From NCBI GenBank assembly GCA_030726915.1, contig JANRCR010000041.1:4262-68261 (forward strand): 64,000 nt of DNA, in the 5' to 3' direction. A program made the translations under genes and the position numbers. Below are positions 1-64,000 of this stretch, piece after piece. This stretch comes from Candidatus Nanopelagicales bacterium (GTDB taxonomy: Bacteria > Actinomycetota > Actinomycetes > S36-B12). Below the pieces are notes generated by a model, which saw nothing but the letters and a program-made list of their open reading frames with translations, did not search any database and was not told the origin of the DNA. How positions within the stretch are numbered: position 1 is the stretch's first letter; the number at the start of each line of letters is the position of its first letter.

Positions 1-154
1 ACGTCTTCCCGCAACCCCGGGGGCCGGACAGGAGATAAGCGTGATGGACGCGATCACTCGACAGTGCTCGTGCGAGCGGCTCGGTGACGTGCTCCTGGCC
101 TACGACATCCGCCAGGCGACCGGGTCGATATGTGCGATAGAGCGCTGTGGACAC
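1..154 (-). CDS. dnaX: DNA polymerase III subunit gamma/tau, N-terminal ~51 codons only (gene runs off the window start)
   Basis: Minus-strand translation from GTG at 154 gives (M)STALYRTYRPGRLADVVGQEHVTEPLARALSSDRVHHAYLLSGPRGCGKT. This is a typical DnaX N-terminus with Walker A GPRGCGKT. Absent from the ORF track because it is truncated. Confidence 0.85.
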   Translation of the reverse strand, partial: MSTALYRTYRPGRLADVVGQEHVTEPLARALSSDRVHHAYLLSGPRGCGKT

Positions 155-184
155 CCGGTCACCATAGACCGAACGCCGGACGAG

Positions 185-275
185 GTGACCCCCCGCGCAC
201 CCGCCAGAGCCTGCCTGCCCTTGCTGCCTTCCGGCCCTGGGGGATTCAGCAGGGTGACGCCACGCGAGGGGTCGC
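185..275 (-). ncRNA. ffs: Signal recognition particle RNA (small bacterial 4.5S type); ends approximate (+-10 nt)
   Basis: Minus strand reads ...CCCCCAGGGCC-GGAA-GGCAGCAAGGGCAGGCAGG..., matching the conserved SRP domain IV core (CAGG.CCGGAAGG.AGCA..AAGG.CAG). Closing helix is GACCCCTCGCG / CGCGGGGGGTC. Sits in the classic actinobacterial order tRNA-Ser, ffs, dnaX. Confidence 0.75.
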
Positions 276-357
276 GCAAAGTCTACGGCAGCACATGCCC
301 ACCCCGGTCATGACGGAGGCCCGGACGGCGCTATCGCTGTCCGGGCCTCACCTCACG

Positions 358-442
358 CGGAGGATAGGGGATTTGAACCCCTGAGGGATTGCTCCCAACA
401 CGCTTTCCAAGCGTGCGCCCTAGGCCACTAGGCGAATCCTCC
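358..442 (-). tRNA. tRNA-Ser (anticodon GGA)
   Basis: Manual cloverleaf on the minus strand. Acceptor GGAGGAT/ATCCTCC, anticodon stem CACGC/GCGTG with loop TTGGAAA, long variable arm, T-loop GGTTCAAATCC. CCA not encoded. Confidence 0.9.
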
Positions 443-629
443 GCCGCCGAGGGTACCCAAGCCGCCGATCAGCGGTGACGGCGCGTTGACGGGAGTCGAC
501 ATCCGCCCGCGATAGAGCCCGCGTCGTGACCGACTTCCGCGCATGTCGGCACCTAGACTTGACTGACCAATAGCCACACGAAGCGAGTAATCATGTCGTC
601 TCGGTGCCGATCCCAGGAGGATGACCCCG

Positions 630-1292
630 ATGAGTGTCCCCAGCAACGGGCCGCGGCCCAGCAACCGTCATCGGCGGCAGCAGAGCCCCGTCGTGGCGAT
701 TGTTCTGGTGGTTATCGGCATGGTGATTCTCTTCGGAGCTGGATTTGGGCTGTCCCGCATCATTCAGGGCTCCCCAGACTCCGACGCCGGTGGTGGATCG
801 ACCCCGACCGCGTCACCGACCAACACCTCCCCCGAGCCTGCGCCCTGCGTCACCGTGACCGTCACACCGGGTGCAGGCCTGCCCAGCGCGGCTCAGGTGA
901 CCTCCAACGTCTACAACGCGACCGATCGCGCAGGACTCGCTGCCCTGACCGCGGAGGAGTTGCAGGTGCGTGGTTTCCTGATCGGGACCATCGATAACGA
1001 TCCACTTGCCAAGACGATCACGGGAGTGGCTGAAATCCGGCACGGCCCGTCCGGGGAACAGGGCGCGAGACTGATGGCCTTCTACATCCCGGGTGCCGAA
1101 CTCGTCGATGACGGTCGCACAGACGCAACCATCGACACGGTCATCGGCGCCGCCTTCACCGCGGTCGCCCCGCAGTCCGAGGTCGACGCCGCCCTGGCTG
1201 CACCGTCACCGTCACCCTCCGGTCCCGGGTGCTCGCCCTCGCCCACCGTGCCCTCGGCCGATCCTGCAGCGACGTCCCCGGCAGCCTCGTAG
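630..1292 (+). CDS. LytR_C-domain membrane-anchored protein
   Basis: ORF 621..1292. N-terminal basic stretch plus one TM (VVAIVLVVIGMVILFGAGF), then VYNATDRAGLAALTAEELQVRGF...AEIRHGPSG, typical of the LytR C-terminal domain. ATG at 630 has better spacing to GGAGG (616-620) than ATG at 621. Confidence 0.7.
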   Translation: MSVPSNGPRPSNRHRRQQSPVVAIVLVVIGMVILFGAGFGLSRIIQGSPDSDAGGGSTPTASPTNTSPEPAPCVTVTVTPGAGLPSAAQVTSNVYNATDRAGLAALTAEELQVRGFLIGTIDNDPLAKTITGVAEIRHGPSGEQGARLMAFYIPGAELVDDGRTDATIDTVIGAAFTAVAPQSEVDAALAAPSPSPSGPGCSPSPTVPSADPAATSPAAS

Positions 1293-1302
1293 CCGCAATC
1301 CG

Positions 1303-3171
1303 TCACAACTCGACAACGCGCCCTAGAGCGATCACCCTGTCGGCCGGCAGCCCGAAGTACAGCTGAATATCCGTGGCATTGCGCTGCATCACGGAGTACA
1401 TCTCGGTGCCCAGCCACACCAGGGGTGATGTTGCACCGACCTCAATGTGCACTGAGTGGAAGGCGTAGCGGCACGTCGCAGGATCGAACTGCGGGTACAG
1501 CCGCGCTACCGCGGCTGTCACTCCGGCTGGATCGGGTCGCTCCATGAATCCCGTCCGCACCTCCGCAAGAACGATCCGCTCATCCATGGCCCGGCACTCA
1601 ACTGCCAGGGCCGGATCCACTCGGGGTACATCCGCCGTGTGCATGCGAAGAATGAGAATGTATTCCTCGGCAACCCCCATCAGATGCACCTGCTGCACGA
1701 GTGCGTAGGGGACACCGCCCTCACCGGTCACATAGACCGTGGCACCCGGAGTCGTCATCACCCCAGGGGCGTGGATAACGCGGGAGATGTCGTCCATCGG
1801 CACAACAAGATCCTCAAGTGTCCGTGCCAGGCGGTTCGAGCCCCAGCGCCACAGTCCCAACACCGTAAAGATGATGGCCGCTGCCACGAGGGGGAACCAA
1901 CCCCCGTGACTGAACTTCGTGAGATTGGCGGCAAAGAAGGTGCCGTCAATGACGAGGAAAAAGAGGAAGACCGGAATGACGATCCACAGCGGAAGCCTCC
2001 ACAGTCTCCTGGCGACCACGGCAATCAGGCACGTCGTTATGACGAATGTCCCGGTGACAGCGATGCCGTAGGCGGACGCCAGATTGGATGAACTCTGGAA
2101 GCCAATGACGAGACCGACAACGGCGATCATGAGCATCCAGTTGACAAGGGGCACGTACACCTGGCCCGCTTCGGATGCAGATGTGTGGAGGACTCTCATC
2201 GGCGGCAGGTACCCCAGCCTGATGGCCTGCTGTGTCATGGAGAAGGCGCCCGAGATCACGGCCTGCGAAGCGATGAGCGTGGCGGCCGTTGCCAAGATCA
2301 CCATCGGGATTTGGAGAGCCGCCGGCACAAGGAGGTAGAAGGGATTGTCGATGGCCTCCGGTTGGCGCATGACGAGGGCGCCCTGGCCGAGGTAGTTGAG
2401 ATACAGCGCCGGAGCGGCGATGGCAAACCAGGAGAGCCGAATCGGCCGCCTGCCGAACTGCCCCATGTCGGCGTAGAGCGCCTCTGCTCCCGTCACACAC
2501 AAGACCACGGAGCCGAGGGCGAGGAAGGCCGTCAGCGGATCGCTCACGATGTAGCCGATCGCGTACGTCGGCAGGACCGACGCAATCACGCCGGGAGTCT
2601 GCAGGACACTCATCAGGCCGAGTACTCCGATGATGACGAACCAGACGACCATGATCGGTCCAAAGACCGTGCCGACCCGGTGAGTGCCGAAGCGCTGGAT
2701 GACAAAAAGGCCGATGAGCAGGACCAGGGCGATGGGGACGACGTACGCAGCCAGACCCGGGGCGGCAATCTCGAGTCCCTCGACGGCGGAGAGCACCGAA
2801 ACAGCAGGCGTGATGATCCCGTCGCCATAGAAAAGGGACGCACCCAGCACACCGAACACCATGATGATCGCCGCCGACCGTCTGTGTCGCACCACGGAAT
2901 CAGCGAGGGAGGCCAGCACCATGATGCCGCCCTCCCCCTCGTTGCCGGCGCGCATGACGATGAGGACGTACTTCACAGACACGATGAGGGTCAGCGTCCA
3001 AAAGACGAGCGACAAGGCACCCAGCACTCGCTCATCCGTGACCGCGATGTCGTGGGCTCCCGCGAAAATCTCGGAGAAGGCATAGAGGGGACTCGTGCCG
3101 ATGTCACCGAAGACCACACCCAGGGCACCGAGGGTGAGGAGGCTACTTCCCTTGCGGGTTCCACGTGACAC
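1303..3171 (-). CDS. kup: KUP/HAK/KT potassium uptake transporter
   Basis: 622 aa, GTG start. N-terminal signature LGALGVVFGDIGTSPLYAF and about 12 TM segments plus a cytoplasmic C-domain. Confidence 0.92.
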   Translation of the reverse strand: MSRGTRKGSSLLTLGALGVVFGDIGTSPLYAFSEIFAGAHDIAVTDERVLGALSLVFWTLTLIVSVKYVLIVMRAGNEGEGGIMVLASLADSVVRHRRSAAIIMVFGVLGASLFYGDGIITPAVSVLSAVEGLEIAAPGLAAYVVPIALVLLIGLFVIQRFGTHRVGTVFGPIMVVWFVIIGVLGLMSVLQTPGVIASVLPTYAIGYIVSDPLTAFLALGSVVLCVTGAEALYADMGQFGRRPIRLSWFAIAAPALYLNYLGQGALVMRQPEAIDNPFYLLVPAALQIPMVILATAATLIASQAVISGAFSMTQQAIRLGYLPPMRVLHTSASEAGQVYVPLVNWMLMIAVVGLVIGFQSSSNLASAYGIAVTGTFVITTCLIAVVARRLWRLPLWIVIPVFLFFLVIDGTFFAANLTKFSHGGWFPLVAAAIIFTVLGLWRWGSNRLARTLEDLVVPMDDISRVIHAPGVMTTPGATVYVTGEGGVPYALVQQVHLMGVAEEYILILRMHTADVPRVDPALAVECRAMDERIVLAEVRTGFMERPDPAGVTAAVARLYPQFDPATCRYAFHSVHIEVGATSPLVWLGTEMYSVMQRNATDIQLYFGLPADRVIALGRVVEL

Positions 3172-3200
3172 GGGCGGACGCTAGCAGCCGTAGCCCCCGG

Positions 3201-4019
3201 TCAGGGTAAAGAATTAAGGAGCGGTGTGAGAGCGCCACTGCCCTGGAAGGGATTGCTGAGCTCCACCACCAGGTAGAAGAGAATGCCGTACACGGCTGCC
3301 ATGATGCCGATAAGCACGATGTTCATGCCAAGGCGTGCCGGCTGAAAAATCGCCGTCATGGCCAGGCTCACGATGCCGAGCATGAGCGCCGTGAAGACGA
3401 GATTCGCGGAGTGCTGCCTGGGGACATCACCGAGTCGGTCCGTGGCTGAGGTGAACATCTCGTCAACAGACGTGGCCAGAATGTCCCAGTTCGGGGTGTC
3501 CGCCGCACCCATATCCTGGGCCTCGCCCAACGAGGCGCCAACAATCGTCGAGGCCATTGTTTGCACCTCGAAAGCCCCACGGCTATCACCACGCTCCATC
3601 AGCGGCCACTGCTGATCCACCACGATGGTTCGGTACTCGTTCATGGCCTCCACCACGAGATCACGTCCCATGTCCGCGGGCAACTACTGGGCGCTCACCA
3701 GGGCTCGGTAGAAGTACTGGGCCTCCATCTGGGTGGCATTGTCGGCGCTGCGCGCATTGAGCATGAACTGGCCGACCGTGAAGGTGAAGAGGAAGACAAA
3801 CCCCAGGCTCGTGACCTGGATGATGCGTCCACTCAGGTAGTAGGCAGCCGGGGGCTTGGGCGTGGGATCGTCTTCGTTGTGCTTCGGCTCCTCCGAGAGC
3901 ACGAGGAGTTGCCGGTGACACGCCCACACCAGTACGACGCTGATGCCGACCGTCAGCACGACCGATAGCAAGGCCTGTACGAGCGGAGGCACCGTCATGG
4001 CGAACTCGGCGTAACTCAT
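3201..4019 (-). pseudogene. DUF4239 (bestrophin-like) membrane protein interrupted by a single in-frame TAG (3684-3686)
   Basis: ORFs 3684..4019 and 3201..3683 are in the same frame, separated only by TAG. Joined product is ~271 aa with N-terminal TMs, a soluble middle and two C-terminal TMs (IVLIGIMAAVYGILFYLVVELSNPF), matching the DUF4239 layout. Confidence 0.55.
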
Positions 4020-4136
4020 CGAGCCAGGATGCCAGAGGCCGATGCAAATTCAGCTCGAACCTTGTCGATCCTCCTCCCTGCCATTCCCTTCTCACTAGCC
4101 TTCCCGTCACGAGCCGGAGCGAGGAAGGGAGGTCAC

Positions 4137-5540
4137 ATGAGCGTGCCGATCCCCCGATCCGCCTGGGTCATCGCCCTGAGCGCCGCCACACTCGGCATCA
4201 TCTACGGGTACGACGGGTCCAACATTGCCGGTGCCCAACTCTATTTCGCGGACTACTTCGGCCTCGACGGCAACAGCGCCGCAGTGGAGACCATCGTGAC
4301 GGCCACCGTCTACGGTGAACTTGTCGGGGCACTCGCCGGTGGCTTCATCATCAATCGCTTCGGCCGCAAGCCCTCGATCGTGGCCGTCGCTCTCGGATAT
4401 GTCGTCTTCTGCCTCGCCAGCGCCTTCGCGGTGAGCCCCCTGATGCTCGGCTTGTCCCGCGCATTCCTCGGCTTCACGATCGGCGTCTCACTGATCGCGG
4501 TGCCGATTTTCGTTGCTGAATCGATGCCGGCACGGATCCGTGGAGCGACACTCGTGGCGTATCAGGTGGCCGCGGTCGTCGGCATCATTTTTGGCTATCT
4601 CTTCGCCCTTGCCCTCAGCGGTTTGGGCGCCAGTGTTAATTGGCGCCTCATGCTCGGACTCGCAGCACTCCCGGCGATCCTGCTTCTCCCCGCGCTCCTG
4701 CGCCTGCCCGAGACGGGACGATGGCTCATCCTCAAGGGCAGAGATGGCGAAGCGCGTCTCTCCCTGGCCCGGACCGACCCGGATGGCGACATCGACGCGG
4801 AAATCGCGACCATTCGAGAGAGCCTCGGCGGGGAGGGTGGGGGGCGCCTTCGAGAGATGCTGCAGAAGCCCTACCTGCGAGCGACGGTCTTTGTCGTCGG
4901 GCTGGGCTTCTTCATCCAAATCACGGGCATCAACGCCACCATCGCGTACGGTCCCAAAATCTTCCAGGCCATGGGCGTGACCACCAACTCCCAGTCACTC
5001 CTCATGGCCATGCTCGTGCAACTCATTGCCCTGATCGCCGTCCTCGCGTCCATGTCCGTCGTAGATCGATGGGGACGCCGGCCCATCCTGCTCACCGGCA
5101 TCTCGATCATGATCGTGTCTCAACTGGCGATGGTCGTCACGTTTGCGACCCAGGACGGGGACACCTTCACCACCGGCCAGGTCGTCCTCGGCTTCATCGG
5201 ACTTGCCGGTATCAACATCGGCTTCGTCTTCGGGTTCGGCGCTCTGGTCTGGGTCTATTCCAGCGAGAGCTTCCCCGCACGGCTGCGTGGCTACGGCTCC
5301 AGCGCCATGCTGGGTTCGGACCTGCTGGCCAACATCATCATCGTCCAATTCTTCCTCACGGTGCTCAACTCCATCGGCGGCGCATGGTCCTTCGGGATGT
5401 TCGCTATCCTCGCGGGATTGGCCTGGATCTTCGTCTGGCGACTGGCCCCGGAGACTCGGGGTCGTGAGCTCGAAGAGATCCAGGACTACTGGGTGAACGG
5501 TGGCAGGTGGTCCACGACCAACGGAAAGGGAGCGCAATGA
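4137..5540 (+). CDS. MFS sugar-porter family transporter
   Basis: ATG at 4137 is preceded by GAGGAAGGGAGG. Sugar-porter motifs GRKPS, PETGRWL and PETRGRELEEI; 12 TM. Confidence 0.88.
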   Translation: MSVPIPRSAWVIALSAATLGIIYGYDGSNIAGAQLYFADYFGLDGNSAAVETIVTATVYGELVGALAGGFIINRFGRKPSIVAVALGYVVFCLASAFAVSPLMLGLSRAFLGFTIGVSLIAVPIFVAESMPARIRGATLVAYQVAAVVGIIFGYLFALALSGLGASVNWRLMLGLAALPAILLLPALLRLPETGRWLILKGRDGEARLSLARTDPDGDIDAEIATIRESLGGEGGGRLREMLQKPYLRATVFVVGLGFFIQITGINATIAYGPKIFQAMGVTTNSQSLLMAMLVQLIALIAVLASMSVVDRWGRRPILLTGISIMIVSQLAMVVTFATQDGDTFTTGQVVLGFIGLAGINIGFVFGFGALVWVYSSESFPARLRGYGSSAMLGSDLLANIIIVQFFLTVLNSIGGAWSFGMFAILAGLAWIFVWRLAPETRGRELEEIQDYWVNGGRWSTTNGKGAQ

Positions 5541-6538
5541 TGCTTCGCGCCGGGGTTGATCTCGGGGGCACCAAGATCCAGACCGTCATCGTCGACGCTG
5601 ACGGCGAGGTTGTCGGCCAGTGCCGCCTGCCCACGCCGCAGGACAAGGGCCCCACCGGCGTCCTCGATGCCATTGTGGCCTCCGTGAGGGCCGCCCTCGA
5701 TGACGCCGCCGCCAGCACAGATCAACTGCTCGGTGTCGGCGTCGGATCTCCGGGCCAAATAGCTCACGACACGGGCACTGTGAGTCACGCGGGCAACCTC
5801 CCTGACTGGCTGGGGACCATCGCTGTCACCGCTCCGCTCCGCGCTGCCCTCGGCGTCCCCATCGAGTTGGCCAATGACGTGCAGGTCGGCGTCATGGCCG
5901 AGTCCCGACTCGGTGCAGGTCGCCCCTACTCCTCCATGCTGGGCATCTTCTGCGGCACCGGTGTCGGTGGCGGCATTGTCATCAACGACGAGTTGTGGCT
6001 GGGCCGGGGGGCAGCGGGCGAAGTCGGTCACATGGTGGTCAAGCCCGACGGTGCGCCATGCCCCTGCGGACGCCATGGCTGCCTTGAGGCGTACGCCGGC
6101 AGGGCTGCGATGGAGGCGGAAGCTCGCCACCGCATTGCCCGCGGCAAGCACAGCCACCTGCTGAAGATCATGGAGAAGAAGGGCCGCACCCGGATGTCGA
6201 GCGGTGTCTGGGCAAAGGCACTGGAGCGGGGAGACCACGTCGCCATTGACCTCATCGATCGCGCCGTGTGGGCCCTGGGCCTCGCCACCGCCAGCGCCGT
6301 CAATCTCCTCGATGTGGAGGCGGTCGTGATTGGTGGCGGCCTGGGCACTCGACTCGGCACACCCTTCGCGGATCGCATCCGGACCGCAATGCTGCCCCAC
6401 CTCATCCTTCCGGAGAAGGCACCGCAGGTGCTGAGTGCAGCCCTGGGTGACCTCGGGGGTGCCATGGGTGCCGCCTTGCGCGTGGAACACACCGTGCCCC
6501 CGCCGGGCGAGCTCGGTGCCGTGCTCATCGAGGACTGA
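5537..6538 (+). CDS. ROK-family sugar kinase (glucokinase / N-acetylglucosamine kinase-like)
   Basis: ATGA overlap with the transporter stop. DLGGTKI ATP-binding start, GEVGH, and zinc motif CPCGRHGCLEAY. Confidence 0.88.
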   Translation: MMLRAGVDLGGTKIQTVIVDADGEVVGQCRLPTPQDKGPTGVLDAIVASVRAALDDAAASTDQLLGVGVGSPGQIAHDTGTVSHAGNLPDWLGTIAVTAPLRAALGVPIELANDVQVGVMAESRLGAGRPYSSMLGIFCGTGVGGGIVINDELWLGRGAAGEVGHMVVKPDGAPCPCGRHGCLEAYAGRAAMEAEARHRIARGKHSHLLKIMEKKGRTRMSSGVWAKALERGDHVAIDLIDRAVWALGLATASAVNLLDVEAVVIGGGLGTRLGTPFADRIRTAMLPHLILPEKAPQVLSAALGDLGGAMGAALRVEHTVPPPGELGAVLIED

Positions 6539-6539
6539 C

Positions 6540-7574
6540 GTGACGGCCCCCGGTGCGGTGATGCTCACCGAGATCCTGGAGCAGCCGAGGGCACTGCACC
6601 GACTCCTTGAAGCGAGCGACGGGGAGATCACGACCGTTGCCGGGCGCATCCGCGCACGTGATCCTCGCTTCGTGCTCCTTGCCGCGCGCGGCACGTCCGA
6701 CCATGCCGCCCTCTACCTCAAGTACCTCATCGAAACACGTCTCGGACTGCCCGCGGGACTCGTATCGCCATCGACACTGACCGTCTATGGCGCATCACCC
6801 CACTACGACGACGTGGTGTGGATCTCCATGAGCCAGTCCGGGGGCTCACCTGATCTCGTTGAGTCCACCCAGCGGGCCAGCGCGGCAGGAGCCATGACCG
6901 TTGCCCTGACGAACTCGGCAACATCACCTCTCGCGTCCGCCGCGGATGCGCACGTGGACGTGCTCGCTGGCCCGGAGCTCGCTGTAGCGGCGACCAAGAG
7001 TTACACCAGCGAGTTACTCGCTTCGTGGCTGCTCGTTGAGGCCTGGGCGGGAGGTGACATGGGGCGCGCTTCCGTCATCCCTGAGTGGGCCCAGCAGGTT
7101 CTCGACTCCGCGGAGGGTCTGGCGATCGCTCCGCGCTACCGATTCGTCGAGCGACTCGTCACGACGGGCCGTGGCTTTGCCTATCCGACCGCACGGGAAG
7201 CAGCACTCAAATTGATGGAGACGTCGTACCTCTCCGCCCATGCCTTCTCAAGCGCCGACCTGATGCACGGACCACTCGCGATGATCGATGCCGATCGGCC
7301 CGTCATCGCCGTGGTGCCTCACGGCGCCGGTGGTGAAGCCATGCAACCCGTGCTCGATCAGCTCACCGAGCGGGGGGCTGATCTGCTCATCGAGGGCGAT
7401 GTCGACCGGGCACCCCACGCTGCCGCTGCGATCCCACTGCCGAGAATCGATGAGGACCTGGCACCGATCGTGCAGATTCTCCCACTTCAGCAACTCGCCT
7501 ACGCCATGTCGATCGCGCGCGGCAATGACCCTGACGCACCCCGCGGCCTGCGCAAGGTCACCGAGACCCGCTAG
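6540..7574 (+). CDS. SIS-domain sugar-phosphate isomerase/deaminase (GlmS C-terminal-like, NagB-II/AgaS type)
   Basis: Two SIS repeats (GTSDHAALYLKY..., ISQSGGSPD). GTG at 6540 follows GAGGA; the alternative start is ATG at 6561. Positioned between the ROK kinase and nagA. Confidence 0.8.
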   Translation: MTAPGAVMLTEILEQPRALHRLLEASDGEITTVAGRIRARDPRFVLLAARGTSDHAALYLKYLIETRLGLPAGLVSPSTLTVYGASPHYDDVVWISMSQSGGSPDLVESTQRASAAGAMTVALTNSATSPLASAADAHVDVLAGPELAVAATKSYTSELLASWLLVEAWAGGDMGRASVIPEWAQQVLDSAEGLAIAPRYRFVERLVTTGRGFAYPTAREAALKLMETSYLSAHAFSSADLMHGPLAMIDADRPVIAVVPHGAGGEAMQPVLDQLTERGADLLIEGDVDRAPHAAAAIPLPRIDEDLAPIVQILPLQQLAYAMSIARGNDPDAPRGLRKVTETR

Positions 7575-8695
7575 TCCCACTCACCAGCCCGCAGGACATG
7601 TGTCACGCGCTGCTCCTCATCGAGGCCCACGAGGTCGGCACGCTGGCCAGGCGCCAGGAGGCCCCGATCCGCCAAACCCATGGCCCGCGCGGGCGCGAGC
7701 GATGCAGCCGCGCTCGCCTCCACCAACGAGCGGTCCGCCAGGCGCACCGCCCTGCGCACAGCCGCATCCATCAGCAGGGTGCTGCCGGCCAGGCTGCCAC
7801 CATCACGCAGACGCGCGACACCGTCCGTGACAACGACTCTCATGTCACCAATCAGGTAGGACCCGTCACCCACGCCTGCGGCGGCCATCGCATCCGTCAC
7901 GAGTGCCGCACGCCCACCGGCCGCTGACATCGACAGCGCGATCACCTCGGGATCAAGGTGTACGCCGTCACCGATCAACTCCACGGTCACCCGCGGGTCA
8001 GACAGCAGCACACCCACCGGCCCCGCCTCGCGATGCAGAAGGGGTGGCATGGCGTTGAACAGGTGCGTGGCCACGGTGGCACCCGCATCGATGGCCGCCC
8101 GGGCGGTATCCCCGTCGGCTCCCGTGTGTCCGATGGCCGCGATGGCACCGGCCTCGACGATGACTCCGATCGCCTCAATCGCACCGGGCAACTCCGGCGC
8201 GATCGTCACCATGGCGATCCTGCCCTCGCCCACCGCCAGGATGCGTGCGACCTCATGGGATGCGGGGGAGCGCAGCGTCTCCGGGTTGTGGGCTCCGCAA
8301 TAGCGGTGTGAAATCCACGGTCCCTCCAGGTGGATCCCTCGCAGGAGGCCATCGTCAACGAAGGGGATGAGCGCTCGGATCTGCCGCTCGAGGTCGTCGT
8401 ACGACGCGGACACGAGACTGGCGTGGGAGGTCGTCGTGCCGTGCGCCCGATGGATGGCCACCACGCGTGCAATCTGCTCAGGGTCCGCAGATGTGTACGA
8501 CGCTCCCCCTCCACCGTGACAGTGCAGGTCCACAAAACCGGGGAGGAGCAGGGGCACTGTCACGTCGGGGTCGGGGGTCGGACCTTCCCCCAGCACACCG
8601 ACCTCAGCAATAACCCCATCAGAGATGCGCAGCCACGCGTTGCGTCGCTCACCCTCGCCATCGGCGAGTCGGTTGGCAGCGACCACCAGGGACAT
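7571..8695 (-). CDS. nagA: N-acetylglucosamine-6-phosphate deacetylase
   Basis: 374 aa. Motifs [24 protein letters not shown] and HLFNAM. Confidence 0.92.
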
Positions 8696-8776
8696 GCCCC
8701 GACCCTAGGACATGGGTGGACTCGGTATCGTCCCCGTGACACATCTGCCATCTGCCGCATGAGCCGAGAGGGAACA

Positions 8777-9799
8777 ATGCCCAGCCTGCTTGACTACCCG
8801 ACCTATCCGCTCCTTTTCGGCCCATCACCCGTGCACCCTCTGGAGCGACTGACGGCGGATCTCGGCGGTGCCGCGATCTGGGCAAAGCGGGAGGACTGCA
8901 ACAGCGGTATTGCGTACGGCGGTAACAAAACTCGCAAGCTCGAATACCTTGTCGCCGACGCACTCAATCAAGGGTGCGACACACTCGTGTCCATCGGTGG
9001 CGTGCAGTCCAATCACACGCGTCAGGTCGCTGCCGTCGCAGCTCGAGCCGGTCTGCGATGTGTCCTCGTGCAGGAGAGTTGGGTCGACTGGCCCGACTCC
9101 GTGTACGACAAGGTCGGCAATATCCTCATCAGCCGCCTCGCGGGTGCCGACGTACGCCTGGTGAAGGCCGAGTTCGGGATCGGCTTCAAGGAGAGTTGGG
9201 AGCAGGCACTCGCCGAGATTGTGGCGAGAGGTGGCCGCCCCTACGCCATCCCCGCCGGAGCGTCGGACCATCCCCTCGGCGGGATGGGGTTTGCGCGCTG
9301 GGCTTATGAGGTGGCCGAGCAGGAGGCCGAACTCGGCGTGTTCTTCGACACCATCATCGTCAACTCCGTGACCGGCTCGACACAGGCGGGCATGATCGCC
9401 GGCTTCGCCGTCCTCGAGCAGGAGGGTGCACGCCCGCGGCGGATCCTGGGCGTCGACGGATCAGCGAAGCCGGTCCAGACACGTGAGCAAATCACCCGCA
9501 TCGCCGCTGACACGGCCCGCAAGATCGGCTTGCGTCGAGAGATCACCATCGACGACGTCGAGCTCGACGAGCGCTTCCACGCCGGCATCTACGGCATCCC
9601 CGACGAGACCACCATCGCAGCGATGAAGCGTGCGGCACGCACCGAAGGGATGGTCACCGACCCGGTCTACGAGGGCAAGTCCATGGCCGCGCTCATCCAC
9701 GTCGTGGAGACCCGCGAGGTCGATCCCACCTCTACGGTGCTCTTCGCCCACCTAGGTGGCCAGCCAGCCCTCAACGGATACAGCGCACTCTTCTCGTGA
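8777..9799 (+). CDS. acdS: 1-aminocyclopropane-1-carboxylate (ACC) deaminase
   Basis: True start is ATG at 8777 (RBS GAGAGGGA). [25 protein letters not shown]..., PLP-lysine motif [10 protein letters not shown]. The two residues usually used to separate AcdS from D-cysteine desulfhydrase are present in context (DPVYEGKS and FAHLGG). Confidence 0.85.
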
Positions 9800-9823
9800 G
9801 CGCCGTCACCTAGGCTGGGTTCC

Positions 9824-10297
9824 ATGTCCATGGCCGCTGGGTGGTACGACGATCCCTTCACCGATCACCTCCAGCGCTATTGGACCGGTGATTCCTGGAC
9901 CCGGGAGACGCGCCAGCGGACCGACGTAGCCCCACCGATGCCCCTGTCCGGGCCACCCGGATCATCCGCGGTGTCCGGCCCCATCGCGCCGCCGGTGCCC
10001 GGTGCAGCCACCAGTGGGCAGCCTGTGGTGCGGGACTGGCTCATCCCGTCGGTCCTGTCGATCATCTTCTGCGCCTGGCCCCTGAGCATCCCCGCGCTGG
10101 TCTTCGCCATCAAGTCCAACAGCGCCAAGAAGCAGGGCGACATGGCGGCGGCGGCCCGGCTGTCCGACCGAGCACGACTCTTCGTCCTGCTTTCGGTCGC
10201 CCTGGGGCTCGTCGTATGGATCTATCTGGCCTTCGTCATCATGACAACGGAGATCCCTGTCGATCCGGGCACTCCGGTCACACCCTTTGGCGCCTGA
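9824..10297 (+). CDS. DUF2510 + CD225/dispanin-family small membrane protein
   Basis: N-terminal GWYDDPF...RYWTGDSWT (DUF2510-like). C-terminal two-TM CD225-like region (CAWPLSIPALVFAIKSNSAKKQGD). Confidence 0.75.
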   Translation: MSMAAGWYDDPFTDHLQRYWTGDSWTRETRQRTDVAPPMPLSGPPGSSAVSGPIAPPVPGAATSGQPVVRDWLIPSVLSIIFCAWPLSIPALVFAIKSNSAKKQGDMAAAARLSDRARLFVLLSVALGLVVWIYLAFVIMTTEIPVDPGTPVTPFGA

Positions 10298-11821
10298 CTA
10301 GCCGCAAAGCGACTTGATCAGCGGCACAGGATCGTTGTAGCCGCCGGACCAGCCGTTGGGCCGCACCTCGAGGTGCAGATGGACCGCTCCGGGGGAACCG
10401 GTGTCACCCATGTATCCGATCAGTTGACCGGCCTTGATCGATGCGCCGTAGCCCACAAGAATCTTGTCGAAGTGGCCGTAGAAATACATTCCGCGCGAGC
10501 CGGTGATATCGAGGATGAGTGACCCGTTGCTCTGGTAGCCCGAGCGCGTGACCGTGCCGGAGTCGATCGCGTAGATCGGCTCGCCGCGGCTGCCCATGAG
10601 GTCCAGGCCGGCATGCGTGCGACCACCGGGGCGCGGAGCCCCAAGCCCGTCGCCGTAGTAGAAGTCCTTCACGGGGCAGAACAGACCGTCGCGGCCCTGG
10701 CTCGTCGAACCGCCAGAGTTACCGCCGCCCGAGTTACCGCCGCCCGAGTTGCCCCCACCGGAGTTACCGCCACCGCCGGAGTTGCCCGTCGACACTCCGG
10801 GGCCAAAAACCGTGCCGTAGGTGGCGTGCGCCTGCGCCGCCCGGCCCGCGATCTCCCGACCAAGCGCACCCCAGGTGTACGTCGCGATGACGCCGGTCGT
10901 GGGGATGCCATTGTCGGATTGGAATTGCCGCACAGCCTTGGCTGTCAGCGGACCGAAGTAGCCGGTGGCGGGCTTGACGCCGAGACTGCGCTGCACGACG
11001 GCAACGGACTCACCGCTATCGGTTTCTTCGAGCACAGGTACGTCGCCCGCGCGGGCAGACCGACTGGCTGTCTTGGGCGCTGGGGTTTCCTGGATCTCGG
11101 CGGGCTCACCGTCGACAAAGCCGTCGGGGGTGTCTGATACCGCCAATGCCGACTCCACGGTGTCTGCTCCGAGAGCGGACCAGGTGAAGGTGGCGATCTG
11201 GCCGGTTGTCGGCAGCCCCAACTCCTGCTGGTATTCCGTGACAGCGGCCTTGGTTTTGGGTCCGAAGTAGCCGGTCGGCTCGACCTCGAGGGCTCGCTGG
11301 GCGACCTCGATAACAGACCCGTAGTCACCCTCTGAGATCACGGGGAGGCTCGCTGCGGGAAGTTCCGCACCAGCGGTGGACGCCGTCGCTGCCGATGAGG
11401 ACTGGTCGCGCGCTGCCTGCTTCGTCTGTGGTGCTGTGGGGGCGTCGGACTCAGCCTCTAACTCGGACCCGGCCCCTTGGGAATCACGTGCCGGGACCGC
11501 CGTGGCAGGCGGCTCATCCGAGACGGCGGGAGCCCCTCCCGTGCCCGTGGCGAGGGCCTGGCGGAGTTGATCTTCGACCTCGACGTCGGCGGCGGACGGT
11601 GATGGCGTCGGCGACGGCAGCGCCGCCACGGGTGCGACATCGGCCGCCGGACGCACGAGGGTTATGGCGCCGGCCGTGGCGATCAGCGCGAGGACCGTCA
11701 CGGTCACCGAGAGCCGCTGGACGCGGCTGCGGCTGCGCTGAGCCCGCTCCTGACGCTCCCGACGGGCAGCGCGGCGGTTCTCCAGGTCTACTCGGTCAGG
11801 CACATCACTCCACATAAGCAT
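10298..11821 (-). CDS. Secreted M23 metallopeptidase with two peptidoglycan-binding (PG_binding_1) repeats
   Basis: 507 aa. One TM/signal anchor, two repeats (QRALEV.PTGYFGPKTKAAV.EYQ...GLPTTG), a Gly/Asn/Ser linker and an M23 catalytic core (HAGLDL ... GDTGSPGAVHLHLEV). Confidence 0.88.
   Translation of the reverse strand: MLMWSDVPDRVDLENRRAARRERQERAQRSRSRVQRLSVTVTVLALIATAGAITLVRPAADVAPVAALPSPTPSPSAADVEVEDQLRQALATGTGGAPAVSDEPPATAVPARDSQGAGSELEAESDAPTAPQTKQAARDQSSSAATASTAGAELPAASLPVISEGDYGSVIEVAQRALEVEPTGYFGPKTKAAVTEYQQELGLPTTGQIATFTWSALGADTVESALAVSDTPDGFVDGEPAEIQETPAPKTASRSARAGDVPVLEETDSGESVAVVQRSLGVKPATGYFGPLTAKAVRQFQSDNGIPTTGVIATYTWGALGREIAGRAAQAHATYGTVFGPGVSTGNSGGGGNSGGGNSGGGNSGGGNSGGSTSQGRDGLFCPVKDFYYGDGLGAPRPGGRTHAGLDLMGSRGEPIYAIDSGTVTRSGYQSNGSLILDITGSRGMYFYGHFDKILVGYGASIKAGQLIGYMGDTGSPGAVHLHLEVRPNGWSGGYNDPVPLIKSLCG
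10709..10787 (-). repeat. 15-nt tandem repeat (about 5 units) encoding (GGGNS)n linker inside the M23 gene
   Basis: Plus strand shows near-identical units ...ccgccgcccgagtta / ccgccgcccgagttg / cccccaccggagtta... The protein reads GNSGGGGNSGGGNSGGGNSGGGNSGGS. Confidence 0.8.
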
Positions 11822-12084
11822 GGGAACATAACAGGAAGGTCACGGAAACGTCACATCCGTCCCATGCGTATCGCGCCTCCTTGACATCGGCGTGTCAGGA
11901 GTTTTCCCCTAAGGGCTGTCCGGTTGCCGGGCGTGGCGCGGTGATGCAGGTCACACACCCAGGTGCTGGCCGAGATCCTCAACATCGAGCCCATTACCCA
12001 TCTCCCGGGCTGGTAGCGCCGGGTCTCGGACGCCGTCTGAAACTCACCCCACGGGATGAGAATGCACCTACTGGAGGACCTCTG

Positions 12085-12216
12085 ATGCTGGGACGATCCC
12101 TGCGCACCATCGCCATTGCCTTCGCGGCCACCGCCCTTGTCACGGTGGATGTTGAGACACCGGGCAACGTGGGTGAGTCAATCGGGGACCTCGGTGGCTG
12201 TTACATCCTGGCGTAG
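12085..12216 (+). CDS. Hypothetical 43-aa peptide with signal-like N-terminus (speculative)
   Basis: ATG at 12085 lies 7 nt after GGAGGA. MLGRSLRTIAIAFAATALVTVDVETPGNVGESIGDLGGCYILA. Third-position G+C is moderately high. No family recognised, and it competes with a leader-RNA interpretation of the same region. Confidence 0.3.
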   Translation: MLGRSLRTIAIAFAATALVTVDVETPGNVGESIGDLGGCYILA

Positions 12217-12294
12217 GCCATGTGCTGTGTGCCCCTATAAGACACCGTGGATGGGCCCCGTCCAGCGGGGTAGGCCGTCACACATCGTGAACAT

Positions 12295-12330
12295 GCAGAT
12301 GGGGACACCCTGAGGGGTGTCCCCATCTGC
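12295..12330 (-). terminator. 16-bp perfect stem-loop immediately 3' of tRNA-Ser(CGA)
   Basis: gcagatggggacaccc-tgag-gggtgtccccatctgc. It abuts the encoded CCA end of the tRNA. Confidence 0.7.
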
Positions 12331-12331
12331 A

Positions 12332-12421
12332 TGGCGGTGGCGGTGGGATTTGAACCCACGGTGAAGTTACCCCCACACACGCTTTCGAGGCGTGCTCCTT
12401 TGGCCGCTCGGACACGCCACC
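12332..12421 (-). tRNA. tRNA-Ser (anticodon CGA), CCA encoded
   Basis: Acceptor GGTGGCG/CGCCACC, anticodon stem CACGC/GCGTG with loop CTCGAAA, long variable arm, T-loop GGTTCAAATCC, then G-CCA. Confidence 0.9.
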
Positions 12422-12463
12422 GCCGACGAGGGTACACACCCCGGTCAGCAGCGCCGCCACCAC

Positions 12464-12512
12464 GTTCTTCGGGAATTCCAGTCAGGTTTCCTGACTGGAA
12501 TTCCCGAAGAAC
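12464..12512 (-). terminator. 23-bp perfect inverted repeat (3-nt loop) downstream of tadA
   Basis: gttcttcgggaattccagtcagg-ttt-cctgactggaattcccgaagaac. Located between the tadA stop (12536) and the tRNA-Ser 5' end (12421). Confidence 0.75.
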
Positions 12513-12535
12513 GGCAGGAGCAGCGGGGGCAGGCC

Positions 12536-13003
12536 TCAGCGATGCTGGGCGAAGAACTCCCGCACGAGGTCACCGCACTCCTCGGCAAGCACGCCACCGA
12601 CCACCTCGGGGCGATGATTGAGCCTTCGATCACGGAGCAGATCCCAGGCTGAGCCGGCAGCGCCGTAGTCGTCACTCCAGGCACCGAAGACCACCCGATC
12701 GACCCTGGCCCACTGAGCCGCACCCGCACACATGGGGCAGGGCTCCAACGTGACGATGAGGGAGCAGCCCGTCAGTCGAATATCTCCGCGGGCCAGCGCC
12801 GCGGCACGCAGAACGACGATCTCCGCATGAGCGGTGGGGTCGGTCAGCGCCTCGCATCTATTGGCTGACTCGGCGAGGATCTCCCCGTCAGGCCCGAGGA
12901 CGACCGCGCCAACGGGCACATCCTCACCACCCTCCAGCAGCGACTGCCGCGCGAGTTCGAGGGCACGGCGCATCGCCGCGAGATCCGCGACGTCAACGTG
13001 CAT
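12536..13003 (-). CDS. tadA: tRNA adenosine(34) deaminase
   Basis: 155 aa. CDA zinc motifs HAEIVVLR and LEPCPMCAGA. Typical tadA/tRNA-Ser neighbourhood. Confidence 0.92.
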   Translation of the reverse strand: MHVDVADLAAMRRALELARQSLLEGGEDVPVGAVVLGPDGEILAESANRCEALTDPTAHAEIVVLRAAALARGDIRLTGCSLIVTLEPCPMCAGAAQWARVDRVVFGAWSDDYGAAGSAWDLLRDRRLNHRPEVVGGVLAEECGDLVREFFAQHR

Positions 13004-13007
13004 GGGA

Positions 13008-13493
13008 TCAGGGACGCTCGAGGGCAGCCGTCAACTGAGCGTCAAAGCCCAGTCTCGAGGCGATAGCCATGACCTGCTCGTCCGGATAGAGCTCGGGGTC
13101 ATCAAGGAGCAACTCCAACTCATTCACCGGCATGCCCAGATCGGCCGCGAAGGAGATGTCACCCACGGGCTCAACCTCGTCAAGATCCTCGTCATCATCC
13201 GGGAGGTCCAACTCCAAGACATCGACGGCCTGTGCGGCGAGGGGGTACTCCAGGGCAGCGCCGATATCCGACAACAGCAGACGCGCCGCCCCATCGGGCA
13301 TCATGCGTACGCCGAGGAAGAATTCCTCATCGACGACGAGGAAGCCCAAGGCACCGCCCTCGGCGACAAGTTGACGAAGGGCACCGAGAAAGGAGTCGAG
13401 GGAGTCGGTGGACCGAGGCGGTAGCGCGGCCACAGACCAGCGGCCTTCCTCGCGCCAGGCCGCGACGGCGTACTCAACGTCGTCCGTGTCCAT
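13008..13493 (-). CDS. tRNA adenosine deaminase-associated protein (actinobacterial conserved acidic protein)
   Basis: Start chosen at [24 protein letters not shown] (ATG 13493). Very acidic C-terminal half. Sits immediately upstream of tadA, as in other actinobacteria. Confidence 0.65.
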
Positions 13494-13590
13494 GGCCGGC
13501 CGCCCTCCTGCGCCCCGAGCGGACGCTATCTGCATGGTTGCACGCGCAACCCCCTCCGCGGGAGACCTTGCCCCCGATACGCTGCCGCGC

Positions 13591-14229
13591 GTGCGAACAA
13601 TTGTCGTCCAGCACCCACTCGTCGACCATAAGTTGACCACCCTGCGCGATGAGACCACTGACTCCGCGACCTTCCGACTCCTCGTGGAGGAACTCGTCAC
13701 CCTGCTCGCCTATGAGGCAACACAGCAGTTGCGGACGACATCGGTGACGATCACCACGCCGGTCGCACAGACCACGGGGGTGCACCTGTCGTGGCCACGT
13801 CCACTCATCGTGCCCATCTTGCGGGCGGGACTCGGCATGCTTGAGGGAATGATGCGTCTGCTGCCCACTGCCGAGGTCGGCTTCCTCGGCATGGTGCGCG
13901 ACGACGACTCCCTCATTGCCTCGACGTACGCCGACCGAATCCCCCACGATCTGGATAGTCGGCAGGTCTTTGTCCTGGACCCGATGCTGGCCACCGGAGG
14001 CACGCTCGTCACCGCCATCGATCTGCTGCTCGCCCGCGGGGCCAGCGATGTCACCGCGATCGTCCTACTGGCGGCACCCGAGGGTCTGCAGCACGTGGAG
14101 GAGGCGTACACCGACAAGCCGGTCGACGTCACCATCGTCACAGCCGGGCTCGACCTGCGGCTCAACGAGGTGGGCTACATCGTGCCGGGACTTGGCGATG
14201 CTGGCGATCGTCTGTACGGCGTCGTCTAA
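13591..14229 (+). CDS. upp: Uracil phosphoribosyltransferase
   Basis: GTG at 13591 gives a 212-aa product. [24 protein letters not shown] motif [11 protein letters not shown], and [15 protein letters not shown]. Confidence 0.92.
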
Positions 14230-14259
14230 ACCAGCGTCCGGCAACGACGCAGCTGCCAA

Positions 14260-15639
14260 CTACATAGTCTTCAGCGACGACACGACCTTGGTGAGGGAGT
14301 CCTTCGCGTCACCGAAGAGCATCGTTGTCTTGGGGTCGTAGAGCAACTCGTTTTCGATCCCGGCGAAGCCAGGGCGCATGGACCGCTTGAGGAACACCAC
14401 CTGTTGGGCCTGGTCCACGTCGAGGATTGGCATGCCGTAGATCGGCGCAGACTTATCGGTGCGGGCAGCCGGATTGACAACATCATTGGCACCGACCACG
14501 AGGACCACGTCCGTGGAGGAGAATTCGGGATTAATCTCCTCCATCTCCTTGAGTTGCTCATAGGGCACGGATGCCTCGGCCAGAAGCACATTCATATGTC
14601 CCGGCATGCGACCCGCCACCGGATGGATCGCGTAGTCGACCTCGATGCCGCGGGCGGTGAGGAGGTCGGCCAATTCGCGCAGGGTTGACTGGGCCTGAGC
14701 GACCGCGAGTCCGTATCCCGGAACGAGGATGACCTTGTTGGCATAGCCGAGCATGATGGCAATGTCGCCGGGTCCGCCCGACCGCACCGGTCGCTCCTCA
14801 CCTGTGGCTGAACCGCCCTGCGTGGTCCCCGAGAAGGCACCGAAGAGTGTCGACGTGAGCGGGCGTCCCATGGCCTTGGCCATGAGGGAGGTGAGGAGGG
14901 TGCCGGACGCACCGACGAGTGTGCCCGCGATGAGCAGCAGGACGTTGTCGAGCACGTAGCCGGACGCTGCCACGGCGAGGCCGGTGCAGGCATTGAGAAG
15001 CGAGATGACGATGGGGACGTCCGCGCCACCCACGGGCAGGACAAAGAGAACACCAAAGGCCAGTGCCAGCACCGACAGCAGCAGCACAACCCACATCTGC
15101 GGGTCGACGAAGAGCCACACTGCGCTGGCGATCGTCCCGAGCGCCACGAGGATGGTGATCCACTTCCCCGCGGGAAGGACCACCGGACGCGTGGTCATGA
15201 TTTCCTGCAACTTCAGGTAGGTGACGATTGATCCGCTGAAGGCAACGGAGCCGATGATGATCGTCACCACGGTGAAGAGCGAGAAGAGCGCACTTCCTTC
15301 ACCACCGAGGTGTAGGTATTCCACGACGGCGACAAGTCCAGCGGCTCCACCACCCACGCCATTGAAGAGCGCGACGAGCTGCGGCATCGCCGTCATTTTG
15401 ACGCGGCGAGCCGAGAACCAACCCACGAGTGACCCCGCCAGGATCGCGCCGATGATGAGGGCAAAATTGTTGAGCTCGATGCCGGTGAAGAAGAGCACCA
15501 CGGTGGCGATGAGGGCACCGAGAGCCCCGAGTCCGGTGCCGAGGCGGGCTGTCTTGGGCGATGAGAGTCCCTTCAGGGACAGGATGAAGAGAACGGCGAC
15601 CGCGAGGTTGACCAGTTGCGCCCAGGTGGGGGTGTTCAC
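14260..15639 (-). CDS. pntB: NAD(P) transhydrogenase subunit beta
   Basis: 459 aa. N-terminal multi-TM region plus dIII domain (GYGLAVAQAQ, HPVAGRMPGHMNVLLAEA). Confidence 0.93.
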   Translation of the reverse strand: MNTPTWAQLVNLAVAVLFILSLKGLSSPKTARLGTGLGALGALIATVVLFFTGIELNNFALIIGAILAGSLVGWFSARRVKMTAMPQLVALFNGVGGGAAGLVAVVEYLHLGGEGSALFSLFTVVTIIIGSVAFSGSIVTYLKLQEIMTTRPVVLPAGKWITILVALGTIASAVWLFVDPQMWVVLLLSVLALAFGVLFVLPVGGADVPIVISLLNACTGLAVAASGYVLDNVLLLIAGTLVGASGTLLTSLMAKAMGRPLTSTLFGAFSGTTQGGSATGEERPVRSGGPGDIAIMLGYANKVILVPGYGLAVAQAQSTLRELADLLTARGIEVDYAIHPVAGRMPGHMNVLLAEASVPYEQLKEMEEINPEFSSTDVVLVVGANDVVNPAARTDKSAPIYGMPILDVDQAQQVVFLKRSMRPGFAGIENELLYDPKTTMLFGDAKDSLTKVVSSLKTM

Positions 15640-15944
15640 CGGCTTCCCCCCTCGACGTCATCAGCAGATTTGCGTGGTTTGAACATCTCCAGCATGCGAT
15701 CAGTGACGACAAAGCCGCCCACCAGATTGACCGCCCCGAGGAAGACAGCCAGGGTGGCCAGGACGATCTCCAGTGCCCCATCCGCGCTGCCCAGGACGAT
15801 GATGCCGCCGATAAGGACGATGCCGTGGATCGCATTGGCACCGGACATGAGGGGCGTGTGCAAAATCGTGGAGACCTTTGCGACGACCTCATAGCCGACA
15901 AAAATGCTCAGGACGAAGATGGTGAGCAGTGCTACACCGTCCAT
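15636..15944 (-). CDS. pntAB: NAD(P) transhydrogenase subunit alpha part 2 (membrane)
   Basis: 102 aa. HTPLMSGANAIHGIVLIGG motif. 4-nt overlap with pntB. Confidence 0.9.
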   Translation of the reverse strand: MDGVALLTIFVLSIFVGYEVVAKVSTILHTPLMSGANAIHGIVLIGGIIVLGSADGALEIVLATLAVFLGAVNLVGGFVVTDRMLEMFKPRKSADDVEGGSR

Positions 15945-15946
15945 GA

Positions 15947-17086
15947 TCAGGAACCTCCCTGGAGCGCGGCCTGGGCCACGTCATTGCAGACATCACCATT
16001 GAGGACGACGGCGCTCCCCGCGATGATCTCGTCACTGGCATCGACAACGACGTTGCCATCCTGGGCGACGAGAGTGAGCAGTGAGTAGACATTCATGGAG
16101 TACAACTGGGATGCGTGCACCGGCATCTCACTCGGCACGTCTTTGGCACCCCACACCAAGACTTCTCCGACGAGGATCTCCTCACCCGGACGCGAGCCTT
16201 CGACGTTGCCACCCGTCTCACTGGCCAGGTCAACGACGACCGATCCGGGGCGCATCCCCTCGACCATCTGGCGTGTCACGAGCAGGGGAGCCTGCCGGCC
16301 CGGAAGCGCCGCTGTTGTGATGAGCACATCGGACTCAGCAATGTGCGGCGAGAGGAGTTCGCGTTGACGCTGCGCGCGATCCTCCGTCATTTCGCGTGCA
16401 TATCCACCCGCACCCTCAAGGGCATCCAGGTCAAGGGTGATGAAGGTCGCTCCCATCGAGCGGACTTCATCAGCACTGGCCGCGCGTACGTCGTAGGCCG
16501 AAACACGCGCACCAAGTCGTTTAGCCGTCGCGATGGCCTGCAGACCGGCGACTCCGGCGCCCAGGACCAGGACCCGCGCCGGCTGGATCGTGCCCGCAGC
16601 GGTCATAAAGAGAGGGAAAAACTTCGGCAGACGGTCGGCCGCGACGAGCGATGCGCGGTAGCCGGTGACGAGGGCCTGGGACGTAAGCGCATCCATGGAC
16701 TGCGCACGCGAGATGCGCGGCACCAGATCGAAGGACAATCCGGTCGCACCCGCATCTTGCAGGCCCCGCACGGTGTCGATGTCGGTCCCGGGCGACAGGA
16801 AGGAAACCGCCACCGCGCCCGGCTTCAACCGCTTGGCTCGGCCGTACTCCAACGGTCGGACCGAGGCGATGACGTCACTGGCGGCCAGAGCATCGTCGAG
16901 GCCCGAGGTGGGGACGACCAGAGCCCCGGCGGCGGAATAGTCGCCATCCGACGCGAAGGCGAGATCACCGGCCCCCGACTCAACGAGGACCTCAAAACCC
17001 AGTTGTTTGAACTTGCCCACGACGGAGGGCACAACAGCCACCCGCCGCTCACCCGGGCGTGTCTCCCGGGGCACCAGCAGCCTCAT
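15947..17086 (-). CDS. pntAA: NAD(P) transhydrogenase subunit alpha part 1 (dI domain)
   Basis: 379 aa. AlaDH/PNT fold with Rossmann motif VLVLGAGVAGLQAIATAKRLGA. Confidence 0.92.
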   Translation of the reverse strand: MRLLVPRETRPGERRVAVVPSVVGKFKQLGFEVLVESGAGDLAFASDGDYSAAGALVVPTSGLDDALAASDVIASVRPLEYGRAKRLKPGAVAVSFLSPGTDIDTVRGLQDAGATGLSFDLVPRISRAQSMDALTSQALVTGYRASLVAADRLPKFFPLFMTAAGTIQPARVLVLGAGVAGLQAIATAKRLGARVSAYDVRAASADEVRSMGATFITLDLDALEGAGGYAREMTEDRAQRQRELLSPHIAESDVLITTAALPGRQAPLLVTRQMVEGMRPGSVVVDLASETGGNVEGSRPGEEILVGEVLVWGAKDVPSEMPVHASQLYSMNVYSLLTLVAQDGNVVVDASDEIIAGSAVVLNGDVCNDVAQAALQGGS

Positions 17087-17157
17087 CTCATACCTCCGCG
17101 GAGCAGCCTAGGGCTATCTCGGATATTCGCGCTGCAGGCTAGGGCTAGCGTGGGCAT

Positions 17158-18159
17158 ATGCGCGGACCTATTGCCTTCATTCGCGGGACACGGCATCCCG
17201 AGGGGTTCCATGGCCATGGTGTTCGGCGGGGCTACTTCGAGGGCTGGTACGTCAAACTCGTCGATGCCCGGCAGGAGGCGCGCCGGGCGCTCATCCCCGG
17301 TGTTTTCCGCGGTCGTGATGGGGCCGATGTCACCGATGAGGCTTTCGTCCAGGTGCTTGATGGGGCGACCGGGCGATCCTGGTACCACCGCTACGATGCC
17401 TCGGAATTCGACGCCCGAGCCGATTGCTTTGACGTCACCGTGGGCCCCAATCGATTTACGGCCGAGGGCATCTCCATTGACCTTCCCGGATTGAGCGGGC
17501 GCGTGAACTTCACGACGGAGTTTGATCCCTGGCCCAACACCTGGCGGCGTCCAGGGATCATGGGGCCCTACTCCTGGGTGCCCCTCATGGAGTGCTATCA
17601 CGGCATCGTGTCCTTCGGCCACGGACTCGACGGTGCCCTCGATGCCGCGGGCGAGATCTCGGACTTCACCGGAGGTCGCGGCTACATCGAAAAGGACTGG
17701 GGGCGTGCCTTTCCCGCCGGCTACGTGTGGATGCACTCCAACCACCTTGCCGGTGCGCCCGAGGCCTCGCTCGTCGCATCCGTCGCCATCATTCCGTGGT
17801 TGCGTTCATCCTTCCGCGGGTTCATCGTCGGCCTGCGACTCGGGCGTCGCCTCCACACCTGGGCGACGTACAACGGATCCCGTGAGCGCTCACTCGAGAT
17901 CGACGAGACGCATGTGCGATGGAGCCTGGAGGGCCCCTCAGGTGTCCTTGAGTTGGCGGCCGAGCGCGTGCGAGGTGGGCTCCTGCACGCTCCTATCCGG
18001 ACGCGCATGCACGAGCGGGTCGAGGAGACTTTGGACGCCACCGTGCACGTGCGCCTGATCGACCCATCCGGTCAGGTGGTGCTGGACACGCAGGGCACGT
18101 CAGCCGGGCTGGAGGTGCACGGGGACCTCGACCGGCTACTCGCTGTTGGGACGCGCTAG
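17158..18159 (+). CDS. Tocopherol cyclase (VTE1/slr1737)-like family protein
   Basis: HPEGFHGHGVRRGYFEGWYVKL and YIEKDWGRAFPAGYVWMHSN resemble the FEGWYF... and EKNWG..FP..W.W motifs of tocopherol cyclases as I remember them. Confidence 0.65.
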   Translation: MRGPIAFIRGTRHPEGFHGHGVRRGYFEGWYVKLVDARQEARRALIPGVFRGRDGADVTDEAFVQVLDGATGRSWYHRYDASEFDARADCFDVTVGPNRFTAEGISIDLPGLSGRVNFTTEFDPWPNTWRRPGIMGPYSWVPLMECYHGIVSFGHGLDGALDAAGEISDFTGGRGYIEKDWGRAFPAGYVWMHSNHLAGAPEASLVASVAIIPWLRSSFRGFIVGLRLGRRLHTWATYNGSRERSLEIDETHVRWSLEGPSGVLELAAERVRGGLLHAPIRTRMHERVEETLDATVHVRLIDPSGQVVLDTQGTSAGLEVHGDLDRLLAVGTR

Positions 18160-18199
18160 ACCCAGCGGGCTGATCATGCGGGCCGCGGTCCTGCTGACG

Positions 18200-20233
18200 T
18201 CAGAAGCGGTCATCGCCATCCCGTCGGGACAGGATCTGGGCGACCACGCGCATCATCATGGTCGCGGATAGGAAGAGGCCGGCGAATCCAATGAGCCTGA
18301 GCGGATTGGCCACCGTGTCATTGCCGGAGAGTCCTGCCGCGATGATGACGATGCCGGATCCGATCAACCCGATGACTCCGATCACGGTGAAAAGAATGCG
18401 ATTGAGCCAATGCTCGACGCGCTGCCCGTCGGCACCGGAGAAGCGTTCGATCCGCAGGGTCAGGCGCCCCGCGCGAGCCTGGAGGGCGATGTCCTCGGTG
18501 ATGTGGGGCATCGAGCGCAACACGGGCAGGGCACGCACCAATTCACGCGTGATCTGATCGCGCGGATGGAGCTCGGCCTCTTCGACGAGGCGTCCCATGC
18601 GCGCCTGGGCGGCCGGCCCCATGCGGAATTCCGGATCCAGGGATCGCAGCGTGCCGTCGAAGGTCAGCACGGCGCGCGCGAGGATCGTCAGCGCGGGTGG
18701 CGCGGCCACACCGTGACGGTTGAGCACCCGGATAATCTCCGAGATCGCGGCCGGATCAAACCCACCGCCCTGCACGTCGGTGAGCACGACCCCGATATCG
18801 AATTCCAACGAGGTGATGTCGATGTTCTCGCCGGCGGGGCCGGCGATGCGGCGTACGGCGCGGGCGAGGATGGCCGGGTCCTTGAGGTTGAAGCCCAGAG
18901 CCAACTGCTGCAACCCCTCCAGGGTCACCGGATCGATTGAGCCCACGGCACCAAAATCGATAAACCACAGGGTGCCCTCGGGATCAATCAGCACGTTCCC
19001 CGGATGCGGGTCAGCGTGATACACACCGTCGGTCAGGATCTGGCCGAGGAAGGAATCCAGGAGCCGCCCGGCTAACTCACGACGCGGCACACCGGTGGCA
19101 TCCACGGCGGCCTGATCGGAGATCGGTGAGCCCACGACCTCGTCCATCACCAGGACGCGCCGTGATGTGCGATCAGCGAAGATCTCCGGGAAAGCGACCC
19201 CGTCATCAGCTGTTCGCGTTGCCCTCATGACCGCGTTGTTGGTGGCCTCGTGGGTGAAATCGAGCTCCTCGGTGATGCCCGCCACCAGCTCGCGGGCAAG
19301 GCCCACGACGCCGACCCGGCGGGCTGAGGCTGACTGGCGCTCCAAACTCCGGGCACCCCCCACGAGGACTCGGCCGTCGACGGCGACGCTCTCCTCGATG
19401 CCGGGCCGTTGGACTTTGACGATGACGCGACGGCCATCGCGCAATACCGCCCGATGCGTGACTCCTATTGATGCCGCCGCGAGGGGCTCAGGTTCGACAC
19501 TGAGGAAGAGTTCGTCGAGGGGAGCACCGAGTTCCGCCTCGATGACGGCACGCACCGTCGCGAAAGGAAGCCCTGGCACCGACGAGCGCAACTGCGCGAG
19601 TTCCTCGGTCACGACCCGCGGCAGGAGATCGTCACGTGTCGAGGCAATCTGGCCAAACTTCACCAGCATTCCGCCGGACTCCTCCAGCGTCTCCCGCAGG
19701 GCGCGAGCCGTCTCCGTAGACACCAACTCAGCCCGCGATGCCAGTCGACGCCCGATGAGACCGTTGCGTCGTGCGATGCGAGCGATCTGAGCCAGTCGCC
19801 GCGACACGGCGATCCGCTCACGAATCGCGCGGATGGGGCGGGGGATCCCCGTGCGGGCGCGACGCGGTCGCAGCATGGCATCGATGACGAGGCTGGCAAT
19901 GAGAGACACGATGAGGGAGTAGCCCAACCAGGCCAGCGCCAGCATCAGGGTTGTATCGGGATCGTTCTCCACATCGATGTCAACGTCTCCCCCGACCTGC
20001 ACGGCGAGGAGCATCAGACCACCGATGAAGCCGATGACACCCGCGATGAGCGATCGCAATCGACCTCGATGAACGTCGAGAATGCGCGCGGAGAGCCAGC
20101 CCATAAAGAGTGAGGCGATAAAGACCACGCCGAGGACAAAGATGAGGTCCCATACGGATTCCCCACTCTCGGTCACGCCCACATGGTGCCATGTCGGGCC
20201 ATCGGGTGCGGGAGTGTCTGTGATGAGCCTCAC
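18200..20233 (-). CDS. ABC1/UbiB-family atypical kinase with N- and C-terminal TM segments
   Basis: 677 aa. ABC1 motifs PLAAASIGVTHRAVLRDGRRVIVKVQRPG and YHADPHPGNVLI. Confidence 0.88.
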   Translation of the reverse strand: MRLITDTPAPDGPTWHHVGVTESGESVWDLIFVLGVVFIASLFMGWLSARILDVHRGRLRSLIAGVIGFIGGLMLLAVQVGGDVDIDVENDPDTTLMLALAWLGYSLIVSLIASLVIDAMLRPRRARTGIPRPIRAIRERIAVSRRLAQIARIARRNGLIGRRLASRAELVSTETARALRETLEESGGMLVKFGQIASTRDDLLPRVVTEELAQLRSSVPGLPFATVRAVIEAELGAPLDELFLSVEPEPLAAASIGVTHRAVLRDGRRVIVKVQRPGIEESVAVDGRVLVGGARSLERQSASARRVGVVGLARELVAGITEELDFTHEATNNAVMRATRTADDGVAFPEIFADRTSRRVLVMDEVVGSPISDQAAVDATGVPRRELAGRLLDSFLGQILTDGVYHADPHPGNVLIDPEGTLWFIDFGAVGSIDPVTLEGLQQLALGFNLKDPAILARAVRRIAGPAGENIDITSLEFDIGVVLTDVQGGGFDPAAISEIIRVLNRHGVAAPPALTILARAVLTFDGTLRSLDPEFRMGPAAQARMGRLVEEAELHPRDQITRELVRALPVLRSMPHITEDIALQARAGRLTLRIERFSGADGQRVEHWLNRILFTVIGVIGLIGSGIVIIAAGLSGNDTVANPLRLIGFAGLFLSATMMMRVVAQILSRRDGDDRF

Positions 20234-20344
20234 CCGTCTGAGATGCAGTCGTCACCTCGATGCCGTCGCGGGTGATGCTGGGTGTCACCGATCAGTCATG
20301 TTGACGCCCTAGACCAGGGTCGTGACCAAACAACTGGAGGAATC

Positions 20345-20530
20345 GTGATCAGCACCACCCCCGCTGACACCACAACCCGCCGCGCCATCCCGCTGACGGG
20401 GACCTGGTTCCACCATGTGGGCCGTGCCCCCTATGAGTTGTTGGGGCTGGTGGATCACACCTCAGGCCCCCGGACGCCCCTCACGACGGCGCCCCGGCCG
20501 ACGCTGCCGCGCTGGGACATAGCCGCCTAA
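20345..20530 (+). CDS. Hypothetical 61-aa protein (speculative)
   Basis: GTG at 20345 lies 5 nt after GGAGGA. No recognisable domain. Confidence 0.25.
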   Translation: MISTTPADTTTRRAIPLTGTWFHHVGRAPYELLGLVDHTSGPRTPLTTAPRPTLPRWDIAA

Positions 20531-20632
20531 TCGGGTCGACTCCCCAGAGCCTCGCCCGGGTGCCTGACGGGTCTGGATGTCGGGCTCGTCGAAGCGGGCC
20601 CGGAGTGGACTGCCACGCGGCAGGATGTCGCC

Positions 20633-21637
20633 ATGGCCAAACCTCCCCTCCAGGCCCGCGCCTGGCGCCCACCGCGGGACGTGGGTCTGCGCGGACCCTT
20701 TGCACCCAACACCGCGCTCAAGCATCTTGAGATCATCCCCGTGCCGGGCAGCGGCCCCGAGGACGTTGCTGTCGATGCTGACGGCAACCTCTTCACCGGG
20801 ACGAGCGAGGGCCATCTGCTGCGCATCTCCCCCGACGGTGGGCGCATCGATCGCTTGGCCCAGACCGGCGGACGTCCACTGGGCATTGAAGTCCATCCTG
20901 AGGGGTGGCTCGTCGTGTGTGATGCTCACCGCGGACTGCTGCGCGTGGATCCGAACACGGGAGCAATCTCTGAGCTCGTCACGAGCATTGACGGCATCCC
21001 TATGCGATTCACCAACAACTGTGCGGTGGCTGCCGATGGAACTATCTACTTCTCCGACTCATCGCGCTTCTTTGGCATTGAGCACTTCAAGGGAGACATC
21101 CTCGCCCACACCAGCAGCGGGCGCGTGATCCGGCGAGACCCGGATGGGACGGTCGAGGTGGTGCTCGACGGACTGGACTTCGCCAATGGCGTCGCCCTCG
21201 CGCAGGATGAGTCCTTCCTCCTCGTCGCGGAGACGGGTGGCTACCGCGTGACCCGACTGGACCTCACGGGCCCGCGCCCCGGGCGCCGATCAGTGATCAT
21301 CGACAACCTCCCGGGTCTGCCGGACAACATGTCGTCGGGCACCCGGGGAGTCTTTTGGATTGCGCTTCCATCCGCGCGCAATAAGCTCCTCGACCTGCTG
21401 CTGCCCAGGCCGGGATTCCTGCGCTCTGCCATCTGGTCGATGCCCGATCGCCTCCAGCCCGACGCCACCAGGATCACCTGGGTCATCGGCATCAACGGCG
21501 ACGGGGACGTGATCAGCAATCTGCAGGGACCCGGGGACGGCTACCACTACGTGACCGGCGTCCGCGAGCACGCGGGTCGGCTCTACCTGGGCAGTCTGGT
21601 CGAGCCGGGTATCGCCGTGGCCGATGTGCCCCAATGA
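20633..21637 (+). CDS. Strictosidine synthase-like / SMP-30-gluconolactonase-type beta-propeller protein
   Basis: 334 aa. GPEDVAVDADGNLFTG, RFTNNCAVAADGTIYFSDSS and FANGVALAQDESFLLVAET resemble the strictosidine synthase family. Confidence 0.75.
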   Translation: MAKPPLQARAWRPPRDVGLRGPFAPNTALKHLEIIPVPGSGPEDVAVDADGNLFTGTSEGHLLRISPDGGRIDRLAQTGGRPLGIEVHPEGWLVVCDAHRGLLRVDPNTGAISELVTSIDGIPMRFTNNCAVAADGTIYFSDSSRFFGIEHFKGDILAHTSSGRVIRRDPDGTVEVVLDGLDFANGVALAQDESFLLVAETGGYRVTRLDLTGPRPGRRSVIIDNLPGLPDNMSSGTRGVFWIALPSARNKLLDLLLPRPGFLRSAIWSMPDRLQPDATRITWVIGINGDGDVISNLQGPGDGYHYVTGVREHAGRLYLGSLVEPGIAVADVPQ

Positions 21638-21657
21638 CCCATGTCGACGGCGCGAAG

Positions 21658-23304
21658 CTAAACGCGCTTCTTCAGTGAATCGGTGAGCCGCAGGAGCGCC
21701 GGGCTGCGATCACCCTTCGGGACCACGGCCCGAATAATGCACAACTCGTCTGCGGCCATCGCTTCGGTGAGTGCGTTGTCCAACTCGTCCTCGGTGGTCG
21801 CAAGCCAACCGCGACCCGTCCCGAAGACATCCGGCAAGCGCTCGGCTCGCAGCGGCGGAATGTCGTTGAAGGCCCCATCCATCATCGGTCGCTGAGTGCC
21901 GTAGCCATCGTTGTCGAGCACCAGGATGACCGGCGTGACGCCGTGGAACGGCGCAGCGGCCGCCTCCAGCCCCGTCATCGCAAAGGCTCCATCTCCAACG
22001 AGGACGACCGGACGCAGGTGCGGCTCGGCAATCCCCGCACCCAGGGCAGCGGGAACGGCGTACCCCATCGTGGCGTAATAGGCGCTGGCGAGGCACCAGT
22101 TGGGAGCCGACAGGTCGACAGAGGCAAAGAGGCACTCACCCGGGTCGACGAGCAGACCGTGTCTGTCGTCCAGGTGCGCATCGACCGCAGCGATCACCCT
22201 GGCGACACTCAGGGGCTCATCACTAACGGGCGTGAACGTCGGATGCTCACGTCGCACGTGACTGTCACCATCCAGGCCCTCCACTCCCGCGGCTTCCGCA
22301 AGCGCGGGGAGGAAGGACCACAGGGGTACGTCCTTGTAGGTCCGCAGGCCGATGGTCACCTCGGTGTCCTGAGCATCAATGCGGCGATGCGGATCCAGAT
22401 GCGCTGTGAAGGCACCCATCGTGAGATCCGTGTTGAGCACTCCCAGGCTGATCAGCATGCTGGCGTTCTCGACCTGATCCACGACATCGGGTGGTGACAC
22501 CGCACCCATGTAGACACCGAGAGACTGCGGATGGCGCTCCGGGAAGAGTCCCTTGGCCAGGGAACTCGTGGTGACCGACACGTTGAGTCGCTCAACGGCT
22601 GATCTCAGGGCAGGGGCCATCCCGCGGCGCCACACCATGGCGCCTGCGTGCACCACCGGGGTGGGGCTCCCCCGCAGGCATTCCAGGGCATCCGCGACCG
22701 CCGCCTGAAGGCGCTCATCGTCGACCGGCGGGAGGTGGGCTCGCAGGGCACCGCGCGGGGGCGCGATGGTCACCTCGACCATGTCCCGGGGAATCTCTAT
22801 GTAGCCGGGCCTCTGCTCGGACAGCATCGTTGCGATCACACGATCGATCTCATCCGCGGCAATGGCCGGGTTGGTCAGCACCGCCTGCGCACAGGTCAAT
22901 TCCCCGAAGACCACGAGCTGGGAGTCAAAACTGCGGATCTTGTGATGGAGGAGCACGTCTCCAGCACGCTCGCGCATGCCCGGTGCTCCGGAGATGACAA
23001 GCAGGGGCACCTGCTCAGCCCATGCCCCCGCGACGGCATTGGCAATCTTGAGCCCCCCTACGCCGTACGTGACGGCAACAACACCGAGTCCCTTGAGCCG
23101 GGCGTAGGCATCGGCGGCGAAGGCCGAACCCTGCTCATCCGCCGTGACGAGCAGGGGGAAGCCGACCCCCTCGAGATCAGCAAACAGACGCAGGGCGTAG
23201 TCACCGACGATCCCGAATCCACAGTCGACACCGCGGTGCCTCAGGCGGTCCGCCAGATGCTGTGGGATTGTCAGGTCACGCTCGACCTCGGTGCTGCTCA
23301 TCAC
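21658..23304 (-). CDS. ThDP-dependent alpha-keto-acid (indolepyruvate/phenylpyruvate) decarboxylase family
   Basis: 548 aa. N-terminal PYR domain (FGIVGDYALRLFADLE) and ThDP motif GDGAFAMTGLE...VLDNDGYG. Confidence 0.82.
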   Translation of the reverse strand: MMSSTEVERDLTIPQHLADRLRHRGVDCGFGIVGDYALRLFADLEGVGFPLLVTADEQGSAFAADAYARLKGLGVVAVTYGVGGLKIANAVAGAWAEQVPLLVISGAPGMRERAGDVLLHHKIRSFDSQLVVFGELTCAQAVLTNPAIAADEIDRVIATMLSEQRPGYIEIPRDMVEVTIAPPRGALRAHLPPVDDERLQAAVADALECLRGSPTPVVHAGAMVWRRGMAPALRSAVERLNVSVTTSSLAKGLFPERHPQSLGVYMGAVSPPDVVDQVENASMLISLGVLNTDLTMGAFTAHLDPHRRIDAQDTEVTIGLRTYKDVPLWSFLPALAEAAGVEGLDGDSHVRREHPTFTPVSDEPLSVARVIAAVDAHLDDRHGLLVDPGECLFASVDLSAPNWCLASAYYATMGYAVPAALGAGIAEPHLRPVVLVGDGAFAMTGLEAAAAPFHGVTPVILVLDNDGYGTQRPMMDGAFNDIPPLRAERLPDVFGTGRGWLATTEDELDNALTEAMAADELCIIRAVVPKGDRSPALLRLTDSLKKRV

Positions 23305-24053
23305 GCCTCCAGTTCCGGATGTACATCGTCCTCCACGACATTGACGCGAGCACCGGCAGCCCAGCCGACAAAGCGCAGACCGTAGCCCACGGAGGGTCCG
23401 ATGAGGACGGCAAAGAGCACGGTGGCGACTCCCACGGTGCCGCCCAGGAGCCAGCCCGCTGCCAGCACGACAACCTCGATGGACAGGCGAATCGGAGTGA
23501 CGGCAATCCCCGTCCGCTCGTGCAGGCCCGTCATGAGGCCATCACGTGGACCGGGACCGAGGTTGGTCGTGAGATACAGCCCGCTGCCAAGACCCACGAG
23601 GGCAATGCCGATGAGGGCCTGGGCGAGGCGCCAGCCGATTGAGGTCGGTGTCGGCAAGACATCGATCATGACCTGCAGCGCAGTGGCAATGACGATGGCG
23701 TTGGCGATGGTCCCGAGACCGGGCTTCTCCCGCAGGGGGATCCACAGCAGGAGCACGATCACGCTCGTGGCGAAGGTGCCTACACCGATCGAAATCCCGG
23801 TCCGCACGGACAGACCCTGGGCAAAAACGGTCCAGGGCGCATTGCCTAGGGTGGCGTTGACCAGCAAGGCCTCACCCGTGCCAAACAGCCATAGGCCAAT
23901 GACGAGGACGACCAGGGTGACGGGCCCGGTCCGCCACCGCGAACCCTCACTGCGCCATCGGGTGAGGGGGATGCTGCGGGAGGGGACAATGCGGCGCCAG
24001 ATAGCGCGCATGTGACTCTCGCCCCGTCCGTCACCCGAACCCATGGCAGTCAC
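23301..24053 (-). CDS. YczE/YitT-like integral membrane protein (start uncertain)
   Basis: Polytopic membrane ORF (GNAPWTVFAQGLSVRTGISIGVGT...). Its stop overlaps the decarboxylase start (ATGA at 23301-23304). Confidence 0.55.
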   Translation of the reverse strand: MTAMGSGDGRGESHMRAIWRRIVPSRSIPLTRWRSEGSRWRTGPVTLVVLVIGLWLFGTGEALLVNATLGNAPWTVFAQGLSVRTGISIGVGTFATSVIVLLLWIPLREKPGLGTIANAIVIATALQVMIDVLPTPTSIGWRLAQALIGIALVGLGSGLYLTTNLGPGPRDGLMTGLHERTGIAVTPIRLSIEVVVLAAGWLLGGTVGVATVLFAVLIGPSVGYGLRFVGWAAGARVNVVEDDVHPELEA

Positions 24054-24071
24054 GGGCGCTGACCCTATCCG

Positions 24072-25298
24072 CTACTCCACAATGGCTCGGCGCGGACCAA
24101 TCCCCCAGGCAAGGTAGTTCCATGCCCAGTCGGCGAGCACGCTGACGCGGTTGCGACCGCCGGCGAGGTAGACGACGTGCAGTCCAAGCCAGGCAAGCCA
24201 CGCGGGAGTGCCGTGCAGGCGAATCCCCTGGGGTGTCTCAGCAACGGCCCGGCGACGACCGATGGTCGCCATTTGTCCCTTATCGACGTAGCGGAAGGGG
24301 GCCATGAGTTTGCCAGATGCCAGGGCGATGATGTTGCGGGCCGCGTGACGGCCCATCTGCATGGCGACGGGCGCCACCATGGGCAGGGGCGCGGTGCCGC
24401 TATCGGTGTAGGCAGCCGTGTCACCCACCACCCACACGTCAGGGACATCCGGCAGGCGCAGGAAGTCATCCACGATCAGGCGGCGGGCCGGTCCGGTCGC
24501 ACCGAGGTCCGCCCACCGGTCCGGTGCGGCAACACCGGCGGCCCAGACCACGGTGCCCGCGGGAAGGATCTCGCCCGACTTCAAATGCACATCACGCTCA
24601 TACATCCGGTCGACAGCGGTTGCGAGCTTGACGGTGACACCAATCTGCTCCAACTCTTCCTTCGCATGGTCGCTGGACTGCTGGCTGAACGACGGCAGGA
24701 GACGAGGACCTGCCTCGACCAGTGTCACGCTGGCGTGGTCGGCGATATCGGGGTACTCGCGCACCATGCTGGCCTGCATCTCCGCGACGGCACCGCTGAC
24801 TTCAACTCCGGTGGGTCCACCTCCCACGACCACGACCCGCAGGGCCTCGCGCGGCAGCCGTCCCTCCTGGACGTCCTCGTAGGTATTGAGCAGGCGCCTC
24901 TTAATCTGCCGGGCTTCGGCGATCGATTTCATCTGCAGTGCGTTTTCCTCAACACCGGGAATCCCGAACGTCGTTCCCACGCTTCCGGTCGCCAGGATGA
25001 GTTGGTCATAGTCAATGTGCTGTCCGTCAAACAGCTGCACGGTGTGCCGCTGCGGATCCACCCGGACCACGTCACCCCTGATAAAGGTGACTCCGGGGAT
25101 CGCGGCACGCACGGGATAGGCGATGTCATCCTCGGGAAGCGCACCGGTCGCCACCTGATAGAGCAGGGGACTGAAGAGCTGATAGGGATGGCGGTCGACC
25201 ATCACCACCTCGATGCGTGGTGACTCTCGAAGGATCTTGGCCGCTTCGAGGCCCCCGAATCCAGCGCCGACGACAACGACCTTCAGGGGTTTGGGCAT
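24072..25298 (-). CDS. ndh: Type II NADH dehydrogenase (NDH-2)
   Basis: 408 aa. Two dinucleotide folds (VVVVGAGFGGLEAAK; VVVVGGGPTGVEVSGA) and a C-terminal membrane-anchoring helix. Confidence 0.88.
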   Translation of the reverse strand: MPKPLKVVVVGAGFGGLEAAKILRESPRIEVVMVDRHPYQLFSPLLYQVATGALPEDDIAYPVRAAIPGVTFIRGDVVRVDPQRHTVQLFDGQHIDYDQLILATGSVGTTFGIPGVEENALQMKSIAEARQIKRRLLNTYEDVQEGRLPREALRVVVVGGGPTGVEVSGAVAEMQASMVREYPDIADHASVTLVEAGPRLLPSFSQQSSDHAKEELEQIGVTVKLATAVDRMYERDVHLKSGEILPAGTVVWAAGVAAPDRWADLGATGPARRLIVDDFLRLPDVPDVWVVGDTAAYTDSGTAPLPMVAPVAMQMGRHAARNIIALASGKLMAPFRYVDKGQMATIGRRRAVAETPQGIRLHGTPAWLAWLGLHVVYLAGGRNRVSVLADWAWNYLAWGIGPRRAIVE

Positions 25299-25330
25299 GT
25301 CCGGATCGTGTCAGCCCTGGGCCCAAACGG

Positions 25331-25747
25331 CTAGTCGAGACAAATCTGTGAGGCCGTGCGGGACGCCGGCGCCCCGTCTGTGAGCGCGGCGTACAACTGC
25401 CCGCACTCCGCCGCCACGGTGTCGCTTTGACCGGCCACATCGCTCAGGATTGATACCGCCTCATCGACTCCAGCGGCGTCACGGACGGCCAGGAGCTGGG
25501 TCAGCACCTGGTCGTAGGGCGAGAGTGTGGACGCGGCCGTGGGTGGAGCCGAGAGACGTACCCGATCCGCATCTGTGAGTTCGGGCACATTCACGCCGTG
25601 CCGATGGGCCTGGGCAGCGACAACCTCAGCAACGCTGGGCAGGTCATCCACCGAGGAAAGATCATCGGATTGCCAGGCACCCCACACGAGGACGCCGACG
25701 AGCGCCAGGCACCCGGCGGCGACAGCGAGGACGACGGCCCGGGTCAT
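25331..25747 (-). CDS. Hypothetical membrane-anchored/secreted protein
   Basis: 138 aa. N-terminal TM (VVLAVAAGCLALVGVLVWGAW). 4-nt overlap with the upstream aldo/keto reductase. Confidence 0.55.
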   Translation of the reverse strand: MTRAVVLAVAAGCLALVGVLVWGAWQSDDLSSVDDLPSVAEVVAAQAHRHGVNVPELTDADRVRLSAPPTAASTLSPYDQVLTQLLAVRDAAGVDEAVSILSDVAGQSDTVAAECGQLYAALTDGAPASRTASQICLD

Positions 25748-26697
25748 CGCAGCCTGGACCGTGGCTCGGCTTCGGGATACATCGAGAGGTCATCACTCGG
25801 GCTGGCATCCAGGTAGGCCACATCAGCCTCGGTCAGCGCCAGGGCCTCCGCACGCACGAGTGATGCGACCGTGGCCGCCCGGGTGATGCCGGGGATCGGA
25901 ATCACGACGGGGGCGCGCGCGAGCAACCACGCCAGTGCGGTCTCCTGCGGGCTGGCACCGATGCGATCCGCGACAGCGGCAAAATCCTGACGCAACGATC
26001 CGAGGTCGTGCGCCTGGTCGGATCCCCCCAGCGGGGACCACGGGAGGAATGCGATGCCCAACTCCGCGCATCGATCAATAACGTCGGCGTCTTCACGGAA
26101 TCGCGGCGACCACTCATTTTGCACACTGACGATGCCACCATCATCCGGGCCACCCAGGATCTCCACCGCAAGATCCACTTCGGCGCGGGTGGCGTTGGAC
26201 AGCCCGATCGTCGCCGCGATGCCCGCGTCTCGAATCGACCCCAGGGTGATCATCTGGTCGGCGTACGACAGTGAGGGATCGTGACGATGGTGCTGATAGA
26301 GGTCGATGCGTCCCAGTCGCGCGAGGCTTGCCTCCGCCGCGCGGCGCAGGCCATCCGGGGAGGAGTCACGACCCCATCCCTCACCATCCTGGCGAGTGAT
26401 GCCGCCCTTCGTCGCGAGGACGACATCGGCCACATCTCCTGAGTAGGTGCGCACAGCCTCAGCCACCAGGGTCTCGTTGTGACCCATGGTGTCCCAGGAG
26501 GGTGCATAGATGTCCGCGGTGTCGAGCAGGGTGAATCCCGCGTCCAGGGCTGCGTGAATGGCGTGCAGGGCTCGCTCCCGCTCATCCACCATCCCGGGGA
26601 AGGACATCGGCATGCAGCCGATACCGATGGCACTGACCCGCCACGGGCCCAGTCGACGTCGCTCCACACCGAGAGGGTACGTCGAATCGTCAATCAA
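25744..26697 (-). CDS. Aldo/keto reductase
   Basis: 317 aa. AKR motifs (LLDTADIYA, HRHDP, GLSN). Confidence 0.88.
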   Translation of the reverse strand: MIDDSTYPLGVERRRLGPWRVSAIGIGCMPMSFPGMVDERERALHAIHAALDAGFTLLDTADIYAPSWDTMGHNETLVAEAVRTYSGDVADVVLATKGGITRQDGEGWGRDSSPDGLRRAAEASLARLGRIDLYQHHRHDPSLSYADQMITLGSIRDAGIAATIGLSNATRAEVDLAVEILGGPDDGGIVSVQNEWSPRFREDADVIDRCAELGIAFLPWSPLGGSDQAHDLGSLRQDFAAVADRIGASPQETALAWLLARAPVVIPIPGITRAATVASLVRAEALALTEADVAYLDASPSDDLSMYPEAEPRSRLR

Positions 26698-26725
26698 TGG
26701 GTCCGCACACTCGTTGGCCTAGGCT

Positions 26726-28252
26726 TTGCCCATGGTTTCCCCGACCCAGCAGGCGCAACCGCAGACAGATCGCCGATGGTGGTCCCTCGTCGGGCTCTGC
26801 CTTGTCACCGCCCTCGTCTGGGTGACCGCCAGCGACATCTCCATCGCGCTGCCGACCATCGCTCGAGACCTGGGCGGCTCCATGGACACCCTTCAGTGGG
26901 CCGTCAACGGATTCTTCCTCGCGGGGGCCCTGATCATCGTCGGTGGCCGCGTCGGCGACATCTTCGGTCGACGTCTGCTCTTCGGCATCGGCACCTGCCT
27001 CGTGCTCCTGGGTTCCATCGTGGCTGGCCTCGCACCCTCACCGTTGGTGCTGATCATCGGCCGCATCCTCGAGGGGATCGGAGCAGCAGCGATCCTGCCC
27101 ACCGCTCTGGCGATCATTGCCGTGACCTTCACGGGCAAGCAGCGGGACACGGCGATTGCCGCGTGGATCGCCGTGTGCTGGGGTGCGCAGGCGTTTGGTC
27201 CCCTCGTCGGCGGCGTCATCGTGGAGGGACTCGACTGGCGGTGGATCTTCTGGATTAATCTGCCCATCGGCCTGGTGGCGCTGGCGATCACATGGTGGGC
27301 CACGCCGGAGACCAGCGAGCCGGGTGCGGTCCGATCGATCGACGTCCCCGGTGTGGTCACCCTCGTCGGTAGCCTCTTGCTCCTGTCCTGGGCCCTTGTG
27401 CAGTTCGACACACTGCCGACGGCTGCCTTCCTTGGCATGCTGCTGGCATCCGTCGCCCTGCTAATTCTTTTTGTGCTGATTGAGCGCAAGGTGGCCAACC
27501 CGGTCATTGTGCTGTCGATCTTCCGCAAGCCTCGCTATGACGGAGCCGTGCTCGCCAATTTCATCGCCAACTTCGTCTTCGGTGGCGTGATCTTCTTCAT
27601 GGCCCTGTACCTACAGGTGGTGGAGGGCTACGGCCCCCTCGAGGCGGGGCTACTGCTGCTGCCGGCCACGATCCCGATTCTGCTCATCAACCCGATCGGC
27701 AATTGGCTGGGCCGTCGCGTGGGTCCCGCGTGGCCGACGGCGGTCGGGATGGCCTGTCTCGCGGTTGCCGCCGTCTTACTCCTCAACCTGTCCGGTGACT
27801 ACACCGCTCTCATCGCGCCGTTCATCCTCATCGGGGTGGGCATCGGCTTGCAGATCACGCCGTGCGCGGCGACGGCTGTCGAGGATCCGGGCAGTGCGGG
27901 TGAGGGAGTTGTCTCCGGCGTCTTCAAGGCTTCGTCCATGATCGGTGGATCCCTCGGTGTTGCCGTCGGCACCGCCGTCTTCCAAAGCAGCGCGCGGGAT
28001 CGTCTGGCAGAGATCCTGCCGATGCCGTCCGCCGAATCCGTCGACAGGGTGCTGAGCGTCCTCACGGGAGGTGTCCGGCTGGAGGATGTCGCCTCGCTGA
28101 TTCCCGGTGACGCCCAGGCGCTGATAACGGACGTCTTTGACTCGGCGGTCGGTCTGGCCATGTGGCCGACCATCGTCGTGTCGCTCATCGGTGTCGCAGT
28201 GGCTATCGTTCTGCTGCGGGGAGGACCTCCCGCCAGTGGCCCCGTCCACTGA
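26726..28252 (+). CDS. MFS transporter, DHA2 (EmrB/QacA, 14-TMS) family
   Basis: 508 aa with about 14 TM. GGRVGDIFGRR motif. Confidence 0.85.
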   Translation: MPMVSPTQQAQPQTDRRWWSLVGLCLVTALVWVTASDISIALPTIARDLGGSMDTLQWAVNGFFLAGALIIVGGRVGDIFGRRLLFGIGTCLVLLGSIVAGLAPSPLVLIIGRILEGIGAAAILPTALAIIAVTFTGKQRDTAIAAWIAVCWGAQAFGPLVGGVIVEGLDWRWIFWINLPIGLVALAITWWATPETSEPGAVRSIDVPGVVTLVGSLLLLSWALVQFDTLPTAAFLGMLLASVALLILFVLIERKVANPVIVLSIFRKPRYDGAVLANFIANFVFGGVIFFMALYLQVVEGYGPLEAGLLLLPATIPILLINPIGNWLGRRVGPAWPTAVGMACLAVAAVLLLNLSGDYTALIAPFILIGVGIGLQITPCAATAVEDPGSAGEGVVSGVFKASSMIGGSLGVAVGTAVFQSSARDRLAEILPMPSAESVDRVLSVLTGGVRLEDVASLIPGDAQALITDVFDSAVGLAMWPTIVVSLIGVAVAIVLLRGGPPASGPVH

Positions 28253-28270
28253 CACCCGAAGGCACGCACT

Positions 28271-28762
28271 ATGACGATCAGCATCGGCGACCGCATTCCC
28301 GACGCCACCCTCCGCATCGTGACCGAGGCCGGACCCGAGCCGATCTCGAGTGGGGAGCTGCTCGCCTCGGGGCGCGTCGTTGTCTTCGCCGTCCCGGGTG
28401 CCTTCACACCCACGTGCTCGCAGGTGCACTTGCCGTCGTACGTCGACACCGCGCGAGATCTATCCGCCGCCGGTGTGGATCGCATTGTCTGCATCGCCGT
28501 CAATGATCCGTTTGTCCTCGCCGCATGGGGGGCAGCGCACGGCGTCGGGCCGGAGATCACGATGGTGTCCGACGGCAATGGCGAATTCACCGAGGCGATC
28601 GGCATGAGCATTGACGCCTCCCGGGCCGGGATGGGACTGCGCTCCAAGCGCTACGCCATGGTCATCGAGGATGGCGTGGTGACGACATTCCTTCCCGAGG
28701 AGGATGGCTTCTCGGCTCTGGTGAGCACCGGTCAATGCGTCCTTGATGCAATGGCGGAGTGA
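28271..28762 (+). CDS. Peroxiredoxin (Prx5-like)
   Basis: 163 aa with the PGAFTPTCS active-site motif. Confidence 0.88.
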   Translation: MTISIGDRIPDATLRIVTEAGPEPISSGELLASGRVVVFAVPGAFTPTCSQVHLPSYVDTARDLSAAGVDRIVCIAVNDPFVLAAWGAAHGVGPEITMVSDGNGEFTEAIGMSIDASRAGMGLRSKRYAMVIEDGVVTTFLPEEDGFSALVSTGQCVLDAMAE

Positions 28763-31008
28763 TCGATCCGGGACAGGCTCCGGGGGTAGTCCCCCGTGTA
28801 GGTGATGGTCAATGATCGGGTCGCCCTCGTCAGCGCGACGTACAGATCCGTCCCTCGACGAGCCGCCTCCGCATCGATGAGATCGGGCTCCACGACGAAG
28901 ACCGCATCAAACTCGAGGCCTTTTGCCTGCTGCACCGTGAGCACCGACACCGTGGCATCCAGGCGGTCATCGCCGTGACCCACAATCCCGTCGGGTAGCG
29001 CTTCACGGACCCGCACGTCAACCTCATCGACCAGCGATGCGGCTGTAATGATGGCGGCGCGACCGACATCCTCTCTCCCCACGACCTGTGCGACGAGCGC
29101 CGCGACGTCACCCGGAGCATCGGTCTTGAGGATGACAGCGGCTTCACCATCACGAATCGACTCCACCGGTGCCGGCTCCCGGCCGCATGCGATGAGGACA
29201 TCGCGGGCAAGATCCATGAAGGGCCTCGGGGTGCGGTAGTTGACGGTGAGCCGCTCCACTCGCCACCGCTCCTCGGTGCGATGGCGTGAGCGCGTGATGT
29301 CACGCAGTGCCTGACCCCAATCCTCAGCTCCCGCTGTCGCAGCCGTCTGATCGAGATCCCCCACCACGGTCATCGACAGCGAGGGACACCGTCGCGCCAA
29401 CAGCCGCCACATCATGGGCGAGAGTTCCTGTGCTTCATCGACGACGACGTGGCCGTATACCCATTCGCGATCATCCGACGCCCGCTCCGCGACCGACATC
29501 ACCTCATCCGGACCCGAATATCGGTCCAGCATCTGCTCCGCTGACACTCCGCGGGTGCCCGTCATCTCCAGTACCGATTCGGCATAGTCATTTTCCGCAC
29601 GACGGTCGGCATCACTGCGAGCCTGTGCCTGCCGCTGAGCCTCGTCATCGATGCCCAGCAATTCAGCAGCCTCGTCCAGGAGCGGCACATCCGCGGGAGT
29701 CCAGGCCGCGCCCCGGGGGCGCTCGAGGAGTGCGCGGTCATCGGGTGGCATCCCCGCAGCGCATTCGGCGAGGCGCGCGGGCTCGGCGTACAGATCCGAG
29801 ACGAGGCGCTCGGGTGTGATCGGCATCCAGGCAAGATTCACTTCACGACGCACGTCGGGTGAATCCCGAAGGTCACCGATGAGGTAATCCCTATTGCTCC
29901 CGAGATCGACCTGCCGCTCATCAGCAAGAACAGCCGCGAGCGCATCCAGGAGGGTGAGCACGAAGGTACGTCGAGCCACGTTGTGGGGGCGCCGTGATGA
30001 CCGTGCACGATCACGTGCGGATGCCACCATCGCGGGAGTCATGACGACCGTGGTGCCACCCACTTCGAGGCGCCGGTCGCTATCCGGCACCCGCTGCCGC
30101 GATCGCACAGCCCGCGCAATGACATCGACCATGCGTGGGGAGCCCTTCACCGCGGCGACCATCTCTGGTTCCCAGGCGCGGGCGTCGATCCCGGGATAGA
30201 GCTGCCCCGGCGTGGAGAGCACGGCGGCGGTCTCGCCCAAAGCCGGCAGCACCTGAGCGATGTAGTGCAGGAAGATGCGATTCGGCCCCACGATGAGGAC
30301 GCCACTGCGGGCGAGTTTGTCGCGGTAGGTGTAGAGCAGGTAGGCGGCACGATGCAGGGCAACAACCGTCTTGCCGCAGCCGGGTGCACCCTCCACCACG
30401 AGGATTCCGGGGAGTGGCGAACGTACGATCACATCCTGCTCTGCCTGCATGGTCGCCACGATGTCGTGCATACGTCCGGTGCGACGGGCAGCCAACGCGG
30501 CCATGAGCACGCCACCACCCTGGACATCCTCTGCCTGGACGCCCCCCGCTCCATTGGCCAGCGCCGATAGGTCGAGGACGTCATCCTCCAGCGACGTCAC
30601 CTCGCGTCCCGCCGTCACGATGTGACGGCGGCGCACGACATCACGCGGATCCACCGAGGTCGCCTGATAAAACGGCTCGGCCGCCGGAGCACGCCAATCG
30701 GTCAGAAGCGGCCGCTGGTCATCATCAGCCATCCCCAGACGGCCGATGTAGCGAATTTGTCCATCGGTCAGATCGAGCCGACCAAAACACAATCTGGTCT
30801 CTGCGGCTTCCAGGGCCTGCAGCCGCTCGGCGTAGAGCCGCACGAAGGCATCCTGCTCCGTGATGGCAGCCGGTGTGCCCGCGGTTTGGTCCCGCTGCGT
30901 GCGCCGTAGGTCCACCCGGGTGCGATCGCGAATCTGGTCGAGGCGGTCATAGAGGGAGGCCACCATGGCGCGCTCGGTGTCGAGCTCACGTTCCCTGCTG
31001 ATCCCCAT
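28732..31008 (-). CDS. helD: HelD-type UvrD-like helicase (RNA polymerase-associated ATPase)
   Basis: Start is ATG at 31008 (MGISRERELD...). Walker A GAPGCGKT, VVDEAQELSPMMW, QQAKGLEFDAVFVV and YVALTRATRSL. N-terminal coiled region is typical of HelD. Confidence 0.8.
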   Translation of the reverse strand: MGISRERELDTERAMVASLYDRLDQIRDRTRVDLRRTQRDQTAGTPAAITEQDAFVRLYAERLQALEAAETRLCFGRLDLTDGQIRYIGRLGMADDDQRPLLTDWRAPAAEPFYQATSVDPRDVVRRRHIVTAGREVTSLEDDVLDLSALANGAGGVQAEDVQGGGVLMAALAARRTGRMHDIVATMQAEQDVIVRSPLPGILVVEGAPGCGKTVVALHRAAYLLYTYRDKLARSGVLIVGPNRIFLHYIAQVLPALGETAAVLSTPGQLYPGIDARAWEPEMVAAVKGSPRMVDVIARAVRSRQRVPDSDRRLEVGGTTVVMTPAMVASARDRARSSRRPHNVARRTFVLTLLDALAAVLADERQVDLGSNRDYLIGDLRDSPDVRREVNLAWMPITPERLVSDLYAEPARLAECAAGMPPDDRALLERPRGAAWTPADVPLLDEAAELLGIDDEAQRQAQARSDADRRAENDYAESVLEMTGTRGVSAEQMLDRYSGPDEVMSVAERASDDREWVYGHVVVDEAQELSPMMWRLLARRCPSLSMTVVGDLDQTAATAGAEDWGQALRDITRSRHRTEERWRVERLTVNYRTPRPFMDLARDVLIACGREPAPVESIRDGEAAVILKTDAPGDVAALVAQVVGREDVGRAAIITAASLVDEVDVRVREALPDGIVGHGDDRLDATVSVLTVQQAKGLEFDAVFVVEPDLIDAEAARRGTDLYVALTRATRSLTITYTGDYPRSLSRIDHSAIASRTH

Positions 31009-31090
31009 GTCGCACCTCTCAAAGGAGGATTGATCATGCCGCACGATCGGTTCCCTGGCCTGCTGAGGGTGGGAGTAGGACGGACTGCGG

Positions 31091-32152
31091 TCAGGCGAGG
31101 GCGAAACTCCGCTTGGTCCAGTCGGCCCAGTCGATGTTCCACATCGCACCCGGACCTTCGTACCAGTCCAGCTCAACGCCGGTGTCCGTGGTGATCACGG
31201 GATCACCCTCTAAAGCATTGTTGAAGAACCACTCACCGTCTTCCATGGACAGGTTGGTGCAACCGTGCGAGGTGGAGGCGATGCCGAGGTTGTAGGTGTT
31301 CCAGGGCGCCGCATGAATGTATTCACCACTCGGTGTCAGGCGCAGAGCAAAGGGCACGTTGACGTCGTAGGGCTCTCGTGGTCCAGGATTGACCATGCGC
31401 TTCATGGCGTAGCGCTCCATGACCGTCTTCACTCCGGAGGCGGTCTCCCAGGTCGGCTTGCCCAGGGACACCGGGACCTTGCGAATCGTCAACCCATCCC
31501 GCTTGACCTTGCCGACCAACTTGTTGGCCGACATCGTCACCGTCATAGAGCGACCGATGCGGAATTTCACCGCGGGGTCATAGGTCGCGAGCTTGTTCTT
31601 CTTCCACTCGAAGTCAACCTTGACATCGGTGTACGCCGGCCAAAATTCCTTGGGCCTGTACGCCATGGTCGTGTCATTGGGCCAACTCCACGCCGCAATG
31701 CCCGAGGGCTTGCTCGTGATGACCGTCGCGGCCTGCTCCAGCAGGACCTTCTGCTTGTCGGGCACGGCGTAGGCAAACTCAATGCGGATCACGGCTCCCA
31801 CACCGTAGAGACCCTTGACCCGCTCCGGATAGACCGTCGAGATCGCGGCGGGATCACCACTCCACTTCAGCGGGTTGATATCCGGGGAGTAGACACGGTG
31901 CGGTTCGGCGCCTCGATTGTCAACGATGGGCTGCACGACGGCGGCGGCTGGGATCTCATCCAGGTCAACCTCGGGTGACGGTGTGGCAATCGAGGCGATG
32001 GCGGTCGAGCCGACCCATGACGAGTTGAGACCAAACGCGACACCACCGACAAGTGCGACGGCAGCAAGTCCCGTGATACCCGCGATGACACCGGCTAGGC
32101 GCAGCACCACGCCGGTCGTGCCCGCGTCGGATCGAGCATGCTTGCCTGCCAT
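31091..32152 (-). CDS. L,D-transpeptidase (YkuD domain)
   Basis: Start is MAGKHARS (ATG 32152). One TM, then a YkuD catalytic motif HAAPWN...SHGCTNLS. Confidence 0.88.
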   Translation of the reverse strand: MAGKHARSDAGTTGVVLRLAGVIAGITGLAAVALVGGVAFGLNSSWVGSTAIASIATPSPEVDLDEIPAAAVVQPIVDNRGAEPHRVYSPDINPLKWSGDPAAISTVYPERVKGLYGVGAVIRIEFAYAVPDKQKVLLEQAATVITSKPSGIAAWSWPNDTTMAYRPKEFWPAYTDVKVDFEWKKNKLATYDPAVKFRIGRSMTVTMSANKLVGKVKRDGLTIRKVPVSLGKPTWETASGVKTVMERYAMKRMVNPGPREPYDVNVPFALRLTPSGEYIHAAPWNTYNLGIASTSHGCTNLSMEDGEWFFNNALEGDPVITTDTGVELDWYEGPGAMWNIDWADWTKRSFALA

Positions 32153-32267
32153 GCACCCATGGTGCCAAAGACAGGGGTGGATGGGGCGCATGGGAGTGGT
32201 GTGGCGCCATGACTGTTACCGGGCCGTGACCTCGGCGATGCTCATCTCGCCTGTCAGACTCCTCTGC

Positions 32268-32711
32268 ATGGAGGATGAGATCGACCGCAGGCTCCTGTCG
32301 CTCCTGGGTGCAGACGGGCGGATGTCCTACGCCGACCTTGCCCGGGACACCGGCCTATCCACCTCAGCCATCCACCAGCGTGTGCGCCGACTCGAGAGTC
32401 GCGGCGTGATTGTGGGGTATCGCGCCGTCATCGATGCCCGGGCGGTCGGCCTCCCGCTCACGGCGCTTATCGACCTCACTCCGCTGGACCCCTCGGCACC
32501 GGATGACATCCCTGATCGCGTGCGGGAATTCACCGAGATCGAAGCCTGCTGGTCGGTCGCTGGTGCCGCGTCCTACGTCATCAAGGTCCGTGTGGGAGAG
32601 CCGACTGATCTTGAGGATCTCCTGGCCCGAATCCGAGCAACGGCGGAGGTGTCGACGCGCACCACCATCGTGCTGTCGACTCCCTTTGAGGGTCGCCCAC
32701 CAGCCGTGTGA
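32268..32711 (+). CDS. Lrp/AsnC-family transcriptional regulator
   Basis: Start is MEDEIDRRLLSLLGADGRMSYADLARDTGLSTSAIHQRVRRLESRGVI (HTH), followed by a RAM domain. Confidence 0.88.
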   Translation: MEDEIDRRLLSLLGADGRMSYADLARDTGLSTSAIHQRVRRLESRGVIVGYRAVIDARAVGLPLTALIDLTPLDPSAPDDIPDRVREFTEIEACWSVAGAASYVIKVRVGEPTDLEDLLARIRATAEVSTRTTIVLSTPFEGRPPAV

Positions 32712-32712
32712 C

Positions 32713-33750
32713 TCAGGCGCTCATCTCGCGAGCGATGGCTGCAGCGAAGGCGTCCACATCCTCGGGAGTCGTATCCCAGGAACACATCCAGCGCACCTCG
32801 CCCGTGTGGTCATCCCAGGTGTAGAAGCGATAGTCCCGCTGAAGCCGCTCGGTCACTGCCGGCGGGAGGATGGCAAACACCGCATTGGCGTCGACTCGCC
32901 GCTGCACCTCGACACCGGGGATGGCACGCACCGCCGACTCGAGACGACGCGCCATGTCATTGGCGTGCGACGCATTGCGCAGCCATAGGTCATCGGTAAG
33001 CAAAGCGACCAACTGCGCACTGACGAAGCGCATCTTGCTTGCCAACTGCATGGACGACTTACGCAGGAAAGGCACGGCATCCGTCAGGCTCGGGTCGAGA
33101 ACGATCACCGCCTCCGCGCCCATGGCACCGTTTTTGGTCCCGCCGAATGACACCGCATCGATCCCCACATCGGTGGTGATCTCCCGCAGGGCGACCCCCA
33201 GGCTTGCTGCCGCGTTGGCGATGCGCGCACCATCCAGATGCAGTTTCAGCCCACGACTGTGGACGTGGTCACTCAACCGCCCCAGGTGGTCCACGGAGTA
33301 CGCCGTGCCGAGTTCGGAGGACTGGGTGATCGTGACGACCGCCTGCTGAGCGCGGTGGACGTCCCCTTCGCGCACCGCATGCACGTCGACGAGGTCGGGC
33401 GTGAGCAGGCCATCCTCGGTGGGGACGGTCCACAACTTCAGACCCGCGACCTTCTCAGGGGCACCGCCCTCGTCGATGTTGACGTGGGCACTCTCAGCGC
33501 AGATGACGGCCTCCCAGGGCCGACACATCGCCTGGAGAGCAATGACATTGGCGCCCGTGCCATTGAATACGGGGAAGACCTCAGCCTGAGGACCGAAGTG
33601 ATCGTGGACGAGTTCCCGCAGATGCGCGGTCACATCGTCATCACCGTAGGCGACCGCGTGATCGACATTCACCCGCGAGATCGACTCCAACACCTCGGGG
33701 TGGATCCCCGCGTAGTTGTCGCTTGCGAAGCCCCGCCACGACTCACTCAC
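32713..33750 (-). CDS. ltaE: Low-specificity L-threonine aldolase family (PLP)
   Basis: 345 aa. FASDNYAG start and PLP-lysine context FGGTKNG. Confidence 0.82.
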   Translation of the reverse strand: MSESWRGFASDNYAGIHPEVLESISRVNVDHAVAYGDDDVTAHLRELVHDHFGPQAEVFPVFNGTGANVIALQAMCRPWEAVICAESAHVNIDEGGAPEKVAGLKLWTVPTEDGLLTPDLVDVHAVREGDVHRAQQAVVTITQSSELGTAYSVDHLGRLSDHVHSRGLKLHLDGARIANAAASLGVALREITTDVGIDAVSFGGTKNGAMGAEAVIVLDPSLTDAVPFLRKSSMQLASKMRFVSAQLVALLTDDLWLRNASHANDMARRLESAVRAIPGVEVQRRVDANAVFAILPPAVTERLQRDYRFYTWDDHTGEVRWMCSWDTTPEDVDAFAAAIAREMSA

Positions 33751-34427
33751 CGATTCACCCCCGCCGGATAGACGTGATCACCGTTGGCACCGTCACCCGC
33801 GAGGACGCCCCCGATTGTGCGGGCGAGGTCGCTCGTGTCGGTGTAGCCGGGGAATGCCTGGTCCGGTTGCGCCTCGCGCATGTCCTGATCGACGAGCGCC
33901 TTGACCGACACGATGACCGCACGGGCCTGGGATTCGCGGAACGAATGCGCCAATCCTCCGACCCAGGTCTCCGCGGCGGACTTGGCTGTCGCATAAGCGA
34001 CGTTGCCAGCTGTCGGCTTCGCGGCAGCCGTGCTCGACACGATCAGATATGAGCCCCCCGATGCCATCAGGGCATCGCGGAACGCCACCGTCGTCGTGCG
34101 CACTGTGCCAAATACTCCGGGGGCGATCGCCTTCCAGGCATCGAGGGCACCGACGTCGACGGTCGTGGACCCCTTCCAACCACCGACGAGGTGGACGACG
34201 GCATCGATGCGGCCATGTCGTGCGAGTACATCCCCGCAGAAGCGTTCGACATCCGCGATGTCAATCAGATCCACCACCGCGGATTCCCCACCGACGGGCT
34301 CGGCTGCACGGGCAGCCAACGCCGCGTCGCGATCAACAACGATGACGAGGTGATCCTTGCCGAGCTCCCGCGCGACGGCGCGGCCAGCCATCCCGGCACC
34401 GAGCACGATGGCAACAGACCTGCTCAT
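33747..34427 (-). CDS. SDR-family oxidoreductase
   Basis: 226 aa. N-terminal dinucleotide fold (IVLGAGMAGRAVA) and YATAK catalytic motif. 4-nt overlaps with both neighbouring genes. Confidence 0.8.
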   Translation of the reverse strand: MSRSVAIVLGAGMAGRAVARELGKDHLVIVVDRDAALAARAAEPVGGESAVVDLIDIADVERFCGDVLARHGRIDAVVHLVGGWKGSTTVDVGALDAWKAIAPGVFGTVRTTTVAFRDALMASGGSYLIVSSTAAAKPTAGNVAYATAKSAAETWVGGLAHSFRESQARAVIVSVKALVDQDMREAQPDQAFPGYTDTSDLARTIGGVLAGDGANGDHVYPAGVNR

Positions 34428-36502
34428 GCCGCCACCCCCGTGATCCCGCGTGCCGAATCAATCGCGGGGGCAAGTGCCGTGCGCAGTGACTCGTAGAAGA
34501 CGTTCAGGGGGAATTCATCCGGCAGCACGGCGTCGATGGCCTGCTTCGTCTCGTCCGGGAGCGCATCGGCCCCCCGCGCCCATACCGACCTCGGATGAGG
34601 CGGCACGAGTGCGCTGACAAAGTCATAGGAGGCCAGCCAATGTCCCAGTCGCGACCGGTCAATGCCCTCGCGATAGAGGGTTTCGACCGACTCGCAGAGC
34701 GCATCGATGCTGTCCTGCACTCGAACCCAATCGATGGTGAGGGTGTTATCCGTCCATCGGATGACACCCGCCTTGTGCAACCAGGCGAAGATGATCTGTC
34801 CGGCCAGGCCGTCGTAGTTGCGCACCCGCTCGCCCGTCGTCGGGAAGCGGAAGAGCCGATCGAAGAGGATCGCGATGCGCACGTAGGGGGCCAGAACGAC
34901 GCCGGACTCCTCAAGCGCCCGCGTCTCCCGGAAGGTCGACAGGTCACACCGCAATTCCTCGAGGCCATACATCCAGAAGGGCATCCGCTGCTTGATCATG
35001 AAGGGATCGAAGGGAAGGTCCCCATGGCTGTGGGTCCGATCGTGCACCAGGTCCCAGAGGACGAAGGTCTCCTTCGCCAGGTCCTGATCGGCCAGCAGTA
35101 GTTCCGCTTCGGGAGGCAGCGCCAGCCTCAGTCGATCGGCAGCAGCGCTCGACACCCGTCGGCATCGTGCGGCCTCTCGGTCGCAGAAGATCCCGCCCCA
35201 GGTGAAGGCCATGGTTTCTCGCGTGGCCACCGTCTCGGGGAAGAGGACGGCCGAGTGGGTGTCATAGCCGGAAGTGAAGCCGACAAATTCGATCGGGACA
35301 AAAGCCGCGTTGTCGTACGTCGAGGCCTCGAGTTCAGCGATCCATTCGGGCCAGACGGTGCGTACGACGACAGCCTCGACATTGCGGTTGGGATTGCCGT
35401 TTTGCGTGTACATCGGGAAGACCGCGAGATGTTCGACACCATCGCGCCGCGCCTGCTCGGGGTGGAACTCCCGGAGCGAATCGAGAAAGTCCGGGACCCC
35501 GAAGCCACCCTCGCGCCAGGCGGCAAAGTCGGCGACGCATGCCCGAAGGTAAGCCTGCTGATGCGGCACGAGGGGCGCCAGCTCCTCCACATTGGCCATG
35601 ATCTGATCGACGCAGGCACCGGCCGTCACTGTACTGCCGACGATGGAGCCGTCCGTGTCCTGGAGCGGTCGCAACATCTCGACAGCACCCACCAGATCCG
35701 TCCAGGCTGGATGGCGCACCAGGGGGCTCGATGCACCGCCGTCGGAGGACGTCGCACGGCGCGCGACCGCCCAGGTCACGAGGTGGCGCCACAACCGCCG
35801 GTGGTCTAGGTCACCGATGGAATCATCCCCGACGAAATCCGAGTCGGCCACGACCAGCACCCGGCCCAGACCCACGTCAACACCCGCTATGACGGGTGCG
35901 GAGGGGGGCATCGCCGTCTCGAACGTGCGCCCAAAGACATACGCAGTGTCGGGGACGGCGAGCGCCCCCGCGCGATACACGCATGCGGCATCCACACCGG
36001 CGAAAACATCGGAGCCCCGGGCCTGACGTGCGTCCATCATCGCCCAGGTGGAGACGTCATTGAAGCGGTGCACAGGATCTTGCACCGTGCAGTTGATGAC
36101 GTCGATGCCATACCGCCCAGCAATCGCGGCGAGGTTATTGCCGTACTTCGGCTGCTCCGTCTCGAGGAGAAGCACCAAACCGCCGCCTGCGGTCACGAAG
36201 TCATCGATGGCCGCGATCTCCGCCGAGGTGTAGACGGGGCTCCCGACACCCGTGGTGGACTCCCACTCATCCGTCGAGCAGTGCGGGAGCACGAGCACGT
36301 CCACTCCATCAAGAGTTGCAGCGTCGAGTGCGCCATCGGTCCAGGCTTCGACGAGGAAGCCGGCCGTGCGCAACTCCTGGGCTGCCTCGGCATAGGACGC
36401 ATCAGCAGGATTGGCCGGCGCCATCCGGAGCGCGACCTCGGGACGGGTCGTCCAGGCCTGTCGATGGCTCTCATCGATGAGCACGCGGGCAACGGGGCGC
36501 AT
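34424..36502 (-). CDS. Uncharacterised 692-aa protein (N-terminal amidotransferase-like alpha/beta region plus C-terminal His-rich domain; possibly the DUF6421 family)
   Basis: Start is ATG at 36502, preceded by AGGAGA. N-terminal VDVLVLPHCSTDEW...GGGLVLLLETEQ. C-terminal LWDLVHDRTHSHGDLPFDPF...MYGLEELRCD. No confident family assignment. Confidence 0.6.
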   Translation of the reverse strand: MRPVARVLIDESHRQAWTTRPEVALRMAPANPADASYAEAAQELRTAGFLVEAWTDGALDAATLDGVDVLVLPHCSTDEWESTTGVGSPVYTSAEIAAIDDFVTAGGGLVLLLETEQPKYGNNLAAIAGRYGIDVINCTVQDPVHRFNDVSTWAMMDARQARGSDVFAGVDAACVYRAGALAVPDTAYVFGRTFETAMPPSAPVIAGVDVGLGRVLVVADSDFVGDDSIGDLDHRRLWRHLVTWAVARRATSSDGGASSPLVRHPAWTDLVGAVEMLRPLQDTDGSIVGSTVTAGACVDQIMANVEELAPLVPHQQAYLRACVADFAAWREGGFGVPDFLDSLREFHPEQARRDGVEHLAVFPMYTQNGNPNRNVEAVVVRTVWPEWIAELEASTYDNAAFVPIEFVGFTSGYDTHSAVLFPETVATRETMAFTWGGIFCDREAARCRRVSSAAADRLRLALPPEAELLLADQDLAKETFVLWDLVHDRTHSHGDLPFDPFMIKQRMPFWMYGLEELRCDLSTFRETRALEESGVVLAPYVRIAILFDRLFRFPTTGERVRNYDGLAGQIIFAWLHKAGVIRWTDNTLTIDWVRVQDSIDALCESVETLYREGIDRSRLGHWLASYDFVSALVPPHPRSVWARGADALPDETKQAIDAVLPDEFPLNVFYESLRTALAPAIDSARGITGVAA

Positions 36503-36651
36503 GACTTCTCCTGGGGACAGGTGGCGACACAAGCGGGAGATATATCGTACCCGATTCGGGAGGATCTCCGGCAAAACATCAGCCTGACAGGACAATCGCC
36601 TGTCATCGGTCTACGCGTGCCCGTGCCCGCCTCACGCGCTACCGTCGCTTC

Positions 36652-37896
36652 ATGCGGCGCAACTGGTCGGACACCGTAGATCTTCAAGGCGATGTGGCTG
36701 AGCCGACGAGCGCGGCAGCCGTCAGCGACCTCGTCCGAGCGCATCCGCAGGCTCTGGCGCTCGGCAGTGCCCACTCATTCAGCACCGTGGCTGTGACGCC
36801 GGGTGTGCACGTTGAGACGGCGCATCTGCCCCGTGAGGTGCTCATCGCTGGCTCCACCGCCACCGTGGGAGCCGGCATGACGTACGCCGACGTCGGCGCC
36901 ATCCTGCGGGACAACGGGGTGGCTCTGGCCGCCATGGCATCACTGCCCCACATCACTGTCGGCGGTGCCATCGCCACCGGGACGCACGGCTCCGGGGACC
37001 ACATCGGCACGCTCTCCAGCGCTGTCACGGGACTCCAGATTGTCACTGCCGACGGAGACATTCGCTGGATCCGTCGAGAGACGGATGCGGACTTCGCGGG
37101 CTGGGTGGTCAGCCTCGGTGCGCTCGGGGTCGTCACCCGCGTTGAGCTCGCAATCGAGCCGACCTACGACGTGGCCCAGACCGTCTTCACCGGTCTTGAT
37201 CTCGACGTGGTCGAAGCACAGTTCGACGCGATATTCACCGCTGCCACGTCGGTGAGCGTGTTCACGCGATGGCGCCCCGAGCCCGACGGTCAACTTTGGC
37301 TCAAACGGCGCACGGATCGCGAGGGAGTGTGGCCGGGCGGTGACGCTTTTGGAGCCATCGAACGCACGGAGCCCATCCATCCGCTCGAAACACTCGACCC
37401 GGTGCACTGCAATGAGCAGCTGGGGCGCCCGGGACCGTGGTGTGACCGACTACCCCACTTCCGTGCAGAGTTCACACCGAGTTCAGGGGAAGAGATCCAG
37501 GCCGAATACCTCCTGCCGCGGGCACATGCTGCCCAGGCAATTCGCGAGGTGCGATCACTACATGAGCAGATCACGCCTCTGCTGCACGTCACCGAGATCC
37601 GTTCGATGCGCGCTGATGATCTGTGGCTCAGCCCGGCTTACGGGGTGGACACCGTGGGCATTCACTTCACCTGGCACAGGGACGACCGCATCTTTGGCGT
37701 CCTGCCGGCCATCGAGGAGCGCCTCATTCCGCTGGGCGCACGACCCCACTGGGGCAAGGCGTCTACCGTTCCTCCCGCAACCATCCGGGAGTCCTATCCC
37801 CGCTTCGATGATTTCGCACAGCTTCTCCACGAGGTTGATCCCGAGGGGACGTTTCGTAGCCCGTTTGTAACCCGACTTCTCGGCGTGCCGGGGTGA
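36652..37896 (+). CDS. FAD-linked oxidase, alditol / D-arabinono-1,4-lactone oxidase family
   Basis: 414 aa. N-terminal FAD_binding_4 region (RRNWSDTV..., GGAIATGTHGSG) and C-terminal ALO motif RPHWGK. Confidence 0.82.
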   Translation: MRRNWSDTVDLQGDVAEPTSAAAVSDLVRAHPQALALGSAHSFSTVAVTPGVHVETAHLPREVLIAGSTATVGAGMTYADVGAILRDNGVALAAMASLPHITVGGAIATGTHGSGDHIGTLSSAVTGLQIVTADGDIRWIRRETDADFAGWVVSLGALGVVTRVELAIEPTYDVAQTVFTGLDLDVVEAQFDAIFTAATSVSVFTRWRPEPDGQLWLKRRTDREGVWPGGDAFGAIERTEPIHPLETLDPVHCNEQLGRPGPWCDRLPHFRAEFTPSSGEEIQAEYLLPRAHAAQAIREVRSLHEQITPLLHVTEIRSMRADDLWLSPAYGVDTVGIHFTWHRDDRIFGVLPAIEERLIPLGARPHWGKASTVPPATIRESYPRFDDFAQLLHEVDPEGTFRSPFVTRLLGVPG

Positions 37897-37928
37897 AACA
37901 TGCGGGCAGGCCTGCCTAAATTGGATTC

Positions 37929-38342
37929 ATGACTACACGAACACGACTCCTTGCCATGTCCGCCATCGCTGCGGCCACCCTCGCTCTCGCCGCTTGCGGC
38001 GGTAGCTCATCGTCTGACTCCTCGTCCTCTGCCCCCGCCTCAGAAAGCCCCATCGGTGGTGGCTCAGCCGAGTGCACCGAGGCAGTCATGGAAGCCAACG
38101 CGGAGGGCTCTGCCGCCGCCGCGGGCCTTGAGCTGATCGACACGAAGAGCTTCGAATGCGCCGACGGGTGGGCGATCGTCTTTGCCATCACCAAGTCCGG
38201 TGACATCGAGCAGACCACCGCCTTCGTCTACCAGGCCGAGGGCCCCGTCTGGGCGCAAAACCAGATCGATGCCATCTGTGCTGACGGCGGCGGCGAGGGT
38301 GTGCCGGCCAACATCAAGGATCAGGCCTGCGCACTGCGCTAA
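37929..38342 (+). CDS. Lipoprotein, function unknown
   Basis: Signal peptide with lipobox LALAAC followed by a Ser-rich linker. 137 aa. Confidence 0.7.
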   Translation: MTTRTRLLAMSAIAAATLALAACGGSSSSDSSSSAPASESPIGGGSAECTEAVMEANAEGSAAAAGLELIDTKSFECADGWAIVFAITKSGDIEQTTAFVYQAEGPVWAQNQIDAICADGGGEGVPANIKDQACALR

Positions 38343-38360
38343 GCCCCACATCCCACCACT

Positions 38361-38400
38361 GACATGAATGGCCGCGGCACATGCCGCGGCCATTCATGTC
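38361..38400. terminator. Bidirectional terminator hairpin between convergent genes
   Basis: gacatgaatggccgcggca-ca-tgccgcggccattcatgtc is a near-perfect 40-nt palindrome. Confidence 0.75.
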
Positions 38401-38411
38401 AGGTATGACGC

Positions 38412-39815
38412 CTAGGCTTGACGTGTGTATGCGCCCGGTGTGTGCGGCCACGGCATAGCCATCTCGAGTTCGAGCGCAAGGGACAGCAAACGCCGCTCCT
38501 CACCCCGGGGTGCACCAATCTGTACGCCGATCGGCAGACCTTCGGCCGTGCGCGCGAGGGGCAGGGAGATGGCGGGGGCGCCCGTGACGTTCTGCCACGC
38601 GGTGAAGGAAGCGAAGCGCAACAGTCTGATGATGTGCTCCCGGGCCGGCACATCAGGACCCAGCTCACCAATGAGCGGTGCGGGCGTTGACAGCACCGGG
38701 GAGATCACCACGTCATAGTCGGCGTACACCTCCTCCGGCTCCTGTGATCTCCGGACGAGTCGGCGCAGGCTCCCGGGCGTCCCCATCGCCTGCTGGCGGA
38801 AGAGGTCACTCAGCCCCCGGGTGAGCACCTCCGTCCGGGACGCGTCGAAGTCGGTGCGCAGGAGACGGCCTCCGGCCTTTTCGAAGGCAAAGGACAGCAG
38901 CGCCCAGTAGCGCAGGAAGTCGCGTCCGAAGCGCTCGTCCACGGGGGCGGGGATCTGCGTCACCTCGTGCCCGAGGCCCTGCAGACTCTCCGCCGTCGCC
39001 AGCACCGCGGCGCCCACGCGCGGATCGATCGGCAATCCGGCGATGGCCTGGGTGAAGACCCCGATGCGCAGCCGCCGTTTCTCAGGCCGCACCACCATCC
39101 CGATGGGAGCCAGGTCGGGATTGCGGTACATGATCTCGGCTTCCGCCAGGTAGTACGCCGTATCGCGCACGGTGCGCGTGACGACACCCTGTGCCACCAG
39201 ATTCACCGGCAGCCGATCAAGTTCTGGGACGTCGATAATCCGACCGCGGGTGGGCTTCAAGCCGACGAGTCCGCATGCGGCGGCGGGGATGCGGATGGAC
39301 CCACCACCGTCGTTGGCATGGGCGATGGGGATCACTCCAGCCGCCACGAGCGCCGCTGAACCTCCGCTCGATCCACCAACCGACCGGGACAGGTCCCAGG
39401 GATTGCGCGTGGCACCGAAGCGGCTTGACTCGGTGGTTGCGGTGAGACCGAATTCGGGCAGCGTCGTCTTGACCAGCGGCTCGAATCCCAGGGCGAGGTA
39501 CTGGCCCACCCAGGGGGCCGTTGACGTGGCTGGACGATCGGCCGGGGCCCACGAACCGTGCAGTGTGGGATAGCCGGCGATGTCCTCGTTGTCTTTGAGC
39601 GCGGTGGGGATGCCCGCGAAGGGCCCTGTCACCGCTGGGCTCACATCGAGATCACGGACGACGGCATTGAGGTCAGCATTCACCGCCGCCAGGCGTGCTC
39701 GAGCAGCCTCACGCAATTCGCGCGCCGACACCTGGCGGCGGCGCAATCGATGCTGCAACTCCATCACATCATCGGTGCCCAATGCATCGTCCACTGTCGA
39801 ATCCTGAATGGTCAC
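38412..39815 (-). CDS. Amidase (amidase-signature family)
   Basis: GGSSGGSAALVAAG signature and ALKDN. Start is uncertain (GTG 39815; the ORF extends to 39917). Confidence 0.85.
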   Translation of the reverse strand: MTIQDSTVDDALGTDDVMELQHRLRRRQVSARELREAARARLAAVNADLNAVVRDLDVSPAVTGPFAGIPTALKDNEDIAGYPTLHGSWAPADRPATSTAPWVGQYLALGFEPLVKTTLPEFGLTATTESSRFGATRNPWDLSRSVGGSSGGSAALVAAGVIPIAHANDGGGSIRIPAAACGLVGLKPTRGRIIDVPELDRLPVNLVAQGVVTRTVRDTAYYLAEAEIMYRNPDLAPIGMVVRPEKRRLRIGVFTQAIAGLPIDPRVGAAVLATAESLQGLGHEVTQIPAPVDERFGRDFLRYWALLSFAFEKAGGRLLRTDFDASRTEVLTRGLSDLFRQQAMGTPGSLRRLVRRSQEPEEVYADYDVVISPVLSTPAPLIGELGPDVPAREHIIRLLRFASFTAWQNVTGAPAISLPLARTAEGLPIGVQIGAPRGEERRLLSLALELEMAMPWPHTPGAYTRQA

Positions 39816-39960
39816 GCAGCGACTGTACCGGCGGAATCGGGTCAGCACCCACGAACACTGCCGAAGTGGCGATTGCAACGTATTCCGCGACATTCCCATC
39901 TCCCGAGCGCATTTCAATACTTCGAATTGCCCGAGGTGGGACGGAGCACGAGCTCCACCG

Positions 39961-40962
39961 CTAGGTGACGGTCACGTCCAACCAGGATGTCGTGTCGGGT
40001 GGTCCCAGGGCGTAACGCAGGGATATCTCATCACCCAACTCGACGGCAATCGCACCGAAGGTGAACCACGGAAGACCGGTGCGCGATACGCACAGCGGCG
40101 CTGCCGAGAGGCACGCTGTGAGTTGAGCGAGCGAAGTGACATCCAGGGAGGCGTCGAGCACGTCCTGTCGGAGGAAGCTGGATGTCTCCGGAGACCCCAT
40201 CGCGGAATCAATATCGTCGGTGGCCAGCGGATGGTTTGCATGCCCGAATCTCGACCCTGGCGCCGCGGCAGGCACCGCACCCGCAGCCGAACACTCCAGG
40301 CTCGCGCTGCTCATGGAGCCCGACGCGTCACGTCCCACTATGGCGAAGTGCTGTCCCGACGCATGCGGAACCGACATCAGGAAGTGCACTGCGGCGCTCG
40401 CATCGGCCTGGGCGAGTGCCCCTCGCAGGACGAAGGCCACCGGCAGACCGGAGCGGCTGTGCCCCAGCATGGTGAGGGCATTGACGCAGATGGCAAAACC
40501 CGCGGTGGAGGCACCGCACAGGCCGATCATGCCGGCGGAGGTCAGCACCACGCTGGCATTGCCGTCGGCTGCCTCATTGCGCACCACCGCCTGGCTGCCA
40601 TCGAGCACCCGGTCGAGATCCATGGTCTGGCCGACCAGCGGTGGTGCTGCGATCGTGCTGCACGACTCGCGCAGGACCACCTCGGACCACCACCAGTGCT
40701 CGTCCATCAGGTTGTGTACGAGCACGTGCCTGTGTTTCACGCCCGCACCTTCAGCGATGCCGAGCAATTCCGCGTGGAGGTCGGGGGTGTGACGCGCTAT
40801 GGCTGACTCAAAATCATTGGCATCGATGAAGCGATCGACTTCGTGTGCTCCACCAAGATCCTCCACCACACGAGCGAGCACATCGCGGATCTCCACGCGC
40901 AACTGCTCACCGTGGGATCGACCACGCTCTCGACCCGATCCCATCACCGTCACCACCGTCAC
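39961..40962 (-). CDS. Peptidase C45 / acyl-CoA:6-APA acyltransferase-like Ntn hydrolase
   Basis: 333 aa. GSGRERGRSHGEQL... N-terminus and candidate nucleophile context RESCSTIAAP. Confidence 0.6.
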   Translation of the reverse strand: MTVVTVMGSGRERGRSHGEQLRVEIRDVLARVVEDLGGAHEVDRFIDANDFESAIARHTPDLHAELLGIAEGAGVKHRHVLVHNLMDEHWWWSEVVLRESCSTIAAPPLVGQTMDLDRVLDGSQAVVRNEAADGNASVVLTSAGMIGLCGASTAGFAICVNALTMLGHSRSGLPVAFVLRGALAQADASAAVHFLMSVPHASGQHFAIVGRDASGSMSSASLECSAAGAVPAAAPGSRFGHANHPLATDDIDSAMGSPETSSFLRQDVLDASLDVTSLAQLTACLSAAPLCVSRTGLPWFTFGAIAVELGDEISLRYALGPPDTTSWLDVTVT

Positions 40963-40969
40963 GGGCCCA

Positions 40970-40998
40970 CCGTAGTCAGATGCTCAATCCGTTGAGCT
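40970..40998 (-). repeat. 29-nt tRNA-Arg fragment (D-arm to anticodon), direct repeat of 41730..41758
   Basis: ccgtagtcagatgctcAatccgttgagct versus ccgtagtcagatgctcTatccgttgagct, 28/29 identical. Identity stops exactly in the anticodon loop on one side. Confidence 0.85.
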
Positions 40999-41023
40999 GT
41001 GCACCACCCACCACCGTGCTCTG

Positions 41024-41560
41024 TCACGAACTATCCGTGTGCGATTTCACCCACTGCGCCGATTTCCCAAAAAATAGTGAGATAAAACCGACCACCAAAA
41101 GCGCATCGAAACCCGTGGAGAGCAGGGAAACCAAAGACGTTTCCAATAGTGTTCCATCATTGTAAACATCCACGATCGTGCCATCGTCATAAAAAAGCGC
41201 AGCAGCAACTTCTCCGACCAGTACTACAAGGAAGAAAATGGTTCCAGTGATCCGTACTGCCGGCAAATACTCGCCGCGGTAAAGCAAAAAACCAAACATA
41301 AAAATAACCACCATCATGATGGTGTAAACGTATTGAGAATTGGCGAGATATTGGTAGACGGCATTGAGATTTGTTCCTTGGTCATCAACCAGGTGCGACT
41401 GAACGATCCGGGTTCCTTGGTCAGCCCAATCCGCAGCACTCTGCGGATTGGCTCTGACCAAGAGATCAGTGACTACCACATTCAACACATGGGCAGCCTG
41501 AATGAAGCACAGGGTTGCAAGGGCAACAATCTGCCAAGGTTTAGTTGTCATGGATTCCAC
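41024..41560 (-). CDS. Hypothetical 4-TM membrane protein in a low-GC islet
   Basis: 178-aa ORF in a visibly AT-richer stretch (roughly half G+C by eye, against about two-thirds elsewhere). A long open frame in AT-rich DNA argues for real coding. No family recognised. Confidence 0.55.
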   Translation of the reverse strand: MESMTTKPWQIVALATLCFIQAAHVLNVVVTDLLVRANPQSAADWADQGTRIVQSHLVDDQGTNLNAVYQYLANSQYVYTIMMVVIFMFGFLLYRGEYLPAVRITGTIFFLVVLVGEVAAALFYDDGTIVDVYNDGTLLETSLVSLLSTGFDALLVVGFISLFFGKSAQWVKSHTDSS

Positions 41561-41693
41561 TTTCAGAGCTCACCGAAGGAAACGTAAATGGTGAGCGGAG
41601 GCTACCAAATTGAGGCACTACTCTCCGCGACTCTGCTGCGAGAAAGCCGTGTTTTCCACTGCGGCAGCACATGCACCCGTACCCCTGGGAAAA

Positions 41694-41766
41694 GCGCGCC
41701 CGAAGGGATTCGAACCCCTAACCTTCTGATCCGTAGTCAGATGCTCTATCCGTTGAGCTACGGGCG
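41694..41766 (-). tRNA. tRNA-Arg (anticodon ACG)
   Basis: Acceptor GCGCCCG/CGGGCGC, D-arm GCTC-AACGGATA-GAGC, anticodon stem TCTGA/TCAGA with loop CTACGGA, T-loop GGTTCGAATCC. Confidence 0.9.
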
Positions 41767-41893
41767 CTCGGCTGAGGAAGTGTAGCCAAGTGAGTCTCCC
41801 GGCCTTGACGGGGCGGTCGTGGCGGGCCTCTCACAGTGGGCCGATCTGCCCATCCGGCGTGCGACGAGGCCTGGATCCCTGCACACTATTTCC

Positions 41894-42325
41894 ATGACGG
41901 ACGAGCAGACCACCGACAGCTTCGGACTCACCCGACGCCAGGCCCTCGCGGCCGCAGCAGCCCTGTGTGGACTCGGCGCCGTCGTGGGTGCCTCGAGTGC
42001 CCAGGCTGCGCCCCGCGCCGGGGCGCTGCGGGTGCGGTTGTCCGCCTATCCGGCCCTGTCGAAGGTCGGTGGCGTGGCTGTGGTCGGCAACCTCGGCAGC
42101 ATCCCCGTGGCGGTGGTGCGCACAGGACGCACGAGATGTCGAGCATTCAACCGGCGCTGCCCCCACGCTGGTGCGACCGTGATTCCGCAGGGGTCCGGCT
42201 TTCTCTGCCCCGCGCACGGATCCGTCTTCACCAAGACCGGTGCACGTGTGTCGGGTCCCACACCCACGGGACTCATCCCGCTCAAAACTAAGCTGAGCAG
42301 GGGCCTTCTCACGATCACGGTCTAA
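41894..42325 (+). CDS. Tat-exported Rieske [2Fe-2S] protein
   Basis: Start is MTDEQ (ATG 41894). Tat motif TRRQALAAAAAL and Rieske ligands CPHAG...CPAHGS. Confidence 0.82.
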   Translation: MTDEQTTDSFGLTRRQALAAAAALCGLGAVVGASSAQAAPRAGALRVRLSAYPALSKVGGVAVVGNLGSIPVAVVRTGRTRCRAFNRRCPHAGATVIPQGSGFLCPAHGSVFTKTGARVSGPTPTGLIPLKTKLSRGLLTITV

Positions 42326-42366
42326 CCGACCGCGCATCAGGTCGGCGCACCGGGCAGACTGGTCAG

Positions 42367-44160
42367 GTGCCCCGCCTTTCACGGACGAATCGTCGTGTGA
42401 TCGTGGGAGGTCTATCCATCGGGCTTGTCATCGGGCTGACCGGGCCCCTGGGCTCGGTGCTGTCAGTGGGCCCCCATCACAGCGCCGCCGCCGCAGTGCG
42501 GCCTAATGTGCTCCTGATCCTCACCGATGACCAGCGCGCCGGCACCCAGGTCGCGATGCCGACGGTCATGGACGAGCTCGTCGGGGCGGGTACGTCGTAC
42601 CCGAATGCCTTTGTCCCCACGTCCTGGTGCTGTCCCAGTCGCGTCAGCCTGCTGACCGGCAAGTTTGCCCACAACACCGGCGTCTGGGAAAACGCCTCAT
42701 CATCCGCGTGGGGCGCATGGTCCGCCTTTGCCAAGGGCGGTGAGGAGACCGATACCCTCGCCACCCGTCTGGATGCTGCGGGCTACCGCACCGGACTCTT
42801 CGGCAAGTACGTCAACGACGTGACGGACGTGGGCGAGGAGCTCCTGCCACCGGGCTGGGATGAGTGGAATGCCTTCCTGAGCGGCAACTACTCGCGCTAC
42901 CGCCTCTCGACAGACACCAGGCCCATCGTGGCGGAGCGCCGATACCTCACGGACGAACTCACCGACCGCACCGTTGACTTCATCGAGTCCACCCCTGAGG
43001 ACGAGCCGTTCTTCGCCCTCTATTCACCCTTCGCGCCGCACTATCCCTACGACCCTGGTCCCTACGCCGGAGCCACCCATCGCGCAGGCCTCCTCGATGA
43101 CCTGCGGGAAGCAACCAACTTCCCGTCCCCCTCGACTAATCAGGAGGACATGAGTTCCTATCCGCGGTGGATGGGCAAGCTCCAGGTCACGGATGAGTGG
43201 AACGTGGACAGGCGGCCGAACCCGGTCGGAAGTCTCACGGTCACCGACGTCGTCGAGCGACAGGCCGACACCCTCATGGGTGTCGACGCGGGGATCTCCC
43301 GCATGCTCACCTCACTGCGACAGACCGGCCGTCTGGACAACACCCTCATCGTCTTTGTCTCCGACAACGGCTACGCCTGGGGTGAGCACCGCCTCCAGGG
43401 CAAGAACACCCCCTACGACGTCTCGGTGCGCGTGCCGCTCATCATGCGCTACGACGGAGTCCTGGATGCTGGCGTCATTGATGATCGCGTCGTGGCCGCG
43501 AATGTCGACGTACACGCGAGCATCCTGCAGATGACCGGTGTGGAGCCGGCGCGCATCGATGGGATCAGCGTGCGTGACCCCCGTCCGCGCGACGGTGTCG
43601 TCATGGAGGCCATGCGATGGTCTGGTTGGCGCGGTCGTCCCGCCTACTGCGGCTATCGCACCGCTGACCGTCTCTTCGTCCGCTACAGCAACGGCGAGGA
43701 GGAGCTGTACGACTACACCGTTGATCCCTTTGAGCTGAACAACATCGCGAGCGATCCTGCCTACGCGACACAGCGCGCAGCACTTCACCGCGCCACACGT
43801 CAGGCCTGCGCGCCCACACCACCCGGCTTCGCCTGGGATTCCCGCGAGACTCGACTCAGACCACCCACGGAGGTCACCGCTACATGGAGCGGTGACCGCA
43901 AGGTCATCATCACGTGGCGGGCACCCTCCAGTGTCGGCAGAGTGCTGCCGACCTACCTGGTCTACGAGGGTCGCCGCCCGGTGGGGCGCCCTGTGTGCGC
44001 ACTCGAGTCGATCCGACTCACCCGCGGTCTCGCCTGCAGGGTCCAACTCAGGGAAGACCCGACGGCTGAGGGGGCGCGCACGCCGTGGTTCGTCGTGGTG
44101 GCCGTCAACGGTGACCAGCGTGCCGCTGCCCCGGCCGTGACGCCGGATCTTGGGGGCTGA
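42367..44160 (+). CDS. Cys-type sulfatase with C-terminal FN3-like domain
   Basis: 597 aa. Signal/TM, LILTDDQR, and formylglycine motif SWCCPSRVSLLTGK. C-terminal ~100 aa are beta-rich (TWSGDRKVIITWRAP). Confidence 0.85.
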   Translation: MPRLSRTNRRVIVGGLSIGLVIGLTGPLGSVLSVGPHHSAAAAVRPNVLLILTDDQRAGTQVAMPTVMDELVGAGTSYPNAFVPTSWCCPSRVSLLTGKFAHNTGVWENASSSAWGAWSAFAKGGEETDTLATRLDAAGYRTGLFGKYVNDVTDVGEELLPPGWDEWNAFLSGNYSRYRLSTDTRPIVAERRYLTDELTDRTVDFIESTPEDEPFFALYSPFAPHYPYDPGPYAGATHRAGLLDDLREATNFPSPSTNQEDMSSYPRWMGKLQVTDEWNVDRRPNPVGSLTVTDVVERQADTLMGVDAGISRMLTSLRQTGRLDNTLIVFVSDNGYAWGEHRLQGKNTPYDVSVRVPLIMRYDGVLDAGVIDDRVVAANVDVHASILQMTGVEPARIDGISVRDPRPRDGVVMEAMRWSGWRGRPAYCGYRTADRLFVRYSNGEEELYDYTVDPFELNNIASDPAYATQRAALHRATRQACAPTPPGFAWDSRETRLRPPTEVTATWSGDRKVIITWRAPSSVGRVLPTYLVYEGRRPVGRPVCALESIRLTRGLACRVQLREDPTAEGARTPWFVVVAVNGDQRAAAPAVTPDLGG

Positions 44161-44165
44161 TGGGC

Positions 44166-44195
44166 CTGTGGACCGCCCCGGAGGGCGGCCCACAG
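44166..44195. terminator. Hairpin between the sulfatase stop and the tRNA-Ser(GCT) 3' end
   Basis: ctgtggaccgccc-cgga-gggcggcccacag. 13-bp stem with one mismatch. Confidence 0.6.
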
Positions 44196-44201
44196 TGGGA
44201 G

Positions 44202-44292
44202 CGGAGGCGGAGGGATTTGAACCCTCGATGGGGTTTTTGCCCCAAACCCGCTTAGCAGGCGGGCGCCATAGACCGGACTAGGCGACGCCTCC
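44202..44292 (-). tRNA. tRNA-Ser (anticodon GCT)
   Basis: Acceptor GGAGGCG/CGCCTCC, anticodon stem CCCGC/GCGGG with loop CTGCTAA, long variable arm, T-loop GGTTCAAATCC. Confidence 0.9.
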
Positions 44293-44356
44293 CTGCCCGT
44301 CGAACTGGCCGGGTCAGATTAGCGGGTCGCACCCGGACACGGCACACTGCTGTCGT

Positions 44357-45130
44357 GTGAGCGCAGAAGACCCCATGATCTCGACGCTGGTGATCGATTG
44401 CGGAGGGGGCGGGATCAAGGCAACCGTCCTCGACGACTCCGGGACCATGCGAGCCCAACCGATCCGGGTGGCTACGCCGTATCCCCTCACAACCAAACTC
44501 TTTATCAAGACCTTGGTGGATCTGGCCAAGAAGTTGCCACCCTCCACGCATGCGACCGTCGGGCTGCCCGGCATGGTGAGGCACGGTGTCGTAGTGGCGA
44601 CCCCGCACTACGTGACCGTCCGCGGACCCCGCACCCGCATCGATCCTGACCTGGTGGCCCAGTGGCATGGCTTTGATGCGCGTACGGCGCTGCGCGAGGC
44701 GCTGGGGGTGCCCGTCATCGTCCTCAATGACGCCGAGGTGCACGGAGCCGGGGTGATCGCGGGCCAGGGACTTGAGTTAGTCCTCACTCTCGGCACGGGT
44801 CTGGGGTGCGCACTCTTCGACGGTGGACGGCTCGCACCGCACCTCGAGGTTTCCCAAGCTCCGGTGCGCTGGGGACTGTCCTACGACACCTACATCGGTG
44901 AGCATGAGCGGCGCCGACTGGGCGACAGCCTCTGGTCGCGGCGGATCGTGCGCTGCGTTGATGGCCTGCGACCGATGTTCATGTGGGACCGCCTCTATCT
45001 CGGGGGCGGCAACTCACGCCACATCACACCGAGCCAAGTGGTCAAACTCGGGGACGACACGGTCATCGTGCCCAATGCGGCCGCCCTGGTCGGCGGTGCA
45101 CGGGCGTGGCAACTCCACGTCGAGTACTAG
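44357..45130 (+). CDS. ROK-family protein, short polyphosphate-glucokinase-like type
   Basis: 257 aa. LVIDCGGGGIKATV ATP-binding start and VLNDAEVHGAG. No Cys zinc motif. Confidence 0.7.
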   Translation: MSAEDPMISTLVIDCGGGGIKATVLDDSGTMRAQPIRVATPYPLTTKLFIKTLVDLAKKLPPSTHATVGLPGMVRHGVVVATPHYVTVRGPRTRIDPDLVAQWHGFDARTALREALGVPVIVLNDAEVHGAGVIAGQGLELVLTLGTGLGCALFDGGRLAPHLEVSQAPVRWGLSYDTYIGEHERRRLGDSLWSRRIVRCVDGLRPMFMWDRLYLGGGNSRHITPSQVVKLGDDTVIVPNAAALVGGARAWQLHVEY

Positions 45131-45975
45131 GCGCGGCGCAACACCGGGCGGGTCAGGCAGGTCGGCCCGCCCTCACCCTTGGAGATCTCGCTCGCGTCGT
45201 AGACGTGGACGTCGCATCCCCGCGCCGTCAGCGCTGCCACGGTGGCGTCATTGCCGGACGCGATCACGGCCACTCCCGGGGAGACCGCCAGGATGTTGCA
45301 GCCGAGAGTGAGCCAGTCCTCTTCCGGGATGGGCAGCAATTCGACGCCTCGCCGACGCAACTCCTCCAGCATCGCCACGGGTGCAAGTCGCTCATAGACC
45401 GCGGCGAGATCGTCTCGCACCGGCGAGACGACGGACATCAGGTGCAGGCACCACTCGGGTCCCTGATCGTGCGGTACGTCGTACACCTCGACCCGGACCC
45501 CTCGGGGTTGCAGGAGCTCCTGCAGCTGCGTGACCGCAGCGGCATTGGTGCGGTAGGAGCGACCCACGGCGAGCGTGACGTCATCAAGCCAGAACATGTC
45601 CCCACCATCGGCGGTTGCAATGCCACTCAGGGCGCCGATCGTGGGTACGCCGGCGGCGGCCAGGTCAGCCGCAAGCCGCTCCCCCTCTCCGACCCGCACC
45701 TCCTTGGCGGCGCGCAGCGTGATCACACCGTCCGAGACGGTGAAGGCCGGGTCGTAGGTGAAGCAGGAGTCCGGAAGGCCTTCCAGGGGTGGGAGTTCGA
45801 GGACCTCACAGCCCAGGCGGCGCAGTAGCGCGACAAAGGCGGCGTGCTGCACGAGCAGCAGGTCGATATCGAGGGGCTGCGCCCAGTGGGCGCGGGCAAA
45901 ATCAGATTCCGGTGCAGGCGCTCGCACCGCGACGCGACGCAGCGGGGCCACCATTGACGTGACGCCGTAGTCCAC
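45127..45975 (-). CDS. Dimethylarginine dimethylaminohydrolase / amidinotransferase-fold enzyme
   Basis: 282 aa. GGDMFWLDDVTLAVGRSYRTN and C-terminal catalytic Cys context GEGGPTCLTRPV. Confidence 0.78.
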   Translation of the reverse strand: MDYGVTSMVAPLRRVAVRAPAPESDFARAHWAQPLDIDLLLVQHAAFVALLRRLGCEVLELPPLEGLPDSCFTYDPAFTVSDGVITLRAAKEVRVGEGERLAADLAAAGVPTIGALSGIATADGGDMFWLDDVTLAVGRSYRTNAAAVTQLQELLQPRGVRVEVYDVPHDQGPEWCLHLMSVVSPVRDDLAAVYERLAPVAMLEELRRRGVELLPIPEEDWLTLGCNILAVSPGVAVIASGNDATVAALTARGCDVHVYDASEISKGEGGPTCLTRPVLRRA

Positions 45976-46000
45976 ATGTCCTCCCTTGACGGCGAGCAGG

Positions 46001-46471
46001 CTACCGCGTCATCCGCTCGAGGATGGAGGTAAGGCGAAGTTGGTTGTAGCGCAGCACGAGGAAGAAGACGAGGTTGCCGACGAAGATGATGAGGAACCAC
46101 AGGAGGATCAACTGCCAGGGATTGAAGGGCACGAGCACAAGGAAGGTGAATGCCGCGATCACATGCACCCATTCACCACGTCGCACCTCGACGAGATAGG
46201 CACGCAGGCTGTCGACATCCATGCCGAAGAGGCTTGATTTGCTCGCGCCACCCAACCATGAGCCGCCCTCGGGAAGCCACCTGGCACACCACGGGATCCC
46301 CGACCGCCGATAGATCGCCACGCGATCCCAGCGCGTGAGCGTGAGGGGTCCCCAATCACGGGCAAACCACCGATCGGGGCAGCGGGGAGCGATGAGTCCA
46401 ATCAGCGCAGCAAGACCCACGAGGATCACCAGGTCGATGATCACGAGGCGGAGCATTGCGCCACCATCCAC
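46001..46471 (-). CDS. Membrane protein resembling the glycosyl-4,4'-diaponeurosporenoate acyltransferase family
   Basis: 156 aa. ...WFARDW...YRRSGIPWCARWLPEGGSW...VEVRRGEWVH...FNPW...LRYNQLRL follows the motif order of that family as remembered. Confidence 0.5.
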   Translation of the reverse strand: MDGGAMLRLVIIDLVILVGLAALIGLIAPRCPDRWFARDWGPLTLTRWDRVAIYRRSGIPWCARWLPEGGSWLGGASKSSLFGMDVDSLRAYLVEVRRGEWVHVIAAFTFLVLVPFNPWQLILLWFLIIFVGNLVFFLVLRYNQLRLTSILERMTR

Positions 46472-46600
46472 GTCGCCTCCCTGGTGACCAGGTAGGCAGA
46501 CTAGGGGAGCGGAGGGCTCAACACATGAGTGAGGCCGCGCTGTACGGCCATCTGGGCCCGCCCTCGCCGAGGCAGGGGCGCTCCAGGACTTCCCTTGGAC

Positions 46601-46789
46601 CTAGCCGCAGCCACAACCGCACCCGCCACCTCTGCGGACATACGGGTCGTCCTGGGCTACACCGGCGGGCCTTGTCTGCCGCGAACCACATCGTGCGCAG
46701 GTCCAGGATGTCGGCATACGTGCGCCGGACATCACCAGTGCGGGGAATGTGTGTTCGCATTCCCCGCACTGGATCAGATATACCGGCAA
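46601..46789 (-). CDS. FmdB-family zinc-ribbon protein with C-terminal Gly/Cys tail
   Basis: TTG start lies 4 nt after the upstream stop. (M)PVYLIQCGECEHTF...WTCARCGS...RRGGGCGCGCG has the CxxC...CxxC ribbon typical of FmdB-like proteins. Confidence 0.65.
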   Translation of the reverse strand: MPVYLIQCGECEHTFPALVMSGARMPTSWTCARCGSRQTRPAGVAQDDPYVRRGGGCGCGCG

Positions 46790-46793
46790 ATGA

Positions 46794-47900
46794 CTAGCCG
46801 AGGCGCTTGCGAGCCATTTCGGTGCCTGCGGCCAGGGCGTGCAACTTATCAATAGCGATGTAGCGCTGAAGGAGAATGAGTCCACAGTCAGTGGTCACTC
46901 CGAGACGCTCCGGCGGGATGAACTCGGCCAGACGCATGATCCGATCACACACTTCTTCTGCGGTCTCGGTAATGGTCGACTTCACATCGATCACTCCGGC
47001 CCAGAAATTGACGTTGTCCGGAAGCGGGTTGCTCTTAATGATGTCCAAGCCCGACAGATCATCGCTTCGACGTCCGCAATTCTCGAGATTGAGTACGTCG
47101 ATGTTGGCCTCATACGACTTCGGGATGACCGACGCGGTCGCTGAGGGAGCTTCGCCCTTGCGCTGAGTGAGGTCAAAGATCTCGCCCGCATCAGCGGTCT
47201 CATCCGGGTAGTAGGCAGGGGTTCCACCCCAGTTGCCCCAGCACACATGGACGATGATCTGGGCGTTCTGGACCCCCTGGACGGCCCGATTGAATGCGTC
47301 AATCGCCCACTCCTCGTAGAAGTACGGCCAGGTGAACTCATCCAACTGAATGAAGTCGATGCCGAGGGCATCAACTTCAAGGATGTCCTCATTGATCGCT
47401 GCCGCCATCGCCATCGCCCGATCGCGGGGGTCCTCGTAGTAGAGGTCGTTGGTGCACTGGGCAAGCACCTGCACGCCGGTGTACTGGATCTTGGTGGGCT
47501 TATTGGTCGCGCGCTTGAGCGCCTTCGCCTGCTCCACCATGATGCTGCCCCGACGCTTGAGCTCCTGCGTTAAGGTGCCTGCGTGCAGCCGGCTGTAGAT
47601 CGGGAAGCCAAGGTAGCCACCCTTCAAGTCGTAGCCTAGGCGACGCATGTAGTAGTAGACGGCTGCGTCCGCGTAGTTGTCGCCGTGAAGCCGGCCGTCC
47701 GAGATGATGTCTAGCCCGGCGATCTCCTGATCCTTGGCGATAGCAGCGGTCGCGTCCTCGAATGCCTCGCGAACGAAAGCATCCGGGGGCTCCTGGTCCC
47801 CGTGCCAGTCGCGGGCTGGACCCGCGTCCCACCAGCGTGGGTTGGGGTAATTGCCGACCATCGAGGTCGGGATGAGGATTTCCTTGTCTCCGACGCGCAT
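46794..47900 (-). CDS. etnE: Epoxyalkane:coenzyme M transferase-like enzyme (MetE-C / cobalamin-independent methionine synthase fold, Zn)
   Basis: 368 aa. MetE-type zinc ligands in context IIVHVCWGN (His-x-Cys) and GVTTDCGL (Cys). It sits in an operon with hydroxyalkyl-CoM dehydrogenase-like SDRs, next to a CoM biosynthesis operon and a 2-KPCC-like gene. Family fold is confident; the EaCoMT function is inferred from context. Confidence 0.72.
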   Translation of the reverse strand: MRVGDKEILIPTSMVGNYPNPRWWDAGPARDWHGDQEPPDAFVREAFEDATAAIAKDQEIAGLDIISDGRLHGDNYADAAVYYYMRRLGYDLKGGYLGFPIYSRLHAGTLTQELKRRGSIMVEQAKALKRATNKPTKIQYTGVQVLAQCTNDLYYEDPRDRAMAMAAAINEDILEVDALGIDFIQLDEFTWPYFYEEWAIDAFNRAVQGVQNAQIIVHVCWGNWGGTPAYYPDETADAGEIFDLTQRKGEAPSATASVIPKSYEANIDVLNLENCGRRSDDLSGLDIIKSNPLPDNVNFWAGVIDVKSTITETAEEVCDRIMRLAEFIPPERLGVTTDCGLILLQRYIAIDKLHALAAGTEMARKRLG

Positions 47901-48110
47901 CTGGTGCCTTCCCTTGATTGGGCGACCGTGGGTCGCACTTATGGGCCCTTTCGATCCCCGTTCCTACTGCGATAAACGTCCGCACCTGCGGGTACTCGCA
48001 CGCTAGCCCCGGGGGAGATCACCGACTACGTATGGTGGGGACGAAGTGCGGCGCGTATCCCTGTCCTGGCCGGGCGAACTTTCAGCGATTCCAGGACCGC
48101 AGCCCTTCCG

Positions 48111-50204
48111 CTAGGACGTCCACGTCGCTCGAGCGTCAACAGCGACCACCCCGTGTCCTCCCACGATGACGGGATTGAGGTCGAGTTCAATGAGGTTCGG
48201 GTGTGCCATCAGAAGGTCACCGACCGCGCAGATAAGCGGCGCGACATCCCTCGCCTCAACAGGCGATTCGCCCCGGACCCCGGCGAGAAGCCCGGCCGCT
48301 CGAGAGCGCTCAACGAGGGCGACGGCTGCCGCTTCATCCAGGGGAGCTGGAGCAAAGCACACCTCCCCGATCGATTCAACGAAGACTCCGCCGAGCCCAA
48401 GAGCCACGACGGGCCCAAAAGTCGGCTCGCGGAGTCCTCCGATGACCAACTCGACACCCGTGACCTGCCGTTGGATCGCCACAAGCGCACCGTCCACAAG
48501 CGCGAGCAGATCAGTCGCGGCCTCCGCGACAGCATCGATCGAAGACAGGGACACGCGTACACCGCCGACATCGGTCTTGTGTGACAGGTCCTTATGATCC
48601 ACCTTGGCCACAACCGGGAAGCCAAGGGACAGGGCCGCCTCTTCCGCCTCTGGCACAGTCGCACAGAACCGCGTCTCCACAAAAGGAATACGGTGCTCGG
48701 CAAGGAGTGCCAGCAGCCCCTGTCCACCCTGCGCCGAGGTCGCCTCCCCTGCTTTGCCGCCTCCGGTCGACCTAGCCACACGGTCCGGCTCGGGACGAGG
48801 TGGGCCCGCGGCGCCGCGAGCACCGAGGACGCCCGCGTAGCGGACTGCATGCCCCACGGCTCGCGCTGTGCGCTCAGGCCACTCAAGACACGGGATGCCC
48901 GCTTCCTGCAGGAGTGCCGCCACGGGCCAGGCTGACCTCCGCGCCACCCAACAGCAGTAGACGGGCACACGCACACCATCTGCTCTCAGGCGGTGTACTG
49001 CGGCGATGATGGCCCGGGCAACGTCAGCGTTCTCCGCCGATCGATGCAGCAGCACAGGGATCACGACGTCGACCTCACCGGAGCGCGCCACTTCATCAAT
49101 CACGGCGGGATACATTTCTACGAATCGTGTCCAGGCCGGTGTCACATCGACAGGGTTAGCCGAACTGGCATAGGTGGGCAGGAGCGACTCAAGTCGTGCC
49201 CGTAAACCGGGAGAGAACGGGGGCACCACGATGTCCTCTACTGAGAGTAGGTCGGCCAGCTCAGTGCCGGTACCTCCAGAGTTGGTAATGATGGCTGCGC
49301 GTGCGCCGCGCGGCACAGGCTGCAAGGCGAGCGCCTTTGCTGCGTCGAGCATCTCCAGTCCCGACCGCGCGACTGTGATGCCAACGGCAGTCATCACGTC
49401 ATTCCATGCGCGACGCTCCGCGGCCAGCGCACCGGTGTGTGACGCCGCAGCGCGAGCACCGGCCTCCGAACGACCTACCGCCGCCACGATCAATGGCTTT
49501 GCAGGGGTGGTGCGCCGTGCCACGTCGAGCAGGAGTTCGCCGTCAGCAATCGACTCAGCAAAAAGACAGATCACCCGCGTGCGATCGTCGAGGCGGAGGT
49601 AGTCGATGACCTCGGAATCATCTACGTCGCACCGGTTTCCCGAGGAGTAGGCGACGGCGAAGCCAACCCCTTCGTCGTCCGACATGGCGTTGAGGGCCAT
49701 CGCGTAGGACCCAGATTGGGTGATGATGCTGATGCCGCCACCCCCACGCGCAGCCCCGGTGGAGAGAGAGGCATTGAGCGGGAGGTCGCAGTTCTGCACC
49801 CCCAAACAGTTGGGGCCGACAACAAGGAGGTCCGCCTCTCGCGCAGCGTCGGCAATCTGGGTCTGGAGCCTTTGCCCCTCAGGGCCGGTCTCGGCAAATC
49901 CACCGCTCACGATGACGCACGCTCGGACGCCTACGGCGACGGCGTCATCAATCACTCCGGGCACCTTCGCCGCCGGCACAGCGATCACCGCGAGATCGAT
50001 CGGACCGGGCACGTCCCGCAGTGTGGGGTAGGCCGTCACGCCGTTGATCTCGGTCGCCGACCGGCTCACAGGCACACTCTCGCCCGGGAACGACTCAAGG
50101 TTGCGCCAGAGCACCCAACCCGGCGATCCCTCCGTGTTGGAGGCGCCTACGACCGCCACTCGCTGGGGGTCGAGAATCGCCCACAGCGGACGGGACGCCC
50201 GCAT
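48111..50204 (-). CDS. ADP-forming acyl/acetyl-CoA synthetase (fused CoA-binding + ATP-grasp)
   Basis: 697 aa. RVAVVGASNTEGSPG CoA-binding start and a C-terminal ATP-grasp domain. Start overlaps the upstream stop (TGATG). Confidence 0.85.
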   Translation of the reverse strand: MRASRPLWAILDPQRVAVVGASNTEGSPGWVLWRNLESFPGESVPVSRSATEINGVTAYPTLRDVPGPIDLAVIAVPAAKVPGVIDDAVAVGVRACVIVSGGFAETGPEGQRLQTQIADAAREADLLVVGPNCLGVQNCDLPLNASLSTGAARGGGGISIITQSGSYAMALNAMSDDEGVGFAVAYSSGNRCDVDDSEVIDYLRLDDRTRVICLFAESIADGELLLDVARRTTPAKPLIVAAVGRSEAGARAAASHTGALAAERRAWNDVMTAVGITVARSGLEMLDAAKALALQPVPRGARAAIITNSGGTGTELADLLSVEDIVVPPFSPGLRARLESLLPTYASSANPVDVTPAWTRFVEMYPAVIDEVARSGEVDVVIPVLLHRSAENADVARAIIAAVHRLRADGVRVPVYCCWVARRSAWPVAALLQEAGIPCLEWPERTARAVGHAVRYAGVLGARGAAGPPRPEPDRVARSTGGGKAGEATSAQGGQGLLALLAEHRIPFVETRFCATVPEAEEAALSLGFPVVAKVDHKDLSHKTDVGGVRVSLSSIDAVAEAATDLLALVDGALVAIQRQVTGVELVIGGLREPTFGPVVALGLGGVFVESIGEVCFAPAPLDEAAAVALVERSRAAGLLAGVRGESPVEARDVAPLICAVGDLLMAHPNLIELDLNPVIVGGHGVVAVDARATWTS

Positions 50205-51019
50205 CAGTGGAGTGCCACCTCGAAGGTGCGCTGCAACTCGCCGGGGTCGAACTCCGATCGGCGCACACCCAGCGGGTCAATCGCGCGCACGGCAGCGAGT
50301 TCAGCAGGGCTGGGCGGCTCGACAGTTCCCAGGTCCGATGCCACCTCGAATTCGAAGCCGGTTGAGCTGCGTACGTCGTCCTCCGTCACATCAGGCCACA
50401 TCTCACGCAGGCGAGCAATGCCTGAGCCGTCATAATCGAAGATTCCCAATTCCGTGACCAGCCACTGCGGGCCGCCGCCCGAGTATCCGAGAGCCTTGCG
50501 ATCACCGGCCGGGGTGACGTGGCCAATATCGGTGATGAAGTCGCACGAAGACACCAGGGTCCGTCCTGAGCGGTGACGAGTAGTCCACAGGGTGAGTTGA
50601 CCGATCGTCGCTGAGATGTTGCAACCGCCGCCACCTCCGCCCAATTTGACCTTCGGTCGATCCAGCGGCCCGACAGCTGTGACATTGGTGTTGCCGTATC
50701 CATCGATCTGACCACCAGACAGGAACATACGATCCACATCCCCTCGGGACGCTGCATCAAAGAACTCTTCAAATCTCATGCTGTAGGCAGCGCCCTGCTT
50801 GAGACTGTTGTCGTTGCTTGTCGGGGGGATAAAGGGAGGATCCGGGTTGATCGCGTACATCGCACCCTCGATCAAGAGCATGTCGGGAGCGTGCGTTCGC
50901 CGCGCAACGTGCATCGCCACCTGCGCGCAGGGGCTGCCGAACCCATGGAAGACAACCTCCCGGTCACGGATCGTGCGAGCCAAGGCCACGACGAACCACT
51001 CATCAATGGTGTACGTCAT
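50204..51019 (-). CDS. Family I CoA-transferase, subunit B
   Basis: Start is MTYTIDEW (ATG 51019, ATGA overlap with subunit A). Resembles glutaconate/3-oxoacid CoA-transferase beta subunits. Confidence 0.8.
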   Translation of the reverse strand: MTYTIDEWFVVALARTIRDREVVFHGFGSPCAQVAMHVARRTHAPDMLLIEGAMYAINPDPPFIPPTSNDNSLKQGAAYSMRFEEFFDAASRGDVDRMFLSGGQIDGYGNTNVTAVGPLDRPKVKLGGGGGGCNISATIGQLTLWTTRHRSGRTLVSSCDFITDIGHVTPAGDRKALGYSGGGPQWLVTELGIFDYDGSGIARLREMWPDVTEDDVRSSTGFEFEVASDLGTVEPPSPAELAAVRAIDPLGVRRSEFDPGELQRTFEVALH

Positions 51020-51924
51020 GCGAAAAGCCCCTTCCACGCATCGACTGATTCACTCCAGGTAGTGAGGCGCTCAAGTTCTGCAGAGCCCTGCCGATCTCGA
51101 TAGCCCGCCTCGTCGGTGCTGCGCACCCACTCGTCCAGATAGGACTCAAGGGATTCCTGCGTCCCAGCAGCTCGGATGTAGGCACCCGTGGCCGAGCGGT
51201 CATAGGCATAGTGCGGGTAACTCGATGCCGGGTGAGCACCAAATGGCACTTCGGCAACGCCCCTCACCAAGTGGGCCGGGATGGTGATTCCGCGCTCGAC
51301 CAACTCCTCGGTCGCCACGATCTTGTCTACCGTAGCGACAACCGATCGCGCGGCACTCGCGAAGTGTTCATCGAGTACGTACGGCTGCTCCATGTAGAGG
51401 TTGCCCCGGGTGTCCCCGAGCGGCGCGTGCAGTAGCGCGACGTCCGGGCGCAGCGGTGGAACCACGACGAGCACCTCCCCCGTGAAGGGGCAGGTCATCT
51501 CGGCGTACTCGGGGTGGAGGCGCCGCATGTCCGTGCCCTTGATACCCCTAACTGGCAGGAAGGGGACCCCCATCTCCGCAGCACGCAACTGCGTCAGGAT
51601 GGTGACGCAGCAACTCTCCTTTACCTGGATCGTGCCACTCTCCGCGGCCCTTCTGTAGGCAGGCGCGAGCCCGAAGTCCTGCTCAAAGCCCACGTAACTC
51701 TCCTCGCAGACAGTTATTGCACCTGCCGCTACGAGCATGTCGACGTCCAGGCTGTGCGCCGAGCCGACCACGTGCAGGTTCCTGCGACCCTGACGAATCA
51801 TCTCGCGTATCAGAGCCATAGGCAGGCGCGCGGAGAGGCCACCACCTAGGGCGACGACGTCGCCATCAGCGACCATCCCAGCCGCCGTGGAGAGATCGAC
51901 TCGCTTATCGGGATCCAGAAACAT
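51016..51924 (-). CDS. Family I CoA-transferase, subunit A
   Basis: 302 aa. DGDVVALGG... N-terminus typical of CoA-transferase alpha subunits. Confidence 0.8.
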   Translation of the reverse strand: MFLDPDKRVDLSTAAGMVADGDVVALGGGLSARLPMALIREMIRQGRRNLHVVGSAHSLDVDMLVAAGAITVCEESYVGFEQDFGLAPAYRRAAESGTIQVKESCCVTILTQLRAAEMGVPFLPVRGIKGTDMRRLHPEYAEMTCPFTGEVLVVVPPLRPDVALLHAPLGDTRGNLYMEQPYVLDEHFASAARSVVATVDKIVATEELVERGITIPAHLVRGVAEVPFGAHPASSYPHYAYDRSATGAYIRAAGTQESLESYLDEWVRSTDEAGYRDRQGSAELERLTTWSESVDAWKGLFA

Positions 51925-51954
51925 GTTCCTCCTCGCTCAGGGCCGACATCGGCG

Positions 51955-52734
51955 CTAGATCGTCGTCATCCCGCCGTCAATGCTGAGCACCGATCCCGTG
52001 ACGAAGGCAGCCTCATCACTCGAGAGATAGAGCGCCGCCTTTGCTATGTCCACCACATCGCCAAGTCGACCAATCGGGTACTTCGCGATCGTTATCGCAA
52101 GACCCTTCTGCAGGTCGCCCCCACCGCGGGCGGTGAGCATCGGCTCCATGAGAGGCGTGTAGACGGTCCCCGGAGCGATCGCGTTTACCCGGATCCCACG
52201 GGGGGCAAGGTCAACAGACATCGACCGCGTAAGGCTCGCAACCGCACCCTTGGCAGCGCAATACGCCGCGAAGTTCGGGATACCCACGAGCGCCGCCACA
52301 GAGGCCTGATTGATGATGGATCCCTTGCTCGCCTGCATCATCGACGGAACGACTGCTCGCGAGCAGAGGTACGTGCCCTTCACGTTGATGTCAAAGCAGC
52401 GGTCCCAGTCGTCTTCCTCAGCCACGTCGACGGCGCCCGTGCTCCCAATCCCAGCATTGTTGTACAGCACAGAGATGTCGCCGAACTCCGCGATGACCGC
52501 CGTGACTGCAGCGCGAACCTGGGCATCAACAGTCACATCAGTCGTCAGTGCCATAGCTCGCTGACCGGCCGCACGAATGCCGTCACTCACCTCGGCCGCG
52601 GCATCACCGTTGACATCGAGCACCGCTACGGCTGCTCCCTCCCGCGCGAAAAGTTCCGCCGAAGCACGTCCGATTCCCGAACCCGCGCCCGTGATCACGG
52701 CCACCTTGCCCTCTAGCCTTCCCGGCATCATCAT
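51955..52734 (-). CDS. SDR dehydrogenase; candidate second hydroxyalkyl-CoM dehydrogenase
   Basis: 259 aa. TGAGSGIGRA, NNAG and YCAAK catalytic motif. Functional label comes from operon context only. Confidence 0.6.
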   Translation of the reverse strand: MMMPGRLEGKVAVITGAGSGIGRASAELFAREGAAVAVLDVNGDAAAEVSDGIRAAGQRAMALTTDVTVDAQVRAAVTAVIAEFGDISVLYNNAGIGSTGAVDVAEEDDWDRCFDINVKGTYLCSRAVVPSMMQASKGSIINQASVAALVGIPNFAAYCAAKGAVASLTRSMSVDLAPRGIRVNAIAPGTVYTPLMEPMLTARGGGDLQKGLAITIAKYPIGRLGDVVDIAKAALYLSSDEAAFVTGSVLSIDGGMTTI

Positions 52735-52789
52735 TCCTTTCGCTCGTTGTCAGAAACTTCATCTTCTTGAGTTTCGATCGGTCACACAA

Positions 52790-53533
52790 TCACCACGATG
52801 ACCACCCACCGTCGATCACGATCGCCGAGCCGTTGGCGTAGGCCATGCGCCCTGAGGCAAGCAGTGCGACGGTGTCCGCGACGTCCTCCGGTTGAGCCAC
52901 ACGTCCGATCGGGACCATCGCCTCGACCTTGGCGCGCAACTCGGGCTGGTCGAGGCGCCACTGCGTCATTGGGGTCTCGACCATGCCCGGGCAGATCGCA
53001 TTCGATCGGATTCCCAGGGGGCCATAGTCGACCGCCACCGAGCGGGCGAACATCAGAGCAGCGCCCTTTGAGGTCGTGTACGCGCAGCGCCCGGGAAAGG
53101 CAATAAGGCCCGCCACCGAGGCAATAGTGATGATCTGGCCACTGCCCGCGGCAATCATCGAGGGCAGCAGGGACCTCGTGCACAGGAAGGGGCCCCTTAC
53201 GTTGACAGCAATAACGCGGTCGAACTCGTCGATGGGCGTTTCTCCCGCGCTCGTCGCCTGCTGCGATCCCGTAATGCCGGCATTGTTCACAAGGACGTCG
53301 ACATGTCCCAACCTGTTGAGGATGCGGCCCATGACGTCCTGGACATCGTCGGGATCGGTGACGTCCAAGGCAAAGTGGTGCGGCGACAGAGATCGCACAG
53401 ACTCGACGTCCAGATCCGTTGCCACGACCTGCATCCCCTCGGAGATAAGTCGTCGAACGCTTGCGCTGCCGATACCACCGGCCGCGCCGGTTACGACGAC
53501 GACAGGTGACTGATCCTCACTGGTCACTGTCAA
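52790..53533 (-). CDS. xecD: SDR dehydrogenase resembling R-2-hydroxypropyl-CoM dehydrogenase
   Basis: 247 aa. TGAAGGIGSA, NNAGI, YTTSKGA, and the C-terminal stretch CPGMVETPMTQWRLDQPELRAKV. That stretch closely matches the substrate-binding region of Xanthobacter R-HPCDH as I remember it; needs alignment to confirm. Confidence 0.65.
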   Translation of the reverse strand: MTVTSEDQSPVVVVTGAAGGIGSASVRRLISEGMQVVATDLDVESVRSLSPHHFALDVTDPDDVQDVMGRILNRLGHVDVLVNNAGITGSQQATSAGETPIDEFDRVIAVNVRGPFLCTRSLLPSMIAAGSGQIITIASVAGLIAFPGRCAYTTSKGAALMFARSVAVDYGPLGIRSNAICPGMVETPMTQWRLDQPELRAKVEAMVPIGRVAQPEDVADTVALLASGRMAYANGSAIVIDGGWSSW

Positions 53534-54855
53534 CCCCTTCCCCGGGCCAACACAGCAGCCTGCGCCGCCTGGATGAGTGGGTCGTAGACCGGTGAGTACG
53601 GCGGAGCATAAGCAAGGTCTAGCTCCGCGATGTCGTCAACAGTCATACCTACCTGAAGGGCAGCCGCCACCACATTGATGCGTTGAGCTACCCCGTCCCT
53701 ACCTACCAGTTGGGCACCGATCACACGGCCGTCCGGCTTGTGAACCAGGCGCACGATGATCGGCTCGGCTCCCGGGTAGTACTTAGCGCGGGACTTTGCC
53801 GTCACCTGAGTCGCCTCCGCGCGCCATCCGCGCGCGCGCGCCTCCTCAAGCGTGACGCCCGTGTGCGCGACGGTGAGATCGAAGACCTTGACAACCGCGG
53901 TGCCGACGACGCCCGCAAAGGTGGCTTCGCCACCTCCGGCGACGGTGCCTGCGACCCGCCCGGTCTTATTGGCTGCGGGGCCGAGTGGCACGAAGGCGGG
54001 TTCCCCGAGGACTCGATGATGCACCGCGATGCAGTCACCAGCGGCATAGACGTCCTCGGCGGAGGTGCGCATCTGCTCGTCAACGATGAGGGCTCCGTTG
54101 GGGAGCGCTGCCAAGTCGGACACAAGACCCGTCGAGGGACTTACTCCGACCGCGAGCACGACCACGTCCGTCGGGATAGTGCCACCGTCGTACTCCACGT
54201 CAATGTGGGAGTCATGGGAATGCAACGCCCTGAGTTCGGCATCCAAAAGCAGCGTGCAGTGACGCTCGGTTTCGGTTTGGATGATAGCGGCCACATCGGG
54301 GTCGACAGTCGTCATCACGCGGGATAGCCGATCCATGACCGTGACGTCGAGACCACATGCATGCAGGGCCTCAGCCATTTCCAGTCCGACGTACCCGGCC
54401 CCCACGATGACCCCTCGGCGTGCGGTTCCGAGTCGTGCACGGAGCTCAATGGCATCCTCGAGTCGCCGAACAGTCATGACACGGGGATCGTCAACGCCGG
54501 GGATCGATGGCACGATTGGCTGTGCACCAGCCGCGTACACCAGGGCGTCGTAACCCCACTCGGCTCCATCGCTATCGACCACGAGGTGCGCTTCCAGGTC
54601 GACCGAAGTGATCACGCTGTCGAGCCGCAGGTCAATGCGTCTGCGCTCGCGAAACTCCGCCGCGGGATAGGCGATAAGGCTCTCGGGGTCAGAGATCACG
54701 CCACCGAGGTAGTAGGGGAGCCCACATACCCCGTAGGACGGAAAGGGGCCTTGCTCCCACACGGTCACCTCGGCGGTGCTATCCGCGCGGCGCGCCGCTG
54801 AAGCCGCCGACATCCCGGCGGCCCCGCCTCCGATCACCACGATTCGCCGGGGCAC
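53530..54855 (-). CDS. Single-cysteine FAD/NAD(P)H disulfide oxidoreductase (CoA-disulfide reductase / NADH oxidase family)
   Basis: 441 aa, GTG start after GGAGGTG. VVIGGGAAGMSAA FAD fold, single redox Cys context SYGVCGLPYY, second Rossmann VIVGAGYVGLEMAE. 4-nt overlap with the downstream SDR. Confidence 0.8.
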   Translation of the reverse strand: MPRRIVVIGGGAAGMSAASAARRADSTAEVTVWEQGPFPSYGVCGLPYYLGGVISDPESLIAYPAAEFRERRRIDLRLDSVITSVDLEAHLVVDSDGAEWGYDALVYAAGAQPIVPSIPGVDDPRVMTVRRLEDAIELRARLGTARRGVIVGAGYVGLEMAEALHACGLDVTVMDRLSRVMTTVDPDVAAIIQTETERHCTLLLDAELRALHSHDSHIDVEYDGGTIPTDVVVLAVGVSPSTGLVSDLAALPNGALIVDEQMRTSAEDVYAAGDCIAVHHRVLGEPAFVPLGPAANKTGRVAGTVAGGGEATFAGVVGTAVVKVFDLTVAHTGVTLEEARARGWRAEATQVTAKSRAKYYPGAEPIIVRLVHKPDGRVIGAQLVGRDGVAQRINVVAAALQVGMTVDDIAELDLAYAPPYSPVYDPLIQAAQAAVLARGRG

Positions 54856-55087
54856 GCCACCTCCAAAGCCTTGAACGACCGCCCATCAGGGCGATCGTCT
54901 TGACCCTCCCAGGGGGAAGGTGGGAACTCTATGACCGCTTGGGGCTAAGTTCCACGGTTTCTTCGGCCCTTCAGGACGGCACAATCGGTTGTCAGCTCGC
55001 CTAATATTCTCGACACACCGCATGTTGTCGCCTCATAAAGGGGACAACCGTGTACCCAAAGCCAAAGAAGGGGCGAACGACGTGCAG

Positions 55088-55879
55088 ATGTGGGAGCAGC
55101 CTCAGTTCCTTGACCTGCCGTCTCGTGACGCCAAGCCCCGTCGGCGCGGACTCACGCATGTCCTCGACAAGGGTCTCGATCTTGCGCGAACGGAGGCTTT
55201 TGTCGGCCAGTGCGCGCATCTCGTTGACATCGTGAAGATTGGCTGGGGCATCGGCTACGTCGACTCGACATTGCCGGCGCGCATTCGCGTCTATCGCGAG
55301 GCCGACGTCAGCGTCAGCCTCGGCGGAACGCTAGTGGAAGTCTGTGCGATGCAAGATCGCGTCCTGGAACTGCGTGACTGGGCACTGTCCCTGGGGGTCA
55401 CTGTGATGGAGGTATCCAACGGACTTCACCTCCTCGACCCGCAATCCAAGTCTGCGCTCATCCGCCTACTGAGCGAGGACTTCACCGTCGCGGCCGAGGT
55501 CGGAGACAAGGATCCGTCCCTTCCTGTAGTCGCTGACAAGTGGATTGAGGAAATGGAGCGTGATCTCGAGGCGGGCGCCACCTGGCTGGTCGCCGAAGGA
55601 CGCGAGTCAGGCACCGTCGGTATCTACTCAGCAGACGGTGGCGTGCGCGCCGATCTCGTGGAGAGCCTTGCGGACCGCATCACACTGGAACGAATCATTT
55701 TTGAGGCACCACTCAAGGCCCAGCAGACGTGGTTCATCGAACGTGGAGGCCCACAGGTCAACCTCGGCAACATCGCCCCTGAGGACGTGCTGCCGCTGGA
55801 GACTCTCCGCCTGGGGCTGCGGGCGGATACGGCAGTCTCCGTCGCCGCAATGATCACTCCCGAACGCGCCCTTCAGTGA
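55088..55879 (+). CDS. comA: (2R)-phospho-3-sulfolactate synthase (ComA / XcbA)
   Basis: KPRRRGLTHVLDKGL, DIVKIGWG, GGTLVE, EGRESG, IFEAPLKAQQTWFI and VNLGNI...LETLRLGLRADT are collinear with archaeal ComA. Start is ATG 55088 (alternative GTG 55082). Confidence 0.9.
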   Translation: MWEQPQFLDLPSRDAKPRRRGLTHVLDKGLDLARTEAFVGQCAHLVDIVKIGWGIGYVDSTLPARIRVYREADVSVSLGGTLVEVCAMQDRVLELRDWALSLGVTVMEVSNGLHLLDPQSKSALIRLLSEDFTVAAEVGDKDPSLPVVADKWIEEMERDLEAGATWLVAEGRESGTVGIYSADGGVRADLVESLADRITLERIIFEAPLKAQQTWFIERGGPQVNLGNIAPEDVLPLETLRLGLRADTAVSVAAMITPERALQ

Positions 55880-55891
55880 GAGGATGTGCGC

Positions 55892-56836
55892 ATGTCCCAC
55901 CGAGACGCGATCCAGCTACCTGAGCCCAACACGCTCACGCGTCCCTATCGCGGACTCTCGGTGCAGGAAGTGGATTTCGATCTGAGCAGTGAGCAGCGCA
56001 TTCTGGATTACATTCTCGGCCGGGAGGTCTACCGCCGGACCGAGTGGTTACTCCTGTCCAACCTCGATGCCCGAGCTCTCATCGAAGTGCGCAAGGAATC
56101 CTTTGACCCACTCTTCTCACCCGTAGTCACCGCGCGAGTACTTGCACTACCTGACAAGGTCGTATGGATCGAAGATCCTGACACCGACGTGGGCAATCCG
56201 ACACAACTCGCCATGACTGCCCTACGGCATGAGCGGGAAGGCGCAGATGCCTATGCCGTCCAAGGCAAGTTCGAGCACATCAATGTCATCTGGAGACCCC
56301 AGCCCGTGCGGGTTGTCGTTACTGAGGTCATCCCGCCAACGCCTGCCAAACTGCTCGAACTCGCCAAGACCGCGGTGGGATTCGACGAGGATCTCCCCCC
56401 TCTCGACCTCGTGCTTGACGCCGTCGATATACGCACGATGGCCGCAGACAACCCCTCGGATACATACCTGCTGCCCTGCCGCGGATCGGGAGTGGACCTG
56501 CCCGGCGAAGTCACATTCCTCGACACGCGCCCGGAGGAACGCCGGGACTGGACCCTGATTGGATGCGAGCGGTCAGTGCAGTTCCATCGTCACTTCTACG
56601 GCGACGAGCCAACCCAGGTCGACTTCTGCCCCAACCACCGGTCGGCCACTCTGGCGGAGGACACCCTTGTGCTCACCAAGTGCTGCCTACTCGAACGTGG
56701 TGTCGAGGTCCGTGGCAATACCGCCATCGTGCCGTGGGGGTCCAATCTTGACGAGGTGCGCCTCGCACTGCGGCTCATCACTGGCGTGGGGCCGTTACCC
56801 GAGCCGAAGCAGATCGGGTCTGCCCTGACCCCATGA
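55892..56836 (+). CDS. xcbB: XcbB-position protein, Cys-rich C-terminus, function unassigned here
   Basis: 314 aa, ATG 55892 after GAGAGGA. C-terminal cysteines LPCRGSG, LIGCERS, DFCPNH and TKCCLLE. It occupies the second slot of the comA-led operon. Confidence 0.5.
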   Translation: MSHRDAIQLPEPNTLTRPYRGLSVQEVDFDLSSEQRILDYILGREVYRRTEWLLLSNLDARALIEVRKESFDPLFSPVVTARVLALPDKVVWIEDPDTDVGNPTQLAMTALRHEREGADAYAVQGKFEHINVIWRPQPVRVVVTEVIPPTPAKLLELAKTAVGFDEDLPPLDLVLDAVDIRTMAADNPSDTYLLPCRGSGVDLPGEVTFLDTRPEERRDWTLIGCERSVQFHRHFYGDEPTQVDFCPNHRSATLAEDTLVLTKCCLLERGVEVRGNTAIVPWGSNLDEVRLALRLITGVGPLPEPKQIGSALTP

Positions 56837-58191
56837 GCGCCCACCTGAGCGACTCCGCGATCTACGGGCATCTGTGGGGTACTGACGAGACTCGCGCGAT
56901 GCTGTGCGACGAGGGGCGCCTGCGCTCGTGGCTCGACCTGCTCGCCTGCCTCGCTGAGGCACAGGCCGAGGTGGGCCTGGTACCCGCGGATGCAGCCCGG
57001 TCAATAACGGCCTCGGTGCACGACTGGATCCCCGACATCGCGGAGGTCGGACGTCTCACCCGAGAGACCGGACACTCAACACTTGGCTTGATCCGCTGCA
57101 TGCAGGAACGTTTGCCTGAGCACGCCCGAGAGTGGGTCTACTACGGAGCCACGGTGCAAGATCTGAGCGACACCTGGGCCGTCCTCGTCATGAGGCGCAT
57201 GACCAATATCGTCCTGCGGGACCTCCGCGTAGCCCGGAGCGCAGCGGCCGACCTCGCGCGGGTGCATCGAGCGACGATCATGTGCGGGCGCACGCACGGT
57301 CAGCCGGGTCTACCCATCACTTTCGGATTCAAGGCTGCGGTATGGGCGGATGAGATCGACCGCCATATCGGACGGATCGAGCACTCCCGAGAGGCCAGGG
57401 AGGTCATCCAACTCGGCGGTGGGCTTGGTTCCATGGAGTTCTGGGGTGAGGCTGCCGAGCCGATGGCAAGGGCCTTCGCCCGACGTCTAGACCTCGGCGT
57501 GCCCGTCATACCGTGGCTCACGTCCCGCGATCGCTTCGCCGAGTTCGTCACCCAGATGGCGATGATCGCCGCGACAATCGCCAAGATCGGCGACGAGGTC
57601 TTCGAACTCCAAAGAGCCGAGATCGGGGAGCTCCGCGAGCCGCTCTCCCCCGGCACAGTTGGAAGTATCACTATGCCGCACAAGCGCAATCCTGAGTGGT
57701 CCGAGCACGTGAGTTCGCTCGCGCGGCTCGTTCGAGTCAATGCCGATCTCGCCATCGAGGGGATGATCCACGGGCACGAGCGAGACGGCCGGGCTTGGAA
57801 GACAGAGTGGGTCGTTCTGCAGGAGACATGTCACTTCACCGCGACGAGCACAATGGCGGTGACGCGCATTCTTGACGGACTGGAGGTCAACGTTGCGCGC
57901 ATGCAGGCGAATCTCGACGCCCAACGTGGTTACGTACTCAGTGAGCCAGTCATGCGAGCGCTATCTGATCGAATGGGCAAGCACACAGCTCACCAGGTCG
58001 TCTACGAGGCCACGCTCTCGGGGGGTGAGCGCGGAGTAGACATGCGCACGGCCCTACGCGACGACCCGCGCCTTGCGGATATCCCCGATGCCGAACTCGA
58101 TGCCCTTCTCGATCCATCGCGAGCCCTGGGCTCCATATCCCGTTTCGTAGATGACGTCCTAGCTCGACTAGGAGACTCCACGGATGCCTAA
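56833..58191 (+). CDS. xcbC: Aspartase/fumarase-superfamily lyase (adenylosuccinate-lyase-like), XcbC-like
   Basis: 452 aa, ATGA overlap with the upstream gene. Superfamily signature loop GSITMPHKRNP. Confidence 0.7.
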   Translation: MSAHLSDSAIYGHLWGTDETRAMLCDEGRLRSWLDLLACLAEAQAEVGLVPADAARSITASVHDWIPDIAEVGRLTRETGHSTLGLIRCMQERLPEHAREWVYYGATVQDLSDTWAVLVMRRMTNIVLRDLRVARSAAADLARVHRATIMCGRTHGQPGLPITFGFKAAVWADEIDRHIGRIEHSREAREVIQLGGGLGSMEFWGEAAEPMARAFARRLDLGVPVIPWLTSRDRFAEFVTQMAMIAATIAKIGDEVFELQRAEIGELREPLSPGTVGSITMPHKRNPEWSEHVSSLARLVRVNADLAIEGMIHGHERDGRAWKTEWVVLQETCHFTATSTMAVTRILDGLEVNVARMQANLDAQRGYVLSEPVMRALSDRMGKHTAHQVVYEATLSGGERGVDMRTALRDDPRLADIPDAELDALLDPSRALGSISRFVDDVLARLGDSTDA

Positions 58192-59173
58192 GCCCCCGTG
58201 GGTCACACGCCTGGGGACAGTTCCACGGGAGCCCCTCGCCTCGCTCCCGAGCCCGCTACAACCAGCCCCGCGACTCTCTGACGCCCTTGGCATCGAAATA
58301 TGGGTCAAGCGCGATGACCTACTCGGTCTAGGTCTTGGCGGTAACAAGGCACGTCCGCTCGAGTTCCTCATGGGCGATGCGCTTGTCAAGAACAGCGACG
58401 TTATTGTCACGGGGTCGGGCCCGCAGTCAAACTGGTCCATGCTCGCTGCCCTGGCGGCACGCCGGTGCGGACTTGACTCAATCGTCTGCTTCTACGGTGA
58501 CCGTCCACGGGAGTCCCGCGGCAATCTCCTCCTCCACGGACTTATCGGCACTGACGTTCGCTGGACCAGTGAGTCGACGCGAGAGTCCGTCGACACGATG
58601 ATCGGCTCGGTGGCCGAGAGCCTCCGACAAGACGGCAAGCACCCCTACGTCATACCCCGTGGGGGGGCGACGCCCCGAGGCAGCCTGGGTTACCTCGTGG
58701 GAGCTGAGGAGATCTCGAGCCAGTGCAGGGACGCCGGTCTCCACAACGCGACCGTCTGGCTTGCTACCGGCTCTTGCGGCACCCAGGCCGGGCTCGTCAC
58801 AGGCGTGGCCGCCGGCCTTCTGTCCGCCGTCGTGGGCGTGACGGTCAGCAGACCCGTCGAGGAGTGCCGATCTCGCGTGCTTGAGATCGCGCAAGCTGCT
58901 GCAGTACTCGCGGGCACGACGCCAGCGACAGCAAACATCGTCACGGTGCTCGATGGCTACATCGGCGGGGGGTACGGCGTACCTACCGCCGAAGGTGCAG
59001 CCGCCGCCGCCCTGGTTCTGAGCACCGAGGGGATCTTCCTCGACCCACCATTCTGCGCGAAGGGAATGGCCAGCCTCGTCGATGCTGCCGCTCAGGGAAG
59101 CATCGCGGGCCCTGTGATCTTCCTCGTGTCCGGCGGTGCGCCCACTCTCTTCGTGGAGGATGGGGCGTTGTGA
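58184..59173 (+). CDS. xcbD: PLP fold-type II enzyme of the ACC-deaminase/D-cysteine-desulfhydrase family, XcbD-like
   Basis: 329 aa. PLP-lysine motif GGNKARPLEF. It lacks the AcdS-diagnostic YEGKS and AHLGG contexts, having FCAKG and LVSGG instead. Confidence 0.7.
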   Translation: MPKPPWVTRLGTVPREPLASLPSPLQPAPRLSDALGIEIWVKRDDLLGLGLGGNKARPLEFLMGDALVKNSDVIVTGSGPQSNWSMLAALAARRCGLDSIVCFYGDRPRESRGNLLLHGLIGTDVRWTSESTRESVDTMIGSVAESLRQDGKHPYVIPRGGATPRGSLGYLVGAEEISSQCRDAGLHNATVWLATGSCGTQAGLVTGVAAGLLSAVVGVTVSRPVEECRSRVLEIAQAAAVLAGTTPATANIVTVLDGYIGGGYGVPTAEGAAAAALVLSTEGIFLDPPFCAKGMASLVDAAAQGSIAGPVIFLVSGGAPTLFVEDGAL

Positions 59174-60684
59174 CCATTCAGCCTCCCACCGGGTACCTCG
59201 GCACCGACGGCCGGATCAGCTCAGGTCCAGCACCCGAGCTCGTCGCAGCCGGGTACGCACTGGAAATCTCTGACGCGCCGGCACTCCATGACGGGCTTCT
59301 CATTGCTGATCTCGCTCATGTCATCGGACTTCTCGACAGCGGCCTCATCGACACCGACATCGCGGGCCGACTTCTGCGCGCGCTGCTAGACATGGGGGAT
59401 ATCCCCGCGGAAGACTTCCCCTACGACGTGACCCTCGGGGATGCCTACAACAGCCGGGAGCGCGAACTCGAGCGCCGGATAGGCACTATGTCCGGCGTCA
59501 TCCACCTCGGACGCACCCGACGCGAAGCGGGGCGAATCGCGTTCCGGCTTGCATTGCGGGAGCGACTGGAAGCGTTGGCGCTTGCTGTCGCGCGGCTGAC
59601 ACGGACGCTGGGTGACCGCGCTGAGGATTGGTCCGACACGGTCTGGGCGGATGTCACCTACTTGCAGCTCGCTCAGCCATCCACCTTCGGTCACTACCTG
59701 GCCGCCTTTGCGGAGGAATCCGCCCGTCACCTGCCCCGGTTGCGTGCCGCCCACGGCTGGGCTGACGTGTCCCCTGCTGGATCCGGCGGCGTCGCGGGCA
59801 CGCGCATGGGCATGGATAGACAAGGCCTTGCGCAGATCCTCGGATTCACAACTGTCGGCCGCAACACCCGCGACACCATGTGGACCATCGATGGACTCCT
59901 CGACGCGATGGCGGCAGCAACTCAGACAGCCATTACGTGCAGCCGCCTGGCAGAGGATCTGCAGATCTTCGCGAGTGCTGGCTTCGGGATCGTCACCGTC
60001 GATGCGTCCCTATGCCGAGCATCAGTCCTCATGCCGCAGAAGCGCAACCCTTACGCTCTTTCCGTCATTCGAGCTGGGGCAAGCACGCTTATTGGTCGAC
60101 TCACCGGGACAGCCTCGACGGCACGCACACCATCCGCAGCCACCGACAACTGGCTGCATTCCTACGGCGAGGTACTTTCGTCTCTGGAATTGTCCACCCG
60201 GCTCGTCGACCTGACCGATGCCGTGGTGCGCACGCTGTCGATCGACTCCGAGCGGATGCTCGTGAGCGCTGCAGACCAGCAAGCCATCGCCACAGATCTC
60301 GCGGACGAACTCGTCCTCACCACCGGCATGGACTACCGCAGTGCTTACCGTGTCGTCGGGCGCGCTGTCGCGGCCGCGCTGGAATCCGGCTCCATCATCA
60401 GCCCGGAGTCACTGGACGCAGCATGCCGAGAGGTCACAGGAGACGCACTCCCCAACTCATCGGAAGCGATCAACTGGGCCTCTCTACGTGACCCCCGGCA
60501 ACTCGTGGCTACGCGTACGGAAACCGGCGGGTGCGGTCGCGACAGCCTTGCTGCCGAACTGGCCTCGCTGCGCGACATCGTCGACGAGCAGCAGGGGTGG
60601 TTTGAGGCACGGCGCGCCCACGAGCAAGAGTGCCTCGGTGCGCTGCGCACACGCGCAAACAATCTAGCTACCCCCTCGATCTAG
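59170..60684 (+). CDS. xcbE: Aspartase/fumarase-superfamily lyase (argininosuccinate-lyase-like), XcbE-like
   Basis: 504 aa, GTGA overlap with the upstream gene. Signature loop ASVLMPQKRNP. Confidence 0.7.
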   Translation: MTIQPPTGYLGTDGRISSGPAPELVAAGYALEISDAPALHDGLLIADLAHVIGLLDSGLIDTDIAGRLLRALLDMGDIPAEDFPYDVTLGDAYNSRERELERRIGTMSGVIHLGRTRREAGRIAFRLALRERLEALALAVARLTRTLGDRAEDWSDTVWADVTYLQLAQPSTFGHYLAAFAEESARHLPRLRAAHGWADVSPAGSGGVAGTRMGMDRQGLAQILGFTTVGRNTRDTMWTIDGLLDAMAAATQTAITCSRLAEDLQIFASAGFGIVTVDASLCRASVLMPQKRNPYALSVIRAGASTLIGRLTGTASTARTPSAATDNWLHSYGEVLSSLELSTRLVDLTDAVVRTLSIDSERMLVSAADQQAIATDLADELVLTTGMDYRSAYRVVGRAVAAALESGSIISPESLDAACREVTGDALPNSSEAINWASLRDPRQLVATRTETGGCGRDSLAAELASLRDIVDEQQGWFEARRAHEQECLGALRTRANNLATPSI

Positions 60685-62261
60685 AGGGACTCCAATTGCA
60701 TCGCTCCCGCGCGCAGGCGTGAGAGTTGAATGAAGTGCGAGGGATTGAGAAAGAGTTCGTTCATTTCAGCAAGTTGGTCAATCGTCACGCCCACCTTGTG
60801 GATGAGGAAATCGAGGTACTGGAAGCCGTCCTTCGCCCCATATCCCACATGGTGGGCCCCCACCAGGCGGCGACTCTTGGAGTCAAAAACGGCCTTCTGG
60901 AAGCCCGACAGTTCCGGATGGGTGAAGGCGAAGAGCATCGTGCCGTCGGAGCACGGCAGCGGGATGTCACCGTAAGGAACGCCCGGCGGGGGCATCTGGA
61001 TCACAATGACATCGCCGTACTCTTCGCGTGCCTCACGTTCGGATAATCCGACCCAGGTCACCTCGTACGTCGAGTGGAGGAAGTCGGGGTACTCGCTGAA
61101 GTCAAAGGAGTAGTCCTCACCCATGATGTTGCGGGCTGCGGTCATCCCGCACTTGCGTGCCTTAAACATCTCCATCGGGGCACCAATGAGATCTCCCACA
61201 GCGTAGACGCCCGGGACTGATGTGCGCATGTGGTCGTCGACGATCACGGCCCCTCGGTCATCCACCGAGACTCCCAGCGCTTTCACGAAGGGGTCGGAGT
61301 TAGGGCGTTCGCCCGTGCCCACGAAAACCATGTCGCAGGGGATATCCCGGACGGATCCATCAGCCATGCGCACGCGTACGCCTGTCGCTCGCTCATCACC
61401 AAGGATCTCCAGGGTCTCCGTGCCGTCGAAGATTTGTATGCCACGTCGACGCATTCCGTCCACAACGTACTCACGTAGATCATCATCGATGTGGTGGAGG
61501 CCCGAGCCCTGCATCAGTGGGCTTCTCGCGAGGATCGTTGTCTGGCAGCCCGCAGCCTGGAAGAAGGATCCGTACTCGATCGCCACCTTCGACCCACCGA
61601 TAATGACGCAGGAGCGCGGGTTGTAATCAAGGTCCTCGACCAGCGTTGCATAGTCGAAGACACCAGCCTTATCGATCCCCGGCACGTCAGGGAACACCGT
61701 GGCCGATCCGGTTGCCAGGACGAGGTTCTTGGCCGTAAAGATCTCCCCCTCGACTTCGACGGTATGCGCATCGATGACACTCGCGGTGGCATTGAGGATG
61801 TACTCCATTCCGAGCTGCTCCTTGCTTTGCCAATTCATGAAGGAGTGCGCGGAATTCCGGCCCGAGACGAAGAGTTGCACCATGTCAAGGACGGATGCCT
61901 TGGACTCGTCGAACTCCGGGTACCAGAAGCGTCCCGATAACGTGCGAGCGAGATCGAGTTCGCGTGCCGCCTCCGAGAAGAGGTGGTGAGGGACGCAGGC
62001 CTGGTGGGGACAAGACCCCCCGAGGAAGGGCCATTGGTCGATGGTCAACTGTCGACCGCCGCGGGCACGCATGAAGGCAGACCCGAAGCGACCTCCAGCC
62101 CCTCCGCCGACGAAGATGGCGTCGAACTCGCGGTCATCGCTTCGGTCGAGGTTGTAGATCGCACCCTGGCGCCTACCATCCTCGAACTCATCGATGAGCG
62201 TCCGCCACTCGGCGTTTGTAGGGTGCTCGTCGCGAACGTCCATATAGGTCTCCGAGTCCAT
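60681..62261 (-). CDS. xecC: NADPH:2-ketopropyl-CoM oxidoreductase/carboxylase (2-KPCC)-like disulfide oxidoreductase
   Basis: Start is ATG 62261 after AGGAGG (526 aa). FAD fold FVGGGAGGRFGS and redox disulfide GGSCPHQACVPHH. The usual C-terminal His-Glu dyad region (HPxxxE) is replaced by FLNPSHF, i.e. Phe...His at i/i+5, the substitution described for 2-KPCC. Confidence 0.78.
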   Translation of the reverse strand: MDSETYMDVRDEHPTNAEWRTLIDEFEDGRRQGAIYNLDRSDDREFDAIFVGGGAGGRFGSAFMRARGGRQLTIDQWPFLGGSCPHQACVPHHLFSEAARELDLARTLSGRFWYPEFDESKASVLDMVQLFVSGRNSAHSFMNWQSKEQLGMEYILNATASVIDAHTVEVEGEIFTAKNLVLATGSATVFPDVPGIDKAGVFDYATLVEDLDYNPRSCVIIGGSKVAIEYGSFFQAAGCQTTILARSPLMQGSGLHHIDDDLREYVVDGMRRRGIQIFDGTETLEILGDERATGVRVRMADGSVRDIPCDMVFVGTGERPNSDPFVKALGVSVDDRGAVIVDDHMRTSVPGVYAVGDLIGAPMEMFKARKCGMTAARNIMGEDYSFDFSEYPDFLHSTYEVTWVGLSEREAREEYGDVIVIQMPPPGVPYGDIPLPCSDGTMLFAFTHPELSGFQKAVFDSKSRRLVGAHHVGYGAKDGFQYLDFLIHKVGVTIDQLAEMNELFLNPSHFIQLSRLRAGAMQLESL

Positions 62262-62283
62262 GCCCACTCCTCCTGTACTGACA

Positions 62284-62311
62284 CTCTCCCGCGACGGATG
62301 ACGCGGGAGAG
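62284..62311. promoter_or_regulatory. Perfect 10-bp inverted repeat in the divergent 2-KPCC / aldehyde dehydrogenase intergenic region
   Basis: ctctcccgcg-acggatga-cgcgggagag lies 23 nt upstream of the 2-KPCC start codon. It could be an operator or a 5'-UTR hairpin. Confidence 0.4.
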
Positions 62312-62443
62312 GGGCCGCAACTGAGGCATGACTGTGCCGCATTGCCTGCGACCGGGGCCATGACCCAGCGGGACAGTGTTCTCCGATTCCTTTGTCCATC
62401 CGGGCCGATCCGAACTTCCCTGAATTCGTGCAGGCTTGGTCCC

Positions 62444-63871
62444 ATGACTAAGCCCGCCGCAGACTCCCGTAATCAATCCGAGGTCGCAGCCGACGTCGCC
62501 GAGATCGTCGCGCGTGCGCGACGGGCCCAGGAAGCGATCACCGACTGGGACCAGCAGCGCGTCGACGAGCTCGTGACAGCTGTCGGATGGTCGATCGTGC
62601 GCAAAGACCATGCCGAAACGCTGGCACAACTTGCGGTTGATGAGGGTGGGTTCGGCACTTATGCGGACAAGCTCACGAAGATCCAGCGGCGCGTCAACGG
62701 CCTGCTCGCTGACATGCACGGCATGCAGACGGTGGGCGTCATCGAGGAAGACCCTGCGCGAGGACTGGTCAAGATCGCCAAGCCTGTAGGTGTCCTCGCC
62801 GCTCTCATCCCGACCACCGGCCCCGATGCCACCCCTCCCATGAAGGCCCTCATGGCCCTCAAAGGACGCAACGCAATCGTGGTCGCCCCCCACCCGCGCA
62901 CATGCAAAACGTCAGAGCTCGCGGTGGAGTACATGCGTGAAGCCTGCGCCCAGGTGGGTGCGCCGCAGGACCTGATCATCAGCCTGACCAGTCCCAGCAT
63001 CGACAAGACTCGTGAACTCATGCGGCAGGCTGACGTCGTCGTGGCCACGGGTGGGGCTGCCATGGTCAGAGCCGCATACAGCAGTGGGACTCCAGCGTAC
63101 GGCGTTGGCGTAGGCAACGCCGTACACGTCGTCGACGAGACCGCGGACCTTGACGATGCTGCCGCGATGATCGCCGCAGCGAAGACCTTTGACCTGGCGA
63201 CGAGCTGTCTCGCTGACAACTCCGTGATCATCGCCGATGCAATCTACGCCGACCTTATGGAGAGGTTGGCGACCGCGGGCGGCTACCTTTGCAATGAAGA
63301 GGAGAAAGCCCGCCTCCAGGCCGCGATGTGGCCAGACGGGGGAGAGATTCCCGCACTTGACGTCATCGCGAAGTCCGCTGCGCACATCGCGTCACTCGCT
63401 GGCATACAGATCAGCCCGGGTACGACATTTCTGATGGTGGAGGAGGATGGCACCGGCCCCGACCATCCGTTCTCCGGCGAGAAGCTCTCCGTCGTCCTGG
63501 CCGTCTATCGTTATGGAGGAGACATCGCCGACGCGGTCGGCACCATTAACGACATCACTGCATACCAGGGCCTCGGCCACACCTGCGGTATCCACACACG
63601 TCTCAACGAGCATGTTGATGCCCTTGCCTTCGGCACGCGCACCGCCCGCGTCATGGTCAACCAAAGTCTCAATGAGGGTGCGGGTAGTGCGAGGAACGGC
63701 CTACCCTTCACGCTGAGCTTGTCCTGCGGGACCTGGGGCGGCAATATCACTACGGAGAACGTCAACGCCCGCCACTTCATCAATGTCACGTGGGTATCTC
63801 GGCCCATCGCACCCCGACCGGTCTCCGAGGAGGACCTCTTCTCTGGCCATTGGGCAAAGTACGGCGCTTAG
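62444..63871 (+). CDS. CoA-acylating aldehyde dehydrogenase (EutE/PduP/AdhE-N type)
   Basis: Start is MTKPAAD (ATG 62444). Catalytic Cys context AKTFDLATSCLADNSVII resembles the acylating-ALDH motif FDNG.ICASEQS. Confidence 0.78.
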   Translation: MTKPAADSRNQSEVAADVAEIVARARRAQEAITDWDQQRVDELVTAVGWSIVRKDHAETLAQLAVDEGGFGTYADKLTKIQRRVNGLLADMHGMQTVGVIEEDPARGLVKIAKPVGVLAALIPTTGPDATPPMKALMALKGRNAIVVAPHPRTCKTSELAVEYMREACAQVGAPQDLIISLTSPSIDKTRELMRQADVVVATGGAAMVRAAYSSGTPAYGVGVGNAVHVVDETADLDDAAAMIAAAKTFDLATSCLADNSVIIADAIYADLMERLATAGGYLCNEEEKARLQAAMWPDGGEIPALDVIAKSAAHIASLAGIQISPGTTFLMVEEDGTGPDHPFSGEKLSVVLAVYRYGGDIADAVGTINDITAYQGLGHTCGIHTRLNEHVDALAFGTRTARVMVNQSLNEGAGSARNGLPFTLSLSCGTWGGNITTENVNARHFINVTWVSRPIAPRPVSEEDLFSGHWAKYGA

Positions 63872-64000
63872 CCTGACACGCCCGGCGACAACCTAACAAG
63901 CGCGCAAAAATCGTCCCAATGGGGCGGCTATGTGGCGAAACTGTGTCCTGGTAGGCCTGGTCGATTGTGCCCAGGACCCTTACGCTGACGGCATCGGCCA

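Follow-up and report, generated by a model that had tools for sequence, protein, structure and literature searches.

[quoted passage not shown] R56 of the Xanthobacter enzyme was reportedly described by Nocek in 2002 as a ligand of the CoM sulfonate, and the enolate-stabilising His (H137) is said to have been described by Kofoed in 2011. We take the His137/His84 pair and Met140 to sit near the substrate carbonyl, and the N-terminal extension and internal insertion presumably enclose the active site. The enzyme of Xanthobacter autotrophicus Py2 is XecC (Xaut_5048/Xaut_4867; PDB 1MO9, 2C3C, 3Q6J, 7MGO, 7MGN; EC 1.8.1.5). Roles for its F501, H506, R365, C82 and C87 have been established by mutagenesis and crystal structures, with C82 as the interchange thiol and C87 as the flavin-proximal one (PMC8358701). 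The Phe-His pair suppresses protonation and favours carboxylation, and the F501H variant gives 90% acetone; carboxylation has been demonstrated for the Xanthobacter enzyme alone (PMC8358701). For the homologues in Etn pathways, a role in converting 2-ketoethyl-CoM to malonate semialdehyde is a hypothesis (PMC8727900, PMC6440738).

The homologue described here is encoded in a 64-kb stretch of DNA (the window) from an aquatic actinobacterium. The host bears the label Candidatus Nanopelagicales, which derives from near-identical PntB proteins. Its gene is on the minus strand at 60681-62261 and specifies 526 amino acids plus a stop, beginning MDSETYMD. A plus-strand reading of the same interval was discarded since that translation is full of stops, so the original prediction must have used the reverse strand, with the strand left unstated. 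A ribosome binding site, GGAGGAG (62267-62273 in plus-strand coordinates), lies 5 bases 5' of the ATG, and the identical protein occurs on four public contigs where the gene calls use the same start. A longer ORF of 572 amino acids from 62399 was rejected: it would enter the divergent aldehyde dehydrogenase gene, the ribosome binding site stands before the 62261 ATG, and both the homologues and the public gene calls have lengths of 519-533 amino acids. The features of the gene and its upstream region are as follows.

62262-62443, no strand: 182 bp of divergent intergenic sequence, with the ribosome binding site, separating the homologue from the aldehyde dehydrogenase gene
60681-62261, minus strand: NADPH:2-oxoalkyl-CoM oxidoreductase/carboxylase homologue (ORF, 1MO9 match, public gene calls, fold)
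62139-62261, minus strand: N-terminal extension, residues 1-41, common to 2-KPCC and absent from canonical disulfide oxidoreductases (DSORs) (alignment)
62088-62090, minus strand: Arg58 (=R56), conserved without exception in the family and lacking in canonical DSORs
61983-62021, minus strand: GGSCPHQACVPHH, with redox-active Cys84 (=Xaut C82) and Cys89 (=C87), plus His86 (=H84) (alignments)
61836-61847, minus strand: His139...Met142 (=H137, M140) (alignments)
61155-61157, minus strand: Arg369 (=R365), flanking the anion-binding pocket together with H506 (alignment; PMC8358701)
60945-60986, minus strand: 14-residue insertion, 426-439 (=Xaut 422-435), common to 2-KPCC but not canonical DSORs (alignment)
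60732-60752, minus strand: FLNPSHF, with Phe504 (=F501) and His509 (=H506), the pair in place of the His-Glu dyad (alignments; PMC8358701)

Both motifs claimed for this protein are present: the redox pair occupies residues 81-93, with Cys84 and Cys89, and the C-terminal FLNPSHF occupies residues 504-510, with Phe504 and His509 five residues apart. The prediction that this Phe and His stand at the dyad positions is borne out by alignment with Xanthobacter 2-KPCC and 18 canonical DSORs (MAFFT), where Phe504 falls in the canonical His column and His509 in the canonical Glu column of H-P-T-x-S-E. A phmmer alignment to MerA 5X1Y likewise places Phe504 on the MerA Tyr and His509 on the MerA Glu. Conservation of these segments is strict. 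Cys84 and Cys89, within GSCPHQAC, are invariant (123 of 123 aligned sequences), as is the motif E-L-F-L-N-[PS]-x-H-F in all 93 of the related loci examined. At eleven positions (R58, F59, C84, H86, C89, H139, M142, R369, F504, H509 and Q512) the protein has the same residue as the Xanthobacter enzyme, and its 120 closest homologues conserve them; three of these, His86, His139 and Met142, never vary within the 2-KPCC family and are missing from canonical DSORs. Residues 10-41 and 426-439 pair with Xanthobacter 7-39 and 422-435, and the 18 canonical DSORs have nothing equivalent. The NADPH-type Arg246 is also present, as in 2-KPCC.

The alignment of the protein with Xanthobacter 2-KPCC (PDB 1MO9) runs the full length at 54% identity (phmmer, E=2e-181), and the next-best solved structure is MerA (E=2.6e-36). 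With the motif invariant in 93 loci, that E value puts the match, as judged from sequence, far beyond chance. A library of 1.8 billion proteins gave 725 bits for the family representative versus ~160 bits for generic DSORs, and at least 321 species-level genomes encode relatives with the same dyad. In Foldseek the predicted fold best matches 7MGO, 1MO9 and 7MGN (TM 0.86-0.87 vs 0.70 for the next best, lipoamide dehydrogenase); this comparison is of the global fold only, because the AF2 monomer is of low confidence (pLDDT <50) exactly at the active-site segments 79-85, 430-452 and 501-526, the last including the C-terminal dyad helix. The 2-KPCC-type call is correct. It concerns a known enzyme type and brings no new kind of system and no new chemistry.

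The monocistronic gene converges on the xcb operon and points away from the acylating aldehyde dehydrogenase gene. Its stop overlaps that of the XcbC-like gene in the palindrome CTAG (60681-60684). The neighbouring genes are listed below.

62444-63871, plus strand: CoA-acylating aldehyde dehydrogenase, SauS-like (profile score 553 bits, cutoff 600)
59170-60684, plus strand: XcbC-like CoM biosynthesis gene of the argininosuccinate-lyase family (domain/profile match)
58184-59173, plus strand: XcbE-like PLP enzyme, CoM biosynthesis (domain/profile match)
56833-58191, plus strand: XcbD, 3-sulfopropionylcysteine synthase (651 bits, above the 600 cutoff)
55886-56836, plus strand: XcbA-family protein, DUF7714 (406 bits, above the 150 cutoff)
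54989-55879, plus strand: ComA/XcbB phosphosulfolactate synthase (domain match)
53530-54855, minus strand: second flavoprotein, a single-Cys enzyme of the CoA-disulfide-reductase/NADH-oxidase family, 441 amino acids (domain/profile match)
52790-53533, minus strand: SDR of the XecD / R-hydroxypropyl-CoM dehydrogenase type (49% to XecD)
51955-52734, minus strand: SDR of the XecE / S-hydroxypropyl-CoM dehydrogenase type (46% to XecE)
50204-51924, minus strand: two-subunit CoA transferase, 51016-51924 and 50204-51037 (domain match, PF01144)
48111-50204, minus strand: ADP-forming acyl-CoA synthetase (domain match)
46794-47900, minus strand: epoxyalkane:CoM transferase (EaCoMT; 76% to Xanthobacter XecA, 45-48% to JS614/NBB4 EtnE)
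46735-46772, minus strand: perfect 15-bp inverted repeat directly 3' of EaCoMT (sequence), likely the terminator ending the catabolic operon

EaCoMT, the hydroxyalkyl-CoM dehydrogenases and the CoM biosynthesis genes are all linked to the 2-KPCC homologue within 15 kb. The cluster is a complete set for CoM-dependent epoxide use except for an alkene monooxygenase. This context fits a CoM thioether pathway and agrees with the earlier proposal of a CoM epoxide cluster rather than generic thiol redox. On contigs with the identical protein, MEDS and PucR regulators (EtnR1/R2-like) lie directly beyond the window edge; their NBB4 homologues respond to ethylene oxide (PMC11197473). The divergent intergenic region contains a perfect 10-bp inverted repeat (62284-62293 / 62302-62311), and no operator word common to the cluster's three promoter-bearing intergenic regions was detected among 9-mers on both strands. 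Exact-match metatranscriptome fragments inside the gene amount to a few short contigs, possibly DNA carry-over, and are too thin for a claim on regulation.

Searches for an alkene monooxygenase (tblastn with EtnC/EtnA/XamoA) gave none in the 64-kb window or the ~10-kb extensions provided by four contigs (L001-L004). Monooxygenase Pfam domains are absent from the 40 window ORFs, and neither the 46 kb to one side nor the roughly 10 kb to the other encodes an obvious epoxide-forming enzyme. This local absence is compatible with a monooxygenase elsewhere in the genome. The window could not be matched to a known plasmid, as a search of plasmids for near-identical DNA gave only a 74% match, to the JS614 aldehyde dehydrogenase.

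The homologue is, by analogy with 2-KPCC, quite probably a homodimeric FAD enzyme of that family (EC 1.8.1.5 type) taking the last CoM-dependent step of an epoxide pathway. It is probably NADPH-dependent, and its residues suggest that it carboxylates. EaCoMT would act first, then the R- and S-type dehydrogenases, then the 2-KPCC homologue. NADPH would reduce the Cys84-Cys89 disulfide through FAD, and Cys84 would then attack the thioether sulfur of 2-oxoalkyl-CoM, with the sulfonate held at Arg58/Arg369. The attack would release an enolate and leave a Cys84-CoM mixed disulfide for Cys89 to resolve. Phe504, at the site of the acid His in other family members, would keep protons from the enolate, and His509 with Arg369 would stabilise the new carboxylate in an anion pocket formed by the two residues. 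Attack of the enolate on CO2 would yield a β-oxo acid and free CoM. Such a pathway would be self-contained, with its own XcbA-E-type CoM biosynthesis, downstream CoA-activating enzymes and EtnR1/R2-like epoxide-sensing regulators. As there is no alkene monooxygenase nearby, the epoxides that it consumes probably arise elsewhere or through co-oxidation.

The substrate may be 2-oxoethyl-CoM or 2-ketopropyl-CoM. The cluster is organised like Etn clusters, where the role of the homologue is hypothetical, so the native reaction here may differ from conversion of 2-ketopropyl-CoM to acetoacetate. The CoA transferase, acyl-CoA synthetase and acylating aldehyde dehydrogenase favour formation of malonate semialdehyde from 2-oxoethyl-CoM. 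In view of the Py2-type EaCoMT, the two dehydrogenase types and Ser508, formation of acetoacetate from 2-ketopropyl-CoM is an equally open candidate. Ser508 is small and neutral like Xanthobacter Thr505, versus Glu/Asp in ethene-type homologues: the residue before the dyad His is Asp in JS614 and Glu in every other EtnE-type locus. Ser/Thr/Ala/Gly versus Glu/Asp at this position may mark a functional split, which may be one of C3 and C2 substrates or of carboxylating and protonating enzymes. The correlation of residue 505 with EaCoMT type is only partial, since Chloroflexota loci pair Py2-type EaCoMT with Glu.

Reductive cleavage of the CoM thioether without carboxylation in vivo is an unlikely alternative that can take two forms. 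The SauS-like aldehyde dehydrogenase would turn 2-oxoethyl-CoM into (CoM-S-yl)acetyl-CoA, from which the 2-KPCC homologue would free acetyl-CoA and CoM, or the enolate would simply be protonated to acetaldehyde or acetone, as detoxification. The divergent pairing with the acylating aldehyde dehydrogenase, seen again at 27 of the 85 related loci in the non-redundant set, speaks for such a scheme, as does the fact that this dehydrogenase is most similar to sulfoacetaldehyde dehydrogenase, with a sulfonated aldehyde like 2-oxoethyl-CoM as substrate. Acetyl-CoA is also the endpoint of published pathway schemes (PMC11507031, PMC6440738), and steps beyond 2-ketoethyl-CoM have never been experimentally established. 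However, the protonation-suppressing Phe-His pair is invariant (93/93 loci), which would be hard to explain were protonation the goal, and the anion-pocket residues Arg369 and His509 are invariant too.

That the protein is an ordinary disulfide reductase (dihydrolipoamide dehydrogenase, mycothione/glutathione-type, mercuric or CoM-disulfide reductase) is highly improbable and already contradicted at the sequence level, for although its Pfam domains are generic (PF07992/PF00070/PF02852 for FAD, NAD(P)H and dimerisation; Pyr_redox_2 / Pyr_redox_dim) and sources give many homologues such names, the chemistry-defining His-Glu dyad is replaced, identity to generic disulfide reductases is ~21-26% versus 54% to 2-KPCC, NCBIfam scores fall far under cutoffs (best MerA, 188 bits vs 454; lipoamide dehydrogenase, 173 vs 409), and thiol-disulfide maintenance would fall more plausibly to the separate CoADR-type flavoprotein of the cluster. 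MerA, LipDH, GR and mycothione reductase identities were accordingly rejected on the NCBIfam cutoffs and the replaced dyad. Because no curated NCBIfam model reaches its cutoff, the names given to the homologue and to relatives in the hundreds are 'dihydrolipoamide dehydrogenase' or 'NAD(P)/FAD-dependent oxidoreductase'.

The full catalytic signature is now seen in an uncultured, widely distributed aquatic actinobacterium, and aquatic Actinomycetota join methanotrophs as carriers of monooxygenase-less epoxide/CoM clusters. A tentative and rather speculative extension is that planktonic, cosmopolitan Nanopelagicales-type actinobacteria use an epoxide-induced, monooxygenase-independent CoM pathway to scavenge foreign short-chain epoxides, ending in 2-KPCC-type carboxylation. 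If so, the epoxides could come from co-oxidation in neighbouring methane or ammonia oxidisers, and with at least 321 species-level genomes a carboxylase reaction termed 'unique' in the literature would be widespread and unannotated. The window protein is a reasonable candidate for learning what Etn-type homologues make.

Canonical class I DSORs share with the homologue the FAD/NAD(P)H two-Rossmann fold, the dimerisation domain and the CxxxxC pair. They differ in having a His-Glu dyad (Tyr-Glu in MerA), and they lack the N-terminal extension, the 14-residue insertion and equivalents of Arg58, His139 and Arg369. Py2 2-KPCC is much closer, with full-length collinearity, catalytic C82/C87, H84, H137, M140, R56, R365, F501, H506 and Q509, the extension, the insertion and the NADPH-type Arg in common. 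Differences from Xanthobacter to the present protein include Asn85 to Gln (in the CxxxxC loop), Thr505 to Ser, Ala433 to Cys and Arg436 to Gly. Linkage to EaCoMT, R-/S-type SDRs and xcb CoM biosynthesis genes is found in Py2 as here. The Py2 order is xecA-xecC-xecD-xecE, near an alkene monooxygenase, whereas none is near here, and the Py2 stretches examined have no annotated CoA transferase, synthetase or CoADR-like genes, all of which the window has.

The closest named relatives (65-67% identity) are 'CoM reductase/carboxylase' homologues of ethene- and vinyl-chloride-oxidising Actinobacteria: Nocardioides sp. JS614 (NOCA_RS00610, 67%), Mycolicibacterium chubuense NBB4 and M. rhodesiae JS60. 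The accessory set of JS614 pNOCA01 matches the window in the CoADR-like protein, SDRs, CoA transferase A/B and ADP-forming acyl-CoA synthetase, and also in ComA, XcbA-type, ADSL/PLP/ASL, acylating aldehyde dehydrogenase and MEDS plus PucR/CdaR regulator genes. JS614 and JS60 carry etnABCD-type monooxygenase genes, adjoined in JS614 by an EtnE-type EaCoMT. The window, by contrast, has a Py2-type EaCoMT with no monooxygenase nearby, and so lacks the etnEABCD arrangement of Etn-type clusters, in which an EtnE-type EaCoMT adjoins a soluble di-iron alkene monooxygenase.

The epoxyethane/CoM cluster of the methanotroph Methylohalobius crimeensis is likewise without an alkene monooxygenase and has a Py2-type EtnE (77% to Py2) (PMC11507031). 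Toppings et al. 2024 read that cluster as one for epoxide detoxification (PMC11507031). There the epoxide is made by the pMMO of the host, a methanotroph of the Gammaproteobacteria, while the host here is an aquatic actinobacterium. The two clusters share SDR, CoA transferase, acyl-CoA synthetase and CoM biosynthesis genes, a sulfoacetaldehyde-dehydrogenase-like aldehyde dehydrogenase, a MEDS regulator and, on the opposite strand, a 2-KPCC-like 'E3 component' (PMC11507031).

The minus-strand gene at 60681-62261 encodes 526 amino acids and a stop, beginning MDSETYMD. A ribosome-binding site, GGAGGAG, is found at 62267-62273, 5' of the ATG, and the same start occurs in four public contigs with an identical protein. 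A plus-strand reading of the interval was rejected, its translation being full of stops. The original prediction had named a redox pair and a C-terminal FLNPSHF, and both are present in this ORF. The first is GGSCPHQACVPHH, residues 81-93 (61983-62021), which includes Cys84 and Cys89; the second occupies residues 504-510 (60732-60752) and places His509 five residues after Phe504.

[quoted passage not shown] Identity is 53.9% over 516 aligned residues. Outside the 2-KPCC entries, the best-scoring solved structure belongs to a mercuric reductase (E=2.6e-36). An AlphaFold2 model built with 32 homologues as input (mean pLDDT 75.4, pTM 0.76) is closest to 7MGO, 1MO9 and 7MGN (TM 0.86-0.87), with lipoamide dehydrogenase the top structure of another kind (TM 0.70). 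The active-site loops and the C-terminal dyad helix, elements that serve the partner subunit in the dimer, are modelled with low confidence in this monomer. Because every curated NCBIfam model scores below its cutoff (the top one, MerA, scores 188 bits against a 454-bit cutoff), homologues are named 'dihydrolipoamide dehydrogenase' or 'NAD(P)/FAD-dependent oxidoreductase' in their source databases.

The protein was aligned with Xanthobacter 2-KPCC, the homologue from Nocardioides sp. JS614 and 18 canonical disulfide oxidoreductases (DSORs). The canonical enzymes read H-P-T-x-S-E; Phe504 stands in the column of their His and His509 in that of their Glu. An independent phmmer alignment with MerA 5X1Y puts the Phe opposite a Tyr and the His opposite a Glu. 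Both alignments therefore locate the pair at the canonical dyad positions, as had been predicted. An N-terminal extension (residues 10-41) and an NADPH-type arginine, R246 (TILARS), after the second Rossmann strand are common to this protein and 2-KPCC, as is a 14-residue insertion (426-439) that the 18 canonical enzymes lack.

The function of the Phe-His pair was established for the Xanthobacter enzyme by mutagenesis and crystallography. There, the F501H variant yields 90% acetone in place of 100% acetoacetate, H506E favours acetone and abolishes product inhibition by acetoacetate, and the anion-binding pocket is flanked by H506 and R365 (PMC8358701). Xanthobacter R56, F57, C82, H84, C87, H137, M140, R365, F501, H506 and Q509 are all identical here, as R58, F59, C84, H86, C89, H139, M142, R369, F504, H509 and Q512, and among the 120 nearest homologues in the databases all 11 are invariant or nearly so. 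The mechanistic roles of R56, H84, H137 and M140 reportedly go back to Nocek 2002 and Kofoed 2011.

A relative is encoded in at least 321 species-representative genomes, from which the best 80 loci were fetched. Most belong to Actinomycetota (Nanopelagicales-labelled genomes, Sporichthyaceae, Kribbella, Amycolatopsis, Streptosporangiaceae, Mycobacteriaceae), with Chloroflexota and Dormibacterota MAGs as well. Every one of the 93 loci examined carries the motif E-L-F-L-N-[PS]-x-H-F-[IV]-Q. In a library of 1.84 billion protein representatives at 50% identity, a single full-length representative spans the family (725 bits; generic DSORs score about 160), and three intermediate lineages separate it from generic DSORs. 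The F..H pair and the IQLSR tail are retained in the sister lineages P0122 (47% identity) and P0125 (44%), whose Cys/His motifs are altered; these two may represent variant forms of the carboxylase chemistry. In P0137 (35%) the pair is gone. In one of the first two the equivalents of His84 and His137 are changed (GKCCKNAC, Phe at position 137), and in the other the Cys motif has become GECHLCRC.

The genes of the cluster, including those for coenzyme M (CoM) biosynthesis (xcb), are as follows.

Genes and repeats of the cluster
46735-46772, perfect 15-bp inverted repeat, next after the transferase gene
46794-47900, minus, epoxyalkane:CoM transferase (EaCoMT), 210-bp gap from the acyl-CoA synthetase gene
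48111-50204, minus, ADP-forming acyl-CoA synthetase
50204-51924, minus, CoA transferase A and B
51955-52734, minus, XecE/S-hydroxypropyl-CoM dehydrogenase-type SDR
52790-53533, minus, XecD/R-hydroxypropyl-CoM dehydrogenase-type SDR
53530-54855, minus, single-Cys flavoprotein of the CoA-disulfide reductase (CoADR)/NADH-oxidase family
54989-55879, plus, ComA/XcbB
55886-56836, plus, XcbA-family protein (406 bits, cutoff 150)
56833-58191, plus, XcbD (651 bits, cutoff 600)
58184-59173, plus, XcbE-like PLP enzyme
59170-60684, plus, XcbC-like lyase
62444-63871, plus, SauS-like CoA-acylating aldehyde dehydrogenase (ALDH)

The minus-strand catabolic genes read from 54855 down to 46794, divergent from the xcb genes, whose five enzyme types are those of the bacterial CoM pathway (PMC9457059). 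The carboxylase-like gene and the xcb operon converge on the CTAG palindrome at 60681-60684, which supplies the TAG stop of both that gene and the XcbC-like one; this overlap leaves no space for a terminator between them. On its other side the carboxylase-like gene diverges from the ALDH gene across 182 bp. This promoter region holds a perfect 10-bp inverted repeat, CTCTCCCGCG N8 CGCGGGAGAG (62284-62311), 10 bases upstream of the ribosome-binding site, a candidate operator or 5'-UTR hairpin. The region has no 9-mer in common with the cluster's other intergenic regions. In contigs with the identical protein, the ALDH is followed, just past the window edge, by a MEDS protein and a GGDEF_2/HTH_30 (PucR/CdaR-type) regulator. 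Their homologues in Mycolicibacterium chubuense NBB4, EtnR2 and EtnR1, activate transcription with ethylene oxide, not ethylene (PMC11197473). Elsewhere in the window, the gene for an unrelated 723-residue DUF6421 protein (34424-36595, minus; domain at residues 295-720 only) appears to share an operon with those for an SDR (33747-34427) and a beta-eliminating lyase (32713-33750).

Beyond the observed homology, residues, fold and context, we infer the chemistry from the characterized enzyme. NADPH would reduce the Cys84-Cys89 disulfide through FAD, and Cys84 would attack the thioether sulfur of a 2-oxoalkyl-CoM, freeing an enolate. With protons kept out by Phe504, the enolate would attack CO2, His509 and Arg369 stabilizing the forming carboxylate, and Cys89 would resolve the Cys84-CoM mixed disulfide. 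An unlikely alternative is a non-carboxylating thioether reductase, acting perhaps on (CoM-S-yl)acetyl-CoA after the SauS-like ALDH; the divergent, adjacent pairing with that ALDH in 27 of 85 related loci speaks for it, and the strict conservation of a residue pair with a demonstrated protonation-preventing effect against it. A generic disulfide reductase is excluded for practical purposes by the NCBIfam scores under cutoff and by Phe-His in place of His-Glu. The original preference for epoxide carboxylation over generic thiol redox is supported.

The substrate of such a 2-KPCC-type enzyme can be considered from several sides. For ethene-type clusters, whose accessory genes are those of the window, the literature hypothesis runs from 2-ketoethyl-CoM through malonate semialdehyde to acetyl-CoA (PMC8727900, PMC6440738). 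The Py2-type EaCoMT and the R- and S-type dehydrogenases are compatible with epoxypropane, although JS614 likewise has R- and S-type SDRs. Just before the dyad His (the two being residues 508-509, 60735-60740), this protein carries Ser and the Xanthobacter enzyme Thr; members of the aquatic clade have Ser, Ala or Gly. Glu or Asp stands there in every locus with EtnE, the EaCoMT of ethene oxidisers, and in the other loci examined, mostly from soil-type Actinomycetota MAGs. An acidic residue could alter the anion pocket. As a substrate marker the split is only suggestive, because Chloroflexota loci pair a Py2-type EaCoMT with Glu.

The flavoprotein at 53530-54855 is the second pyridine-nucleotide-disulfide oxidoreductase of the cluster (6RUZ, E=6.5e-99). 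It scores 405 bits with TIGR03385, under the 579 cutoff. JS614 has a homologue, as do 29 of 85 related loci within the flank. Candidate roles include CoM or CoM-CoA disulfide reductase and the 'reductive decarboxylase' guessed in PMC8727900. The window and related loci L002 and L003 have the gene whole (441 aa); in L001 (MAG GCA_052742055.1, 13008-14331) it is broken into two ORFs, 356 and 91 aa long, owing either to a frameshift or to a misassembly of the record. The ALDH is of the CoA-acylating SauS/EutE type (NF047625, 553 bits; cutoff 600), which hints at a sulfonated aldehyde such as 2-oxoethyl-CoM as its substrate.

Metagenomes from nine studies, of seawater, aquatic and marine origin, contain the exact DNA of the carboxylase-like gene. 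The window PntB is about 100% identical to that of MAGs labelled 'Candidatus Nanopelagicales bacterium', and a MAG so labelled holds an 80%-identical homologue of the carboxylase-like protein. A few mismatch-free metatranscriptome contigs lie inside the gene (61043-61204, 61400-61550 and 61636-61786). In two lake-water metatranscriptomes, contigs are 95-99% alike over the EaCoMT, SDRs, xcb genes and ALDH (46500-59400 given for the window), with EaCoMT the deepest-covered gene (about 17x word depth), which suggests expression of the cluster in situ by a related population. As evidence of transcription in situ, these matches are weak.

The protein belongs to an established enzyme family, and its gene to an established type of cluster. 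Modest interest attaches to it on two points: a widespread family is systematically under-annotated, and an abundant aquatic actinobacterium has no local monooxygenase. With JS614 EtnC/EtnA and Py2 XamoA as tblastn queries, no alkene monooxygenase was found in the 64-kb window or about 10 kb past it. Pfam scans of 40 window ORFs gave no monooxygenase either, the upstream genes being unrelated housekeeping ones only. Only five related loci have a monooxygenase alpha subunit inside 10 kb, and flanks of that length are too short to count absences.

The gene set corresponds to that of the etn region on JS614 pNOCA01 and of clusters in vinyl-chloride-degrading mycobacteria (PMC8727900), and the homologues of JS614, NBB4 and M. 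rhodesiae JS60 are 65-67% identical to the protein. Unlike those clusters, that of the window lacks a local alkene monooxygenase and has a Xanthobacter-type EaCoMT, 76% identical to XecA and 45-48% to actinobacterial EtnE. The cluster is a mosaic, the carboxylase-like protein being nearer to JS614 (67%) than to Xanthobacter (54%), which suggests assembly from two lineages. The methanotroph Methylohalobius crimeensis has the same combination, a Py2-type EtnE with Etn-type accessory genes and no monooxygenase, and its cluster has been interpreted as serving epoxyethane detoxification (PMC11507031).
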